This document shows, piece by piece, positions 1 through 64,000 of a stretch of 64,000 bases of DNA. Location: assembly GCA_963924565.1 (NCBI GenBank), contig OZ004615.1, positions 17,546,001-17,610,000 of the forward strand, read 5' to 3'. Each line of letters starts with the position of its first letter. Position 1 is the stretch's first letter. Under the pieces are notes generated by a model. That model did no database searches. It saw nothing but the letters and a program-made list of their open reading frames with translations, and was not told the DNA's origin. Position numbers and translations under genes: made by a program. Source of the stretch: Ascidiella aspersa (taxonomy: Eukaryota).

Positions 1-60
1 GCAGCTAAATTGCCGTTACGCTACAGGCGGCCAACCGCGTAGTCGGCCTTTTTTCTTGAC

Positions 61-152
61 TGACATCATCTAGCTGTGCTGCCATTGGCTGCTCGCGTTT
101 AATCTATTTATAGCCGTGTATAAAAGCGAGTTCGCCTTCGCTTCATTCATTC
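61..152 (+). promoter_or_regulatory. Core-promoter-like motif cluster (CRE/AP-1-like, CCAAT, MEF2, TATA, Inr)
   Basis: TGACATCA 61-68, ATTGG 84-88, CTATTTATAG 104-113, TATAAAAG 119-126, TCATTC 147-152 (A149 is 30 nt from the TATA start). Confidence 0.5.
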
Positions 153-3100
153 GGGACTAGGCATGATTTGCGTGCGGTCGAAGCTTAATGTAATCAACTG
201 TTTTAAGTTCGGCTTAAAATTGCTCTGTATGTTAGTACGCCGATTTCAATTTACCCGACACCGATTATACCAGCCAATCCAAATTCAATCCCGCTTGAAA
301 GTATCAACACAGTAGGCTATCTTTCCTTCCACTTACATTTTTTCTCATGGCCAATTTTTATGTTAAATTAAACGACATATATTTTCGCCTGCAGGATTGT
401 GTACAACACCACGTCTGATAGCGTCTTTAGGTCAAAACTACTACCTTGATTTATAAAATGGCCCATCAATCATTCATATAATTATAGCATGGCCTCGTGT
501 GTAAGTATAAACCTATAATGCTTAATGCAGCGCCTGGGGACACACAGTTAGCTCCGTTACGTTGTCCGTCCTTATGCTTTAACCAAATATCATACACTTT
601 TATATCCGCATGTTTGCACGAAATAGAATTGACAAGGGTCGTCCGAACGTAAAATTGGAGTTTATGTAAACCTGAAAATTTTATGAGCCTACGAAGATGC
701 CAAAATACTTCGTTGTTTGTTGGTCAATATTTGCTTTCGGAATATTGAAGTGCTGCTTACTTTAGTATCTTAAAAACCTTTATTTAATCATTTTGGTTCA
801 ATTCGCCGCAAACTACTCGACGAAAAAATGCAAAGAATGTTGTTGCGGCCCTGCAGTCTCTTACGGTATTACGTGACCGGCATCCGATAATTGTATGGCA
901 GATTCTCATATCACGCCGGCTCATTTTCAACGCACGTCTTGCTACAATGTGTAAGTAGCTCGCAGCCTTTTCTTCCATCCTGCAGTTTACAAGCCAAACA
1001 TGGTGAAGCTTGAGTAGTTTGTTTTCTAACGGCCGCAGCCTATAACGAAAAACAACATCCATTTACAACCCACGTCAACATGAATATGAAAACAAAACTA
1101 TGTACCGCTTAATGCAGGTTTTACAGATGTGGTTTCATTGGGCATTGAGTGTAAAACTAATCGTAACACACTGGTCGTACAAGTGACGCAGACTGCTTGA
1201 GTGCTGGTGGCATAAAAATTGAATGATTTCCTATATTGTGAATATAAATAGTGTCAAAGTGGGTTCCTGCCTCTCAAAAGAATGAGAATTTTATTCGGTC
1301 GATATCCAGACATTTGTGGCTGCTTAATCATTTATGGGACGACAGTAAATAGTTAAACCAACCTTAGTCGTACAACTTCTGTTTACCCTACCACTGACAA
1401 CCCACACTTGATGTTGTTCGTATGTTTGAGAAATGACGGTAAAGTGTACAATGAGTTTGCTAATTTTAGAAGGTTGAACGACTTTCTGTTAGTTTCCTCT
1501 TAGTCTAAAAAACCCACGCCTTTTAGCAATAAAAGTTGAACGAACGTTGAGTCATCTGAGCGCTGTTGTAATCCATTTGTTCCTATCGGTTATGTCAACA
1601 CGACGAAATGTCGCATTGCGTGTATATTCATCTGAGCAATTGCGAAACACTACTTCATGTAATATTTGATTTTGTCGTATTGAGATTGCGGAGGCCGGCA
1701 TTTCAGTTATGGAAATTGAATTTTAATCGTAGAATTTATCTTTTATTCTGGAAAAAAAAAATATTTTCAGACAAAGCAATATGCTGGCGGTAATAAGAAC
1801 CATATACTATTAATTCAATTAGATTTACACGTAACAGTATATATCTGATTTTCAGGTTTGGTCATACCCATTTGTTGTAAATGGTAATCTCAAAGTGACA
1901 ATAGTGTTTCGTTGACTGGATTTAAGTTATGCGTCCGTGCTTGCCAGTTTAGTCACGCTTTTTAAGGCTACATTCTACTCCAACGAATGTCATGTTTACA
2001 ATGTAGATGAACAGTGCGCCTGGGGGCATAAAATGTTTTTACAATATCGTGAAAGCCGCTGCGGAAGCGCAACGATCGAGCGCAAGCGGTAAAGATAAAA
2101 TTTCAACCATTTTTACAATGGCGCCCATGGTTGAGTTAATATACGGCAACATTTGTCAGGAATGCCACACGGCCTACGTTCTGACGCGGATCACTGCTTA
2201 CAAAGAGACCCAGCGTTAAAGAATGTGGCGTAAACAAAACAGTGCTTTAAGCGTAGTGGTAGAGAGTCTGACTACGTCCCAATGGCCGCATAAGTTGACT
2301 TGAGACTTTTAAGAGTCACGTACACCAATTGTACTTCATCTTCACCATGGATAGACCTTAGGTATAGAAGAAGGTTGGGTATTAGAAATGCTCTATATAG
2401 GACGTTTCTCAACCTACCCAAAACAGCGGCAATATACAAACTGTTGAAGTGTAAAAGCGAAACTAGTCTCATACGACTAAATAAAATTAGTTTAAAATAT
2501 ATAACTCCCACTCATTCTGACCCGTATTATCAGGGTAAAACACACCATGTATTCGTGCCAAAATAAAAACAATCACTTTAATGTCGCTTAAGTAACGTTT
2601 CACATTACAAGCAGCGGCAAAAATGTTTTTGTCGATAAAATTACATTATGGCACAAACATTTGTGAGACATCATACAATTTGTTGAACTACGCATTTACA
2701 TTAATTTTCTTTTAGGAAACTGAAACATATTTTGTAACGCAAAATATATAATAATATTTTTTCCTAAAAAACACAAAGCGTAGTATGTTTTCCTGAAAGA
2801 TTGGATATCTATATCAAATTAGTACTTCACCAACAGCATAAATGTAACGTCAGTTTTGAAACATAAAATGTACCGTAGTTATTTCGAAATCGTGGATGAT
2901 TCACAGTCACCAGTAGTATCAAGCAAGGAGAAAAAACAAAACTTTCCGAAGGTCTACTTCTACTTCATCATTAGTGCTTCATTGTATGATTAAACAGGGT
3001 TGAATGTTTATTGTCTGCGCGCGGTTTTCCCAGATAGCTGCATACTTTACTCAAACCCTGTGGAATGAATACAGTGACAAATTGGCACTAAGGAGAATGG

Positions 3101-4303
3101 GGCCGGCCAAGAGAACGCGTGACGTAATACAAGCACTCATTTGCGTCTACTCATAAATCAAGTGGTGCGCTTGATGACAGAAATCTTTCCTAGCCGTCAA
3201 AAGCCCGGACATTGCAATTAGCGATACGGACAAATATGGCGGGGGTTTTAGTAAGTGCTCAGCATCAATTAAATTTATAGCCAATAATGGCTTTACTTAA
3301 CAAGCTATGGCCGAGTGCTGCATTAACTGTAGTGTAGGTATACTATGCTATAAGGATGTGTTTAATTTTTTGCCAAACACCCTAGCACTCTAGCAGCAGC
3401 AAAGCCACACCTGTTCTAAAGCGTTAAGTTTGATCTATAAAACGGAAAGCATTTATTATTGCCATTGTCTTATTTTAGGAGTGGGCAGCCCGCAGTGGTT
3501 GACTCTATTAGCCTATGGAAATAGCCTTCCCGAAAAAAAAAAAACAATTATTAAAATCATTATGCTATACGGTTTATCTATAGCTGCCTCTCTAATGTTT
3601 ACGTTATTGTTACGACCTATTCGAATAATCATAATGGTGACTGACAGCAACAACTGTCACATACAGCGATGACCAATTCCTAAAACCTTGTTACATTCTA
3701 TTTTAAGGGTCACGGCTGACTTTAACGCATTTTTGTTCATATTAGTCTTGAACTTAATATTGCAATATTTGTACGTGTTAGTAATTTTTCTATCTATAAG
3801 AAAATTCTTTATTTTAATGTTGTTTCTTGACGGAGTTCATTTGAATTACGCTGAGTGGTTCTCAAAACACTTATATACCAGGGTTCTCGACACAAAATTG
3901 GTTTTCCAGTCAGGGATTTTGTGGGATTGCGTAAAATAACAGTATGGCGTATCATCGCATATTGAGAGTCTGCTTTAGCGTTAAAAGCACGATTACCAAT
4001 CCTAGCTACATTTTGAAGGTGGCAGTTTTTTAATTTGCGATTTTATCACTCAATTACTTCTCACCTTGATTAACTTTAAAGATAATACAATTAACTCGTA
4101 ATAATATTCATAGATAAAATAGGTATTCCTTGGATTACATTAAAAAAACTATGTTTTTTTTACGAACTGTCACCTATTAGTACTTCTAGCAGCCTAGAAA
4201 GAACTCTTTTTACCAGTAGGGTTAACCGAGTTTGCGTTGTCTTTTCTTCATTTTACTCCTGTCATAAACATTAATCGAAACTCGAAAGCAACAAGAGTTT
4301 AAA

Positions 4304-4309
4304 TTTATT
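4304..4309 (-). terminator. Candidate AATAAA polyadenylation signal of LRRFIP (~1.5-kb 3' UTR)
   Basis: tttatt on the plus strand, downstream of the stop at 5800. Usage not verifiable. Confidence 0.3.
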
Positions 4310-5799
4310 TGGCATTTTAACAAAACGGGAAATATAGCCCGATATACAGGAAAGGGACAAACAAACTAGTTGGGCTAGCGCAAAATCATTTCCATTACAC
4401 AGGAAACCGAACAACACATTGTAGGGTTCATTGCAAAATCAGCGTTTTCTATACGTATAACTAAATACGCCCTTAGCAGTCCTTATTTTACCAATAAGCC
4501 ACGATCCTGCGCAACTAAGATTGCTAGTCATAAGAATAATACACCACGTCTCAGGATAATCGAGACAAATTGGTTCGTGAGCGCCGCAGGTGGTCAGCGT
4601 GAGCGAAACGCTACGGCCTACAGGTGGCGCTGGTGATTTGCTTTGCGTGGAACGATTAGAGCTGGCCAGAGCACGCGCCATGGTGCAAAAAAAAAATGTG
4701 CGAAATCACAAAAAAGAGCTAATACGCAAAAGAGAGCAATGCGAACGTAAATGAACAACTTAGAACGAAACACAAACAAACTGGGATTACGTTCCCCAAC
4801 TAAGGACGAGATTCGACTGAAGTAATTTTAAAAAGGAATTTACACCAGCGTGAATGACACACATCAGTCTAAATGGCTGTAAGTCCAATTTTAGCGATAT
4901 TATTCGTAACGTTGTCCGAATGGTAGCTATATAGAGATGATACGACCCAAGACGCTTTAAGCGAATTTGAAGTTAAGGCCCAAGTTCACAATGCTAACAC
5001 CTCCACTTGAAAGAAGCTGCAACATCGCTGGAGGTAAGATGAAAAACAGTAACAGCATGCAGTATATAACCGAATCCCAAAACTCGAATTTCGGGGCCAT
5101 AACTTCATCGAAGGATGAAATACTTACTGGTACATTTCAAAGTAGCTCATCTACTTTTGTTGACTTCAAAGGGTTCTGTATGCGAAAGTATAGTTTTTTA
5201 CTTTGCCTTCAACAAAGACGTTACTTAATAAAGTTAGCCAACTCTGTCTTGTCAATACCAATAAACTGCCACAACATTAGATTTTAGATCATCATATAAC
5301 TAATTTCGTGTCGATAGACCATTATAAACAGCTTAAACAATTGAACAAATATTTTTTATGTGTTTACAATTGATAATTGCAAATGATTATTATTGACGTT
5401 ATAGCGTATAGAGGTGACTCAAATTCATACCTTACAACTGATTGCCTTGCGTTAATTTATAAAAACAACAACAATTAAACAAGGGGTTAAATCAAACATA
5501 AACGTTGCAACAGCAAAACAAAAATAAGGAAAATTAACACCAGGCATTAGAAATCTTTGGGTGCTCCAAATCACGGTGTAAAGTAATGGTATGGGTTTCC
5601 ATTACGCTTTTTTTACGTTTCCCCGAACAACCGCGCGGCGCTAATCGGTCGCATATCAGACTTTTTTTTGACTGACAATGAGTGTCCATTAGATGAAGAA
5701 CAAACACCGTGTTTTTTTTCTTTTGGAAAGCCGACATTCTTTTCGTGGATTGTCGCTGCCCGGCAGCGCGTTGCGCGAGTGCGTGCTGATTGTTTCGTA

Positions 5800-8700
5800 T
5801 CAAGACTGGCTACTGATGGCGGTCCTGGACGCGCGGATTCTTTCCAGCCGCTTCTCGAGGTGGCTGTTGGTCATTTCCATTTCCTCGATTCGATCCAGCG
5901 CCGTTCGAAGCTAGATTAAACAATGGTTTCGGGTCGATTGGTTAGCGCGCTTTACATTCAAATGCAGCCATGTGGCTTTTGTCATGTTTTATGCTGTTCA
6001 AAGGACGATAAGGGGATTTTTTGCCATTGTACGACACACGGTGGCTTAATTGACGTCGCACTGCAGAACAAAAAGGATGCTATTTGAGGTTTGAAAAACT
6101 GTAAGCCTATAGTAGACCTATATGTTGTAAGGTATTAATAAACAACATTTATACCCCCCGATAAACACGACACGGTTATAGAAAAAAATAAACACCTTAC
6201 GTAATAAATATTCTTAAAATAAATGAAATTGCTAGCTTAAAAAAATCTACTTTTGTAGAATGAACTTTAGTGAACGATGAAATGAATAAAACGCCTGAAG
6301 TTTTTGCAAACGTACGATGTCATCCCAATCATGAAAATATCATTCAGTTTTTAGACGTCTGCACGCAAAGCGTCACCGCTCATTGTTCACACGTCCAATA
6401 TTTGAGACCATATTGACGTACAAAAGACAGAAAAAGGACGCCGTGGTGCATAAACAGGGTATTTTGCCACTTACGTCGCGCATTAGTTTTCGCTTCTCGG
6501 CGCGCATTTCGTCTTCGTTCTTTTCGTAGAACTCGGAGGTTTGCTTGAAGCGCTGTAGCTGGCTCTCGAGACGGGTGATCTGCGAAAAAACAAGTGCAAT
6601 GACTTGTCGCTGCCTAATAATAGCGATCCGTTATAAACGGATCAAGCATATTACGTCATTCCGACCGTTGGGGCAGGAGCCGTACTTTAATTAAACCGCC
6701 AGCTTACACATGCCTCTGACACCTAAAAAGGGCATCGTGGTTTGACGCTGAAACAGCAAATTGCTCTTACATTGCCGTGGTAGGCGGCGAGGTCTTGTTC
6801 CGATTTCTGGAGCTTCAGCTTGTACTCGTTGACTTGTCGATTCGCTTCCCCTATAACAACAAAGAAAGTTAGCAGACGACTTGGTTTAAATTCAAAGCGA
6901 TGATGCTGAGTCAAAAGTAAATAGAACGAAATCCAAACTTTTGCGAATTTTAGTTTGATCTTAATTGTCGAACTTATCTTTCAGTTAAAGGAAACCCCAA
7001 TTATGCATCGTTCAGCAAATATTGGGCCTTTGGTAAAATTCGTTCAGCGCATACTTTGTAAAATACCGTTGGTAAATTGTGGTTTTTAGTTCCATACAAC
7101 GTGCATGGTTGATTGTCCATATCGGAGTGATAACAGTGAGACGCAGCAAGCACAAAAAGCATTTTCTATTTACATAACACTGCTGTTAGCCAGCCTTGAA
7201 CGAGATAAACGGTCATAAAGCGACTTACGAAAACCTACAACCCATAAGGTTAAAGTTTAAATCGTGACACGTAACCTTTTGACTTGAAACTTGAGATCAT
7301 GAAATCACAGTACAAATGGACAGCGAAAATACATTTCGGTTACCCATTCAAGCTGCAGTCTGGCCGCATTTATCAGACGGCGTTTTCCTACTAAAAATAT
7401 TAGGGCGAAACTATAAATAGTTCTTGCGGTTTTTGCGAAGACAGATAGGAGTACAGAATAACAGTGGCCGACTCGTACAGAACGCCATTGTACAAATATA
7501 TTTTTTTAAGTTTCTCCCTTTTATCAGGTTCGAGTTGGAGGAATGTACAGTAGGTTTAACAGGGAAATAGCAGTTTAAAATTCGCTACTAAGTTCGAAAC
7601 AATTGATGTATTAAAAAAGTTTTTTTAAATAAATTACTTTGATTCAAAATTGTAATCGTCATCGTGAATGTTACAGACATGTGCATGTGATACCTATTGC
7701 CATTATAGCTTGTTCGCCTTGTTCGATGTACGCGCCCAGCATGTTGTTTACCAGTTGGCGCTTTATTGCCTCACAATATAACCTGTGAATAAGGCACGAA
7801 TCCTGCTGTGGCGTTGTTGCCAGAAACCACCAAACATTGAAGGGACTATTGTGGCGAGCTTTCTCTAGTTAAGACTGGTGGCGGTATGTTTTAACTCTTT
7901 TTACAAGTTGTTGGTCAGGGCCTTTTTAACTAAACCATAATAAACCGTATAATATATGTAAAATTGTGCAGTTAACCAACTTTTAGGCCAGAATAAGGAC
8001 CATTTAAAGAAATTTAACAACGACAAATACTTCAGTGACTTGATCGCATGCCTACAACAACGACGACGTATGTCGCCTTATGAAAAGCAAATTTGTCTGC
8101 TCGTAAACTTTAATTAAAAGTTATTGAATACCCAAAAGAAGAAACTTTATCGCAATTTATAAACATTGCTGTTGTGTCAAAAAAAATATATATAATTTAC
8201 CCAAGACTTTATGAAAATAGGAATCGCCTAGCTAATTCACCTTGATTTGGAATCAGGAAGGTGGCGTTTTTTATGATTAGTGTAAAAGGATTTACGAACC
8301 AACGCTCTCTGTAGTTTCAACCCCCGTACGACGACAAAAGTAATTGACTCGGCAAAACTCACAATTCGGCGGCGGATAGGTTATTCAAGCGACCTTTCAG
8401 TGCAATTATGAGTAATAGAACTTATGTATAGCGAGTTTCCTTAAGTAGTCCACCCTGGGCTAGCGTTCGTCACATTAGGCGTGACACTGCTTCAGACGAC
8501 TTACGCTGAACTTCCAAAAGTTGCATTTCGGTCAGGCCGTTTTCGGTGACGTCAGACTCGTAGTGGTTGTTATGTCGGTTGTTGCGTTCTTCTGCAATCT
8601 CGTCGCTCAACCGGCGAACCTAGTGAGAGAATGGGTCGAACAAATTTCAGTAACTGGTCAAATTAATCAAGGATTGTTTTTTGTTAAGGCTTAACAGAGA

Positions 8701-11700
8701 ATATTTCATATGCTTCTGTTTTGGATTCGCTTCCAATGCTAATTTTTCGAGCCTGTCAGAGCTGATTTGCAAAACTAGAATGTAGCCATGTTGAAAATAA
8801 ATAAAGAGATATTCGAAACGTTTTGTATGGACTTTGATATTCTTACTACGTTTAAGCTGCAGCACGTATTTAGTTGGGTGTTTTGATGGTTAGAAATGTG
8901 ACATATAAAACAGGGTTTTATTCAATTCTACTTTTATCAGACATTCGTATGCAAACTATTATGTCATTCTTGCATTGTTTTTGTTATTAATCCACTGTTT
9001 AAGAAATTATTTCTAAGAAAAAACTCCCGTTCTTTCAGCGGTACCGACAATAAAGGGTTTAAGAACACAGCTGTGGAAGGTAATGACAAGGTCGTAAAAC
9101 TGTATAAGAAAACAGTGGCATGTGTCCTAAATAGCAGCTACAAGACGCGGCGCCCATAAACTGCTAGCAAACAAAGCTTGGCCCACAAACCCAGCAAAGT
9201 TAAGGGGCGAATAATGACAACTGGTTAATTAGCTCCGAATTTAAAATTTGGATTGGATGTTGAATCAATCGTTGATGCTTTACCGACAAACGTACCTGAT
9301 CTTCCAAATCGCGCTTTTCTTCAACAAGGTGCCTTAGTCGAACATCTGAAAACGAAACAGACTTTACATTATTGAGGTCCTATGAGTAGAACGAAGAAGT
9401 GTTTATCTTATTCTTAACCCCACAATTCGTACACTAAAGAAACTAAACGCTGCTACTTGAACGCTGCTAAACTACTAAAATGAGAAATATTCGATAAAAT
9501 CGACATAAATTAAGTTAGCGAACAATATGTTGATTTTATTAAATACTATTCTGTATATTATAATTCTTTTATTGAAGCAGCTACGAGAAAAGCCGTGTGT
9601 ATTGTTCCAAAAACGCTGCTAAGTTGGATATAATGCCTACAGTCGTAATTTTTTTTTTTAAATAGCTTAAACTTATCAAACGCAAAAAAACGAATTAGTT
9701 TGAGTGACAATCCACGCCCTGTGTGGTACCAGTGTTACCGGAAATATAGTTGAGAATCAAGTCCACCAGGCAGTAATTTTACATTAACTTAAAGCGCATT
9801 TAGCATACGACTCACCAAGTGGTCCCTCTCCAGCTTCTTCCAGCAATTTGGCGACTTCGGGCGAAACAAGTGCAACGGGGTCGGAGTTGTACGAAGAACC
9901 CCCGTCATCGCCGATTAGGACTAAACCTTGCTCCTGAACGAACGGGTTAAAAAACGCTGTTAGCATATGGAGCTTTTGTTGTATCATCGAGGTTCGTAAA
10001 ATTTAGCGGAAGACCAAGCTTACAGACTGGAACTAGTTTGTGCAGAGGAAGGGAGTTGAATCAAAGATTACACTGCATAAATCACTCTGAAAATTACTAG
10101 CTGGCTTTTGTTGAAAATAAGGAACCCTAAAAATGTATGTGTCTGAGAAAGTAGGGGCAAAGAAAACAAGACAAAGAATTGTAAGAAAGACATCAAAAAG
10201 AAAGAAATCTTACTTTTTTCTTATCATTTTGATTGTTCTGCGTCTTTTGTTTCTTGGTGTTGTTTAAAAGTCTGTTTAAGGCCTACACCGGAAGAAATAG
10301 AAAAAAGTGAACAGAAGAAGATTTTTCAGATTATTACAGTTAATATCAAGAAAAGAGATATAATGAAATAGAAACAGAAAGTTAACTTTGAAGATAGCAT
10401 TTTCAAGTGAAACAATAAGAAAATAAAGAATCGTAAGAAATGGGTACCTCGATTTTCTTATCTTTCCATTTTAGCGTCTCTTTTAAATCCGTAAAATCAT
10501 TTGCTAATGAATGGTTTTCTTTCTGGAATTTTTCCAGATCCTAAAATTGAATCTCTGATAAATTTGTTTATAAAAAGAAGTTAGAAAAGTCGTTACACCA
10601 AGATAGTAAGAAGTATCTGGAAGATAGATTTATATACTGTATCTGCTTAGTCACTGCATCAAACCCTTAAAATCAACAAACCGAATATTAACAAAAAAGT
10701 TAAACTGACACAGAATGACTCAAGAAATCACAATATGAATAACAAAATTTGAGAGAAAGCTCTGCATGACCAAACTACTAAAGACAGTGTTCTAATCTGT
10801 TGGTTATGACCAGGGCTGTGGAGTCGGTTTAAAATAACCCGAGTCCGACTCCGATCAAATATGCGATTTTGCAGCCTGTATTTCACCGAGTTACGTAACT
10901 AAAATAACGTGGACATTCAGCAATCCACTTATAGGGTTGTCGTATAATTCATTCACTCACAATACATGGTTGGAAAATATTCCGCCATATAATATTCCAC
11001 CTTTATAATTTCCATTTGGCGACCATATCAGTTTTAAAATTCGGTACTGCGCATGCGCATGTCGGATTAGGGACTCGGGTAGTTTTACAAGGTCTTACTC
11101 GAGTCCCGAGTCCGACTCCGCAGCCCTGGTTATGACAAATGCTTTATTCTTAATATTTAATGTTGTTACTCTAGGTAAATTTTATTTAAAATATATTCTC
11201 GACGAACAGTAAAACAAAATAGAAACTACAAAACACCTTTAAACATAGAACAAAAACTTTAGCAGCAAAAAGCCACATGAACAAATGCTTACTGCTTAAA
11301 AAAGTAGTTTACCTGTATAAGTTCATCTCTCTGACGTAATGATTCTTGAAGGTCTCCAATCTTTTTTTGTAAGCCGTAGTTGATTTGTTTCTGATGTTCA
11401 ACCTCCTGGAAAACCAAATACATATTAAATATCAAAGGAAAATTGGCTTTTGGAAGATATACATGTGTTGTCAAAAAAACGTGGGACAGATTTTGGTACT
11501 TCACAAACATACACATTCTAGTCCGATTGGTGCAAAATAAATACATAAAGGTCAACTGGCATACAATACATGAAGTGAATTTTATGATTTAACTAAACCA
11601 ATAAAAAGCACTTACGGCACACAGTGACAGTATTCAACCTGAGAATGGTTAACTTTTAACTCTGAACAAATGACTTTGTCACATAGGTTTGGAAAGACTA

Positions 11701-14700
11701 AATAAAAAAGACTAAGCTCAGTAAAGTAGCTATCCTAGTTACAAAGCACAGATACATTTATTTTAATCAAAGTCAGATCCGAATAGTCTTAAAAACTAAT
11801 GGCAATGAATTCCTTAAGTTTTCCCACTTACTTATAATAGTGGAAATAAAACAGAAATAGTAAAAATAAAGGGAAAAAGTCAGAAAGCTACAATTTGTTT
11901 TATCAAATAATATACATGAACAACACTTACTACTCCTTTCGACAAACAACTTTGTGAAATCACTAAATCTTTACCTGACATGATTTCTTGTGCTCTTTCT
12001 TGACTCTGTACAACTCTTCTTCTTGTTCCTCTAAAAGGTCTTGCAGCTGCTGTGATTGGTAGGAAAGTTGGGTTCGTTCGTTGTCCAACTGAGCGATTTG
12101 GAGCATTGCACGACGATACTTGTCTTCTATCTCGCTAAGTGCACCCTGCGTACATGAAATAAATTACAAAAATCAGGGCAAAAAAACAACAAAGCTTTTT
12201 AGACCGGAACTAGTCTTAGTTTTGTATTTGGGCTGATATAATTGAAAAGTTCAGTTGTGCTCTGTAAGTAAAATGAATAGCAAACAATTACCAAATAGGG
12301 CACATTTTCCCATTGGTCAGCTAGTGACTTGCAATATTTCAATGTATTTAAAGCTACATTTAAGCATTTTTAAGTGCCATCTGATTTATTTAACAGCTTG
12401 AATTAATCATTTTAATATAAATTCAAAACTGTCCTTTTGGATGACACTAATTTGTTTAATAAATGCTCTAATATGTGGTGACACATAGCCAGGGTATATT
12501 CAGGCGAAAAACATGACATTACAACAATTGCACTTTTGAAAAATAGAAATTTCAATGACGTAGGAACAAAGTCATAACACAACTCAGGCAAGTAGTAGGT
12601 AACTCGTACTGGTGTAAAATAGACTTAACATGGTATCACAGACTCACAGCAATTTGGTCATCTAGGCTTTACCTTAAGTTCATTAACAGAAAGTGACGAC
12701 TTGTCTGCATCTCCTCCATCAGTAAAAACTTCATTTTTACTTGTTCCAGGTGTGTATGATTGGCTTCCATAGGAGCCACTACTTGCCACACTGGTGGCCT
12801 GAAAATGTAAATAAATAAGCAACATGTATTTATTTGATATATCACAGGGCTAAATCAAAGTGATGCATGCTCGCCAGGACTATTCACAAACATGTTTTCG
12901 TGATACAACATATAGGAATACTATACAGGTGCTCAATAGATATTAAAAAAGATTTATCATGACATAAAGGGTTGAAAAACAGAGTGCTGTTAGGTTGTCT
13001 CCATTCTGTTCAAAGCTTGGGGTATTCAAATAAATGCTTGAAGTCTAGAATGTTTCATAGGTTTACTTTTCTAAGCTTGTCAGAGTTTTTAAATAAATTT
13101 AATAAATTAATCATGTTGTGATTGTTGCCTGTTACTTGGGTGGCTATGGATGGAACATTTGCCTTACTGTAACATTCCAAGCAATGGTTTCCATATAAAA
13201 TTGAATATCAACATAGTGGCTTTGTTCTGAAATGAACCTCTATAGTAAGTGGTGACTTGAACAGGAAGTAATTAATCATACAAGCTTCTAAGGTGCCCTT
13301 AATTAACATAAATTAGAAACAACAGTGTTCTTGTAAGGAAAACACAATTTAAAAAGTAATTTTACACAAAATCCAAACTTTCACGGGATTTAAAACTAAA
13401 CACTATAATTTGGCATGTTGGAACAAATAGGTTTTTTGTTTTAAAATGAAAAAACAAACAGTGTCATGTAAACAGCAATGTTAAATGAGTGACACCGATC
13501 TATGAAAAATCAGTTACTTTGATGACAAAACTTAGGATTAAAAGGCAGTTTCCACAATCTAAAATGTTACCATATGGTGTTTAAGATAAACATTGGTCAT
13601 ATAGATAGAATGATATTCAGCCTTAACAATATGCAGCCAAAACAGGATGTATATTAAAAGAGGCAGGCGTTGAAATCATTTAATGGTTAATTGTATACCA
13701 GCACCATTCTAATTCAAGAAAAGGCTCAAAAGCCTTATACAATTGTCAATTGTCATATTGCTAGGCAATTTTTTTTTATGCCAAAGTACCCAATATATTC
13801 ACTTTCAATACACGGATTTTTACTTTATAACAATCTTGTAAATGGAACTAATTTGGCACAGTTCAACAAATTTATGTTATTCCTCAAATAGGCCTTTATT
13901 CCTTTTCTTTAAAATCATCTAAATTAGAGGTCATTAAACTACAGCTTGCAGAGTTACTTTTTCCAGCATGTAGCCTTAATCAAGCTTAAATACGGTTATA
14001 TATATTTTGCTATGCTAAGAGATTTTTTCATTAAAGAAGGGCCTAAAACTTTTTAATGCCGACCCTTAAAATAACTTTTGGTTTGCGTGGACCAGGGTCA
14101 AGATGAACTTACAGCGTAAATTACTGTCAAAAACAAGTAGGATTAAAAAAGCTGCGGTTTCCAACCCAAAAATGTAAAACTGAGACCATGTCTCAATATA
14201 TTCAGTGTTAAAGCATTTTTTTAATCTATCTAATTTATTTTCTACTTTTCAAATAATACACTTTCAATTAGGCCTTCTTGGACCCCCAAAACTAGGACAT
14301 GTGCCATCAGAGGGTGCATGGAACCCAGTTTAAGAACCCTGTCTTTAAAACCTAATTTTACTAACAAAAATTCAAATTCTGATATACTTTTACATTCCAA
14401 ATGCTTTTTGAATTAGCATCCTTTTCTCTGAGGGTGAAGACTTGATTTCCTTTTGTAGCCAGGTTGTTTGTTCTGTCCTGCTGTCGCTGCGATATCTCTT
14501 TTAATATCTGACTGTCTTTCTCAGTAAGGGGATCATTTTCAGCAGCACTGTGAGCAGCATTGTTGCTGTTTTCATTCCCATTATTATCGAGTTTAGTATC
14601 AATGCTATTTTCAAGCTGGGTTGGATCACCCATTGAAAGTGCATCAGCATTGGTTTCTATTGTGTTTTCCAAAACTAGATTTTCATCTACAATGGCTGCA

Positions 14701-17700
14701 TTGTTCGCTTCATTAGAAATTGGAATGCCCTCACTGGAGGACTGCTTTACAATAGGTGAGGATGGGATACTTTTTTCACTGCTTGACATTTCATCGTAAT
14801 CCATATCAAATTCTTCGCCTTCGTCATCACTGTTGACTGATTCTTTTATTGAATCAGTTTCAATAAGTTGGTCATCGTTTGTTTTAAAAGCTTCGTTTTC
14901 AGAATCAGATGAGGCCACCGACAAACTCTCAGTTTCACTTTGCTCTGTGGAATGCTTGTCATTGATTTCAAGATTTCCTTGAAGCGTAACATCTTCATTT
15001 AATTTTGGAGCATCAGTTATATCCTTAACTGTGTTTTGCTTCACTTGCGATGTATTTATTTCTTGGATATTGTTTTTATTTAAAAGTTCTGGGTCATTGC
15101 TGGGTTCATTAGCGATTTCCCCCTCGACTGGCAGTAAAATAGGATTTTTTAATTCTTCTGCTTCACATGAATTGCTTTGAGAAGAAATTTCTTCTGTCAT
15201 TGAATTGACAGCATCACATTTATTTTCATCCTCAATTTTATTTTCAGAAATTGCCACATCTTCAGCATCCGATAACTCATCCATTTCAAATTCTTCACCT
15301 TGGTCGCTGTCTGTTGATGTATCACTTTCAACTTGGACCTCAGTTTCATTAACCGGAGGATTGCTTTCAATAGTTTTAATTTCAGTTGGTGCATCATCAC
15401 CAGAAAAATCTGTTGTAGTATCAACAACCTCATCCATTGGTTGAAAACCTGATGATTTTACTTCAGTTTTCTCTAAATTGATTCCATTTTCGCTCTCAAT
15501 TTCATGGTCTATCACACCAGTGGTTTCACTCATTTCTGTATCAGCAACACTGTCTTCCACAAAACTGTGGATGACATCATCAGTCTCCTTTTGCTCGTTT
15601 AATGTCTCTGGTAGATGTTCTAAAGTTTCATCAACCGCAACCTCATAGGCAAGATTTTCTAGCTGTGTACCATCAGCAAGATTTGATGCTTGGTTGTGAA
15701 CATCAACATCCTCTTCAGAACAACTGGTTTCAGATTTATCAGACTTTACACTTGGTTCAGTATTTTGAACTTCTGTATTTGAAAACTGAACAGTGTCAGA
15801 CATATTAGAAGCATCTTTGTGATTAGCATTCACAGTGGGGACGTCTTGTAAAGTTTCAGACATTTCCTCATCACTTGTCAAACCTTCTTCTATCTCAAAT
15901 TCATCACCTTCAGAATCACTGCTTGAAGATTCACTAGATTCACTTGAGTTGTCATCATCGTCGCTAAGTAAAACAGTTTCAAATTCAGGTTCAGTGGGCG
16001 ATAAGAGTTTAGCATCATTTTGCAAACTTACGTCAGTGTTTTTATTTATTTCAGAATTTTCTACAGGCAAATCATCTTTTTTGTTACTGCTTGTTGTTTC
16101 TTCTTCCGATAAACTGCTGTCACCATCCTCTTTTATAATAGGTGAAATAAAGTCATCATTTTCTAGCTGTTTTGTATAGTCAGTAACATGTTGCTCTGCC
16201 AAATTATGTTCAAGGGTGACAATAGTTTTGGTTTCTGGAATGTCTGCTTCATCTTTTATAATAGGTGAAATAACGTCATCATTTTCAAGCTGTTTTGATA
16301 AGTCAGTAACATGTTGCTCTGCCAAATTATGTTCAAGGGTGACAATAGTTTTGGTTTCTGAAATGTCTGCTTCATCTTTTACAGAACTAGATTGCTGTTG
16401 AATGCCATCAACTATTTCAGAAACAATAAGTCTGATGATGTCATCAGCTATTTCATGCTGCAAAGGTAAACTTATACTTGAAACTTCCATGGATTCCGGA
16501 TCAATTTCCGCACTAGTTTCCTCTCCATTGCTTTCTGAATTTATGCTTTCTTCTGGATATGGTGACTGCATGCTTGACTCACACTTGGACTGGGTCATGA
16601 CATTAATATCAGCACTGATTTCACTCTCACTGTTGGTTTCGCAGCTATTGTTTGTATTTTGCTTAACAACAGCCATTTCCTCAGTATCTCTAGCATTTTC
16701 AGAACTATATTCTGATTGTTCAATTGTATTTATGACATCGGAATTGCCATCACTTTTTGCTAGCGCATCTGTATCATCAAAATTGCCTTTCATAACAGAT
16801 TGGTTTGTTTCATCCTCAGATATATCCAAGTTTAAATCCATTTTATCAGAATTACGGGAATCTAAAGTGTCGTCTGATAAGACAGTTCCAGACATGCTAA
16901 CTTGAATAATAGGAATGGGAATATTTTGATACACACCCAGTTCCTGATAAGCAGAGTTAATAATTAAACCTGTAAGTTCAGAGGCTTGTTTGTTTAGGTG
17001 GGATGGTATCACAGAATAATTGTGTTCGGTATCAGTTTCTTCTTTTATTGTCAAACCTTTATCATTTGAGGTTTCACTGTTTTGGGAAACATCTGACTTG
17101 CAACTGTCACTTTGGACACTATGCTCAATGTCAGAACTGTAGTCTGCTTCGTGCTCTTGATTGTCTATATCTTTAGACACACTGTCTACTACTGAAGAAA
17201 TACAATTGGTAACATCAGATGTAACCGCTTTTCTATCATAATCCATAATTTCATTAGAATTTGACGGCAAAATTACATCCACATTTCCTTCAGCAGGCTG
17301 TTGTAACAGCATACCTGTGTCTTGTAAAGGCTGTTGATTAGCATTTTTACCTGGTAACTGATTATCTACAGGTAACGTCCGATGTATTTCAGCTAAAATC
17401 TCAGCACCACTTGGTGTTTGTCTTTCTTCTAGACTGGAATCCACAGTAGCTTGTGTTTCCTGTTGTAACGTTGTATTTATTTGCGCAGCGATTGGCGGTG
17501 CAGTGCTATTTTCTGTTGTTACATCAGATGAAGGGTCGTTCCCCATTTTGAAGTGTCTGCTGTCGTCGACCACCAATCTGAATGAACAACGCTTCTTGGA
17601 AAAACCTTGCCTGTCAGGGGAGGTGGAAGAATCCAGTTCTGAAGCAAGCCCACTTCCTTGTGCTACATCTAGCAGTGTGCATGATAGTCGAGCTGCAGTG

Positions 17701-20700
17701 TTGTCGGCGTTCAGGGCGTCACGGGTACCAGCGACACTTGATTTCCCCTGCACATTATGAATATTTTCATGCACTGAGTCAACTTCCTGAGTGGCTTCTT
17801 GCCTGGATTTCTTATCCAAATCAATAGATATCTTGGTACTGTTGAGGCTGCTGTGAACTTTATCTGTATTGCCACTTTGCAGATCACTCACTTCCAATTG
17901 TTTTTCTAAGAGTGCTTCAAAAAGGCTAGTTGAATCAAAGCTTAAGGGTGCAGTTTCATCAAAATCAGAGGGCATGTCACAAGTTATGTAAAGTATTTTA
18001 GATTTCCGATTGCCAGAGGAACTTGTTTCAATGTGTTCTGACTCTTCAATGACCTCTAGTATGTCAATCATTGTGTCAGATCTCTTATTTTGCTCATTAT
18101 CACAGAATGACCCCTCATTTGTATCTAAATTTTGTGGCTCACCGATAGGACTGCGATGTCGTGCAGTTGTTGAGCTCAAAGTCTTACTAGTTCGTTGCTG
18201 GGTTAGTTTTGGCGATGCATCACTTTCACTGCTGCTCAGAGTCCCACTAGAACCTCTGTCAGAGCTTTTTTTCTGTACTTTCCCAGAGTCTTGAGAAGTG
18301 CCAGGTTCAGAAACCACATTTTTTCGTTGCTGATTTCCCATTATTAGTGAGAGACAAACTTGTGCTATTTTGGAAATTGCAACTGGTGGAAAGGCAAAAC
18401 ACACAAAGCAGTTTTGTTAATCTATAGGTCCTGAGAAACTATAAAAGTTCTTCCTAAAATCCATTGTCTGGCATCATATGCAAAATAAAGAGAAGTAAAT
18501 AAACAGGGTTTTTTAATTCCTTTGTAAAAACTGTTTAGTGTTGGTTAACTGACTTAGATACTAAATGGTGCAAGATAATAGCAGCCCAACAGTCATGGCA
18601 AAATGTATAAAAGTATGAAACCCATCTCAGTGTTGCACTTATTCCGATAACAATTTAAAGCATTATACACAAATTATAGAGGCAATACAGGTAATCTTTA
18701 GCTATTTAAATTCATCTAACATAAAGTACAAATCTTCCAATACATAACTTTAGTTAATTGATTTTATTAGACCAATGTTAAGTTACTGGCTGTACATACA
18801 ATGGGTTGCACTGACTTTACCTATAAATACCCTCAACTCAATGTTACAGCTAGCAACTGAAAGCACAGTCCAGTTGATACAAGGTATCTTTACTAAAACA
18901 ACAACATAACATGACAGTTACCTACAACACTACAAGGGCAGATATTAAAGCCAATTACAATAAAATGACTACCATTAAAATTACCCAACACAAAAAATAA
19001 AGCACAATAGAACTGTCAGCAAAACACTCAATTTTATTTTATACAATACTATAAATAGCTAATTAAAATGGGAAAAATAGTATTTATAAAATATTATTTG
19101 CAACTTGGCATTTATATATGCTTTTAATCTAGGGACTAAACCAACAATTAAACATGCTGTGAACAGTCATCTGAAGGCTTAGCAAGCACAGTCACCAATC
19201 CCACTTTGTAACTTACAAAACATATCCAGGCGCAGGCTAAATATTTACCAGGCCAAAATCAGGAAACACACCTACTCAGTTACATGGTTTACTAATGCGG
19301 CTTTTATAGAGGCACTGACGCAAGGAACATATAAGAGCAAGTGACCATAATAATCCAAATGACTAATTCAATTATACATCTTCAAAGAACAGAACAGGCC
19401 TTTCACTCATCAGCCTTTAAATGGTGACAGTTAAAAGAGTTGAAATAAGTCTCAGAAAAAATAAATCAGTTAAACAAAAGTCGCTACAGTGGGCGGTGGG
19501 TTTTGTTTAGTTACTTGAATAAACCTTTGTTCATTCATAATGAAAAAAGTCAGTTTTTTATGAATAGTATTATAGTAACTGCATTGTAACCTTTGTTTGG
19601 CATTCTAGACTTAACAAAAACATCCAACTGCTGAAAACAGACTACTATTTCTCCTGTAAAATATCAAGTTAAGAATGTTCATGGTCAAATCATTTCATTT
19701 ATAAAAATTAAAAAACTTGGATCAACGTTTAAATTAAATATAAGCCCTCTACAGTCAAATATCCAAACACTTTTTTTTAAACAATTCCATTGACAAAACT
19801 AATTGTATTTTTTTTACAAGTTTTTAACTATTGTAGAAAATAACCAACAAAAATTTAACAAATAACTGACATTAAACAACAAAATATTAAAAAAACAATA
19901 AACAAGACCTAATTAGCTTTTATACAGGCAGCATTTTATACAATGAATGTTCAACTGAATGTACATACAATAGCAATGGCAAGTTAAACATACCCATTCA
20001 ACCATGAGGCCTTTAAGCTAAAAAGGCACGCTTTGCCAACAAAGAAAGGTTTTTCATTTGAACATAACACTATAGGGAACTCAAGGTATAAAAGGTTAGC
20101 AGAATAGACTACCTAAACTAACTGTCTGCTTTTAATGTCACTTAAACCCTGCTGTGCTAGACAATCTAAGACTCCATTTAGTCAGGAGTTCTAAAGTAAA
20201 CAAGAGGTCAAAGCAAATAAGCAAGCATGTGCTTTCTTTCTGTCACAGATCTTAGTAGATCATTAACTGAAACACGTCCTTTTGAGAAATGACCAACAGA
20301 CAATTGAGTTTTTGTCCTATTCTTTAAGGGGACTAAAATTTGTGGGCTAATAAAAACCATGTCCTGAATATATATATATTTATATATTTACAATAAGCAA
20401 TATTACAATTAATAGTCTAACAGAAAACTTAAATCATGGCCTATAAAGGAAAATCCATACAATATTTATTCCTGTTAACTGACTTAGCATAGCTCTAGAA
20501 TAGCAGACATTTGCTGGAGAGTAATATTTCAAAATAGGTGCTTTCACTGTAAGTCATAATAAAATATTTATGATCTGCCTTTAAAAGCCATAAATACTGT
20601 TCGTGCAAAGTTTCCACCTGAAAACATGTAACATAACACATACGGTGATGTGGGTTTTATTAGCTGAAAAAACTGTGCATTCACTTTCTGTTGGGTACAG

Positions 20701-23700
20701 ACTTTAACAGTCAGTAGACATAAAAATAATTGATCACATAAATAACAAATTAATACCGTTTGCAAATAATAACATTTTGAAGGATGTTAAGTGTTTCCTG
20801 TTGTGAATAAAACAGTATGAACATGTACACGAACGCTATAAAGACCAGAACAAAAGCATGCCTAATTAACTTTTGTTATCTATATAATGGTACATTGTAT
20901 GTTTTGTAGAACATGCTAAATAAATTAGTTTGTGCTAGCTCAAACTACCAGTTATAAATGGCCTAGCACAGAGATAGTAAACTACTGACCCGCAGGCAAA
21001 ATTATCAATTATCCTAGGTTTTCAGCATCCCAATTTTTATTTTAAAATTACTAAAAGTACTATGAAGTAAAAAAGTATTTATAACAAGGCACTGTTAAAA
21101 ATACTGTTTTTTACAGCATGGAGGCCCATGACAAACATATCTCAACACCATAAAAAATTTGTTGCACCTTTTTTAAACCTTGTTACTTTTTTATACGAGT
21201 GCAAACCCTAATTTTCATAACTTAATTCAATACAAATAATTATACAGAATTTGTTCCAGCCTAGTAGTTGTATCACCCTAGCATTGGAGCAAACTAGACT
21301 ATATAAGTCTATTTTTTTACTCAACAAATTACCTCAGCAAAAAAATTTATAGCTTTAAATATTTCCACTCATAGGGTGATAAAAATCACAATAAAATTGG
21401 TGTTTTCTTCCAAATTTAGCTCATTTTGTATAATATGAGATTATTGGATAATATAATTATAAAGGGGTTCTCTGACGAAAGAACTCAGAAGAACCCCTTT
21501 ATAATTATATAGTGCCTGGCAGAAACAGTATATTCAATATAATTATAGCTGTTGCCTACCCGAGAATTCAGGAGCTGAGTTCTTGCACTTTTGTCATCCC
21601 AATCTCTTTCTGTCTTATCTTGTGCCTGCAAAATAAGAATAGAATAAACAATGGGAATTGTAACAAATTCTATTGATTTCATATTATTTGTTTTATAAAG
21701 TATTTATTTAAACTTGTGTCACATTCCTAGATAATAATACTTATAATTAGTGAAATCTATCTGCATTTGCAAATCGGAAGTACTACCTTTGAAAATGCAG
21801 TTAGCAAGTTTTAATATATATTTATCAAATAGCATGATTGTTTATAATTCGAAAACAATATTGCTGATAAATTATAAACAATTATGATTTTCGCATTTTG
21901 TCCAAATCATGTTTGTCCAAATGCAACATTTAACAAAAAAATGTTACATTTAACTTGAAATAAATAATTAACACAAAAGTTGAAAATGTAAAACCTGTAA
22001 AAAAAGTAAAAACTTTTTACAAAAACCTCAGTTAAAAGATTAAGACTGCCTTCAGAAGGCATTAATAAATGCAAAAATTCATTATTTACATTAAATAATA
22101 AACAGCCATTTCTTCACAGGAATATCACTAAATCAACAATAATATTTACAAACTTTTTAAATGTTGTTATGCACAAATGTTATATCTAAGATACATAACC
22201 AAAACATAAATGCAGAAAGAAAGTACATAAAACCATGAGCTTTGTTTTTAATTCTATGGAACCAACAATCAGCAGAGGCATATATAATAAATCTTATTAA
22301 CATGAGTATAGTATTATAAGATTATTACTTTTAACTATGCAAGGTTAATTTCGCCCTTTAGGTTAATGTAAAGGCATTTTCTATTACTAAACTTCAAGTG
22401 CAAAATAGATCAAATACTTTTACAATATTATATTTATACCTGCAAAAAAAAGCAACAGCTTTTGCAGAGCTGACCAAAACAACCAAGCATAATTGAACAG
22501 TACCAATGGCAGAAGCAAAAATACACTACTCTAGAGGGAAAACTACTCCGTTATTAATAAGGACACTGAATTGATCGCACAGACAACCCATGTAGGCACT
22601 CAGAAGAAAAAAATCGACAAAAGTCAACTCTGATTAATGCATTTGCTTCCTGTCCGATGCAGAATGAATTGAAGTTCTTTGCGATAAATAATCTTAGTCA
22701 CTTGTGCGCAATGCCAAATCTCTCAGATTTAATCACAATCAGGCAGAATTGATGAGAACTCAACAAATATAGGATGCAATATGTTGCAATATAAGTTATT
22801 TGTTTGGTTTGTTGTGGTAATGAGCTGTTGAGAATCACAATTTAAAACCAGTGTTTAAAAAACATATATATATAAATGATTGAAAAAAATGCCTTTCTGT
22901 TATGCTGTTTGATCAACAACAAATGAAAAAAAATAAGTGTTTATTTTTAAAAACTTGTTTCAACAAGGTGAAAAAAAAGTTAAGTTAAATATGAGATGTC
23001 AAAACTAAATTTTCACATTTTTAAAACATTCAATCATTAAAAAAAATATAATGGGTTAAAAAAATTAATAGTAGTAAAAAAGAATCTACCAAAAGAAATC
23101 CTAATTGTGAGATATTTGTACAGCGTAAATTTGAAAAAAGCAAATATTGGCAGTGTACGGTTTCTTTACTAAGGAATAATCTATTGGGCAACTGAAAATG
23201 TATCTCTACTGCCATCTGGTGAAAATATTTATTAATAGACTGACAAAGTGTATGCATGGTATACAACAGGTTATGTAGTAGCTACCTGTAACATTTAAAA
23301 TCTGCCTTGAGTTGTTCTACATGCTAAAGAGAAATAAAATGGAAATAAAAAATGTTAGGAAAAAATGTTGAAATTTTTAATCATGCAACAAAAAATAATT
23401 TATAAAATTAATAGTTAAGTACAACATAAACACAGGGATATTATGTTAAAAAACAAAAGAAAAAATGCTGCGTTTAGTTTGAACAAAGGTGTTTTATGTT
23501 TCTTATTTATTTTACTCACTCTGTAAAACAGTTTAAAGAATGGCAATCCTCTTAGACTTCCCTGTGCTCCCTGAGAAGAACAAATGTAACCCAGTGCATA
23601 AATGTATTCCCAAGTGTGAAAAAAACATTACCTGACATGCCCTCAATAGATTATTGGACAAAAAAGGTCGCTGCATGTTTGTTTCAAATAGATTAAATGA

Positions 23701-26065
23701 TTGGCACTTTGAGCGTTTAAATAAGGAAGTAAAATACTATTGGCCAGAGTCAACCCACGAGTTTTTGCCCACATCATGAAGTCATGCAAATTGATAACAA
23801 ATGGTGTCAATTTAAACTAAATCAAATTAACCTAAAAATCCGCTGAAACAAAAGCATTTCGCTAAATTTAATCATTGTGGCTGTTTAAAACCAATCACAC
23901 AAAACATACATATTATTTGATTTACTATTTTATCCCAAAACTTCAAACGTTTTGTTTGAAGCTTACATTTTACCTTATACAGTCTTTATAATAGATTCAC
24001 TGACCTGGATAATGCATTACTCATCAAGGGCAAGCACCATGTACATACATATACACAATACACATATATTTTTAGCGGGTATGGACATTTAAAAAGACAA
24101 TTAATCCATTTATGTAACACAATGACATTGAAAAGTTTTTTATCAAGCTTAGCTATTATTTAAATTATATATACATTTAACTTAAAGATAGTAGCCAAAT
24201 GAACTCTGAAAGATTTGGCCAGCACAAACATATGCATGGCAGATAACATTCTAAAAGTTACCTAATTAATCATGCAGACACCAAATGTGATTAACACCAA
24301 ATTAAGCTGATAAACATACACTTTAAAGGTCATTAATCACGTTTTAAGATATGAAAACAACCCCCAAATAATGTAAACCTGAAATTTAAATTCGGAAAAT
24401 TGTTGCTGCAATGTAAACCTTATTTTAAAAAAGTGTTATTACAGTGGTGATTAATGAAATGATTTTTTTAAACACCTAGCTTTATACAAAAGATAGTTTA
24501 ACACTAAAATATCTGTGCCACAATATACTGGTTATTCTTTAATGCACAGATTTGTTATTCAAACATCTTTTGAGATAAAATGATCAACCCATAATTCAAT
24601 TATTTAGGCAAGGTGCTTAAAGAAATTGGATAAAGCACAGTAATTGCAAGTTAAGTTTTACTGCTACAAAACATTCTTCTGTGTTTCTAGAAATAATTGT
24701 ATTTAGCAAAATACTTCTAATTTAAGACTAATTTAGGTTAGACAGCATAAAAAAAATTGTACAGCAACAAAAATCTTGCTTTTTAGAAATGTAAATAAAA
24801 AGAACTTGTGAAATGTAAAATCTGTTAGTAATTAGCAAAATGCAGCCTTATAAAAATACATTTGCAAACTTATAATTGTTTCCTCACAGCTAAAGACCTT
24901 TTCCGAAACTTGACACTCGCGAAGTAAAATTTGGTGATAGCTTCCACGATAAAATTGACAAAATATAGCGGTTCCAATTTCACAACAAAAAGGCAAAATT
25001 GGATTCGAATCCAAGGAAACGACATTCTTCTTCGGACAAACCTAATTGTGGAAATTTTATTTGTCTCGATAGCATAAGTAGTGTCAAAGGCTACATGTTT
25101 GCAGTTTGGATGTGTTAATTGTTTCGCAGTTGTTGGCTTGTGACATCTGTTCCTAATTTGCATGAAAAAAATGGCCACCTATAAACCTATTAAAGATTTT
25201 TCAAAAATTGTTAAGTTTCACCGCGGTTATTGGCCTATTGCAAACAAATAAATGATTGAGCATTAATAAAGACCAATAAACTATTAAAATGTGATTTCGC
25301 TTATTAAACTTACTTCACGTTGTTGACGCTCTAATTCCCTCATCCTTATTTCTCTTGCTTCAATTCTGGCAGCTCTCTTCTGGGCAAGACGAGCTTCTGC
25401 CTAAAAGTGGGGTATTGCCAAAAAAATGAATATTATTACAATAACTATACGCCACATTTTTTTAATTGGTAAACTTTAAAACATAATTTTTTTCAGGGAG
25501 TTAGACAATATTTGTTTTAGCATTAGAAGATTTAGTTCATAAAAAATACCGCAATAATGGTATATCGTATACCACTAAATTTATCACCAACATTGGGCAT
25601 AGGCATCGATCCGAAATAATTTGGCATCGCAATTTTTCAGTTGTTAAATATTAGCAAACTAATTGTAATTCTGTGATTTGTTTTTATGTATGTGACTATT
25701 TTTACATTTCAAACAATTAAAAACGAGCTGAAGAATTCATATAGGTGTTAATAAAAAAAAGGGAAGAATAAACACAAATATTGTGTTTTAAAGCATCTTA
25801 GACACTTAACTGTGCACAGACAAATACTTGTTTAAAAATGTTGCGTTAATCTAAAATGTTGTAGAACAAACAGTTGTTGATAAAATCTATGTGAAGAAAA
25901 ATATCTTAAAATTAGACAAAACTACAAACAACGCATCACACAAAACCATTCATATTATCACACCTCTTTAGCAATTTGACTTAGAGTTTCATCTTCAGCG
26001 TTGTGTGTCCTTCCAGTGCGACGCCGACCTGCACTACTTGGACCATTTGTGCTTGAGCTTGACAT
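5800..26065 (-). CDS. LRRFIP2: Leucine-rich repeat flightless-interacting protein (LRRFIP1/2 family, most LRRFIP2-like); spliced CDS ~461 aa with both cassette exons
   Basis: Phase-consistent GT-AG exons: 26065-25964 ([17 protein letters not shown]), 25400-25314 ([29 protein letters not shown]), 21625-21560, 12798-12673, 12145-11975 (..[25 protein letters not shown]..), 11405-11313 (..LRQRDELIQ), 10540-10448, 10282-10214, 9933-9816 (..LEEAGEGPL), 9345-9296 ([11 protein letters not shown]..), 8619-8505, 6850-6771 ([13 protein letters not shown]..), 6579-6475, 5910-5800 ([25 protein letters not shown]..stop). These match recalled vertebrate LRRFIP motifs ([48 protein letters not shown]). A single pro-ortholog of LRRFIP1 and 2 is possible. 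Confidence 0.93.
10214..10540 (-). CDS. Two frame-preserving LRRFIP cassette exons: 93 nt (10540-10448) and 69 nt (10282-10214)
   Basis: ttttag|[31 protein letters not shown]|gtaccc and gtgtag|[23 protein letters not shown]|gtaaga, both phase 0-0. The first resembles the recalled vertebrate LRRFIP2 segment DLQETLLWKDKKIG-AL. Confidence 0.75.
10811..11128. mobile_element. Non-autonomous hAT-type MITE, 318 bp
   Basis: TIRs CAGGGCTGTGGAGTCGG / CCGACTCCGCAGCCCTG; perfect 8-bp TSD GTTATGAC; subterminal ccgagtccgactccg repeats. Confidence 0.9.
14361..18341 (-). CDS. Giant (~4 kb) acidic, Ser/Glu/Asp-rich, predicted disordered ORF in an LRRFIP intron, same strand; probable alternative giant exon or nested gene
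   Basis: 1347-codon stop-free frame (14361-18404) in AT-rich DNA. First ATG at 18341 (MGNQQRK..). Strong acceptor tgtgttttgcctttccaccag ends at 18383. Weak phase-0 donors after 14394 (AAT|gtaaaa) and 14388 (AAA|gtatat) are in frame with exon 12798. Confidence 0.8.
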   Translation of the reverse strand: MGNQQRKNVVSEPGTSQDSGKVQKKSSDRGSSGTLSSSESDASPKLTQQRTSKTLSSTTARHRSPIGEPQNLDTNEGSFCDNEQNKRSDTMIDILEVIEESEHIETSSSGNRKSKILYITCDMPSDFDETAPLSFDSTSLFEALLEKQLEVSDLQSGNTDKVHSSLNSTKISIDLDKKSRQEATQEVDSVHENIHNVQGKSSVAGTRDALNADNTAARLSCTLLDVAQGSGLASELDSSTSPDRQGFSKKRCSFRLVVDDSRHFKMGNDPSSDVTTENSTAPPIAAQINTTLQQETQATVDSSLEERQTPSGAEILAEIHRTLPVDNQLPGKNANQQPLQDTGMLLQQPAEGNVDVILPSNSNEIMDYDRKAVTSDVTNCISSVVDSVSKDIDNQEHEADYSSDIEHSVQSDSCKSDVSQNSETSNDKGLTIKEETDTEHNYSVIPSHLNKQASELTGLIINSAYQELGVYQNIPIPIIQVSMSGTVLSDDTLDSRNSDKMDLNLDISEDETNQSVMKGNFDDTDALAKSDGNSDVINTIEQSEYSSENARDTEEMAVVKQNTNNSCETNSESEISADINVMTQSKCESSMQSPYPEESINSESNGEETSAEIDPESMEVSSISLPLQHEIADDIIRLIVSEIVDGIQQQSSSVKDEADISETKTIVTLEHNLAEQHVTDLSKQLENDDVISPIIKDEADIPETKTIVTLEHNLAEQHVTDYTKQLENDDFISPIIKEDGDSSLSEEETTSSNKKDDLPVENSEINKNTDVSLQNDAKLLSPTEPEFETVLLSDDDDNSSESSESSSSDSEGDEFEIEEGLTSDEEMSETLQDVPTVNANHKDASNMSDTVQFSNTEVQNTEPSVKSDKSETSCSEEDVDVHNQASNLADGTQLENLAYEVAVDETLEHLPETLNEQKETDDVIHSFVEDSVADTEMSETTGVIDHEIESENGINLEKTEVKSSGFQPMDEVVDTTTDFSGDDAPTEIKTIESNPPVNETEVQVESDTSTDSDQGEEFEMDELSDAEDVAISENKIEDENKCDAVNSMTEEISSQSNSCEAEELKNPILLPVEGEIANEPSNDPELLNKNNIQEINTSQVKQNTVKDITDAPKLNEDVTLQGNLEINDKHSTEQSETESLSVASSDSENEAFKTNDDQLIETDSIKESVNSDDEGEEFDMDYDEMSSSEKSIPSSPIVKQSSSEGIPISNEANNAAIVDENLVLENTIETNADALSMGDPTQLENSIDTKLDNNGNENSNNAAHSAAENDPLTEKDSQILKEISQRQQDRTNNLATKGNQVFTLREKDANSKSIWNVKVYQNLNFC
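16135..16380 (-). repeat. 123-bp (41-aa) in-frame tandem duplication within the giant ORF
   Basis: KDEADI(S/P)[31 protein letters not shown] twice; offset exactly 123 nt (16201 vs 16324). Confidence 0.95.
21450..21547. mobile_element. Short fold-back insertion, probably a diverged member of the same family, with 12-bp TSD
   Basis: atataattataaaggggttct-ctga..tcag-a-agaacccctttataattatat. Contains CTGACGAA. Tail agtgcctggcag. Direct repeat aatataattata at 21450-21461 and 21536-21547. Confidence 0.5.
23520..23570 (-). CDS. Candidate 51-nt LRRFIP cassette exon ([17 protein letters not shown])
   Basis: Acceptor ttgttcttctcag and donor gtgagt. Only the phase-0 frame is open. TGCATG on the minus strand at 23382-23387 in the downstream intron. 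No homology support. Confidence 0.4.
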
Positions 26066-26444
26066 GCTAAAACCAAGAGAATTTTTTTATTAATATATAT
26101 TTGGTTTTGAGTATTTGCCAATCGCCCATCTGACTGGCCTATATTTCATTAACAACAAATTAGCAGTGTAATGTAATAGAACCAAATGTACTTAATGGAC
26201 CGATTTGCTAAATTTATGGTTGAAAAAGTATTTTTATTCAAAAAAAAAAACTGTAAAGCATTACAAATAAACTTGGAAAAAACATTTTTATTTGTGTTTA
26301 TCAAACAAAAAATTTGTGACGTGTTAAGCAATGTATACTAAGAAAAACAACCAAAAAACTCTCTAGTTTACGATTTGATAATAAACTTTGTACCATTAAT
26401 AAATTGTTTTTTATTCAAAGTAACAAATATAAAATACTGCTTAC

Positions 26445-27975
26445 CTAACAAAAATCTATTTGGATTTCAGTTAATTTAGGTAAGATATATGCTCTTCTTT
26501 AAAATGCAAGGAAAATACAGTTTTGCCAACCCCAGTTATGAACTTCCTGCAATACAATACTTTTAGAATCAGTGTTGTTTACTAAATACTTAGTAATGTG
26601 TATTAAGGGGACAACGGCCCAGAAGAATTAATGAGAAAAAACATTACATTTATCTGAAACTTAAAATAATATATAGGTCTCCTTCTAACAGTTTGTTTTT
26701 ACTATTATGCATTTCATGCATATAAATGACATCAAATCCAATAGTAAAGTTTAAATTTATAAAATAAACAAAAAACAAAACAAAATTAGGCGCTGGTCTA
26801 CAATCCTAAAATAATGCACATTATGTCAAGTATTAATAATAAATAATGAATATAATAATACTTGACCCACCCACATCCAAAAGCTAACTTGCACCATAAC
26901 CAAAATATTGTGCGTTTATTTATTTATTGTGGTAGGATTCCAGACCAGCGCCCAAAATTAAAATATATAACTTTTGAGGTTAGAAAGTTAAGCAAGCTTT
27001 TTACAATGAAGGCAATACAAAATAGCTTTAAGGGTCAAGGACTAGTTAATTCTGCTATTTACTATATAACAAGACATACCTTTTTACGGTGACAACAGAA
27101 TGCAATTGAATTTCCTTTCGCATCAAGTTTTCTGTTTTTAGGCTTATCACGTTGGTATTATTATGTTATTTTGCTCATTAAGCAAAAAAGTAAACTGTTC
27201 TTATGTACCTATGCAATACAAATCCAAAGATAAAATGTGTTATTTACTTAAAGTTATGAGTAAATAATATTGTTTATTTTGTATGCCTTTATAGGTTTTC
27301 TTTTTAATCAATTTTTGACATCTGGTCATGTTTTAAAAACTCAGATATCTGGACTAAAAATTTAACATTATTTTAGCTATATCCTGACTAGCCCCAACCA
27401 GCGTAACGAAATAAGACAAGTAATAAAACTTAGCTTTTGTCAAAAAAACAATTTGATAATTTCAGCAGCTGAAACCACCTATAATTTTAAACCCGCTCAA
27501 CCGTGGACAATTTTTACATAGAGTACTAATAAAGTAAAGTTTTAAAGGTCCAGATGAGAAACTTAAAAACAAAATGGTTTTTAAAATGAGAAACTTAAAA
27601 CGCCAATTCCTTCAATATTTTTTTTACAAATGTTAAAAGCGTACAAATGAAACTTTTTATAAAACCAGCAATTGAAAATAAACTTTAACATATTAAGTTT
27701 TACCGCTAGATGCGGTATTGCTTTATCCTAATTAGGTCTGTAAGTTTACGTTTTAGGACAATCATAAATTTTGTTAGCGGTTGGATATTAGTTATATCTA
27801 TTTGCTTTTTTCGTAATAATAAAAGCAACGTCGGCGATAAAACCAAACTGATCTTGTCAAATCCAACGTTCAGACACATTATATAATTTTCGAAACCAAC
27901 TTACTTAACTTTATTGTTTTTTGAAAATGCCAGGAACCAGGAGCAGGAACGGATCCAAGTCACGAGACCTACTTA
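26445..27975 (-). other. Candidate LRRFIP 5' UTR exons (~27960-27905 and 26546-26445) and promoter region
   Basis: The ATG exon starts directly after an acceptor (ttggttttag|C ATG), so an upstream exon or spliced leader is required. Donors gtaagt at 27904 and gtaagc at 26444, acceptor gtattgcag at 26547. CpG density rises above ~27400. Confidence 0.35.
26787..26955. mobile_element. Small TIR element sharing an internal motif with the 29.6-kb element
   Basis: Inverted ends ggcgctggtct..aatcct / aggatt..agaccagcgcc. Confidence 0.55.
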
Positions 27976-28126
27976 TCCCGCAATGTTTTGAATATGCCAC
28001 AATTAAAAACAAAAATTACGCAAACCTAAACTAGATAGACATTCAGTTTATCATTCATTCCGAAAGTATTTTTTTCACACCAACTTTATCTACCGAAGCT
28101 TTGTGGAAATTAGCGTCACTAATGCG

Positions 28127-28604
28127 CAGGCGCGGATCCACGACTTTTGTTTGGAGGCGGGCATTGCATTTTTTTAAAGATGGCGTTACAAAGTTAGCCT
28201 ACGGTACATTTAAAGTAAACTGACGCCATATAGGCTATCGTAGTAATCTGAAGAACAACACACGATTTGAAATGTTTGAGGTTGAAGAGGTGTTACTTTC
28301 AATATAAAAGCTACATTACAAAGATCAAAGATGTTATCGACTCGCGCAAAGCGAAAAAACACCTTTATGTCGTTTAAGTTGACAAAAGTTTCCTTTTCGA
28401 GGGTCCGATGACATGAGGCGCACGTTGCCTTTAGCTAGCGCTGAAACGATTTTATCATAACGCGGAATAACATACAAAAAAAATAGGATTCGGGCACTTC
28501 TGTAGTTTAAACATGTTGCAAATAGGCTGGCTACATTAAAACAAACAAAAAATACAGTTTTGTGGGGGTATGGCTACGTGCCACTTCCCCTGGATCCGCC
28601 TCTT
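28127..28604. mobile_element. Degenerate MITE
   Basis: Inverted ends caggcgcggatcca / tggatccgcctc with G-rich subtermini. Confidence 0.5.
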
Positions 28605-29276
28605 CAAATGCGTCTTGCATGTATCCTATTAAACAGTAAGATTGGTTAAATTAAACCTAATAAATGCATTTGTTCTACGGCTACGTTTTGGGTGAATAAT
28701 TTTGTTTGCACAACTTAATATAGCCTAAACTCAGTCTTACTTGCACATTGTGCACGGGAATTTATTCCAATATTGTGCCTGCATTTATGCTTATAAGCTT
28801 ACCCAACCATAAAAATTCTATCACGCTAGAAAAAAGGTTAACTCCTATATTATTGGCGTCATAATTAACGTATAGATTCGGATAGTCAAAAAAGCAGATA
28901 GTTTTAAGTAAGTGTCAAATGCTATAACGTTTAGAAATGTTTATTCGACGTTTTATATAACAGTGCCTTTTGTATTAAGTATGTTAACCAACAAGCCTCG
29001 CAAAACTGACTGACTTCGAAAAAAAATTCCCGCTGTGTCACAAGCCAACCCCAGTTTATAGGGAGCCAGGTTCTAGGCTGCTCTATTGAATTGCAATATT
29101 TGATTTAGCACAATCCCTGACAAACAGAATTATAGTTTGGGAACAATAAAAAGTAGATGAAGTCTTAACTTTTCTGAACTTTTAAGAAACCTGCTTTTCT
29201 CACGCAAAAAAGTTTTCGTTAAGACGCATTAGGCACATATAAAAGTTTTTGACACATTTTCAATATCAAGGGTAAA

Positions 29277-29350
29277 AATTTAGGACTAATTCCGATGAAT
29301 TTAGGCCTTATTCCGACAGATTTAGGTCTTATTCAAACGATTTTTATCTT
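29277..29350. repeat. 21-bp minisatellite, ~3.5 copies
   Basis: atttaggNcttattccgaNNN units. Confidence 0.7.
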
Positions 29351-29642
29351 ATCCTGTACTGGATATTATTGCGTATTTGGCTTTATTATGTCGTTCGTCT
29401 TAATACTGGTTTTATAGATTTTTCTGCTTTAGGTATTGTTGCTTTTTAGGTCTTGTTGTGTGTTTCCAATTATTTTTACTGAGGGGCGACTGGCGTAAAA
29501 ATATGTCATAGCGGGCCGGACCATAAAGAGCAACTAAAATAGAGTGATTCTTAAACAGAAGTGAATAAAAGAATTCTCAATTTTCAACAATTTTTTTTCT
29601 GAAAATGCGGAAATCGATGTGTTTGAAATCATTGCCGATACA

Positions 29643-30251
29643 TTCACCCCATTCGTCAGAAATTTGTGCAGTTCTAAGCAAAAAGGTCTACGACAATTAG
29701 TGTATTCAAAGGATGAAAAAGTCCGACTTTTAGACTTTGAAGTCTTGGACAATGCACTAATTTGACTTAACAAATTGCGTAAGAAGATTAAGTTTAATAA
29801 TACTTGACCCACCCGAACCCAAACACTAAACAGCACCCTAACCCAAATAATGTGTGTTAATTTAATAATTATAACGCTTCTGGTCCCAATACCTCAATTT
29901 GTGACGTAACAATCCTACATAAAATGGACGAAAAACTATCTTATGATCATCCCAGTTGCTTTTTTGAGCGTTTCATTAATTATTAAATTAAAGCAAATTA
30001 TTTGGGTCAATATTCGGGTTAGCGTTTGGTTTAAGTGGTCAAGTGCTAGTAATCTCACATTTTTTTGTTATCTTTTGTGAATTTTTAATAAATATTTTTA
30101 ATTTATTTACGTCGGGAGTTTACCCAAAGGTCCAAATTAGTACAGTGCCACGACTTCAAGGTCTAAAAGTCAGACTTTCCTGGCTTAGGTAGCCCTAATT
30201 GTCCTAGACCTTTTTGCCTAGAAATGCACTAATTTCTAACGGATCGGGTGA
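29643..30251. mobile_element. ~610-bp element with ~125-bp imperfect terminal inverted repeats
   Basis: 29643-29766 (tcacccc..agaaatttgtgca..aaaaaggtcta..gacttttagac..) is the imperfect reverse complement of 30128-30251. Inner tacttgacccaccc..ctaaccc motif is shared with 26858-26930. Confidence 0.7.
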
Positions 30252-31591
30252 TACATTTCAAAGCCTTGACTTCCAAGCACATTATTATAGCGTTTCTCCC
30301 TGACACAGATTTCAACATTGAATTCACGGAAATGTTTGGAAAATTTCCGGCGCATGGCAACCCTACTCTATATGGCCACAAAACAGTTCGCTGACGTTGG
30401 GTTAATAACAAATCGTAAATCAGGATTTTTGATTAGATTTATGTTTCTTACGTCACTATTGAAGGCCTATTGATCATTGTGCACACAGCCTTGTATAAGG
30501 TGGTTTTAGTAATAAGCTGGGTCAACATACTGTATCTAGGTTAAGTTCTAGACCACCTGGTGTAAAAAGTTGGCCTTAGTCATGCAGCTAAGGTATTAAT
30601 GTGTGTCCCGCAAGGAGGTAATTTTAAAGCAAAATGCTCAGGTGTAGACGGTGGAATGCCACAAATTTAGTTACAACCTAAACTTGAATGGCTTTTATAA
30701 ATATATGAAACTAATATGTTTATCAGGTGCAACCACGTTTCACATATTATAGCAGGGATGTTCAACCTGCGAGCCACAGGGCGACCGTCAGAGCCTCAGC
30801 AGTAGCCCGCTAAACTTGTTACAATTGTACTTTATAATTGCTAGGAAGGACTGCAGCAAATTCCTTGCTATGCATTTGTTTGACTAGTATGCTATGTTAA
30901 GACTGAGTGGTAGAACAACAGATCTTTAGACGGTCGTAAAGTTAAAATGCTTGTTATTTTGATTTAATCTTACGATGCGGGTGTTTCAACAAAAGCTGTT
31001 AGCAAAATGACGCTAAAATCTAACATAGTTGCCTTAATCTATCTCCTCGCGTAAGAACTTATTAATTAAGTCAATACGATATTATGCTTTTATTTATAAT
31101 TTACCATCACTTGAGTCTGAGCACGACAAATAACAGTCGATCTATACCTACGTTTATGTGCAACAAAGCAGCTGCAGAGTTGCAGGAGTATACGTTACTG
31201 CGAAACCACTCGTGCGCCCGAATGCATTCAAGTGCCTTTCCGCCAAACATCTTTGGAGTGGAATTCTTACCAAAAACGTGTAGCCGTCTTACAATGAAAA
31301 TAGCATTTCCATTTGGCGTATAGAATACAGGTAAAAAAAATTAGGGAAAATCTTGGCGGCAGCAAATAATGGAAAAGAGAAAAATTTGCTTAAAAAAGGC
31401 ATATAGTTTGACAAAAGATATTGTTTAATTTTTCTTCAACAATAAGCTGTTATTAACACTATAAGCTAAGTAACTGTATCTATAGGTATAAATAACCAAC
31501 TTATTCTGAGCAAAGCGTTGTGCGTCTCGTCTTAGAGTTTTCGTAGAGTGTTTTTATTTACGGACAGATTTTACACTTCATGCCTTTAAAC

Positions 31592-31808
31592 CTCTGATTC
31601 CCAAACTGCGTGCCGCATGCGCAAGCGTTTTAGATTTAAATACGCCCTACCTATTACAGTTTAATCATATTGAGACACTTACATATAGTCTGTCGTGTGT
31701 TAAGGGCGATTGTAAAATTACTCTATTGTGGTTCTGTTGAATGTGTGCGGCGAAATAATTAAGATTTTTTTTAGTGTTCGGCGAGCCAAAACAGTTTGGG
31801 TATCACTG
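31592..31808. mobile_element. hAT (Charlie-like) MITE, 217 bp
   Basis: Degenerate TIRs ctctgattcccaaactg / cagtttgggtatcactg; perfect 8-bp TSD CTTTAAAC. Confidence 0.8.
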
Positions 31809-34518
31809 CTTTAAACGATCAATACAACTCTTTCGCTTAATTCTATGATACCTCATTTTTCTGGTTGATATAACTTGTAAAACACATTTCAGAACTGTTA
31901 AAATGATTCAAAAAAGGTTGTTTGACTTAAAAAAAAATATATTAGCGTCTGATAATTTCATGTCTTTCTTATAAACTAGATTTGCAAATGAAGTTGGCGA
32001 CCTTTAGTGTAAATCTACAGTGGCTCAAGGGTAGGTTCTTTGATAGGTATAGTTGCAAGCACGCACTAGGTATATTTGCAATATGACGATATTTTTAATT
32101 TAATTGTATCGCTATCTTACTAAAGTGGCTTGCGACATATTTTACGCGAAATATGCCCCTTTATTTAAGTTGAATGCCAATACAGTGCAGTATGTGTGTT
32201 CTCTTACCTAACCTCTAAGGTTACTTAAAATCAAAGAACAGGCCAAATAGCTGAGCGAAATTGGGCGTTAACATCTGTCCAATGACGTTCCTGCGACAGA
32301 ATTTCGAAATCTCTGTGATGTTTAATGCAAGTTTTTTAAGACGAACTCTTTTTTCCTTTTGTCTGCTGTCGCAACATTGTGTTTAGGTGTTAATAAAAAT
32401 CTTCTTTAGTTAGTGACCAAGCTAAATTGGGCGGTAACCATTGAGGCCATTAAAGAGTCACTTAAAGGTTTATCCAAAAGCGCGTGGAACTAAAGTTTTC
32501 CTGAGTTCAAAAACGTAAAACATAAGAAAATGTTATCCAGGGGACAATACAGTCAATACACGCTTTTAAAAGTTAACGCGAACAATAAAACTTTATGTCC
32601 AATTGTGGATTTTTCAAACAATATGCGTATGCGAAGTAAAACTTCAAATTTTGCTTTCTGCAAAGTTATAAGTTCTGCAACAGTTGGTGAACTAAAGTGG
32701 CTATTTGGTAAAAGTAAAAATAAACTACACAAAAGCTATATTTTGTGAAAATGGAATATCAAATAACGATTCGATTCCTGCGTCAGAATATACAAGTACC
32801 GCGAAATAACAAAAATGCAAAATGTTGCAGAAGCTGGAAGACAACGAACAAACAATTACCATTATTCATTGTTTCAATATCCTTAACAAAATATTAGCGT
32901 GTTTTTTTCTTTTTTTAAAGCGAATACTGCGCTCAAGCCATTTGGGTCAAACTAGGACTAGGTACTAAAGGTCGTTTACAAATTGGGTGACCTTTGTTGC
33001 TAAAACGCGACGGCATACATGACGAAACGCGAATTGACTAACTGATGCGAATGAGGATGCCGTATGTCGATTTACACTGATCGACCGTAGGGACAGAAGG
33101 CTCATCTCTGTTTAATAATGCGCTAGAGTTCACGGGCCATTTGTGTGGCCACTTCAAAAACAGCCGGCTCCTTTTTGCAACTTATTTTCGTGGCGTTTTG
33201 CGCGACTAGGGTCTGCAAAAGTGCACAAACACATTAAGGGCGGAAAACAAACATCCAACTGCTTATTAAGCGACATGATAACTTTTCAAGGGGTGAAGAA
33301 AAACGAACGTATGCCTGCGAATGAGAGCCTAGCGCTTAATAACAGCGGCCTTGTAAATAGACCTTGTAACAACTGTCTTGGCTACAAGCAGTGAATTGTC
33401 CTACTTTTGTCTTTGTTAAAACAGGGTTGCGTATATTGATTCTATTGGCGGAAGAGACTGAAGTGTTTATTTTGTTTTTAGCGTGTTGAATGTAGTTTGC
33501 ATTGTGGTGAAGAGCCTATGTTTGAGACAACAACAGAAACTGTTTGTTTCAGAAAAATAGGCAGAATTTGGGTATAATTGTTGGTACACAAAATAGAAAA
33601 CGCGTTGATGGTCGTATTGGTCGTAATGCATTTAGCTTTTATGACTTTTGTGAATCTATGCTTGGTACGTTTGGCAACAATGTAATGATATTCTCAAACA
33701 AAGCACATTATCCATACAATGTTTATTAAAAATTGTCACTTATATTCTAAAGTGGTAATATTTTAAATTATAACTCAAGAGTTCTTTTAAAAACCCCCAA
33801 AAACATTCGTCTTTCAAATGGCGGGTTTCCTGGTCAGTTTTTGTGTTCATTTCTGTCGCGGAGGGCTCGCGTTTCTTTCTGAATCGTTGTTAGCTTACTT
33901 CCCCCTAATATTCATTCATAAATCTAGTTCAATTGCCGTTATGTTATTCTTGCTTTATCATGTAATCGCATCCTACTATTTCTAACCATAGGTTAAAAAT
34001 ACTTGTGGCATCAAAGGAAGATTCCATAATCGTGAGTTGTTGTTTTTGCGCGTATTATTGACTTAAACGCACAATAGATGTTTTCTTCTTTCGAAAAGGC
34101 ACTATTCGGCAAGAAATATTTTTAGCGAACTTGCGGTTTTCACAACTTTGTTGCTGTAACGCATAGAAAGGACTAGTCGAGATTGGCGTTTTGTATAATG
34201 AATGAAGCGTTTAACGTTGAAAACACAATTAGTACCAAGAAACGAACAATAGGCGGATGCCAAGGGTCAGGTACAAACGTGGCGAAAATGTGAAGCGGGT
34301 TTAGTTTTAGTTTTAAATACGAATTAAATCAAAAAACGTTGTTTGAAACGCAGTACAAACGCTGTTTTCGGCTTGATTGAAGGATAGGACATTTATAACG
34401 TTTTGTTTATTCTATTAAGGTGTTAAAATTCGCAAAACAGACTTTCAACGCCGCTAGAAATGTGACATTACCTTAACGTTTTTTTCTGAATTAAAAAAAC
34501 GCTTTTGAAAAAAACGGC

Positions 34519-34826
34519 TGTCACGTGACATGTATTGCACAAGTCCAGACGATCACGAGCCAGAGAAGTTCTTCCATTGGACAGAGGGCACGGAAGAAAG
34601 TCGGCATCTGCCTTCCTCTCTCCTCGTTGCCAGCATAAAAGGGCCCACTTTCCGAGTGGGAAGCGTTAGTAGAAACGGTGCGCTTTGTTCCAAGAAACAG
34701 GCAGCGTTGGATCTTGTGTTCTCTTGAGACGTTGACGCCGAATGAGCGTTACTTCGCTGGCTTGGGTAGCACGCTGTAGGCGTCTCATCGCTTGAGTTTA
34801 ACAGACTCCAGATTGTCTCATAAGGG
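34519..34826 (+). promoter_or_regulatory. Candidate SLC6 promoter and non-coding first exon
   Basis: TGTCACGTGACA palindrome 34519-34530, ATTGG 34576-34580, TATA-like CATAAAA 34634-34640, a CpG-rich stretch, then donor AAGG|gtaaat at 34826. The ATG exon is preceded by an acceptor at 40993, so upstream exons exist. Another candidate donor at 36550 (cag|gtaaga) and acceptor at 40498. Confidence 0.4.
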
Positions 34827-34854
34827 TAAATGCTGGTAACTATTTAAATCTAAG

Positions 34855-35007
34855 TTAAAATAGGTTGTTCTGGCATATATTTCTTCAACCAACATTTCGG
34901 CTTACTATACGGCAAGCCTATATAGTAAGCCGAAGCGTTGGTTGAAGAATTATATGCCAGAAGAACCTATTTTAAATATACTATGCCTGGTAGCAGCAGC
35001 AGATTTA
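34855..35007. mobile_element. Fold-back copy of the same hammerhead-bearing family (55-bp arms plus tail)
   Basis: Arms 34855-34909 and 34921-34975, near-identical to 51135-51198. Tail tactatgcctggtagca. Near-direct repeat ttaaat(c/a)taagtt on both flanks. Confidence 0.75.
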
Positions 35008-37671
35008 TTAAATATAAGTTGTATGTATCTGCTATAGAAAGGCGATATGTGATCTTTTGATGCATTTTTGCCAAAACTGCATGAAGATGCTCCGTTTAGT
35101 AACGTTACGCTAGGTGTAAGAATAATTTTTTGTAACTAAAATATAAGGCTTTGTCGTGTTAAATGTTCAGCATACTATGTTTGGTGTCATCTTGCGAAAA
35201 GTAAACCACTTAGCAAGTGTAGTATATAATAGAAAACCCGCAGGATAGAAAAATTGACCTTAAATTTTGTCTCTCTCCAATTTAAAGCCACTATACTTGC
35301 AAATATTCTCTTTTTAGGCAACAAGAGTAACATTTCAAAGAGACATCAATGCAATTGGCGACAAATCGTTTTGTCAAGTTGTTTAAAACTAAAGATTTCA
35401 GTGGCATTCGGCGGACGTTATTATTGCTGATCAAGTGTTGCGACTGAACTGTCTCAAATGTTTGTCGCTCGTCGTGTTGTGCACATGCAGCAATTTTACG
35501 AAAAACATGTTTTTTCGATACTAGTACTGTCACGGTCGACAGTTTAGCAACAAACCTGATTAAGGAGTTGAGTACGCCAGTTCAAAAATGATTACAAAAA
35601 AGGCGTAAACAGGTGGTCTCCGAAATCGCTTTTCACTTGGCGTGCTAAGTATCACAGCGTACATTTAGTGGGGTGCCAACGGTTAACACGTTTCTGTTAG
35701 CTTTGGACCGCAACTTTCAGCAACTTCATTACCTTTTAATATGCGACCTGATTTTTATGTGCAAATAAATAGCCCTCTTTACCGACGCTTATAAAAGCAA
35801 GGACTGCCGGCAAACGCGCTACTTTTTGATTTGCGATTTATTTCCGATGGTGTTAAATTTAAATAACGACCAAAAAAATGATTTTGGTGGAACGTCTTTT
35901 GAAATGAGTCAGGATGGGTCACTGCATAACAACACCAGGAAAGAATCGATTTTAATTAAAGCCGAAGCAACCCAATCTGGTAGTCATTTGTGCCCTGTTG
36001 GTGGCGGCGCTCGACTGGGGAATTAAAAAGCAGTTTTCCCACCTTACTAAGCTTTGAGAATGACGGCGAAATACACGATAAGAAACCGGTGGCGTGGGAG
36101 ATCGGTCGCCAGTAACGCCACAGTATCAACTGGGCAGGTTTGGAACTGAACAAAGTACAGTCCACACATTCGGCTGTGAAAATGGGTTCGTTCCTAGGCA
36201 AGTGACTTGAATTGAGTATGGAGGAAATTCGGCTGCAGTTCGCTCATAACAGTAGTTAAAATACAAAATATAATTTGTTGATTAAAAAATCCCTAAACGT
36301 ATGAAAACGTTTTCACAACTTTGATTGTTTTTTGTGTGCGGTGTATGGAATAAATTTGTTGATAACGTTTGTTCAGTACTGTTTACCTACAGTCCTATAA
36401 TATTTCTTTTGTCGTAAGGTTTCATAGGTTCTCTGTGAAGTTAACGTTCGTTGCTTACTCTTTTGCTTGCTTCAAAGTGAACAGTGTGTTAGCTTCCGTG
36501 TCTAATCAGCAACCCGCTTGGAAAGCGAAGCAGTCCAGACCCGGCTCAGGTAAGATAACGTTACTTCGGTGTTGTTTTACCCACTTTATAGCGTAACACT
36601 TTTGTGCCGCTTTCGCTCAAATTGCCCAACTCACTTCCACGAAGTAGTTCTCGTGGCCCCCTCCCCAAATCGATAACGTCTCGAGTAGAAAATTCTCGAA
36701 TAGCTTTAAAGTATTATTTCTTTGCGCCTGAAACGACGCCGTTAACAATGGGCCTTTTGTTGCCCCCCCTCCCCTTAACTTCCCACTGTTTCGAGTCGGC
36801 GCCGAGCGGCACAAAAGTTCCTACTCTTGAGTACTACTCGTGTAATTCTGCTAAAAGTCTCTTAACCTTGACGAATATGCTGCAAACCAAAAAGAGCTGG
36901 GCACCTCTGCGGGTCGCGCTACGTAGAAACGTGTGGTGGTGTGTTATCTGTAAAATGTCGAACTGATGTTCTACAGCCTTCAGGGCGCGTGGTTTCAAAA
37001 CTATGACAGCCACGCTCGGGCAACTTTTAATGTCTAATGTTACCAGTTTAAATGACATCATATCATATCACCCTACTGTCGATCTGTACAGATTGACCAA
37101 AAAAAAGTCCTAAAATTGATCGCACAGTATATCAACGGCGATAGGCTGTGTTAACATCCATATATCATACAAAATATAAAGAAGGCAATTTTTAGTTGTA
37201 AAATGTTTCGCCCCTGCGTTGTCTCACATTAATATTATAAGCAAAATCGTTTTTAAATTGGTCCACAATGATTGTTACTCAAAAATAAACAAGTTGTCAG
37301 CTTATGTATGAGATTATTTATTATCACAAATAAATCTTTTGAAGTTTTGCTTAGTACACTTAAAAATGGTAACGACATTTTTAAATCACTTATTTTGCAA
37401 CATGAGTTAATACTGTAATTGAAAGTATGTGTGCGTTTAGGATTTACACGGATGTCTTCTAGTGAGCGATTTAGAAGAAATTTTCTCTTATGATTTTTTT
37501 GGATGTTATGAGATAGTAAATTAAAAGTCTATTAACGGAAAATAAAGTAAACGACAAAATTGTACACCAGTTAAAATCAAGATAACTTTGTTTGTGTGTA
37601 ACTTTTTTTTACTATCGCATTAAGGGTAATACTGAATGCACCTAACCATAGGATAAAAGACGACGTTTCAA

Positions 37672-38484
37672 CAGTGGTCGGCAACCTTTTTCTAGTCGCG
37701 AGCCAAAACCAAACTTAGAAAGGTCTCCGCGGGCCGCACAAAATCTTAACTAAGGATTGTGTTTTTAAAATCTTTGTATATGGCCGTATTTGTCCTAATT
37801 TTAAATAGAGAAATCAGGTGGCACTGTATAAAGACAAATTGTATTTGATTCTCGACAAGCTTTCGCACAACCGTGCTTCATCAGGTCAAAGTACCTGATG
37901 AAGCACGGTTGTGCGAAAGCTTGTCGAGAATCAAATACAATTTGTCTTTATACAGTGCCACCTGATTTCTCTGTTTTTACAATGTTAGAGCAACTGTTAA
38001 TCAGGCGGGCCTCAGATGTTTTTGCGCTTACAGATGTGTTTGATTACATTTAAGGAGGCAGTAAGTTGTTGGCGCCAATCGCGAAAAACGGCGTTTGTTT
38101 CGTTTAAATTAGAGTCCACACTTCGTCATCCATAATACTAATGAAAAGTGTAATGATTTCTCGTTGAAAAAATGCGATAACTTAAATTGTTAATCTAGTT
38201 CAGTGTTTGCTAACCTTTAAAGTTAGGGCACACCTGGCGAGCTAAGCGATCGCGATTTTTTTGGTATAGCGGCATTTTTTCAAGTTTTTAGGACTTTGCA
38301 TAAAATAATAAAAGTCAGCCCTCCACGCCACAACGGCTAAAAAGCGCTGATATATATTTTTGCACTTACTTAGTTAAATAGCAAAAAAGTATATGCCTAT
38401 AGTTTGTCAAATAGGCGGCGGGCCGGGGAATGAATTAAATTGGTAGGCCGAATCCGGCCTGCGGGCCGTAGGTCGCCGACCTCT
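37672..38484. mobile_element. hAT (Charlie-like) MITE hosting the 80-bp palindrome
   Basis: TIRs cagtggtcggcaacct / aggtcgccgacctct; repeated gcgggcc subterminal motifs; TSD unclear. Confidence 0.65.
37807..37972. mobile_element. Perfect 80-bp inverted repeat with a hammerhead-ribozyme-like core in each arm (Penelope-like element terminus)
   Basis: Arms 37807-37886 and 37893-37972 are exact reverse complements around a 6-nt spacer. Core CTGATGA-A-GCAC-ggtt-GTGC-GAAA-GCTT at 37895-37922. Confidence 0.8.
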
Positions 38485-41004
38485 ATTTTAAAGTAACACT
38501 ACACCAACTAAAAAGGATAAATATAAATAGCACCACTTTAAAGCAGCCCATTTGATGTCAGCTAAAACACGTGAAAGGTTTACTAATATGTTTTGCTTTA
38601 TTCATTCAGAATGAAATTAATTATATCGACTAATAGACCATTTAAATTGTGTTATCTTTTTGTGTAAACCAGGGATTATTTTAAGTACGCATCGCTTAGT
38701 TTTAGTAGACGGGTTTTCATGTCGTAATAGGAAAAATACAATACCTTAATTTTATTGTTCTTACAAATTGGAAAATAATATAATTGAATTAGGCGATCTA
38801 CTTTTAATATGTATTCTTTTAACAATGTTAATTGTAGTAAGTAATAAAAACATGAATTGCCTAAATAAACCATTCCATTTATCAATAAACTAATCGAGGG
38901 TTTTAATCAACCATTTTGTGTGAAAACATATTTGATTAAAACGTATACATTTTTACTAATTGCATGATGTTCATTGACTTTCAATTTAAAATAATTAAAA
39001 AAGTTAACACTGTCAAACAACAAATGAAATATATGCAAAAATCTCGTATTAACAGCAAAATACAATTTAATTGCTTCTCTATTATCAATTAATGTATCGT
39101 TTGGTCAACAAATCAACCAATGAAACCAATAACAACCCAGTAATTGAGGTTTAATTCAGCGGCGCCACAAATCGCTACAACTTAGATTTGCAGAGGTGCT
39201 TCGACCTTTCTGGTTTGTCACGTGACATCGGGCATGTCACCCGCAGCGACTAAAAAACCTATTTTCTATGCGGTAGTACTCTTTCTCTCTGCAGTTGTAG
39301 CCCAGTTTTTATTGGCTCTGACAAGAAGTTTTCCTCTCCTCGCAAAGACGACGCCGGGACCTCTTTTATTTCGTTCTCGCACGCTCCGCATTGTCAAATA
39401 CAAACGCCAAGGCCCCATCAGACCCCAGCAGTTATTTTGGTTGTTGGACGATTTACTGGTGGCGATACTGGTGCAGTTATGGCCCGTGTGTGTGAGAGGA
39501 AGCAAAGGCGATGGGCCGAGCAACCAATGGAATCGAGCGCTTTTTGCGGCTCTTTACCTACTTGGCGAAGGCAAGGCCAAACCCAGCACAGACAATGAAG
39601 TTTATCCAACAGTAAAATCCCTTTAGCCTAAGAGCCAACCCCTGCTGAGAAAACAAGGACTTTGCGAGCGGGGCCGCACGCCTGTTGCACTTGCCCGCGT
39701 TTTTTAACGACGCCAGTCGAGGTCGTTTTTTGGAAACATGCGACCTGTCAGTTATTTCACACTCGTTTGTAAAATCGTGACTCCCGAAAGTTACTCTTAA
39801 TATAAATTCATGGTTTAACGAATACGTAACTCTTAAGAAACATGCAGTCACATATTACTATTAATCAGTTGATTTTTACACAGTTTACATTTACTAGTTA
39901 ATGTTTACGATTCATAACTTATTTTCTGTTAAGTAACATCGTGTAATACTTTTTCAATAGAAACATGTTTACGCGGAATAGAAAAGTTGCAGATAAATGC
40001 ACTTAAGGCCCCGCTCAAAAGAGTCATTTTTTCGTGGTGGTTGTGCTCTTTACGCTGAGATATCGGTGGACTGATCAAAGCAATACTTAACAATTTTAGT
40101 TTTGAGGGGCGGCCCTTTTATGTAAAACTCGGAGGTAATTTATTTGTGTGACAGTCGGTGTTTAAATACACAGTTTTAATTTCTGTATAGGATTACTTTT
40201 TTATAAGATTTTGGGTAATGTCGTACTTAATGTTATATGTTTAACTAAAATCATGTGCTTCACTCAGTTTGGTTCCGTTATAAACAGTTGCCCAAGGGGT
40301 GTTTTTTCGAGCTTTGGTAATTGAGTAACTAACAGTTGTAAAACGCGCCAAAAGACACGGAAAGTGTCCGGGGGCCGTCCCTACAGTTTGTCGTAACTGT
40401 GTGTCTCGTTTATGTGCATTTAACCTTGTAACTTGTAAACTGCTGGTGTGTTGAAACAGTTTCCATTGCCGAAAATTAGCATCCGACTTTGTTTTCAGGT
40501 CAATTCCACCTCGCTGTCTCGCACCGGCTCCTGCCAGTTAAAAAAACGGATTCGGTCGTTTTTGACAGCGAAGATTTTCCACGGGAAATAAAATTTTTCA
40601 GGTTGGTCTGGCAGCACAGTAAAAATAGAAATATATAGGTTGTATATTTGGGAGGAGTTTCTGGTCTTAATTGAGTACGCCGTACACTTTTTGGCCATGC
40701 CAGACAATAAACACAATCGCATATCTTAGATCAAATGGGGATTTTGCGCATTTATTAACAAAAAGAACACTCGACGAACCTTGGTTTAACCTTCGAGCGA
40801 GAGAAAGATAAATCTCAAATTTGCTGCGTACCCAAAACACACATAAAACATGTAATAAAAATGTAAAATCTGTTACCGTTTGAGAGCAAAACTAGGCAAT
40901 TTGTACTTGACTTGCCTTCAGCCGTTGGTTCGAAAGCGTGGACGTGCAATTATTAAGTAATTAAGGATTCTAACAAAATGCATTTGTCCACAGGTTTTAA
41001 GGCA

Positions 41005-44000
41005 ATGGAAGACAACAAAGGATTTGACAGGTGAGTCTAAAGAGTTGGGAAAAATGTTACGCCACCCAGCCTGTCAGTTTAAACTAGTATATATCCGGGA
41101 AGGGGTCCTTTTGGAAATCTTTTAATTTTGAAGTGTCTGTGCGTAGTGCACTTAAAGATTCTGTAGAGAGGTAGTTGCTCGCTTGCCTTAGGCGCATTTT
41201 TTTGTTTAGGTCTGTCTTGTGCAAAAGTCGACATTTCGGCAGGGTTAGCATAGTGTACCTCAACGACCTCTGCCGTTTTGGCCCACTTGTATCGTTCGGT
41301 TGGACAAAGGGTCCTCGAGTAGCCTTTGTGCGTAACGCCTACGCGGCCAGGCTTGTCGCTAGATACGGTCATTCAGTGTTTTGTCCGTGTAATGCCGGTA
41401 CCGACTTACCAAACGTTTACCAACGACGATTCTCGCAGCAACGGCGCCGCACTTTCTTCGCGCGACAAATGGAAGAAGAAGATTGACTTTGCCTTCTCGA
41501 TTGCTGGCGGTTTCGTCGGACTGGGGAATGTTTGGCGGTTCCCCTACCTGTGCTACAAGAACGGAGGCGGTATGTTGTTTTTATTGCTGCTTTGCAAATC
41601 GTTGCTGTCAAGTAAAAAACGATTTTTTTTTGGTATACCAGCACTTCCCTTAAATTGCTTGCAAGTTTATATTGCCTAGTTATCATAATTGTATTTTCTT
41701 TAATGAACTGTATGCTCAATTAGACAACATGTAAGAGGAAAAAATATAAAAAATAAAGCCTTTATGGTACTAAAGTACATGCGCAACCTTTGAATAACAA
41801 TAATTAGATCTGAATTTAACAAAAACACATTAGAAAAACTTACCTACCCAGAAAACTGAAATAGCAGGCAATCTAAAAATACTACAAATTTATATTTGTT
41901 GTTGAAATCGTGTTTTTATTTCAGATGAATTGATCCATTAGGTAGATTTTAATTAACTGAAAACTGTATTTTCTAATAAAATTCTATCGCCTTGTAACAT
42001 TTTTCATTTTACAGCTTAATAAAACTGCGCAAGTAATTAAAAACTAGAACAATTAACTTGAAGGTTCAATAATAACGACACCATTTCACCCCGGCAAAAT
42101 CCAATTAGTTTGCCAATTTTTGATTTGTTCTGGCTGATCGTGGTAAAGTTAATTGTTGTGAAAGAGGCTTAAAGTTCTTCACAGATTAGACTAATGTTAG
42201 ATTGAGTAACTGGTGCTACAGCAACCGCCTAGGGCTGGTCACTTTAACGTTGTCCAAAACCAGGTAACAAATGCATATAAAAAACCTCGCTAGGAAAGGA
42301 CGAAAATGAAATGACTATCTATATAAAACATGCTTCAAACGAACTTATGGCATGGCAATTGCCTGTTTTTGTAAAACAAACAAAAACACTACACCACTAA
42401 GTGATGTGAATATAAATCATTATCAGTTACCATGTGTTCATAAGAGACTGTGGAAAGTCGACATTTTATTTCGCTAGAGACATTTCGAAATTCTGGATAA
42501 AAAGTACCGCGATCCGATCCGATACCAAACACACTTGCAGAACATTCTACGGACTTACATGGATATTTAGCAAAAATAGTCAAATATGAAATATGGTCGA
42601 CAGGTGCCTTTCTCATACCCTATGTGTTCTTCGTGGCGATCGGATCCCTCCCTGTGTTCTTGCTTGAGGTCACGGTCGGCCAGTACACCAACCTCGGTAG
42701 CGCCCTGGCCTTCAGAATGGTTCCGCTCATGAAAGGTAAGATGCCGTTTGAAAACATAGTCGGACAAGCGGTGGCCAGGCTATGTTACATCTTAATAGAG
42801 CAAACAGCTCATTATTTGGCTTTGTTGCTTTCGACTCAGCAAATAGAATGGAAGCATGTTAGAGATGGTTTTATATTTTTGCTGTAAAGTTAGCTCAGGA
42901 AGAAACAATCCCTTTATTAACAATATATATAGGGGATACAAGTATAGACAGCATCATTTAAAATTGTCGTTTCTAAATTGTAATTAAATACAAGAAATAC
43001 TGAAAAATGATTGCTAAACGTGTTATGGTCAAATATATTAATTGCTTACACTGAATCGTGTATTCGTGTCTTCCCTTGACCTATACGTGCTAAGTTGGTA
43101 AATACCGCTGCGTTTAGGGAATTGACCGCGTTTGAACAGACCATGCCAAAACAGCTGTTCAGTACTGTACTGCGTAAGGGGTTTACTTCAGTCGGAGGCG
43201 TCTGAACTGTTCCATTAAGAAGCAAACACTTCCACCTCCTGTTTAACTGCATTTCGCAGAACTTAAATGTGCAAGAACATGAAAAACATCGTTGAGCAGT
43301 CCCCTTGACGTCGAAATGTGTGTATTGCGGCGTGGTGACGATTCGCTGCAAAGGACGAAGCCCACTAAACCGTTTTGCCACAACAACTTTTCACGCTGTC
43401 GACACTTTTAAACAAGTGTCAATACGCAGTCTTTAGTCTCGGAATTTAGGAATTAGACTCGGAATTAGGTCGTCAATGTTTATTCCGCGGCAATGCTATG
43501 CCACTCTTCAGTATTCTCATAACTTGCCAATGTTTGCACTCCGTTGTTACTTTTAGGCTGCGTAATATATACTTAATAAAAACATTAAGCATTTTTGTAT
43601 CAGTGTCACAGAAATGTAACTCCCCTTATTAAGTTTACATTCCCGGCTTAAGAAAAAGTCACAAAAAAAGCGCTTACTCGTCAAATTTTGCACAAAAGAA
43701 AACAACCAGAAATTTACTCGTTTCTCCAGGACTCGGACTGGCGGTGAACGTGATCAACTACCACCTGAACGTCTACTACGCGGTGATCCTGGCCTGGTCG
43801 CTGCGCTACTTTTTCGCCTCGATGAGTTCCGAGCTGCCCTGGTCGACCTGCGGGAACCCCTGGAACACCGACAAGTGCGTCGTGTTCGGGAAAGTCCCCG
43901 AACCGTTGCTTGGGAACGCGAGCGCCGCCCTGGTGGCCAACGTGACGACCGCGGCCGTCAACGGCAGCGCCGCCATCGGCAACGCGTCGGTGTCGTCGGT

Positions 44001-47000
44001 CCGCGAGTACTGGGAGTGAGTATCTGTTTCTCTGTATGGTGGTCTGCTAGTTTTTTAAATATATTGCTTCGCCGATAGATTCAAAAAGCGTTAGATTCAA
44101 TTGCTGTTTTGTCGAAGAAAATCTTAACATCCTGTTTTGTCGAGTGTAAGTTTTTTAAGAAAAAACTTGTTCGCCTACTTACTTGATTTTGCAGTTGAAG
44201 TAGCGTCCGTTGTTAACGCAATTGAAGTAGCGTCCGTTTTCAATAAAATGTTTTTGTGGTGAATACTAAAAAGCCAGGATAATGTCAATGCACAGGTAGC
44301 CGTAAAACATAACATGATTTGCTTTTACATGTTGCTAACAGTTTAACGAAAAAATCAGGATTCGAGGTTCTCCTCTAACGAATATAACATTCGGTTCTCT
44401 GTCGCAGTTTTCTTTATAAATCTAGACATAAAGCCAAATCTGTATTTTTTCACAGACGAGGAGTGCTTGAAAAGTCGGCCGGTATCCACGATATAGGCCA
44501 GGTCCGTTGGGAGTTGCTTTTGTGCCTTCTGCTTACGTGGATCGTTATCTACTTCTGTATCTGGAAAGGGATCGGATGGACCAGCAAGGTACCGTCGTTC
44601 GTCGTTTGTCAGGCGCTCCACAAAACGATGTTTTTGTCCTTTAACGTTGTTAGCCAACATGTTTCTTTTATATCTGGGTCGAGCAATCCATTTCCCTGCC
44701 GTTTTTCGAAGCGCCAATTATCGAGCCCCCTTTTGTTTTCCAGGTGGTCTACTTCACCGCTACCTTTCCGCTCATCATGTTGCTGGTTCTGCTGGTGCGA
44801 GGCCTGACACTTGACGGGGCGATGGGAGGCATCATTTTTTACCTCAAGCCCGATCTGGAGCGGCTTAAGGACGTGCAGGTCGTTGGCACTAGAAGTTTTC
44901 TCACTTGGTCCGAACTATAATAGCACACATACACTAAACGTTTTACAGCATTGCTTCTAAAACATTTTTTCATGATTGGAAAACCATTCTTCAGCATTTC
45001 CTGTAAAGCGGATATTGTTTCAATAATGTTTAATATTCACCAATTAACCATTTTAGAAAAAATCTCTCCCAGTCTATTTCTAATAGATGTCACATTTGTC
45101 ATTCTTACGCTTTTCTACTTGGATTACATTTTTATATATACTGGTTTTAGTGAGGATATTTCCCCATGATAGCCACACACTTCAACACTTCAATTCCGTA
45201 ACCTTGGAGGTTCGCGACTTCTAGTTTGAGAACCACTGCCTTAGTCGCAAACCCAAATCAAACAGAGCTTAAGGCACCGCGATTTAAAGCTTTTTGAGGC
45301 CATTGTTAAGCTAGACAAACTCGGGTTTGTTGTTTTTTTTAACCTCAAATAAAGTTTTACTGGAGTTGTCAAAGCACTGTTATCCAAACTTGTGTGGGCG
45401 GTGATATTTGGTCGCGCACTCTTTAAAGTTGTAAACTGATTGTATTACTTTTGGGCATTTCAATATAACAAGACGCAAGTTCAGAAGTCCATTTTTTAGC
45501 AAACACACTTTCGAAAACCAACTTCTAATTCATGATCAAAAATGCGAGAACCACTAAACTATTAACCACATAATGAAATTTTTTTCCTCCAGCGTGCGAC
45601 TATGCCATCAGTCAAACAAAGTGGTTTGTAAAACGTGACTTAGTCCATAGGGACTTTTCGGAAAATATTTTTGGTGGATCAAAAAATATCAATTCAATCT
45701 TTGACCAACCTTAGTCTGATTTTTACACAAACTTGAGATTTTTACACAAACTTCTTTTGGTGAATCACAACATCTCAACTCTATCTCTGATCAACAGGTT
45801 TGGGTCGACGCCGCAACCCAAGTATTTTTCTCCTACGCTCTGTGCAAGGGAATGCTCATTACGATGGGGAGCTACAACAGCTACAAGTACAACAGCTACA
45901 GGTGAGAAAAATTCGCAGCTCTTATTCAAGAATGCAAGCAAAGTTGTGCGCGACGTAAACGCTTAAAGTTACCAGTACGGTTCGTAGTTTACGCTCGTCT
46001 CACCTCCTTAAATGCGGGACACTAATCTACAAAGCGAATAAAAACGTGTTCTTCCGTATTGTTTATGTTTATGTATTACGTTTACTTTTGCGAATGTCTT
46101 TAAATAACTATACTGAAATGACATTAGTTAACAATATGCATATGCATATTCATCCACCTGCGTTAGTAGCAAAAAGTGGATGGCCCCAAAACGATTTTCA
46201 TCGCTCTCCAATATTTTTCTCGTACCGGTATACTGTAAAATGTGAAAAAGCATAACAAACGAAATAATTGCAACAACATATTTACGACATCAAAGGCATG
46301 ATAAAGCTGCTACAAAAATAAAAAAAGATCAACGTTTGAGTATTTGGGGTTTCGTCAAAGTGGCCCTTTTTGGAGAATACCAGGGAGGGGCGTCCCAGCT
46401 TTCGGCGTCGTTCGTTCTTATGCGCATTGTGTACGCGACGCTACACTTATTACAATTCAAAGCTACACGGACTTTAGCGAAAAACAATGTGATGACGCGA
46501 AACTATCACTTTTCTTGCAACGTGATATCAATTCATCATATGGTACGCAGTGTTTGGTTCGCTTGGGCGTTAATGTAAACCTTCCGCTGGCCACGCGTCA
46601 GGATTCATTATTTAAGCGTGCGAACCACTAGTATTGGAATGTAAATCCTTCCACTTTGTATGCGTAGCTATGCAACGTCGTTATCGGCAACTGCACGGGG
46701 TCGATTACTGTCCTTTAGTTAGCGGAAGAAAACCGACGCACTTTACGCGAAAATGCTCTCGGGTTTTTTAGAACGCCGTCTATCAATTCGGTAACGTGAC
46801 TTCCATTAACGATTTTACGTCCCATCGAAAGGCCTTCTCCAATCTAGCCGCCACCCCCCCAAGCTCGCGCAATTTCTTTGTTGTCTTTTTCGCAATTAAG
46901 CCTGAGCCGCGTCACTTGCGCAAGATTGAAAGGCCCTACTCGCAAAGTTAGTATCCTGTCAGTCCTGTCACGGTCCTAATTCGATTTTCGAGTGATACAA

Positions 47001-50000
47001 TTCGCTCCGGGCCAATCAATATCCAATAAAAACTGATTCGAAAATCAATAGATAGTAAATTAGAAGCCGCGTCCCGAAAAATCGATCAAATTCACCCGAG
47101 GCCGGCCATCTCGCCTACTAATATAATAAATTCGTTACCCCCCTTGGGTATTCTTGGTCCCGGTTAGACGCACGGTACCTCGTTGAGTTGATAACGGATT
47201 GGCGGGTGATGACGCAACGACATGACTTGGTCTAGCTTTGGACCTTGATCAAGATCAAGACGGATGAAGCAGGGTCATGTCAGATTCAAGGCGCATAGTC
47301 TACTTGCAGCCGGGCGTATTCTGCGCCATACAGCATTTCGATGTATGGGATTGACTGCTAATTATTGGAGATTTGCTTAAAAACAGAGATATTGGTGAAA
47401 AAATATCTTAAACGTTAGTTGCAAATTTTGGGTGACATTGGGCATTAAAATGTGAACTTAAAACTGCTGATGACTGTATGCATTGCGTTGAGTAAAGCTG
47501 GTCGCGAGACACAGCAAAATTGAGTGGCGAAATTGTGTGGTCCATAGAAACTGTCGGAGTCGTTTACCGGGCATTAGGCAGCCTAAACAGTCGGCTATAA
47601 CCGACCAACATATGCAGCAATTAGCACGTGCTTTGACATGCCAAGAAAAAGGGCCCTAGCGCCGCCATTCGTTCCCCGGTGACCCGGCATTAACATCTGA
47701 CGCCGGCTTTTTTTGTTGCTCAGGGACTGTATCATCCTTTCGATTCTCAACAGCGGCGTGAGCTTCGTCTCGGGATTTGCGATCTTCGCCGTGCTCGGCT
47801 TCATGTCCAAAGAACAGGTGGGTGAAGCGAGCATATGGCAAGGCTTTTCGAATCCGTTTTTGCTTTTCAACAGACCCTTAGATTTTGGAGCATAATGGTT
47901 TGAGGTTGTAGTAAGACGTAATAAGAATATCAAAGCCCATACAAAAGTAGGTATCATTTTGTAAACGTTTCGAATAACTCTTTATTCATTTTCAACATGG
48001 TGCGAATGCACTGATTCTAAGGGTGAGTTTTTTTGAAACGTTTACAAAATGCTTCCTACCTCTGTTTGGGCTTTGGCATTCTTATTACGTTATACCTTTA
48101 AATTTGTATCCGTATTTGTTAAACTGGCCCCAGCACCTTGCCGAATCGTAGGGCCTCAATTTCTTGTCCCTGTGCGCGTTAAAACATATAGTGCCTATAA
48201 AGACACAAATATTATGGTTCTGTAATGCTAAATAAACCAGGGATCAAAATCGATACGTTGGCCTACAAAGCGACCCTGACACTGAAAATTGATGCTCAAA
48301 TTTGCTTACCACCCACTAAAGAACTTTCTTACATATATTCATTTTGTGTAAATATCACTTTAGGTTTAAAATAATGAGACGTGGCTGTAAACTTGTTGCC
48401 TCATACAATCCATAAAAATATTGCATATTTGTAGCACTTTTTCTTTTTGTCCAATGCAACATTGAAACAACGCAAATTCGAGCGTGTGAGTTTCACGAAA
48501 ACAGATTTGATCCATTTTTTGAGACTTTTTATCCATATAAAAACGGCTATATATCTCGCAGGGCGTCGACATTGCTGAGGTGGCGGAGTCCGGGCCTGGA
48601 CTTGCGTTTATCGCCTACCCGAAGGCTCTCACTATGCTCCCAATGCCGCAGTTCTGGGGCTGCCTTTTCTTCTTCATGCTTTTCCTACTCGGACTCGACA
48701 GTGAGGTGAGTACATGCGAGTTGTTTTTATCGATTTCCTACGCGCTGTTTTGTGTTTAGCCGAAATGTTCAAGTGCGTTAATAACGGCTTGACTGTATAT
48801 GCGGTGGACTTGCCCTTCGGCAGCGAGTTTACTTTGTTGAAGGTTTTACTTGTGCTTTATGAGTTTAATGTTACAAGTCTGACTCGCAGGAGGGACGATT
48901 ATACTCGTACTTAGCTCGCGGTCTTTCAGTCATTCGCATTGGTTTAATTTTACAAAGCATGTAACTTTTTGTGGTGAAACATGTCTGATTTCGTTTCGAT
49001 AAATATTTTTTATTCAACTGAAAAATAATTTTTTTGACTTGTGTTGCAAGATTGTTGCACACACTGAGTAGAACCCTCTTCAAGCTAACAGTTCTTTTTG
49101 ACATTATTTTTTTGTGTTTGCTCTCTTCAAACTCTCTTCCTCCCCAAACGCGACAATTTCCGTTCGGTGATAAACAAAGGTCGTGCACAATGCACATAGG
49201 GGCGGATCAACTCGAATTTAAGCACTGTAAAAACTCGACAAACAGCAAGTTATACAAGGATAGACCTTTTGCATCTCTGTCGCGATTTCATGAGAGGCAT
49301 ATTGACTTGGATTTTTTCACTGCTTGATCATGACGCACAAGTTTTTACAACGTTTATTCTGTCTTTTCAAGTTCTTAAGAGTTGTTGCGACTGACGACGT
49401 CGAAAATTGTTTTTCTATGACCTTTGAACTATAGGAATGGACCAGCTGGTACTTGGTCACACCAAGTAACCATTTTCTTATCGACGGTTGCGACCTAGCC
49501 CGATTGGTGAATAGTGAGTGTTCCATTCTTTAGCGCGTCGTTATAACAAACCCGCTTTAGAATACGGTTAATGATCCGAACGACAAACAAAAAAATAACG
49601 ACAACAATCGGTTTCAAAGATATGAATGTGATACCCAAGGCTTCTTTGCTGATAAGGTACATTGAAAGAAAGGCTTTAGGCAAGGTAACCAGGCAGCAGT
49701 TGCCAAAACCGAACATCAGCAACCAAAGCAGAAATCAAATCTCCTGGCGCATCGTCGGTTTCGTAATGGAAAAGTTTAGTAGTACTTTTCCGCTCGTCGG
49801 ATTTCGACGGCGTGAAATATTAATTAGCTGCCCTATTGCCCTTGGGGAACCAAACAGCGGCCTATTTAATCACAGCGAAACGAAAATCGATCGTAAATAG
49901 GGTAAAAAAACATCTAAAGACAACCTTATGCTTTCAAAAGGATGCCTTCGGAAATGTATTCTTATTAAAACTATATAATGAATTACAAAAGTTAACCTAA

Positions 50001-53000
50001 ATTGATTGTGGATTTGTAGTGGAACAAATACCATCTGTCTTAAGACTTACGCGAGCTATGGCAGTGGTTGTTAAAGAGGGCGGACTATTACCGCGATTTT
50101 TCCACGATTATATTTCAGCAAGAAATCTAGCTCCAAACGTATCGTTTGGCTTCCTTCTCTTGTTGTGACGCGCGGTTTGTGTTTCACAAAAGCCAATTTA
50201 ACTAAAAAGCCGTGTAACGGTCGCCGGTTTCAATGGAAAAGCTGGCGTAGGGGCTTCGCCGTTTCACATGCTTGTGTGATGGAGGCACGCCTAAAAGAGA
50301 TGGGCGAATCTCTAGTATTGGTAATTGGATATCGGGGTAGTAGAGCTCCTTCACAAAGGAGCCGGATGTTGGACCTTTCATCTTACTTCTTACGGTAGCG
50401 TTGCATTTTTATACCCCGCTTTTAATTTCTTGAGATTTTAGTATCGGCATTTATACTTACCACCATGCCATGCCACCATACCAGTGGGCATGCTTTATGC
50501 CCTCTTGTGTATCTTAAATAAACCCCTGTCTTGATATTTGATGCCGTGGGTTTATAGGTCACCTGGAGTATTCCTAACTTAGCGTTGTTGTAGTTTTTAT
50601 CAGGGCTGCGCGACCTACGCGGTAAGGTTTCTCGCTGATTTAACGTAACGCAGTTAAACTTGTTATCGTCCGCATTGTCACTTTACACAATATGGCATAA
50701 AATCCGTATAGTTGTGGAGATGAAAACAGAGGCAACAAATTGAAAGTAAGACACGAATGTAATGTTATTACACGAAGTCTCGATATTGTGACACAAAGTT
50801 TAAAAAATTTTGTATGTTAATTCTGAAAAATATTGAGAGTCGTTATTACCTTTTTATTCAAAATGTTTTGTTTCTTGTAGAAAATAAATTTAAAATTGTA
50901 TTTAACACGTTTATATACTTTTTCGGATATATCCTCTGAATATTGTTATTATAAATTTATAATTACGTATATGTACCAAAAAATATGATTTTCAACAAAA
51001 GGCAAATCCTGATTTCAAAACAAATATATTACGTTTTACATTCGGATAAACGAGGCAAATCCTAATTTCCAAACAAAATCTATATCATATGGTTTACACT
51101 TGGTAACTATAAAACTAATAAACTCATTCGATATTTAAAATAGGTTCCTCTGGCATATATTTCTTTAACCAACGTTTCGGCTTACTATCCGGCAAGCCTT
51201 CGTCAGGGACTAACACACAAAACTCATTCGAGTAATACACAATGGCGAAACTCGCGCTGGTTTTCAGTCCACAAGTTTGCCTCTATGTTCGCAAAAACGA
51301 TATTTTTCCTCTGCTACAGTTTGTCGGCCAGGAAACTCTGATGAGCGCGTTCGTCGATCTCAAGCCAGAGTGGTTCAAGAAGAAGTGGAGGAGAGAGTCG
51401 ACCCTCGCCCTGCTCTGCATCTCACAGTTCCTCCTTGGCATCACCATGGTTACCAACGTGAGTGCTGGGACATCACCTTGCTATTAATAATGAAAAAACA
51501 GCTCTTCTGGTAACTGTAATTATTTACCAACGTTTAGGGAACCTATGTCAGTCGAAGGCGACTTTTAACCTATGTCAGTCGAAGGCGACTTTTTTGGTAA
51601 AGAATTACAATTTCCAGAAGAGATGTATTTTTATAAATACTACTATGCCTGGTAGCAAGTTTATATATCATTTTGCTATATTACTTGTTGCACCGCGATT
51701 CGATATTGCCATAGTCCAATTGGGTTCGGGTTATCTAACTTACGCACTTAAAATTGATATAAAATAGAATTTGCGTTTGAATGCAATGACCTGACTGACT
51801 AATTTGGATTTCATGTCGGTCGACCGAGACTTCTTATTTTATAAGAAAAGATTTCTTGATATAGCTTATTTTTAATATATTTTATTTCTTCTCTGTTTTT
51901 TTTGTCGTGGGTTTGTTTTTACAAAAGTGAAACAACAACTCTGCACTTTTCACTATGTAAAACATACTTTTGAATGACTCCGGTTAAAATCAAAAGTATT
52001 TTCACGGAACATTTCTAACAGAATCAGAATGTAGTAAACTTTACAATAGCCCTTAGCACACGACAAACTATATGTAAATGTTTTAATACTCAATTGTGTA
52101 ATAGATAGTGCGTATTCAAGTCTGAAATGCCTGTGTGTTGTAATACAAATACCTTATTTTCCAAATCTACAAAAAGTTTCACGAAACACGTTACAGTCAA
52201 GATCACTGATCTAATGTCATAAAAATACTGTGGAACACAGTCCGAAACCGTTTTCGCCCAATTCACAAGACTCTTTGGCGTTTCGTTTTTAAACTCGTTT
52301 CGCCGCAAACGCAGGGCGGCGTGTACGTGCTGAACATCTACGACAACTACGCGGCCGCCGGCTGGAGTCTTCTCTTCATCGCCTTCTGCGAGTGTACGAC
52401 CATCGCCTGGCTCTTCGGCATCGACCGCTTTTGGGAGATCGTCTGCGACATGATCGGCTTTCGGCCTCGCATCAACTGGTTCAAGTGGTGCTGGAGCATG
52501 CTCACCCCACTCTCCACTGCGGTACGTGCTCAATTACAGCGCGACCACTTTCCCCAGCCAAGACTTTTAAACGGCTGATTTTTTTTCTTTTTGTTTTGCT
52601 AATTAAATTAGAATTGCTATATACCCTAATGCAGTGGTTCTCAATCGGGGTGCCGCGGCACCCTGGGGTGCCATTTCTAATGCTCAAGGGTGCCGAGAGA
52701 TATTTGAACACTTTAGGAAACTGATTTTTACTCAACTCTTACAAATTTTTGTGCAAGATTAGAGTGAAATAAATCAAATTATAACTTCCTATACGTTATG
52801 AAGAGTTGACGTGTGTTGTTCCAGATCCGTATACCGCGACATTCAGTGAATTGCCTACGGAAAAATCGTGTAGGGGTGCCACAATCTATTTATTATTTCT
52901 GAGGGGTACCGCTAGTCATAAACGGCTGAGAAACACTGCGGCCTAATGCACGACAAATGGAAATTAAATCAATATATGACTTTTTCTTATGAGAATGTAA

Positions 53001-54779
53001 ATGAAAATATTCCTACGCAACCAATGGCATTTTGAAGAATGTATATTATACCTATAAGCATTAAAATTGTTGTTCTCGATTGTCTCTGTTTGCTGCGTCT
53101 CGGCAATGAAACATCCCCGTGTCAGTATAGCGCTCGGTTTTGTTGTGAAACGGCAGTTACATTGAGTTTAACATATAAATACAAACAAATAGAAATTACT
53201 TCATATCTGACGTAAAAAATGAAATAATACACTTTTCACAAAAAAAAAAAATTGTACTTGTCAAACGATATCTACGTTTCGCATACACTGTTTCGGCAAA
53301 AAAAAGTTAATCCCTACTATATATTTGTTTTCGGAACTATAATAACACAACGCGTCCAACTAATTGAACAATGACCGTGGGCTATACCTGGATCTTGGCT
53401 ACATCGACTTAAACTGTTTTGTGTTTGTTTGTGCAGATCCTGCTGGTGATATGCCTGGTCTACTACGAGCCGCTCACCTACAACAAGACCTACGTGTACC
53501 CTGGCCCAGCCATCGTACTCTGTTGGATGCTGGCACTCTCTTCTATCCTCGCTATTCCGGTCTACGCAATCTATCGTTTTTACATCGCCAACGGAACCTT
53601 CAGAGACGTAAGGTTCTAAAATTAGATGACGTCAAAGTTTAACCGGCCAAGATTGCTTTACGATTGGGTTTACTCGACGAAGCTCACGACCAAGTTGACA
53701 CCAACTCGTTTTGTTTTCCCACTTAATCGTTTTGTTTTTTCCACCTTTTAAATATTTATAAAATACTGTAAAAAATACTTTGACCTAGGGATGTCCGATA
53801 ATATAGAATCAGAGCTGATACCTGATGCCAAGTGATAGTATCGGTACTCGTCCGATACTAACATTGTTTCGGTTTCGATCCGGTACTAAATTAATATAGG
53901 AATTTTGCTGCGTCCTCCCCTCACAGCTATATTGCTTTGTTGTTTATTTAGCGCTGGATCGAAGTAACAACCTCGGAGGTCGATGAGCGGGAATTGTTTA
54001 GCGGCAGCGAACAGAAAGCAAGCGGCGGTAAGCACAAATGGTTTAGTAGTTGAACGATGACTATCAAACTGCCTGGTCCACTAGAGTCCTAAGCACCAGA
54101 GGTGGATCAGTTACATCAATTCAGTTCAATTACACTTACTACCTTAAATGTTTCAATTACATTACAATTACTTTAAAAACTCTAATAAGTTACATCAATT
54201 ACAATTTTCGGCATTGAAACTTCAATTTTCTCAATATCAATGTATTGGGCCAGAATTTTAGCAAATTACAATTAGAATTGGACAGAATGAAAATGCCTCA
54301 ATTCAATTACATTAAAACCTGTAATTAATTACAGTACATCAATTACTACTTACCGACTACTTACTACAAGCACCACAAAGGATAGTGCGGTTTTCTACTA
54401 CGTTCTTAATCTTTGGCCCTAACTCTTTGACCGCACCTGAACCCTAGTGGTCACAGGTTGTCAACTGGGCACTACTGATTTTACCACAAACTCCTGACTA
54501 CTTTTCAGTCAATAGAAAAAGCCTAACCCACAATAGCTCCTAGATTTTTTCTTTCTTTTATTTACAGCAACCCCACTATTAGTAGTCGCAAAAAATCAAG
54601 TAAAGAAACGAGTTAAAATGACTAGTTCTATGTTCGTCGTTGCGCCTTTCTTCGCACATTTTTAACAAGCCACGTTTCTCCGTGTAGGTGAAATGGAGCT
54701 TGCGCCGCTGTACGACGACGTTGTCAAGGCAAGAGTCGACGGTTTTTGTCCGAGCGCTTGCGGCGAGAAATGCGCCTAG
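41005..54779 (+). CDS. Sodium- and chloride-dependent SLC6 transporter, GABA/taurine/creatine subfamily (taurine-transporter-like TM1), 622 aa
   Basis: Phase-consistent exons 41005-41030, 41439-41569, 42604-42735, 43730-44015, 44456-44588, 44744-44878, 45798-45901, 47724-47817, 48562-48705, 51320-51457, 52315-52521, 53437-53607, 53952-54027, 54688-54779 (1869 nt). NSS signature [43 protein letters not shown]; LNVYY in TM3; [15 protein letters not shown] in EL2; [10 protein letters not shown]; [14 protein letters not shown]; LGLDS; TM10 DNYAAAG with the extra residue typical of the GAT subfamily. The last exon is less certain. Confidence 0.95.
51132..51219 (-). ncRNA. 88-bp insertion with a minimal hammerhead ribozyme motif, flanked by a 12-bp TSD
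   Basis: Minus strand: ttagtcc-CTGACGA-A-GGCTTGC-cggata-GTAAGCC-GAAACGT-T-ggttaa. Direct repeat aaactcattcga at 51120-51131 and 51220-51231. Confidence 0.7.
51490..51660. mobile_element. Degenerate fold-back copy of the same family with an internal 27-bp tandem duplication
   Basis: ctcttctggtaactgtaattatttaccaa (51502-51530) pairs with ttggtaaagaattacaatttccagaagag (51594-51621). Same tail tactatgcctggtagca. Loop contains aacctatgtcagtcgaaggcgactttt twice. Confidence 0.6.
52632..52938 (+). mobile_element. hAT (Charlie-like) MITE, family copy 1
   Basis: TIRs cagtggttctca / tgagaaacactg; gggtgcc repeats; near-TSD cctaatg on both sides; ~75 nt shared with 61110-61185. Confidence 0.8.
54097..54365. 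repeat. AATTAC-rich interspersed repeat (probable MITE remnant)
   Basis: Many caattac/aattaca units after a cagaggtgg start; aagcacca occurs near both ends. Confidence 0.45.
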
Positions 54780-57755
54780 CGACGGTTGACAAGTGACGTC
54801 AGCATCATCAACGTATTTCCTTCTATTTTTCTTTTTACACCTCCCCAATCAAACTCCTTTTTTGGTTTGTGAGGCGACGTCTTTGCGAAAAAAGTCTTCC
54901 ATCGCTTGTCATCATTAAAACCAATCCAGTTTGGGTTTCCACTCAGTTTAATCTCTACCATCGTTTTCCGGCTGCGCTTTTAATTTACGTCAGGCCTGAT
55001 TTCTAACAAATACCCCATTGCAAATAATGAAACAAGCAAACGTTTTAAATTGCGATGCTCATTAGTTAACTAGCAGCTATTACAGTCTGCCCCAACCAAT
55101 GGAGACTTTGACCAGTGTTGCGCGGCAAATTCTTTGAGTGACGGGCGCACGCTTATAAGTTCATTATTTATCGGCAAAACTCGTTTAAAAAAAAACAAGT
55201 CGGCATAAACGGCCTAAACGCATGTTGTTGACAGCTGTAAGCTGTAAGTTTAGTAAACTGGGATTATTTTGAGCAGCTACGTTTTGGGTAAATAATGTTA
55301 AATTGATAACATATAACGGTAAAATATACTGAAGTATTTTTTTTAATGCCTGTCCAAAATAAACGGGTTACTACTTAACTAGCGAGTAATACAAACTTTT
55401 GTTGTCAAAAGTTTTTAATATGCCCAATTATGAGAATTATATATAATTCACAATGCGACGAGTAGAAAAGCAACAATCTAGGGCGATTGTCCTATTTGTA
55501 AAAAAAAAAAATATCGTACATTTTTTGTTAAGTTGTTTAAAGTAAGAAACGATCAACTGAAACATTACAAATGACTTTACGTTGTCACTTTGTAGTACAA
55601 AAGCTTAAAAAGGACTTGCTTAAGGTGAGGTATTAGTTGGATGGTTAAAACGTAGTTATTTGAACGATATTTTTTCATCGATGCTATCAATGCAATTTAA
55701 GTCATATTTAGCGATGTAGGTAAATTATTGTTCGTTTAACGGGTGGTGTTTTTCTTCTCCTGTAACTTGACTAGATTGCCAATCCACTGTAACTTGCCTA
55801 ACGAGGTTTTCGGCAAAAAAATATCCAATCGTTTTTATTGTCTTTTCATTCATTTTTGCTTTTTAGATGTACTTTGTTTGGAGTTTGTCAAAAAAAATAT
55901 TACCGTTTAGCCTTCATTTTGTAAGCTTCGAAAATGTCACTTCATCTAATACCACTGTAGTAATTTATCATCGACATTTAAAAATGTTTCTAGCGCACGA
56001 GACTAACTTGTTCTGAATTAAAATATTAATTGCTAACAGGATGTAGGGCATTATTTTCTAAACTAAATGTAAATGTCATTTATTGTCTTTTTGGCGTAAA
56101 CCTACTTGCTGTAAGGCATGAAGTGGTTTGAAAAATCCAGCTTCAATGAACTTATTCCTTCAGCTCTTTGCTCGAGAGTGGCTAAGTACTTTTACCCTAC
56201 AAGTGTTCTACCATTCAAAACAGGTGGTCTCCTTTTCGACTGTTGTGTTTTTAAAACGCTGTGTTCTGTTGTTCAAGTTGACGCCGATCACATTCTCAGC
56301 ACTGTTAGTTGCCGTAAACTGTTGCTTGTACGCTTGACGTCGACCATATTTGGCCCGATTTGCCAACAAAACAAAGAACAGACCCGACTACAAATCGACC
56401 CTTCAGTGTGTCGGTAGTCTGGGCCACGTTACCAGGCGAAATTACCACTTGTTACCAGAGTACATTGCAAAATTATCATTTTTGGCCCATCGCATATTTG
56501 TTAGAAAAGAGTGATCTACAGCCTACTGGGAAGATTTTAGACCAAAATTTTGTATAGTAAAAATTCATGGAAACACAATTTTCTTTCATTCGCAATCATG
56601 CCACGCAGCTGTTTTCTAAAAATGAATACGTAATAATGAGTTTAAATAAAGTAATTTAAAGCATCCTGCGAAATATGTGTCGCACATGCCAGAGTTGTAA
56701 TTGACTGTTTTGTAAAGACAATGTTCCACCGACGAAAAGAGCGTGGTAATTTATTATATACACGAAAATGTGGTACTTCAACATTGATTTGTAAATACTT
56801 TTTATATTTTCGCCTGTTTTTTGCTTCTAAAGTGTGGCACACTATATAGTTGTAGTACAAATTTACAGCGCAAATAAACAAAATGCTGTTTGCTTGTCGA
56901 CATATTCCTGTGGTATTTTAAGGAAATCGTTTATCGCGGATCGTTTAAATGCCTAAAATGGCTTGAGTTGCATCAAAGGGTTGTATTTTATGCAAAAAGT
57001 TTATTTTAAAATTATTAGAAAAACTTCAAATAAATGTCGTAAACCAACCAATGACTTTTAAGTAAGACAACAAAATGTTTTCAATTAAAGTCAACAGTTT
57101 AAGAGGTACCTCGACTGACCTTTTTAAGTTTGGTTGGTGTAGTATAGCTAAATCACTGCGGAAATTTTAAAAAGGCTTAGAAAAATAGTTGAAAAAGCTT
57201 TTCACTTTTTTCATGTTGTTTTGTTTGTAAGCCTACGCGTAGCTAGATGCTGTATACTCGGTGTGCTAAACGTAACAGAACAATGGCACAACTTGGTGGG
57301 AAAGAGCTTGATTCTCACCCAAAGATTTAATTTTATGAGGAATACGAAGGTCTAAATTCCTCATGTTAAAAAATATTTGCAGAGACATATGTAAATTTTG
57401 GGTGTAAGGTTTATACTTACAGTATTAAACCTTTGCGACCTGGCATCAACCCCCTGCATTTTAACCATGATGTGGCCCCATGTGACTTAACATGACCGCG
57501 TTTCGTCTTAGAATTGTAGAAAAATCAACACCCTGTTATTATGTCAATGTAATAGGCCTACAAGCAGTATTTCACCCTCTCTAAATAATGAGCCGATATT
57601 ACCTATAAAACTCTGATATATGGCAAACCTAACGCTAAGACCAATCTGTGGCAATGCGCACTGGCCTTAATTTATCGCAGATCATTGCATTTATGATTTG
57701 TATAATAGTATGACATGTTCAAGTGTGTGTATAACGCTTTTGTCTATCTGTGACC

Positions 57756-57761
57756 TTTATT
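57756..57761 (-). terminator. AATAAA polyadenylation signal of UNC79
   Basis: tttatt on the plus strand, ~85 nt past the stop codon. Confidence 0.55.
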
Positions 57762-57843
57762 TTATAAAAAACAAAACACAAGTACGAATAAACGTTTACG
57801 GCACATAAAAAAATAGTTCAGCGCGAGCAAATCACGGTCGGTT

Positions 57844-60800
57844 TTACACGACGTACATTCCCTCGTCCGTCTCGATGTTCTGAAGTCGCCACTTTATGCT
57901 CTCCACAACGTCGAGAAGCTGATTCGAGTTCGCCGTTTCTAGGTTTTCCGTGCAATCGTCGCCTACATGAAAATACTGGTTAGTGGTACAAACGCCGTAA
58001 CAAAACAATTTTAAACAACCTGGTACCGGTATACAAAATTGAACATGGCCTTGAACTTATAAAAAAGACGCTTGTTTTGGCTATTCTCTGCTTTTAAATT
58101 TAGAAATATTTTTTTTAAATATAAATATAGGCCCGTACGACGTACGTCTTGCGTTTTTATTGCTATTATTATAATCACCGCCGGCATACACATATATTAA
58201 ACATGACACCAAACTAATAAACTAGTACTAAGCTACACCAACGAATGCAAAATTGAACTAGAAATAATGCACCTGTCTTGATCTTTGGCTTTTTGCTCAG
58301 TTTTGCCTTCAGCCCTTCCAACATAGGTGACCACATGGGATAGAGCTAGAAGGAAAGTATTTATTTTAGTGCTGCGTTACGCAAGCTGCCTTTCTTGCAC
58401 GAATTGTGAAATCTTTATTGGTTGTGTTAATCGCAACAAAACAAAGTAGGCGAAAGGCATAACAAGCACTGAACTGGCAAACCTTGAGCAGAATATTGGA
58501 ATCGTACATTTCCAGGCACGATATGAGGCTTGCAATATGGCGGTGAATTTTTTCCGACACCTGAAACAAAACGGCAAAAATAGCGAAGTAAATGAATACC
58601 CTTCCACTTTAACTTAGCATGCTACGAATATGACGCGGTTGAGCACACGGGATAGCTTCGTTATGGTAGAAAAAACAACAGGGTTTTTCAGTTGTTGATA
58701 ACTTGGGAGCACTCCGCACAATGCTGTAAATATTAATTTAAAAAGTCCTAGTCAAGTCATTTAAAAAATAACTGAAATCCAAATCACGTTTTTTGCCAAA
58801 AATAACAAGTCAAATCCGATTCCAAGTTTAGTTGCCCAGTTAAATCTCAGTCAAGTCATTATTAGAACAATTCAACTCAAAATTAAGGCATTGTATGGCA
58901 TAGAAATAAAACAACAAACAGTTAAATTAGGTAAACTCGTCAGTCTATGAGCAATATCTCAACTAAAAAATACAAAAACGCAACACATAAATAAGCAAAT
59001 TGTTTTATTTACCAAAATTAAGATAAATAACCCAGTGTTATTAAACAAAATATTTAATCAATTCACTGAATTTTAAATCAAGTTATTTGACACCATGACT
59101 AAATAAAGTCAAGTAATTTTGGCTAAATGGCCTAAGTCAGATCAAGTCATTTAAAACCAGTGACTTAAGTACACCAAAGTCATGTCATTACGGCACTGCC
59201 TTTACACTTAACCGAGTAGGCTAAAAATACTACAACCACTTACTTTTCCGTCTTGTTCGAGTAGGACGAGCATACTCGGCGTGACTCGACTCCAGAACTC
59301 CAGGAGCAGGGTGACGCACACGTGGGGTTCCCCTGTTGGGTTGTAACACACATTCGGCTGGCACGAGTTTGTGGCGGAACCGCCAGGCAGGGTGACGTTC
59401 GGTGTGAGAAAGTAGGAGATCTGCTCACAGTAAACCGTCCAGATCTGAAAGCCAATGTGTAACAATAGGGCATTATTTTGCCGTTAAATCTTTATAATTC
59501 CAACAAAATTATGTGTTCTGAACAAAATTATATGTTCTGAGACGTAAAGATATCGTAATGATAGTTTGCCTTGGTGACTGGGTAAAAACTTTTAATTCCT
59601 AATTAGGTATTTTTTTATATGGGGTAAAACTTTAATTATATATAAGTTAATGTAATAATTGAAATAGTTGGTTTTTAGGAAATTAAAGGAGGAGCTAGAC
59701 AACTTTGTTGACTCAAATCATTGCGACACTATATATTATTAGGATGTTAAGAAAACGATATTAGGACATTAACAAAACGATTACATAATCTAAAAATAAA
59801 CATTACGGCCTCTAACAGCAAATTAAGTAGTGGTATGAACTCAGAATTGCAAAAATCACCACTAAAAGATTTATAACTACACACAATGTGAATATACTCG
59901 AAAACTAAAAACAATGTGAATATACTTAAAAACACGACTACAAACAATGTGAATATACTAATAATACCACTGCAGAAAAGTTTTAACTCACTTGTAAAAA
60001 AAAAGCTTCAAATAAAACTTACCTGGCAGAAAATGAAGGCGTAAAAGAGAGCCCCAGTATTCAGCACTTGTTCCTGAAAAATAATTCCAATACCATTATA
60101 TAGGAAACTTTCAACAAGAATGTAGAAAAGTGATGTTTTTCATCCTAAATTTAGGCAAGGTTTTTTCATACTGTAGCAATAAACTTATTGCTGTTGTTAG
60201 AAACCTTGTTTTACGTTTTGATAAGGTTTATAATAGGCCTTTTTACTTTTCACACCTGTTTTTGTTCGAGATATCCGGTCAGAATAACTTGCAAAATGCT
60301 GGCGAGGTTTGGTCCAGACTCAAAAGGCACTGGCTGCCATATCACGCCACTCGTGCTTTGTATCAGCGCAAGATGGTGGAGCGCTCCCAGCAGGATCCAC
60401 GAAAGCTTGCGAACATGCATCACGCACTCACTGTATTCCTTAACGCTGCACAGAACATGTAAGTTTGATCAGCAACGCGAGTTAAAACTAAAAAAGCCCA
60501 ACAACACAAACACCCATATGCATATTGTATGAAATGTCCCCGATGAAGTAGGACGAACCAACAATAAAGGCACACTTATACTCAGAGTTAAACCAACAAT
60601 AAAGGCACACTTATACTCAGAGTCTTCAATGGCTTTCGGTGTAATATATTAGGCAATATGTGAATTTATATTATCTGCCCACATTTGGCAACGAGTTATC
60701 TGGCTAACAGGTGGCGTTTTTAAAAGTAATTGTATTATGACGTTACTTTAAGATGCAACGTTCTAACGTCATCTCTGCAAATTAATTTTCATATTTTTAA

Positions 60801-63800
60801 AGTTAGTTTATTTCTGTAGCTGTTGCAAAGTAAACGGTATTCTCAATTACCATTGTTTCGCAACTTTTTTGGGCTTACGGCACCCTATGGAAATTATATA
60901 TAGTTCGCGGCACCCTTGCTTGTATTTTTGCTGAGTGGTTAACTGCAACGTAACAATAAACGAGATTCAAACAGCACATTAACTGTTCAACAAGGTTGAA
61001 TAAACTATTTTAGTTTTTTGCACTTTTATCGTACACAAAAAAGTGTATCTAGATTTAGAAGCTTACCAATTAAGCAAAAATTGGGAGTCCTGAATAATGC
61101 TAAATAATTTAAAATATCTCTCGGCACCCTTGAGCATTAGAAATGGCACCCTAGAGTGCCGCGGCATCCGGGTTGAGAACCATTGCCCTATTATATCTGA
61201 ACCACCTGCACAGCTTACCCGTGTTGAATGGTCGAAGGCGGGTTGAAAAGCCACGGAAAGAAGACGGCCACAGGTTTATTATGGAGCTCACCCGCCACGA
61301 TCTGGGCAACTGAGAGCTTCACGTCGGCCGAGTGTACCGGCTTCATCGAACCTTTGACAAGAACCGAGTCCTGAGGCGCCGTTGACGGGTTGTCCTGTAT
61401 AGTTTTTTTTTTGGAAATTTTGACATTGTTTTTCATTTTCTTTGTATATTTTTTATTTTGGCAATTTATGCTTGGAATGTTCTTCCAAATTTATGCCTCA
61501 AATCTAAACTGATTTTAAACCGTATAGTTACAAGAAATAGTGACCAAAAGTGCCGCGGTTTACCTTAACCATTTAGTTCATTTTTTGTTCTTTTAAGAAA
61601 AGCCGAACTTAATCAACCTCATTTACTCGGATGTAATTTAAACGAGCTTGTTAGCATTGCGACTGTTTTCAAAGCACAAACGTAAACACATACTTACAGT
61701 TTGGTTACAAAGGAAGTCTCCTCCTGCCAGGATGTCAAGGCAGTCGTTAAGATGAGCGTGAAAGCATTCCATGGCGTAACAAGGCACTTTCACCTTCCTC
61801 ACCTTTAGTTCGCTAGTGGTATTAATGCTTCCGCCGTCAACCAAAACCATCTGTCGAGACAATATAAGTACGGTAGTCTGTCGTTTACGTTTACGTTGAA
61901 ATTGATGTAGAACAAATATACTTTTTAACTAACTCAGAAACCCTTCTGTGCAATTAACCTTATTGTACGACATATTAAAAACGAATAGTAAAACATTGTT
62001 CATAAACGCCTTTTTTAGCTGAAGCAATTCGAATCGCCGACTTTAATAAAACCCAATATGTAGTATGTCAATCGACAGTACACATGTCCAGTTAAGGCCT
62101 AATTATAAAAAAAATAAATTGACCTGTAATAGGAGTTGAAGATTGCGGTCCGACATCGGACAACTTCCTTTCAGGGCAGCCATTAATTTCGAAACAACGC
62201 ACCTTGTGAAAAAAAGCTTGTCTTTGTCCTGGCAATAAACAATAAAACACAAATGTAGGTCGTGTAAAAGTAGTTTGAAATACTGGTATGTAGTGGCTTA
62301 TACGATGTGGAACTAGTCTATAAACGAATAATAACTACTGAAGTAATATTTTAATCTTTGGTGTTCCCTTCGTTTTTAAGAACTTTTTTTAACTACACAA
62401 GTGGTTAAGTCAAGCATTTTCCACTCAACCAGCTTTTAATCACGGCAAAATTTTGCAGAATTCGTTCTACAAGATCTAACGGCGCTCTTTTACGAATTTT
62501 TGGCGTTTAGACCGAGTTACGCTTGTATCCATGAGCGCCCGCACGGGGGAACAAGGGGGGTGGCACTTGCCCCCCCCCCTGGAATTTCAAAATGCGATTA
62601 TTAGTATTATTTATAAGTGTAATATGCATTACTTATGAAGGTTAAAAATATTATACATTATCTATTGCCCCCAGTGGCGTATCCAGGGGGCGGGAGTTCT
62701 TACCCTCTTTTTGAAAGTAATATTATCGTTTTTTGTTCGTTTTTGTCATGGCTTAACAAACTGTTCGAAGCGGCGTGCTTTTTAAGTAATTGGGTCACGC
62801 GTCTTAATCTAATCTAATGCGAAACCAAAATCGAGCGCAAAACGCCGTTTTTCGTCTTTTGTTTGGTCGACCGTAAACGCTGGAAGTTTTTCTCTTTCGT
62901 TATTTGTTTAGGTTGACTGATTAGCAAGTGTGTATTCGACAATTGACAACGCTAAGCCAAACCTTCTTTCTTTTTTTCTCGCTAAAAACGTTGAGTTATA
63001 CGCAGTATGTTCCTCGCTATTCGGTCTCTGCGCTAATCTCCGATGTTGGTGTAACATCGACGGACATTTGTTTAACTGAAGCAGATTCTTAAAAGGAGGT
63101 ATAATGGTGACTGTCGTACGCGTAGTCTCCATTTTTAAGAAAGTCAAAGTCTCCATTTTTAAGTAATGATGATTAACGCAAAATTATGCTCTTTAAGCAC
63201 ACTCTAAGTCTAAGACCACGTGTTAAGTGTGCAATGGACACAACTTATTTCCCCTCAACCGCAGCTCGGCGCAGATGTTGCGTTAATCTAATAACACCCG
63301 GGAAAAAAATGCTTTGTTTTTATTGTTGCAGGTGGCGAAAGACGTGCTTGTAATTTAACGCTCGTTCGGTTCATGGAACTTAAAAACAGCGCTGCTGATA
63401 GTCGAATTATGTGTGATTCTACAACAATTAATCACACGGTCTAGGTTTGTTTTTTTGCCCGAAGTTAACGATTGCACACCGTGATTTCGCAGCTGGCGCC
63501 TGACAGGATTGTCGACGACGCACGTGGTCGCTTTTGATGGACGTATTTGGCTGTTTCTGATTAGCTTTTTTCTCACGTCTTGCAATCACCATTCTATGAC
63601 GTCATATTTTCACTGTTTTATGACGTCATTATTCATTAACGTCAGACGAAAAATAGGGGAATTCCCTAAATTCGGGCCGCCCCCTTTTTATTTTCTCGTT
63701 ACGCCCCAGATTGCCCACGCCTGGAAAATTTTCTGCGGACGCCCCTGCTTGTATCTTACCTTATTGAAGACTTCGTTCGCGACAGAACAAAGTTGATACA

Positions 63801-63873
63801 GGTTGCTAAGCGAGTAACTCCAATTTGGAACGGCCACCGACAAAATCTTGCCACAAGGATCGAGCAGAGATTG
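57844..63873 (-). CDS. UNC79: Protein unc-79 homolog (NALCN channel complex subunit), 3' exons only; gene continues beyond the window
   Basis: Phase-consistent exons 63873-63760, 62228-62124, 61850-61698, 61394-61219 (VKLSVAQI..FPWLFNPPSTIQHG), 60445-60256 (KEYSECVMHVRKLSWILLGAL..), 60073-60023 (..LFYAFIFCQ), 59444-59244 (IWTVYCEQ..LEFWSRVTPSML), 58560-58483, 58345-58273 (LYPMWSPM), 57962-57844 (..EGMYVV stop). These match the recalled human UNC79 C-terminus (LPWLYHPPSAMQQGPKEFIECVSHIRLLSWLLLGSL; LFHAFIFAQLWTVYCEQ; LEFWSRVTPSIL; LIPMWLPM). The first listed exon is least certain. Confidence 0.92.
58719..59198. mobile_element. CAAGTC-rich degenerate MITE
   Basis: Ends caatgctgtaa / ttacggcactg; repeated (t)caagtc(att) units. 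Confidence 0.5.
59883..59960. repeat. Tandem repeat with core acaatgtgaatatact, 3 copies
   Basis: Three exact 16-bp cores separated by short A-rich spacers. Confidence 0.75.
60537..60624 (+). repeat. Tandem duplication (aaccaacaataaaggcacacttatactcagagt twice) after a decayed hammerhead-like motif
   Basis: ccgatgaagtaggacgaac followed by two exact 33-bp copies containing AATAAA. Confidence 0.55.
60851..61185 (-). mobile_element. hAT (Charlie-like) MITE, family copy 2 (inverted)
   Basis: Reverse complement of ggttctcaa..gtgccatttctaatgctcaagggtgccgagagatattt matches 52632-52705; degenerate other TIR cattgtttcgcaac. Confidence 0.7.
62530..63747. mobile_element. 1.2-kb non-autonomous hAT-type element in an UNC79 intron
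   Basis: TIRs catgagcgcccgca / tgcggacgcccctg; perfect 8-bp TSD CTTGTATC (62522-62529, 63748-63755); G/C-run subtermini; an internal second TIR-like start cagtggcgtatccagggg at ~62672. Confidence 0.8.
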
Positions 63874-64000
63874 CTGCAATCACAAACGCTTAACTGTTTA
63901 AGAAAACGCCACAGGGTATATACGACATGCAGCTTTGTCTGAGTCCTATTTAGCCAGGGTAAATCCTCTATGAAGCTTGTAACGTAAAACATCAAACAGA

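What the first reader, a model, noticed from the sequence alone, without database searches (positions are those of the whole stretch)
14361..18404. 4-kb hidden exon or nested ORF inside LRRFIP that could give a ~1,700-aa isoform with a different N-terminus
Seen: a 1347-codon ORF on the LRRFIP strand between exons 21560 and 12798. Its best acceptor (18383) is phase 1 while the upstream exon ends in phase 0, so simple in-frame inclusion does not work; an ATG follows 41 nt later. Two weak phase-0 donors at its end would join ~1318 aa to the coiled-coil exons. Known (recalled): human LRRFIP1 has a large acidic exon, but it is terminal and lies after the coiled coil. Inference: three models, namely an alternative first coding exon (own promoter or spliced-leader trans-splicing), a terminal exon using a weak phase-0 acceptor after AATCAG at ~18330, or an independent nested gene.
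Basis: partly seen in the sequence, partly recalled or inferred. Interest (0 to 1): 0.75.

Follow-up and report, generated by a model that had tools for sequence, protein, structure and literature searches.

The report
Expressed giant acidic exon in LRRFIP
A 4-kb open reading frame inside an intron of a sea squirt's only LRRFIP gene is a real, transcribed exon that RNA reads splice in frame onto the gene's coiled-coil exons, which would give a very large acidic protein form with a new front end.

Summary
The ORF 14361-18404 (-) has 1347 codons and the open frame runs 1351 codons. The next longest open frame in the window is 167 codons.

- **Transcription:** a strand-specific RNA run covers the ORF only in sense.
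- **Splicing:** It is GT..AG and in frame, and it leads into the Pfam LRRFIP exons. Seven reads show the ORF-skipping junction 21560->12798.
- **Second 3' end:** in the RNA run, transcripts also read through to the ORF's own stop. Depth falls about 700 nt later, just after an ATTAAA.
- **5' end:** not resolved. Cis-splicing into the acceptor at 18382 is disfavoured. An internal start, possibly with spliced-leader trans-splicing, fits best.
- **Protein:** pI 4.07, no confident fold and no homologue in 1.84 billion representatives. Conspecific haplotypes keep the frame but not the residues.
- **AKAP and myristoylation readings:** no support.

The scan holds a sister note on this same ORF (s1-802112).

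The parts
14388..18341 (-). Coding part of the giant exon in the spliced form: ATG 18341 to the last exon base 14388, 1318 codons, acidic and serine-rich
   Evidence: Sense-strand RNA depth averages about 3.25x over the 20 bins 14450-18449.
18417..18419 (-). In-frame TAA that closes the frame upstream of the ORF
   Evidence: and the sequence.
18382..18384 (-). Strong candidate acceptor (pyrimidine tract + CAG; exon would start at 18382), a candidate site for spliced-leader trans-splicing. Its use is not shown.
   Evidence: No loose-end cluster of 3 or more reads is listed here. About 6.3 reads would be expected if all transcripts were cis-spliced here, P(<=2)=0.05.
14386..14387 (-). GT of the donor used after exon base 14388 (AAA|GTATAT), phase 0
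   Evidence: Joint 12797->14387 with ends CT..AC on the + strand: 2 X5 reads and 1 X3 contig. Frame checked.
14361..14363 (-). TAG stop of the read-through form (1326-aa product), 25 nt past the donor
13650..14360 (-). Read-through segment, a probable alternative 3' UTR. ATTAAA lies at 13684-13679.
   Evidence: X5 depth is 4.26, 3.65 and 4.91 in 13650-14249, against 0.51 in 13450-13649 and 0 in 13250-13449. ATTAAA. In X3 this segment is at intron level, 12.5-14.9 against 12.8.
12673..12798 (-). Shared LRRFIP exon (42 codons, phase 0-0) that receives both the giant exon and the exon ending at 21560
   Evidence: Joint and loose ends. Mapping.
11975..12145 (-). Next LRRFIP exon, Pfam PF09738 positions 90-146 (coiled coil)
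   Evidence: (50.7 bits). 12 X5 reads carry loose ends that match 12115-12144. Frame checked.
21560..21625 (-). Upstream LRRFIP exon (22 codons, phase 0-0), donor of the ORF-skipping junction
   Evidence: 7 X5 reads have loose ends identical to 21568-21597. Boundaries.
25314..25400 (-). LRRFIP exon with the conserved N-terminal motif (Pfam positions 1-30). It would be absent from a protein starting at 18341.
   Evidence: (4.1e-11).
25964..26065 (-). Putative first coding exon of canonical LRRFIP (MSSSS...IAKE), from sequence only
   Evidence: No reads were laid here.
16129..16381 (-). In-frame tandem duplication of 123 bp (2.1 copies, 96% matches), giving a 41-aa repeat inside the ORF
16389..16466 (-). 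Amphipathic helix candidate, ORF-product residues 626-651
   Evidence: Hydrophobic moment 0.547 and pattern match. Helix 626-651 in a low-confidence model.

Best explanation
The ORF is a genuine, expressed 4-kb coding exon of the single LRRFIP gene of this sea squirt. It opens its own reading frame at ATG 18341 and is used in two ways. (a) It is spliced from the phase-0 donor after 14388 to the shared exon at 12798. That puts 1318 acidic residues, probably disordered, in front of the LRRFIP coiled coil. They replace the canonical N-terminus, including the conserved motif encoded at 25400-25314. (b) It is read through to its own TAG, with a 3' end near 13660, giving a stand-alone 1326-aa acidic protein. 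The steps shown are sense transcription, both junctions, frame continuity and frame preservation in other haplotypes. The inferred steps are these. The transcript does not come from the upstream coding exons by cis-splicing. It more likely starts at an internal promoter, and the acceptor at 18382 may receive the 16-nt spliced leader, which would leave a 41-nt leader without upstream ATGs. In other species the coiled coil mediates dimerisation and Flightless-I binding (passages of PMC6406849 and of the preprint 10.64898/2026.06.02.729301). So the giant form would most likely act as a coiled-coil-anchored LRRFIP variant carrying a long polyanionic tail, able to pair with ordinary LRRFIP.
For: ORF reality: with codon-position periodicity. 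Single copy in the genome, so not a repeat. Strand: all X5 depth lies in the column that means minus-strand RNA, in 28 of 30 bins, with 0 in the other column in all 30. Exon level: mean 3.25x over the ORF, against about 0.8x in the intron 12850-13649 and 9.54x in the exon bin. Junction 14388->12798: 2 X5 reads from 2 start places with side 44, and 1 X3 contig at depth 23.6. The two runs come from two studies. It is in frame into 12798-12673 and then into 12145 onward, Pfam LRRFIP positions 90-146. The open frame ends only 25 nt past the donor. Read-through form. Frame kept in conspecifics: 18 SNPs with no stop. The 2 indels inside the ORF are +3 and +18 and leave it open. The only 1-nt indel lies outside the ORF, at 14022. 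Against cis-entry: entry in phase 0 reads LQFPK and a stop, no loose-end cluster is listed at 18382 or near 18330, and P(<=2 reads)=0.05 at the local depth. Trans-splicing is available in this organism: the recalled 16-nt leader occurs 623 times against 1 for the control, with arrays of 584-bp period.
Against: RNA coverage is thin: 143 reads from about 6% of run X5. Only 2 raw reads carry the key junction. X3's kind is not on record, and I infer it is RNA-like from its spliced contigs and uneven depth. The 5' end was not seen. Depth of 3.52x continues in 18450-18649, and 13 upstream ATGs lie between 18975 and 18464. No read with a spliced leader was seen. The read-through segment is not above intron level in X3. 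No poly(A) reads were listed. There is no protein evidence. The SNPs split 4 synonymous to 14 nonsynonymous, against a random expectation of 20.6% synonymous. SNP density is 4.45 per kb in the ORF and 8.3 per kb in the flank, which is not significantly different (p=0.11). No homologue was found, so conservation is untested.
Confidence: 0.65

Rival explanations
1. It is essentially a nested gene. The main product is the stand-alone 1326-aa acidic protein, made from an mRNA with its own 5' end, its own stop and its own poly(A) site near 13660. The splice to 12798 would be a minor by-product of sitting inside the LRRFIP intron.
For: In X5, depth past the donor (about 4.3x in 13650-14249) is close to depth in the ORF's 3' part (4.05-5.49x in 14450-15249). 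It drops right after the ATTAAA at 13684. Only 2 junction reads were seen in that run.
Against: In X3 the junction contig has depth 23.6, against 28-33 for the ORF, and the read-through segment is at intron level. The junction preserves both frames, and the ORF stays open right up to the donor. That pattern is expected of a coding exon built to continue into the next exon.
Confidence: 0.22
2. It is a non-productive cassette exon. It would be cis-spliced from the upstream LRRFIP coding exons into 18382, where the LRRFIP frame stops after 5 codons. The big ORF would not be translated, or only by reinitiation.
For: The acceptor at 18382 is strong. All upstream exons end in phase 0, so inclusion would terminate translation. 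The 5' side beyond 18649 was not examined.
Against: No loose-end cluster is listed at 18382, while about 6.3 reads would be expected at the local depth, P=0.05. An untranslated 4-kb stretch would not stay open for 1351 codons in DNA with about 6.9% stop probability per codon. Nor would it be expected to keep its indels in frame.
Confidence: 0.08
3. It is an AKAP-like scaffold. The exon would encode a membrane-tethered (myristoylated) anchoring protein for protein kinase A that docks through the amphipathic helix at residues 626-651.
For: The protein is large and acidic. Residues 632-649 have a high hydrophobic moment (0.547) and match a recalled degenerate RII-binding pattern twice in overlap. 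A helix at 626-651 appears in the model. The same idea is in the scan note s1-802112.
Against: There are 3 pattern matches against a mean of 1.03 in 2000 shuffles, P=0.11. Pfam gives 0 families for the ORF and for the 45-aa helix peptide at E<=10. Residue 6 is Arg, which does not fit the N-myristoylation pattern as I recall it. The model confidence is below 50 at that helix.
Confidence: 0.08

Closest known systems
Vertebrate LRRFIP1/GCF2 and LRRFIP2 isoform families
   Same: It is the same gene family by Pfam. The vertebrate genes are heavily alternatively spliced and have many exons. Human LRRFIP1 has 29 exons, five isoforms and a high content of acidic residues, and its coiled coil is needed for Fli-1 binding and self-dimerisation (PMC6406849, passages).
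   Different: [quoted passage not shown] Here the extra 1318 aa lie before the coiled coil and replace the conserved N-terminal helix exon. There is no sequence similarity to anything in the databases searched.
Giant alternative exons that encode long unstructured inserts (giant ankyrin-B 440 kD; the muscle form skNAC of Naca)
   Same: One very large exon is included in some transcripts and adds a long region without confident structure to an otherwise ordinary protein. For giant ankyrin-B I saw the listing and abstract start of PMC7401806. skNAC is mentioned as a muscle-specific isoform in passages of PMC7532667. That it comes from one giant exon is recalled.
   Different: Those are internal cassette exons entered from upstream coding exons. 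This one cannot be entered in frame from the upstream exons and carries its own start codon. It also has a second outcome with its own stop.
Alternative first exons and spliced-leader trans-spliced 5' ends in ascidians
   Same: A strong acceptor lies 41 nt upstream of a good-context ATG, in a genome that carries hundreds of copies of the ascidian leader. That many ascidian mRNAs are trans-spliced close to their start codon is recalled.
   Different: Use of the acceptor by the leader is not shown here, and no internal promoter was demonstrated.
A-kinase anchoring proteins (large acidic scaffolds such as AKAP12; recalled)
   Same: Size, acidity and one convincing amphipathic helix.
   Different: No family match. 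The pattern count is not above chance. No binding data exist.

Membership tests
LRRFIP gene (host) | Match to Pfam PF09738 above the curated cut-off of 28.2 bits | tested here: met
   Exon 25311-25400 scores 43.2 bits (positions 1-30) and exon 11966-12106 scores 32.0 bits (positions 103-146). The six-frame search gives 50.7 and 45.7 bits. It is the only such locus in the genome.
LRRFIP gene (host) | Binding of the coiled coil to the Flightless-I leucine-rich repeat | not testable with these tools
   Known for the human and fly proteins (passages).
Alternative first coding exon of the host gene | Transcribed on the gene's strand at exon level | tested here: met
   all depth is in the minus-strand RNA sense. 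The mean is 3.25x over the ORF, against about 0.8x in the intron.
Alternative first coding exon of the host gene | Spliced in frame to downstream shared exons | tested here: met
   Joint 14388->12798 in 2 reads and 1 contig. Frame checked.
Alternative first coding exon of the host gene | Own start codon preceded by an in-frame stop | tested here: met
   TAA at 18419-18417 and ATG at 18341 in the context CTAATAATGG.
Alternative first coding exon of the host gene | Own 5' end (promoter or spliced leader), not joined to the upstream coding exons | tested here: inconclusive
   No cis-junction cluster is listed at 18382 or near 18330, P=0.05. The 5' end lies beyond, or undetected within, the 6000 bases laid.
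Independent nested gene | No splicing to host exons | tested here: not met
   The joint to 12798.
Independent nested gene | Own 3' end | tested here: inconclusive
   The X5 depth drop near 13650 after ATTAAA supports it. X3 does not show it, and no poly(A) reads are listed.
AKAP | Recognised family domain or RII-binding helix beyond chance | tested here: inconclusive
   0 Pfam families. The recalled pattern matches 3 times against 1.03 expected, P=0.11.
AKAP | Binds the PKA regulatory subunit | not testable with these tools
   Needs an overlay or pull-down assay.
N-myristoylated protein | Gly2 plus a small or hydroxyl residue at position 6 (pattern recalled) | tested here: not met
   The sequence MGNQQRK has Arg at position 6.
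Homologue of the vertebrate LRRFIP1 acidic region | Detectable sequence similarity | tested here: not met
   0 hits.

The most novel reading that the evidence does not exclude
A taxonomically restricted 4-kb coding sequence arose inside an intron of the single LRRFIP gene and became a dual-use module. It would get its own 5' end by spliced-leader trans-splicing at an internal acceptor. It would then yield either a free-standing polyanionic protein or, by one weak in-frame donor, a giant new N-terminus on the LRRFIP coiled coil. That would be a visible intermediate between a nested orphan gene and a captured exon.
Probability: 0.15. Interest if true: 0.62.

Novelty: new variant of a known kind. 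Interest (0 to 1): 0.42.

Why it matters
Gene models for this genome would miss a protein form about twice the size of any human LRRFIP1 isoform named in the review I read (PMC6406849). That form lacks the family's conserved N-terminal helix while keeping the coiled coil, which in other species binds Flightless-I and dimerises. That matters for any functional work on LRRFIP/Flightless-I in ascidians. The Drosophila preprint links that pair to muscle, so muscle is one place to look. The case also shows how a long orphan coding sequence can be attached to an old gene, with both a free-standing and a fused outcome visible in the same RNA data. The frame is kept while the residues drift. That is what one expects of a region selected for bulk properties such as charge and length, not for a fold.

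Tried and rejected
Searches for relatives all came back empty:
- Pfam on the 1326-aa product gave 0 families at E<=10.
- The PDB sequence search gave one chance-level hit at E=0.24.
- The search for homologous proteins found nothing on the whole product (8000 candidates scored) or on residues 1180-1326 (164 candidates).
- Exhaustive HMMER of residues 1-1200 against 1.84 billion representatives found 0.
- The ESM Atlas gave no usable hit.
- Both AlphaFold models were too poor to use (mean pLDDT 36.5 and 39.6), so I ran no fold search.

Motif ideas that did not hold:
- The AKAP pattern was not above chance.
- CK2-type sites numbered 67, against 61.4 +/- 6.1 in shuffles.
- Myristoylation was rejected on the recalled pattern.

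Other dead ends:
- The bacterial-type promoter scan of 18300-21700 showed no enrichment (19 sites against 17.0) and does not apply to an animal.
- In X3, the high-depth contig ends at 18500 and only a depth-8.79 contig lies upstream. I considered reading this as a transcript start and rejected it, because the tool states that contigs cannot show a start.
- Searches listed no paper whose title or abstract start describes a giant LRRFIP exon or an LRRFIP-AKAP link. I saw listings only, except for passages of PMC7532667, PMC6406849 and the preprint 10.64898/2026.06.02.729301.
- Supplementary files were not opened.
- Relatives' genomes could not be searched, because the genome search has no relatives for this genome. 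Conservation is therefore untested.
The exons were searched apart, and the total of about 1,700 aa is unverified.


Full report
**Observation.** The ORF is in the sequence exactly as described. It runs 14361..18404 on the minus strand and has 1347 codons from the first GTG. The frame is open for 1351 codons and is closed upstream by a TAA at 18419-18417. The other five frames of the stretch hold 32-207 stops. The next longest open frame anywhere in the window is 167 codons. With a stop probability of about 0.069 per codon, 1351 open codons have a chance of about 1e-42. Base composition differs by codon position: G+A is 70% at position 1, A is 42% at position 2 and T is 38% at position 3. The sequence is single-copy in the 308.6-Mb assembly, so it is not a repeat. 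There is a strong acceptor with the exon starting at 18382, and the ATG lies 41 nt later at 18341 in a good context. There is a weak donor AAA|GTATAT after 14388 in phase 0, which gives 1318 codons from the ATG.

**Host gene.** I searched the exons one by one. The exon at 25400-25314 matches Pfam LRRFIP positions 1-30 (43.2 bits). The exon at 12145-11975 matches positions 90-146 (32.0 bits, 50.7 bits). A third piece at 6786-6866 matches positions 273-299 below the cut-off. These three matches are the only ones in the genome, so there is one LRRFIP gene and no paralogue to compare. The upstream coding exons I could identify from sequence are 26065-25964 (with the ATG), 25400-25314 and 21625-21560. 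All three end in phase 0. Entering the giant exon at 18382 from any of them would read LQFPK and then stop.

- Run X5 is raw, paired RNA-seq of the same species label. About 6% of it was read and 143 reads were laid.
- All depth is in the orientation that corresponds to minus-strand RNA, with 0 in the other column in all 30 bins. The reads are therefore not DNA contamination.
- Depth averages 3.25x over the 20 bins 14450-18449 (range 0-8.59). It is 9.54x in the bin holding the exon 12798-12673 and about 0.8x in the intron 12850-13649.
- A joint from 14388 to 12798 skips 1589 bases with CT..AC ends, which is GT..AG on the minus strand. It is carried by 2 X5 reads that start at 2 places, and by one contig of run X3 at depth 23.6. 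X3 is from a different study.
- I infer that X3 is RNA-like. It has spliced contigs and uneven depth: 64.8 in the exon bin, 12.8 in the intron and 28-33 in the ORF. Its kind is not on record.
- The junction is in frame (...SIWNVK|ATSVASSG...). The next exon is 42 codons, phase 0-0, and leads into 12145 in phase 0. That is the start of the Pfam coiled-coil match.
- Seven X5 reads have loose ends identical to 21568-21597. They represent the canonical junction 21560->12798, which skips the ORF. The aligner placed the break at 12806. My inference is that this is because the last 8 bases of the upstream exon resemble the acceptor region.
- Junction counts are 2 against 7 in X5. In X3 the junction depth is 23.6 against an exon depth of about 63. 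On these thin numbers, the giant exon feeds roughly a fifth to a third of the transcripts that enter exon 12798.

**Second outcome.** In X5, depth continues past the donor and past the TAG at 14363-14361. It is 3.3x in 14250-14449 and 4.26, 3.65 and 4.91x in 13650-14249. It then falls to 0.51x and 0x. An ATTAAA lies at 13684-13679, just before the fall. This fits an alternative 3' end that yields a stand-alone 1326-aa product. Two things count against generality. In X3 the same segment is at intron level (12.5-14.9 against 12.8). And no poly(A)-tailed loose ends were listed.

**The 5' end is not resolved.** No loose-end cluster of 3 or more reads is listed at 18382 or near 18330. If all transcripts at the local depth of 8.59x were cis-spliced there, about 6.3 such reads would be expected, P(<=2)=0.05. 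Depth of 3.52x continues in 18450-18649. So predominant cis-entry from the upstream exons is disfavoured. The weak-acceptor model, a terminal exon entered near 18330, has no support.

Two earlier scan notes (s1-806516, s1-790903) describe this genome as a sea squirt with a spliced leader. I tested that lead. The 16-nt ascidian leader, as I recall it, occurs 623 times in the genome against 1 for the reversed control. The copies include arrays with a 584-bp period. None lies in the window within 2 mismatches. A 16-nt leader would leave loose ends too short and too rare to reach the listing threshold at this depth. The data therefore neither show nor exclude trans-splicing at 18382. Trans-splicing there would give a 41-nt leader free of upstream ATGs. 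A start further upstream would include some of the 13 ATGs between 18975 and 18464.

**Variation.** I compared the window with contigs of conspecific runs X2 and X3 and with the RNA reads.
- The ORF has 18 SNPs: 4 synonymous, 14 nonsynonymous and none creating a stop. Random single-base changes would be 20.6% synonymous and 4.3% stop-creating.
- The two indels inside the ORF are +3 and +18 bases. Both leave the frame open, adding one Thr and a duplicated six-residue stretch.
- The only 1-base indel lies outside the ORF at 14022.
- SNP density is 4.45 per kb in the ORF and 8.3 per kb in the flanking 1562 non-coding bases, p=0.11.

The frame is kept, but I see no measurable constraint on residue identity.

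**The protein.**
- It has 1326 aa, pI 4.07, 21.5% Asp+Glu, 21.6% Ser+Thr and 6.8% Lys+Arg.
- All nine 150-residue segments fall on the disordered side of the charge-hydropathy line. The segment 151-300 only just does.
- The single-sequence AlphaFold models have mean pLDDT 36.5 and 39.6. Only 7 of the 1400 modelled residues reach 70. Those 7 lie in a helix at about residues 1271-1309, just before the donor. Without an alignment, this is weak evidence for disorder.
- A 123-bp in-frame tandem duplication gives a 41-aa repeat.
- An acidic motif G[DE]EF[DE][IM][DE] recurs three times.
- No homologue was found by any search.
- The AKAP and myristoylation readings are not supported, although the helix at 626-651 is a fair candidate for a docking helix.

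**Comparison with what is known.** Passages of the review PMC6406849 describe human LRRFIP1 as follows. It has 29 exons and five isoforms of 349-808 aa. [quoted passage not shown] Passages of a 2026 preprint show that the single fly LRRFIP binds the FliI LRR and dimerises through helices. The form described here keeps the coiled-coil exons, drops the N-terminal helix exon, and adds 1318 unrelated acidic residues at the front. As a phenomenon it resembles the giant alternative exons of ankyrins and Naca. It differs from them in carrying its own start codon, in being closed to in-frame entry from upstream, and in having a second, free-standing outcome.

**Verdict.** I rate it a new variant of a known kind and of moderate interest. 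What remains open is where the transcript starts, whether the protein is made, and whether relatives have the exon.

Noticed in passing
window 16129-16381: A 123-bp tandem duplication (2.1 copies, 96% matches) lies in frame inside the ORF and gives a 41-aa repeat. It also breaks the contigs of X2 and X3 at 16207/16330.
   Followed up: partly
window 15846-15911, 15240-15305, 14763-14828 (minus strand): An acidic motif G[DE]EF[DE][IM][DE], preceded by Ser/Asp runs, occurs three times (ORF-product residues about 811, 1013 and 1172). It may be a repeated short linear motif. No known motif was matched.
   Followed up: no
window about 41300-53000, plus strand: Open frames with sodium-dependent neurotransmitter transporter (SLC6) signatures, such as [18 protein letters not shown], show a neighbouring SLC6 gene on the opposite strand. 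The family name is from recall. The scan already holds a note on it (s1-802578).
   Followed up: no
G000:C3:5218801-5294152 and elsewhere: The 16-nt ascidian spliced leader occurs 623 times in the genome against 1 for the control. Many copies are spaced 584 bp apart, which looks like tandem leader-RNA gene arrays.
   Followed up: partly
window 12786 and 12790: Two linked differences lie inside the shared exon. Each is seen in 3 of 10 X5 reads and at depth 41 of 139 in X3. This is probably a second haplotype of the exon.
   Followed up: no
window 12795-17885 (scattered): Run X4, filed under a different organism label, holds 151-letter pieces that match this locus with 0 or 1 differing letters, at depth 2.5-5. 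The label difference does not reflect sequence divergence here.
   Followed up: no
window 16402-16905, plus strand: A 167-aa open frame lies antisense to the giant ORF. No RNA depth was seen in that orientation, so it is most likely a by-product of the sense frame's composition.
   Followed up: partly

Follow-up and report, generated by a model that had tools for sequence, protein, structure and literature searches.

The LRRFIP coiled coil forms a dimer and is a partner of Flightless-I and MyD88, and AKAP12/gravin and smAKAP are myristoylated AKAPs. A giant exon of an ascidian LRRFIP gene, which we describe here from a window of 64,000 nucleotides of Ascidiella aspersa DNA (assembly GCA_963924565.1, contig OZ004615.1, positions 17,546,001 to 17,610,000; coordinates below are those of the window), can be compared with both kinds of protein. 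Like AKAP12/gravin and smAKAP, the acidic arm encoded by this exon has an MG start, a disordered chain and amphipathic helices in the register 2, 5, 6, 9, 10, 13, 14, 17; unlike them, it has no Pfam AKAP match, no FA motif of the RI-selective AKAPs and, near the N-terminus, no cysteine or strong basic cluster, and its helices, three to six in number, are joined to the coiled coil of LRRFIP. As in AKAP79/150, the arm of Ascidiella aspersa has a PxIxIT-like string near a helix; the string, however, occurs at the chance rate and is not conserved in place. The ligands of DPY30 (the ASH2L SDI, BAP18 and AKAP95), which place a helix in the groove of a D/D fold, offer a further parallel, and position 6 is bulky in several helices of the ascidian arms. 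The known DPY30-binding helices belong to nuclear complexes, whereas the ascidian ones sit on an arm that is likely myristoylated.

A survey of 23 AKAPs placed the main expansion of these proteins at the base of the vertebrates (PMC12083921, section 4). If the mechanism proposed below is true, a tunicate anchoring protein would have been gained through one fast-evolving exon of a conserved gene, so that AKAP surveys would miss lineage-specific AKAPs, and cAMP signalling would be linked to the LRRFIP/Flightless-I module. The earlier note on this DNA knew of no description of such a protein, and we found none either: the portions covered of the literature on LRRFIP, AKAPs and ascidian PKA anchoring describe neither the long isoform nor LRRFIP as an AKAP, term counts in PMC12203939 gave no mention of LRRFIP or tunicates, and the part available of a study of shrimp LRRFIP reports only short variants, all cytoplasmic (PMC3585381). 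The giant ascidian exon is apparently undescribed before now.

Long Exons in the LRRFIP Family

The ascidian locus is the same gene as LRRFIP1/LRRFIP2 (PF09738), with matching N-terminal and coiled-coil exons, and long acidic alternative exons recur in this family. The long forms of vertebrates have their acidic exon after the coiled coil, whereas in ascidians it comes before it. N-terminal long acidic exons are also found in a lobster, an amphipod, a priapulid, a nemertean, a brachiopod and a stick insect, several of them starting with basic and hydrophobic residues. The extension in crustaceans, the priapulid, the nemertean and the insect keeps the AEARLA helix of the N-terminus, while the ascidian exon drops it, and the ascidian exon alone in the family carries repeated amphipathic helices.

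Among the 399 LRRFIP proteins that we fetched, 269 start with MG, most of them vertebrate LRRFIP2, and 20 have a basic cluster and a C-x-x-S end (a CaaX-like prenylation signal) after the long acidic exon. Membrane signals carried by alternative exons thus look like a theme of the LRRFIP family, to which ascidians have added the repeated helices. In arthropods, the long N-terminal exons contain strings that resemble the FFAT motif (EEFHDAL, CFYDAVSE and DFDSAQE). It is possible that the FFAT-like strings of the crustacean exons, together with their conserved basic start, form a membrane-contact tether.

The Giant Exon and Its Transcripts

The giant open reading frame is a stop-to-stop frame of 1,351 codons (14361-18416, minus strand) within the intron between the exons 21560-21625 and 12673-12798. 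The gene to which it belongs is laid out as follows.

14388..18341, minus strand: giant alternative LRRFIP exon, coding part; 1,318 codons, about 4 kb, acidic and mostly disordered (open reading frame, RNA joint, orthologues)
18342..18750, minus strand: likely 5′ leader of the giant exon, with short upstream ORFs and an approximate upper limit (RNA depth, upstream ATGs)
12673..12798, minus strand: common exon, joined in phase 0 to the giant exon or else to the exon 21560-21625 (joints 12797/14387 and 12797/21559)
5803..12145, minus strand: LRRFIP coiled-coil exons (PF09738), 52-100% identical per exon to Phallusia
21560..26066, minus strand: N-terminal coding exons of the short isoform, at 25964-26066 (starting MSSSST), 25314-25400 and 21560-21625
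16118..16363, minus strand: stretch of 123 nt (41 codons) duplicated in tandem in the giant exon, 92% identity
17736..17789, minus strand: QEVDS block, the best-conserved block against Phallusia (score 65, reached in 0 of 200 shuffles)
14388..14462, minus strand: exon-end motif, basic ... D ... W-x-x-K, kept in four of four ascidian species
18135..18161, minus strand: basic block RHRSPIGEP, aligned with RRRSSLGAP in Phallusia and resembling RKRNASGAP in L007

A profile search matched PF09738 to two minus-strand exons that flank the giant frame, and RNA joints connect the giant exon through 12798 to one of them (11975-12145; E 5e-14), which places the LRRFIP coiled coil in the same transcript. 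The closest protein found was that of Phallusia mammillata, with 81% identity over one coiled-coil exon and 100% over the last exon. The animal, whose genome has 308.6 Mb, would by this measure be an ascidian near Phallusia. The chain encoded by the giant exon has a net charge of -195 over 1,318 residues. All of the strings singled out in the earlier note lie where it had read them (MGNQQRK at 18321-18341, the helix called A here at 16938-16991, IPIPIIQVS at 16896-16922, and helix B at 16395-16445). The basic block RHRSPIGEP is a possible phosphorylation site.

The transcript evidence comes from about 6% of the RNA run X5 and the full contig set of run X3, which is presumably RNA as its contigs are spliced, both mapped on 11300-28300. 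The GT donor at 14387 is joined to 12798 in phase 0 by two X5 reads and one X3 contig (depth 23.6), and the giant exon is skipped, with a joint to 21560, in four reads. The giant LRRFIP exon is real, conserved and in frame with the coiled coil, and it is also skipped; the earlier suggestion of an alternative exon in a gene for a coiled-coil protein is borne out by this in-frame splicing.

At its 5′ end, the giant exon showed neither a splice joint nor loose ends in RNA of low depth, and the N-terminal exons of the short isoform (21560..26066) showed no joint to it. Sense RNA has a depth of 7-9 at 18130-18485 and of about 3 at 18486-18663, and falls to zero above 18753. Given that no joint leads into its 5′ end, the giant exon is likely an alternative first exon, presumably with its own internal promoter, at the low RNA depth of this region; the short upstream ORFs in its leader complicate the call of the start site. 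The long isoform would lack the N-terminal AEARLA helix of the short isoform, which starts MSSSST or MSTTG in ascidians. An acceptor-like site near 18396, which hinted at an internal or trans-spliced exon, was rejected, since no joint or loose end was found there at a depth of 7-9.

Sense RNA also covers the intron 13000-14387, downstream of the giant exon, so that some transcripts may stay unspliced here or end differently, with the reading frame closing at 14361. In a second individual, the flanks of the motifs in the giant exon had 13 replacement changes, four silent changes and two in-frame insertions, and the motifs had no changes, numbers that are too few for significance. Run X4 gave five pieces of 151 letters with 95-100% identity, which are of no use as an outgroup.

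Orthologous Exons in Other Ascidians

The long protein of Phallusia has 1,155 residues, starts MGNAPGK and reaches the same common exon after about 775 residues. In Ciona intestinalis, the long isoforms have an acidic arm of 658 residues that starts MENSAY, and there is a second, shorter record. A fourth ascidian, L007, is represented in metagenome contigs by three loci of one species among 594 candidate stretches; its exon has MGNTPAK two codons past an in-frame stop, and a phase-0 donor before the same common exon. The W-x-x-K motif at the exon end is shared by all four species, which argues that the exons are orthologous. Three protein searches returned long tunicate isoforms for Phallusia and Ciona only, in two of them among the best 120 matches. 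The Phallusia long isoform and most of the Ciona ones are filed publicly as thyroid receptor-interacting protein 11, despite their LRRFIP domain.

A Predicted Myristoylation Signal

18321..18341, minus strand: MGNQQRK, predicted N-myristoylation signal with Gly2 and Lys7, without Ser6 (from the sequence; MGNAPGK in Phallusia, MGNTPAK in L007)

Three of the four species share a start of the form MGN-x-x-x-K, which supports myristoylation. The Gly2/Lys7 start that the earlier note had pointed out therefore holds in these three, while the Ciona model, which may have been cut short at its 5′ end, lacks Gly2. NMT prefers Ser6 and Lys7 (PMC7044312), and the MGN starts have Lys7 in all three cases and Ser6 in none. 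The first 40 residues of these species have net charges of +2, -5 and +2, with no cysteine and no strong basic cluster near the N-terminus. The giant arm is likely myristoylated at Gly2, and, given the lack of Ser6, of a nearby cysteine and of a strong basic cluster, the resulting membrane anchor would be weak.

Amphipathic Helices

16938..16991, minus strand: helix A, best candidate for docking of PKA RII (collinear counterpart in Phallusia KHVSQLALLIINSALREA, with a score of 43)
16395..16463, minus strand: helix B, with the strongest hydrophobic face of the exon and no positional match in Phallusia
17166..17216, minus strand: helix C, third amphipathic helix, island at 17178-17216, bulky at position 6 (its Phallusia counterpart in the alignment is EVCSCVFELIESV)

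When residues 348-680 were modelled with AlphaFold2 from the single sequence, the mean pLDDT was 40, a low confidence overall, and long helices formed at only three places: 370-398 (C), 447-467 (A) and 627-653 (B). The picture of a few hydrophobic islands in a disordered, acidic chain was right as to charge and predicted disorder, and incomplete in that the island of helix C had been missed.

Small residues at helix positions 6 and 13 favour RII binding, while a bulky position 6 resembles the ligands of DPY30. The face of helix A reads A-L-T-I-I-A-Y-L in Ascidiella aspersa and V-L-A-I-I-A-L-A in Phallusia, so that both species have Thr or Ala at 6, Ala at 13 and a hydrophobic residue at each of 14 and 17. 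In most of the other helices position 6 is bulky, being V, L, I or M in helix C and in most of the L007 and Phallusia helices. The conserved positions of the AKAP helix are 2, 5, 6, 9, 10, 13, 14 and 17 (Falcone et al., PMC12083921, section 5), and helices of the AKAP type, with 14-18 residues and hydrophobic at these positions, are present in the arm, helix A having Thr at position 6. The RI-selective F/Y-A at positions 1-2, of the smAKAP type (PMC12083921), was seen in none of 17 registers.

A stricter AKAP pattern was matched in the giant exon only by helix B (DDIIRL), with a probability of 0.19 for at least one match in shuffles; helix A (KQASEL) did not match it. FFAT-like, RVxF, LxVP and PKA-site patterns were not above chance in the exon. 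Pfam scans of the giant exon and its islands gave nothing relevant, and Pfam AKAP families such as RII_binding_1 (PF10522) had no match in the window pieces, the L007 pieces or the Phallusia and Ciona long proteins (P0001, P0126). An uninformative search of the genome with PF10522 found no match anywhere, a PDB sequence search with helix A and PIIQVS gave no matches at E up to 10, and the ESM Atlas gave no usable match.

Given that motif statistics are weak in a single exon, the support for the helices comes from the orthologues and not from this sequence. Helices were scored with our own hydrophobicity scale on the positions of PMC12083921, the scale and thresholds having been set after the sequences were seen. 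At a score of at least 6.0, 12 helices were counted in the 3,864 residues of the four ascidian exons against 1.71 in shuffles (equalled in 0 of 500), and a single one in the 15,311 residues of 17 acidic non-ascidian LRRFIP regions, where 2.64 were expected. The ascidian excess appeared under all six settings (17 against 9.24 in the weakest, p = 0.01), and the controls showed none. Per species, the counts were 3, 4, 6 and 3, of which only that of L007 was significant by itself (6 against 1.42, p = 0.002), the Ascidiella aspersa exon having 3 against 1.61 expected (p = 0.21). The AKAP-register helices of the earlier note are thus supported by the four exons together, but neither by this sequence by itself nor by a match to a Pfam AKAP family. 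What the test shows is that amphipathic helices have been selected; it does not name their partner.

The earlier note had asked for an alignment of orthologous exons in which the islands are compared with their flanks, and the outcome was divided. Against Phallusia, helix A ranks second among the 18-residue blocks, behind the QEVDS block, with p = 0.095 over the whole exon and p = 0.001 in a collinear band that was picked after the alignment had been seen. Its entire 16-residue face, including IINSA, is kept between the two species, while the flanks share about 22% identity. Among all windows, helix C belongs to the top 3% (band p = 0.06). Helix B and the PxIxIT string are not kept in place, with about 30% of windows scoring as well as helix B, and 47% (at 18 residues) or 8% (at 12) as well as the PxIxIT region. 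Against Ciona and L007, no block was significant; the best match of helix B was the Ciona helix ELLVNEILNVIQ (top 3-4%), and helix A has pattern-level counterparts in both, without a clear sequence match, so that its conservation in place is drawn from one species pair.

The Calcineurin Candidate

16896..16913, minus strand: PIIQVS, a PxIxIT-like match within IPIPIIQVS (16896-16922), not conserved in place

PIIQVS lies in a disordered region and fits the pattern P[^PG][ILVF][^PG][ILVF][^PG] given in 10.1101/632547. The probability of a PxIxIT-like match in the giant exon was 0.48 in shuffles, and the five ascidian sequences have 1, 2, 1, 1 and 0 matches, the last being the second Ciona record, against 1.57, 0.94, 1.06, 0.71 and 0.58 expected. 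The aligned place in Phallusia reads NIVQNP, without the proline, which the second Ciona record also lacks there, and none of the five sequences has an LxVP motif. Calcineurin docking by the giant arm, which the earlier note had read from this string, is unsupported by these comparisons.

Mechanism and Alternatives

The mechanism that we favour would begin with an alternative, likely first, LRRFIP exon that swaps the usual N-terminus for a long acidic arm. Myristoylation of this arm at Gly2 would tether it to a membrane, its three to six amphipathic helices would serve as docking sites for D/D domains, in the case of helix A most likely that of PKA RII, and the LRRFIP coiled coil would be held at the membrane beside anchored PKA. 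As judged from sequence comparison, this is the most likely single mechanism, one that may well be true without yet being probable. The genome encodes an RII D/D domain that lies upstream of exons with cNMP-binding domains, and a complex model that paired helix A (residues 443-476) with this domain in duplicate scored 0.30 against a mark of 0.34, which counts neither way, the RII chain having been modelled without its native first exon, with eight codons read from the intron and no alignment, and controls not having been folded. A wider proposal, which we hold with more doubt, is that ascidians have built an AKAP that would place PKA, and perhaps DPY30/R2D2 proteins on the other helices, beside the coiled coil that binds Flightless-I and MyD88, and that LRRFIP genes across animals switch membrane anchors by means of giant acidic terminal exons, with a myristoyl group in ascidians, basic N-termini in crustaceans and CaaX-like ends in vertebrate long forms.

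The helices might instead dock D/D proteins that are not kinase subunits, such as DPY30, DYDC, SPA17 or ROPN1L, in which case the arm would be a structural scaffold with multiple docking sites. DPY30 has a groove of the same kind for amphipathic helices from ASH2L, BAP18 and AKAP95, and AKAP helices are bound by SPA17 and ROPN1L (PMC13063893, PMC8339350). The genome has four RIIa-family and five Dpy-30-family matches, and position 6 is bulky in most of the helices, but helix A, which in both species is small at 6 and 13 and hydrophobic at 14 and 17, has the RII pattern, and we consider this alternative unlikely, though a serious rival. We would give a similarly low rank to the view that no D/D domain is involved and that the helices are generic amphipathic elements on a myristoylated spacer, made for other partners such as vinculin, talin, FAT bundles or the membrane surface. 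Any one-faced helix shows the pattern 1-4-5-8-9-12 on which the earlier reading was based, the number and place of the helices differ between species, and the acidic LRRFIP arms of other animals have other likely membrane signals and no such helices; such a view does not, however, account easily for a full face of helix A kept between flanks that have diverged so far.

A combined scaffold for PKA and calcineurin, the full model of the earlier note, like AKAP79 and with PIIQVS as the calcineurin site, appears improbable. The pattern is matched at least once in every species (PIIQVS; PQIFVS and PAISVN; PAVVIC; PEVNVQ), in some cases 4-95 residues past a helix, and fungal PxIxIT motifs are described in 10.1101/632547 as turning over fast, as they may have done here. 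For the human proteome, however, the same source sets 33 validated motifs beside 21,791 matches without validation, and the chance-level counts, the lost proline and the missing LxVP speak against a calcineurin site here. Least of all do we expect the islands to be incidental, so that nothing would matter beyond the MG start, the length and the motif at the exon end: the weak statistics of the single exon and the missing Phallusia match of helix B would fit such a view, but the joint enrichment in four species, with none in the 17 controls, and the collinear conservation of helices A and C would be left without explanation. The preferred reading remains that of a likely myristoylated LRRFIP arm that may dock D/D domains, most likely PKA RII through helix A.

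Additional Observations

15885-15911, 15276-15302 and 14796-14822, minus strand: three copies of an acidic motif, G-(D/E)-E-F-(E/D)-(I/M)-(E/D), in the giant exon

In the more general form G-(E/D/Q)-(E/S)-F-(D/E)-hydrophobic-(D/E), the acidic motif has one similar copy in L007 (at about 5430), and the long exons of vertebrates carry similar forms (GQSFDFDD and GASFDFDE). We take this G-x-x-F motif to resemble TOS or adaptor-binding motifs. Elsewhere in the window, a gene for an SLC6/SNF sodium:neurotransmitter symporter lies at 41323-52575 on the plus strand, with PF00209 matched by 6 of 94 open frames.
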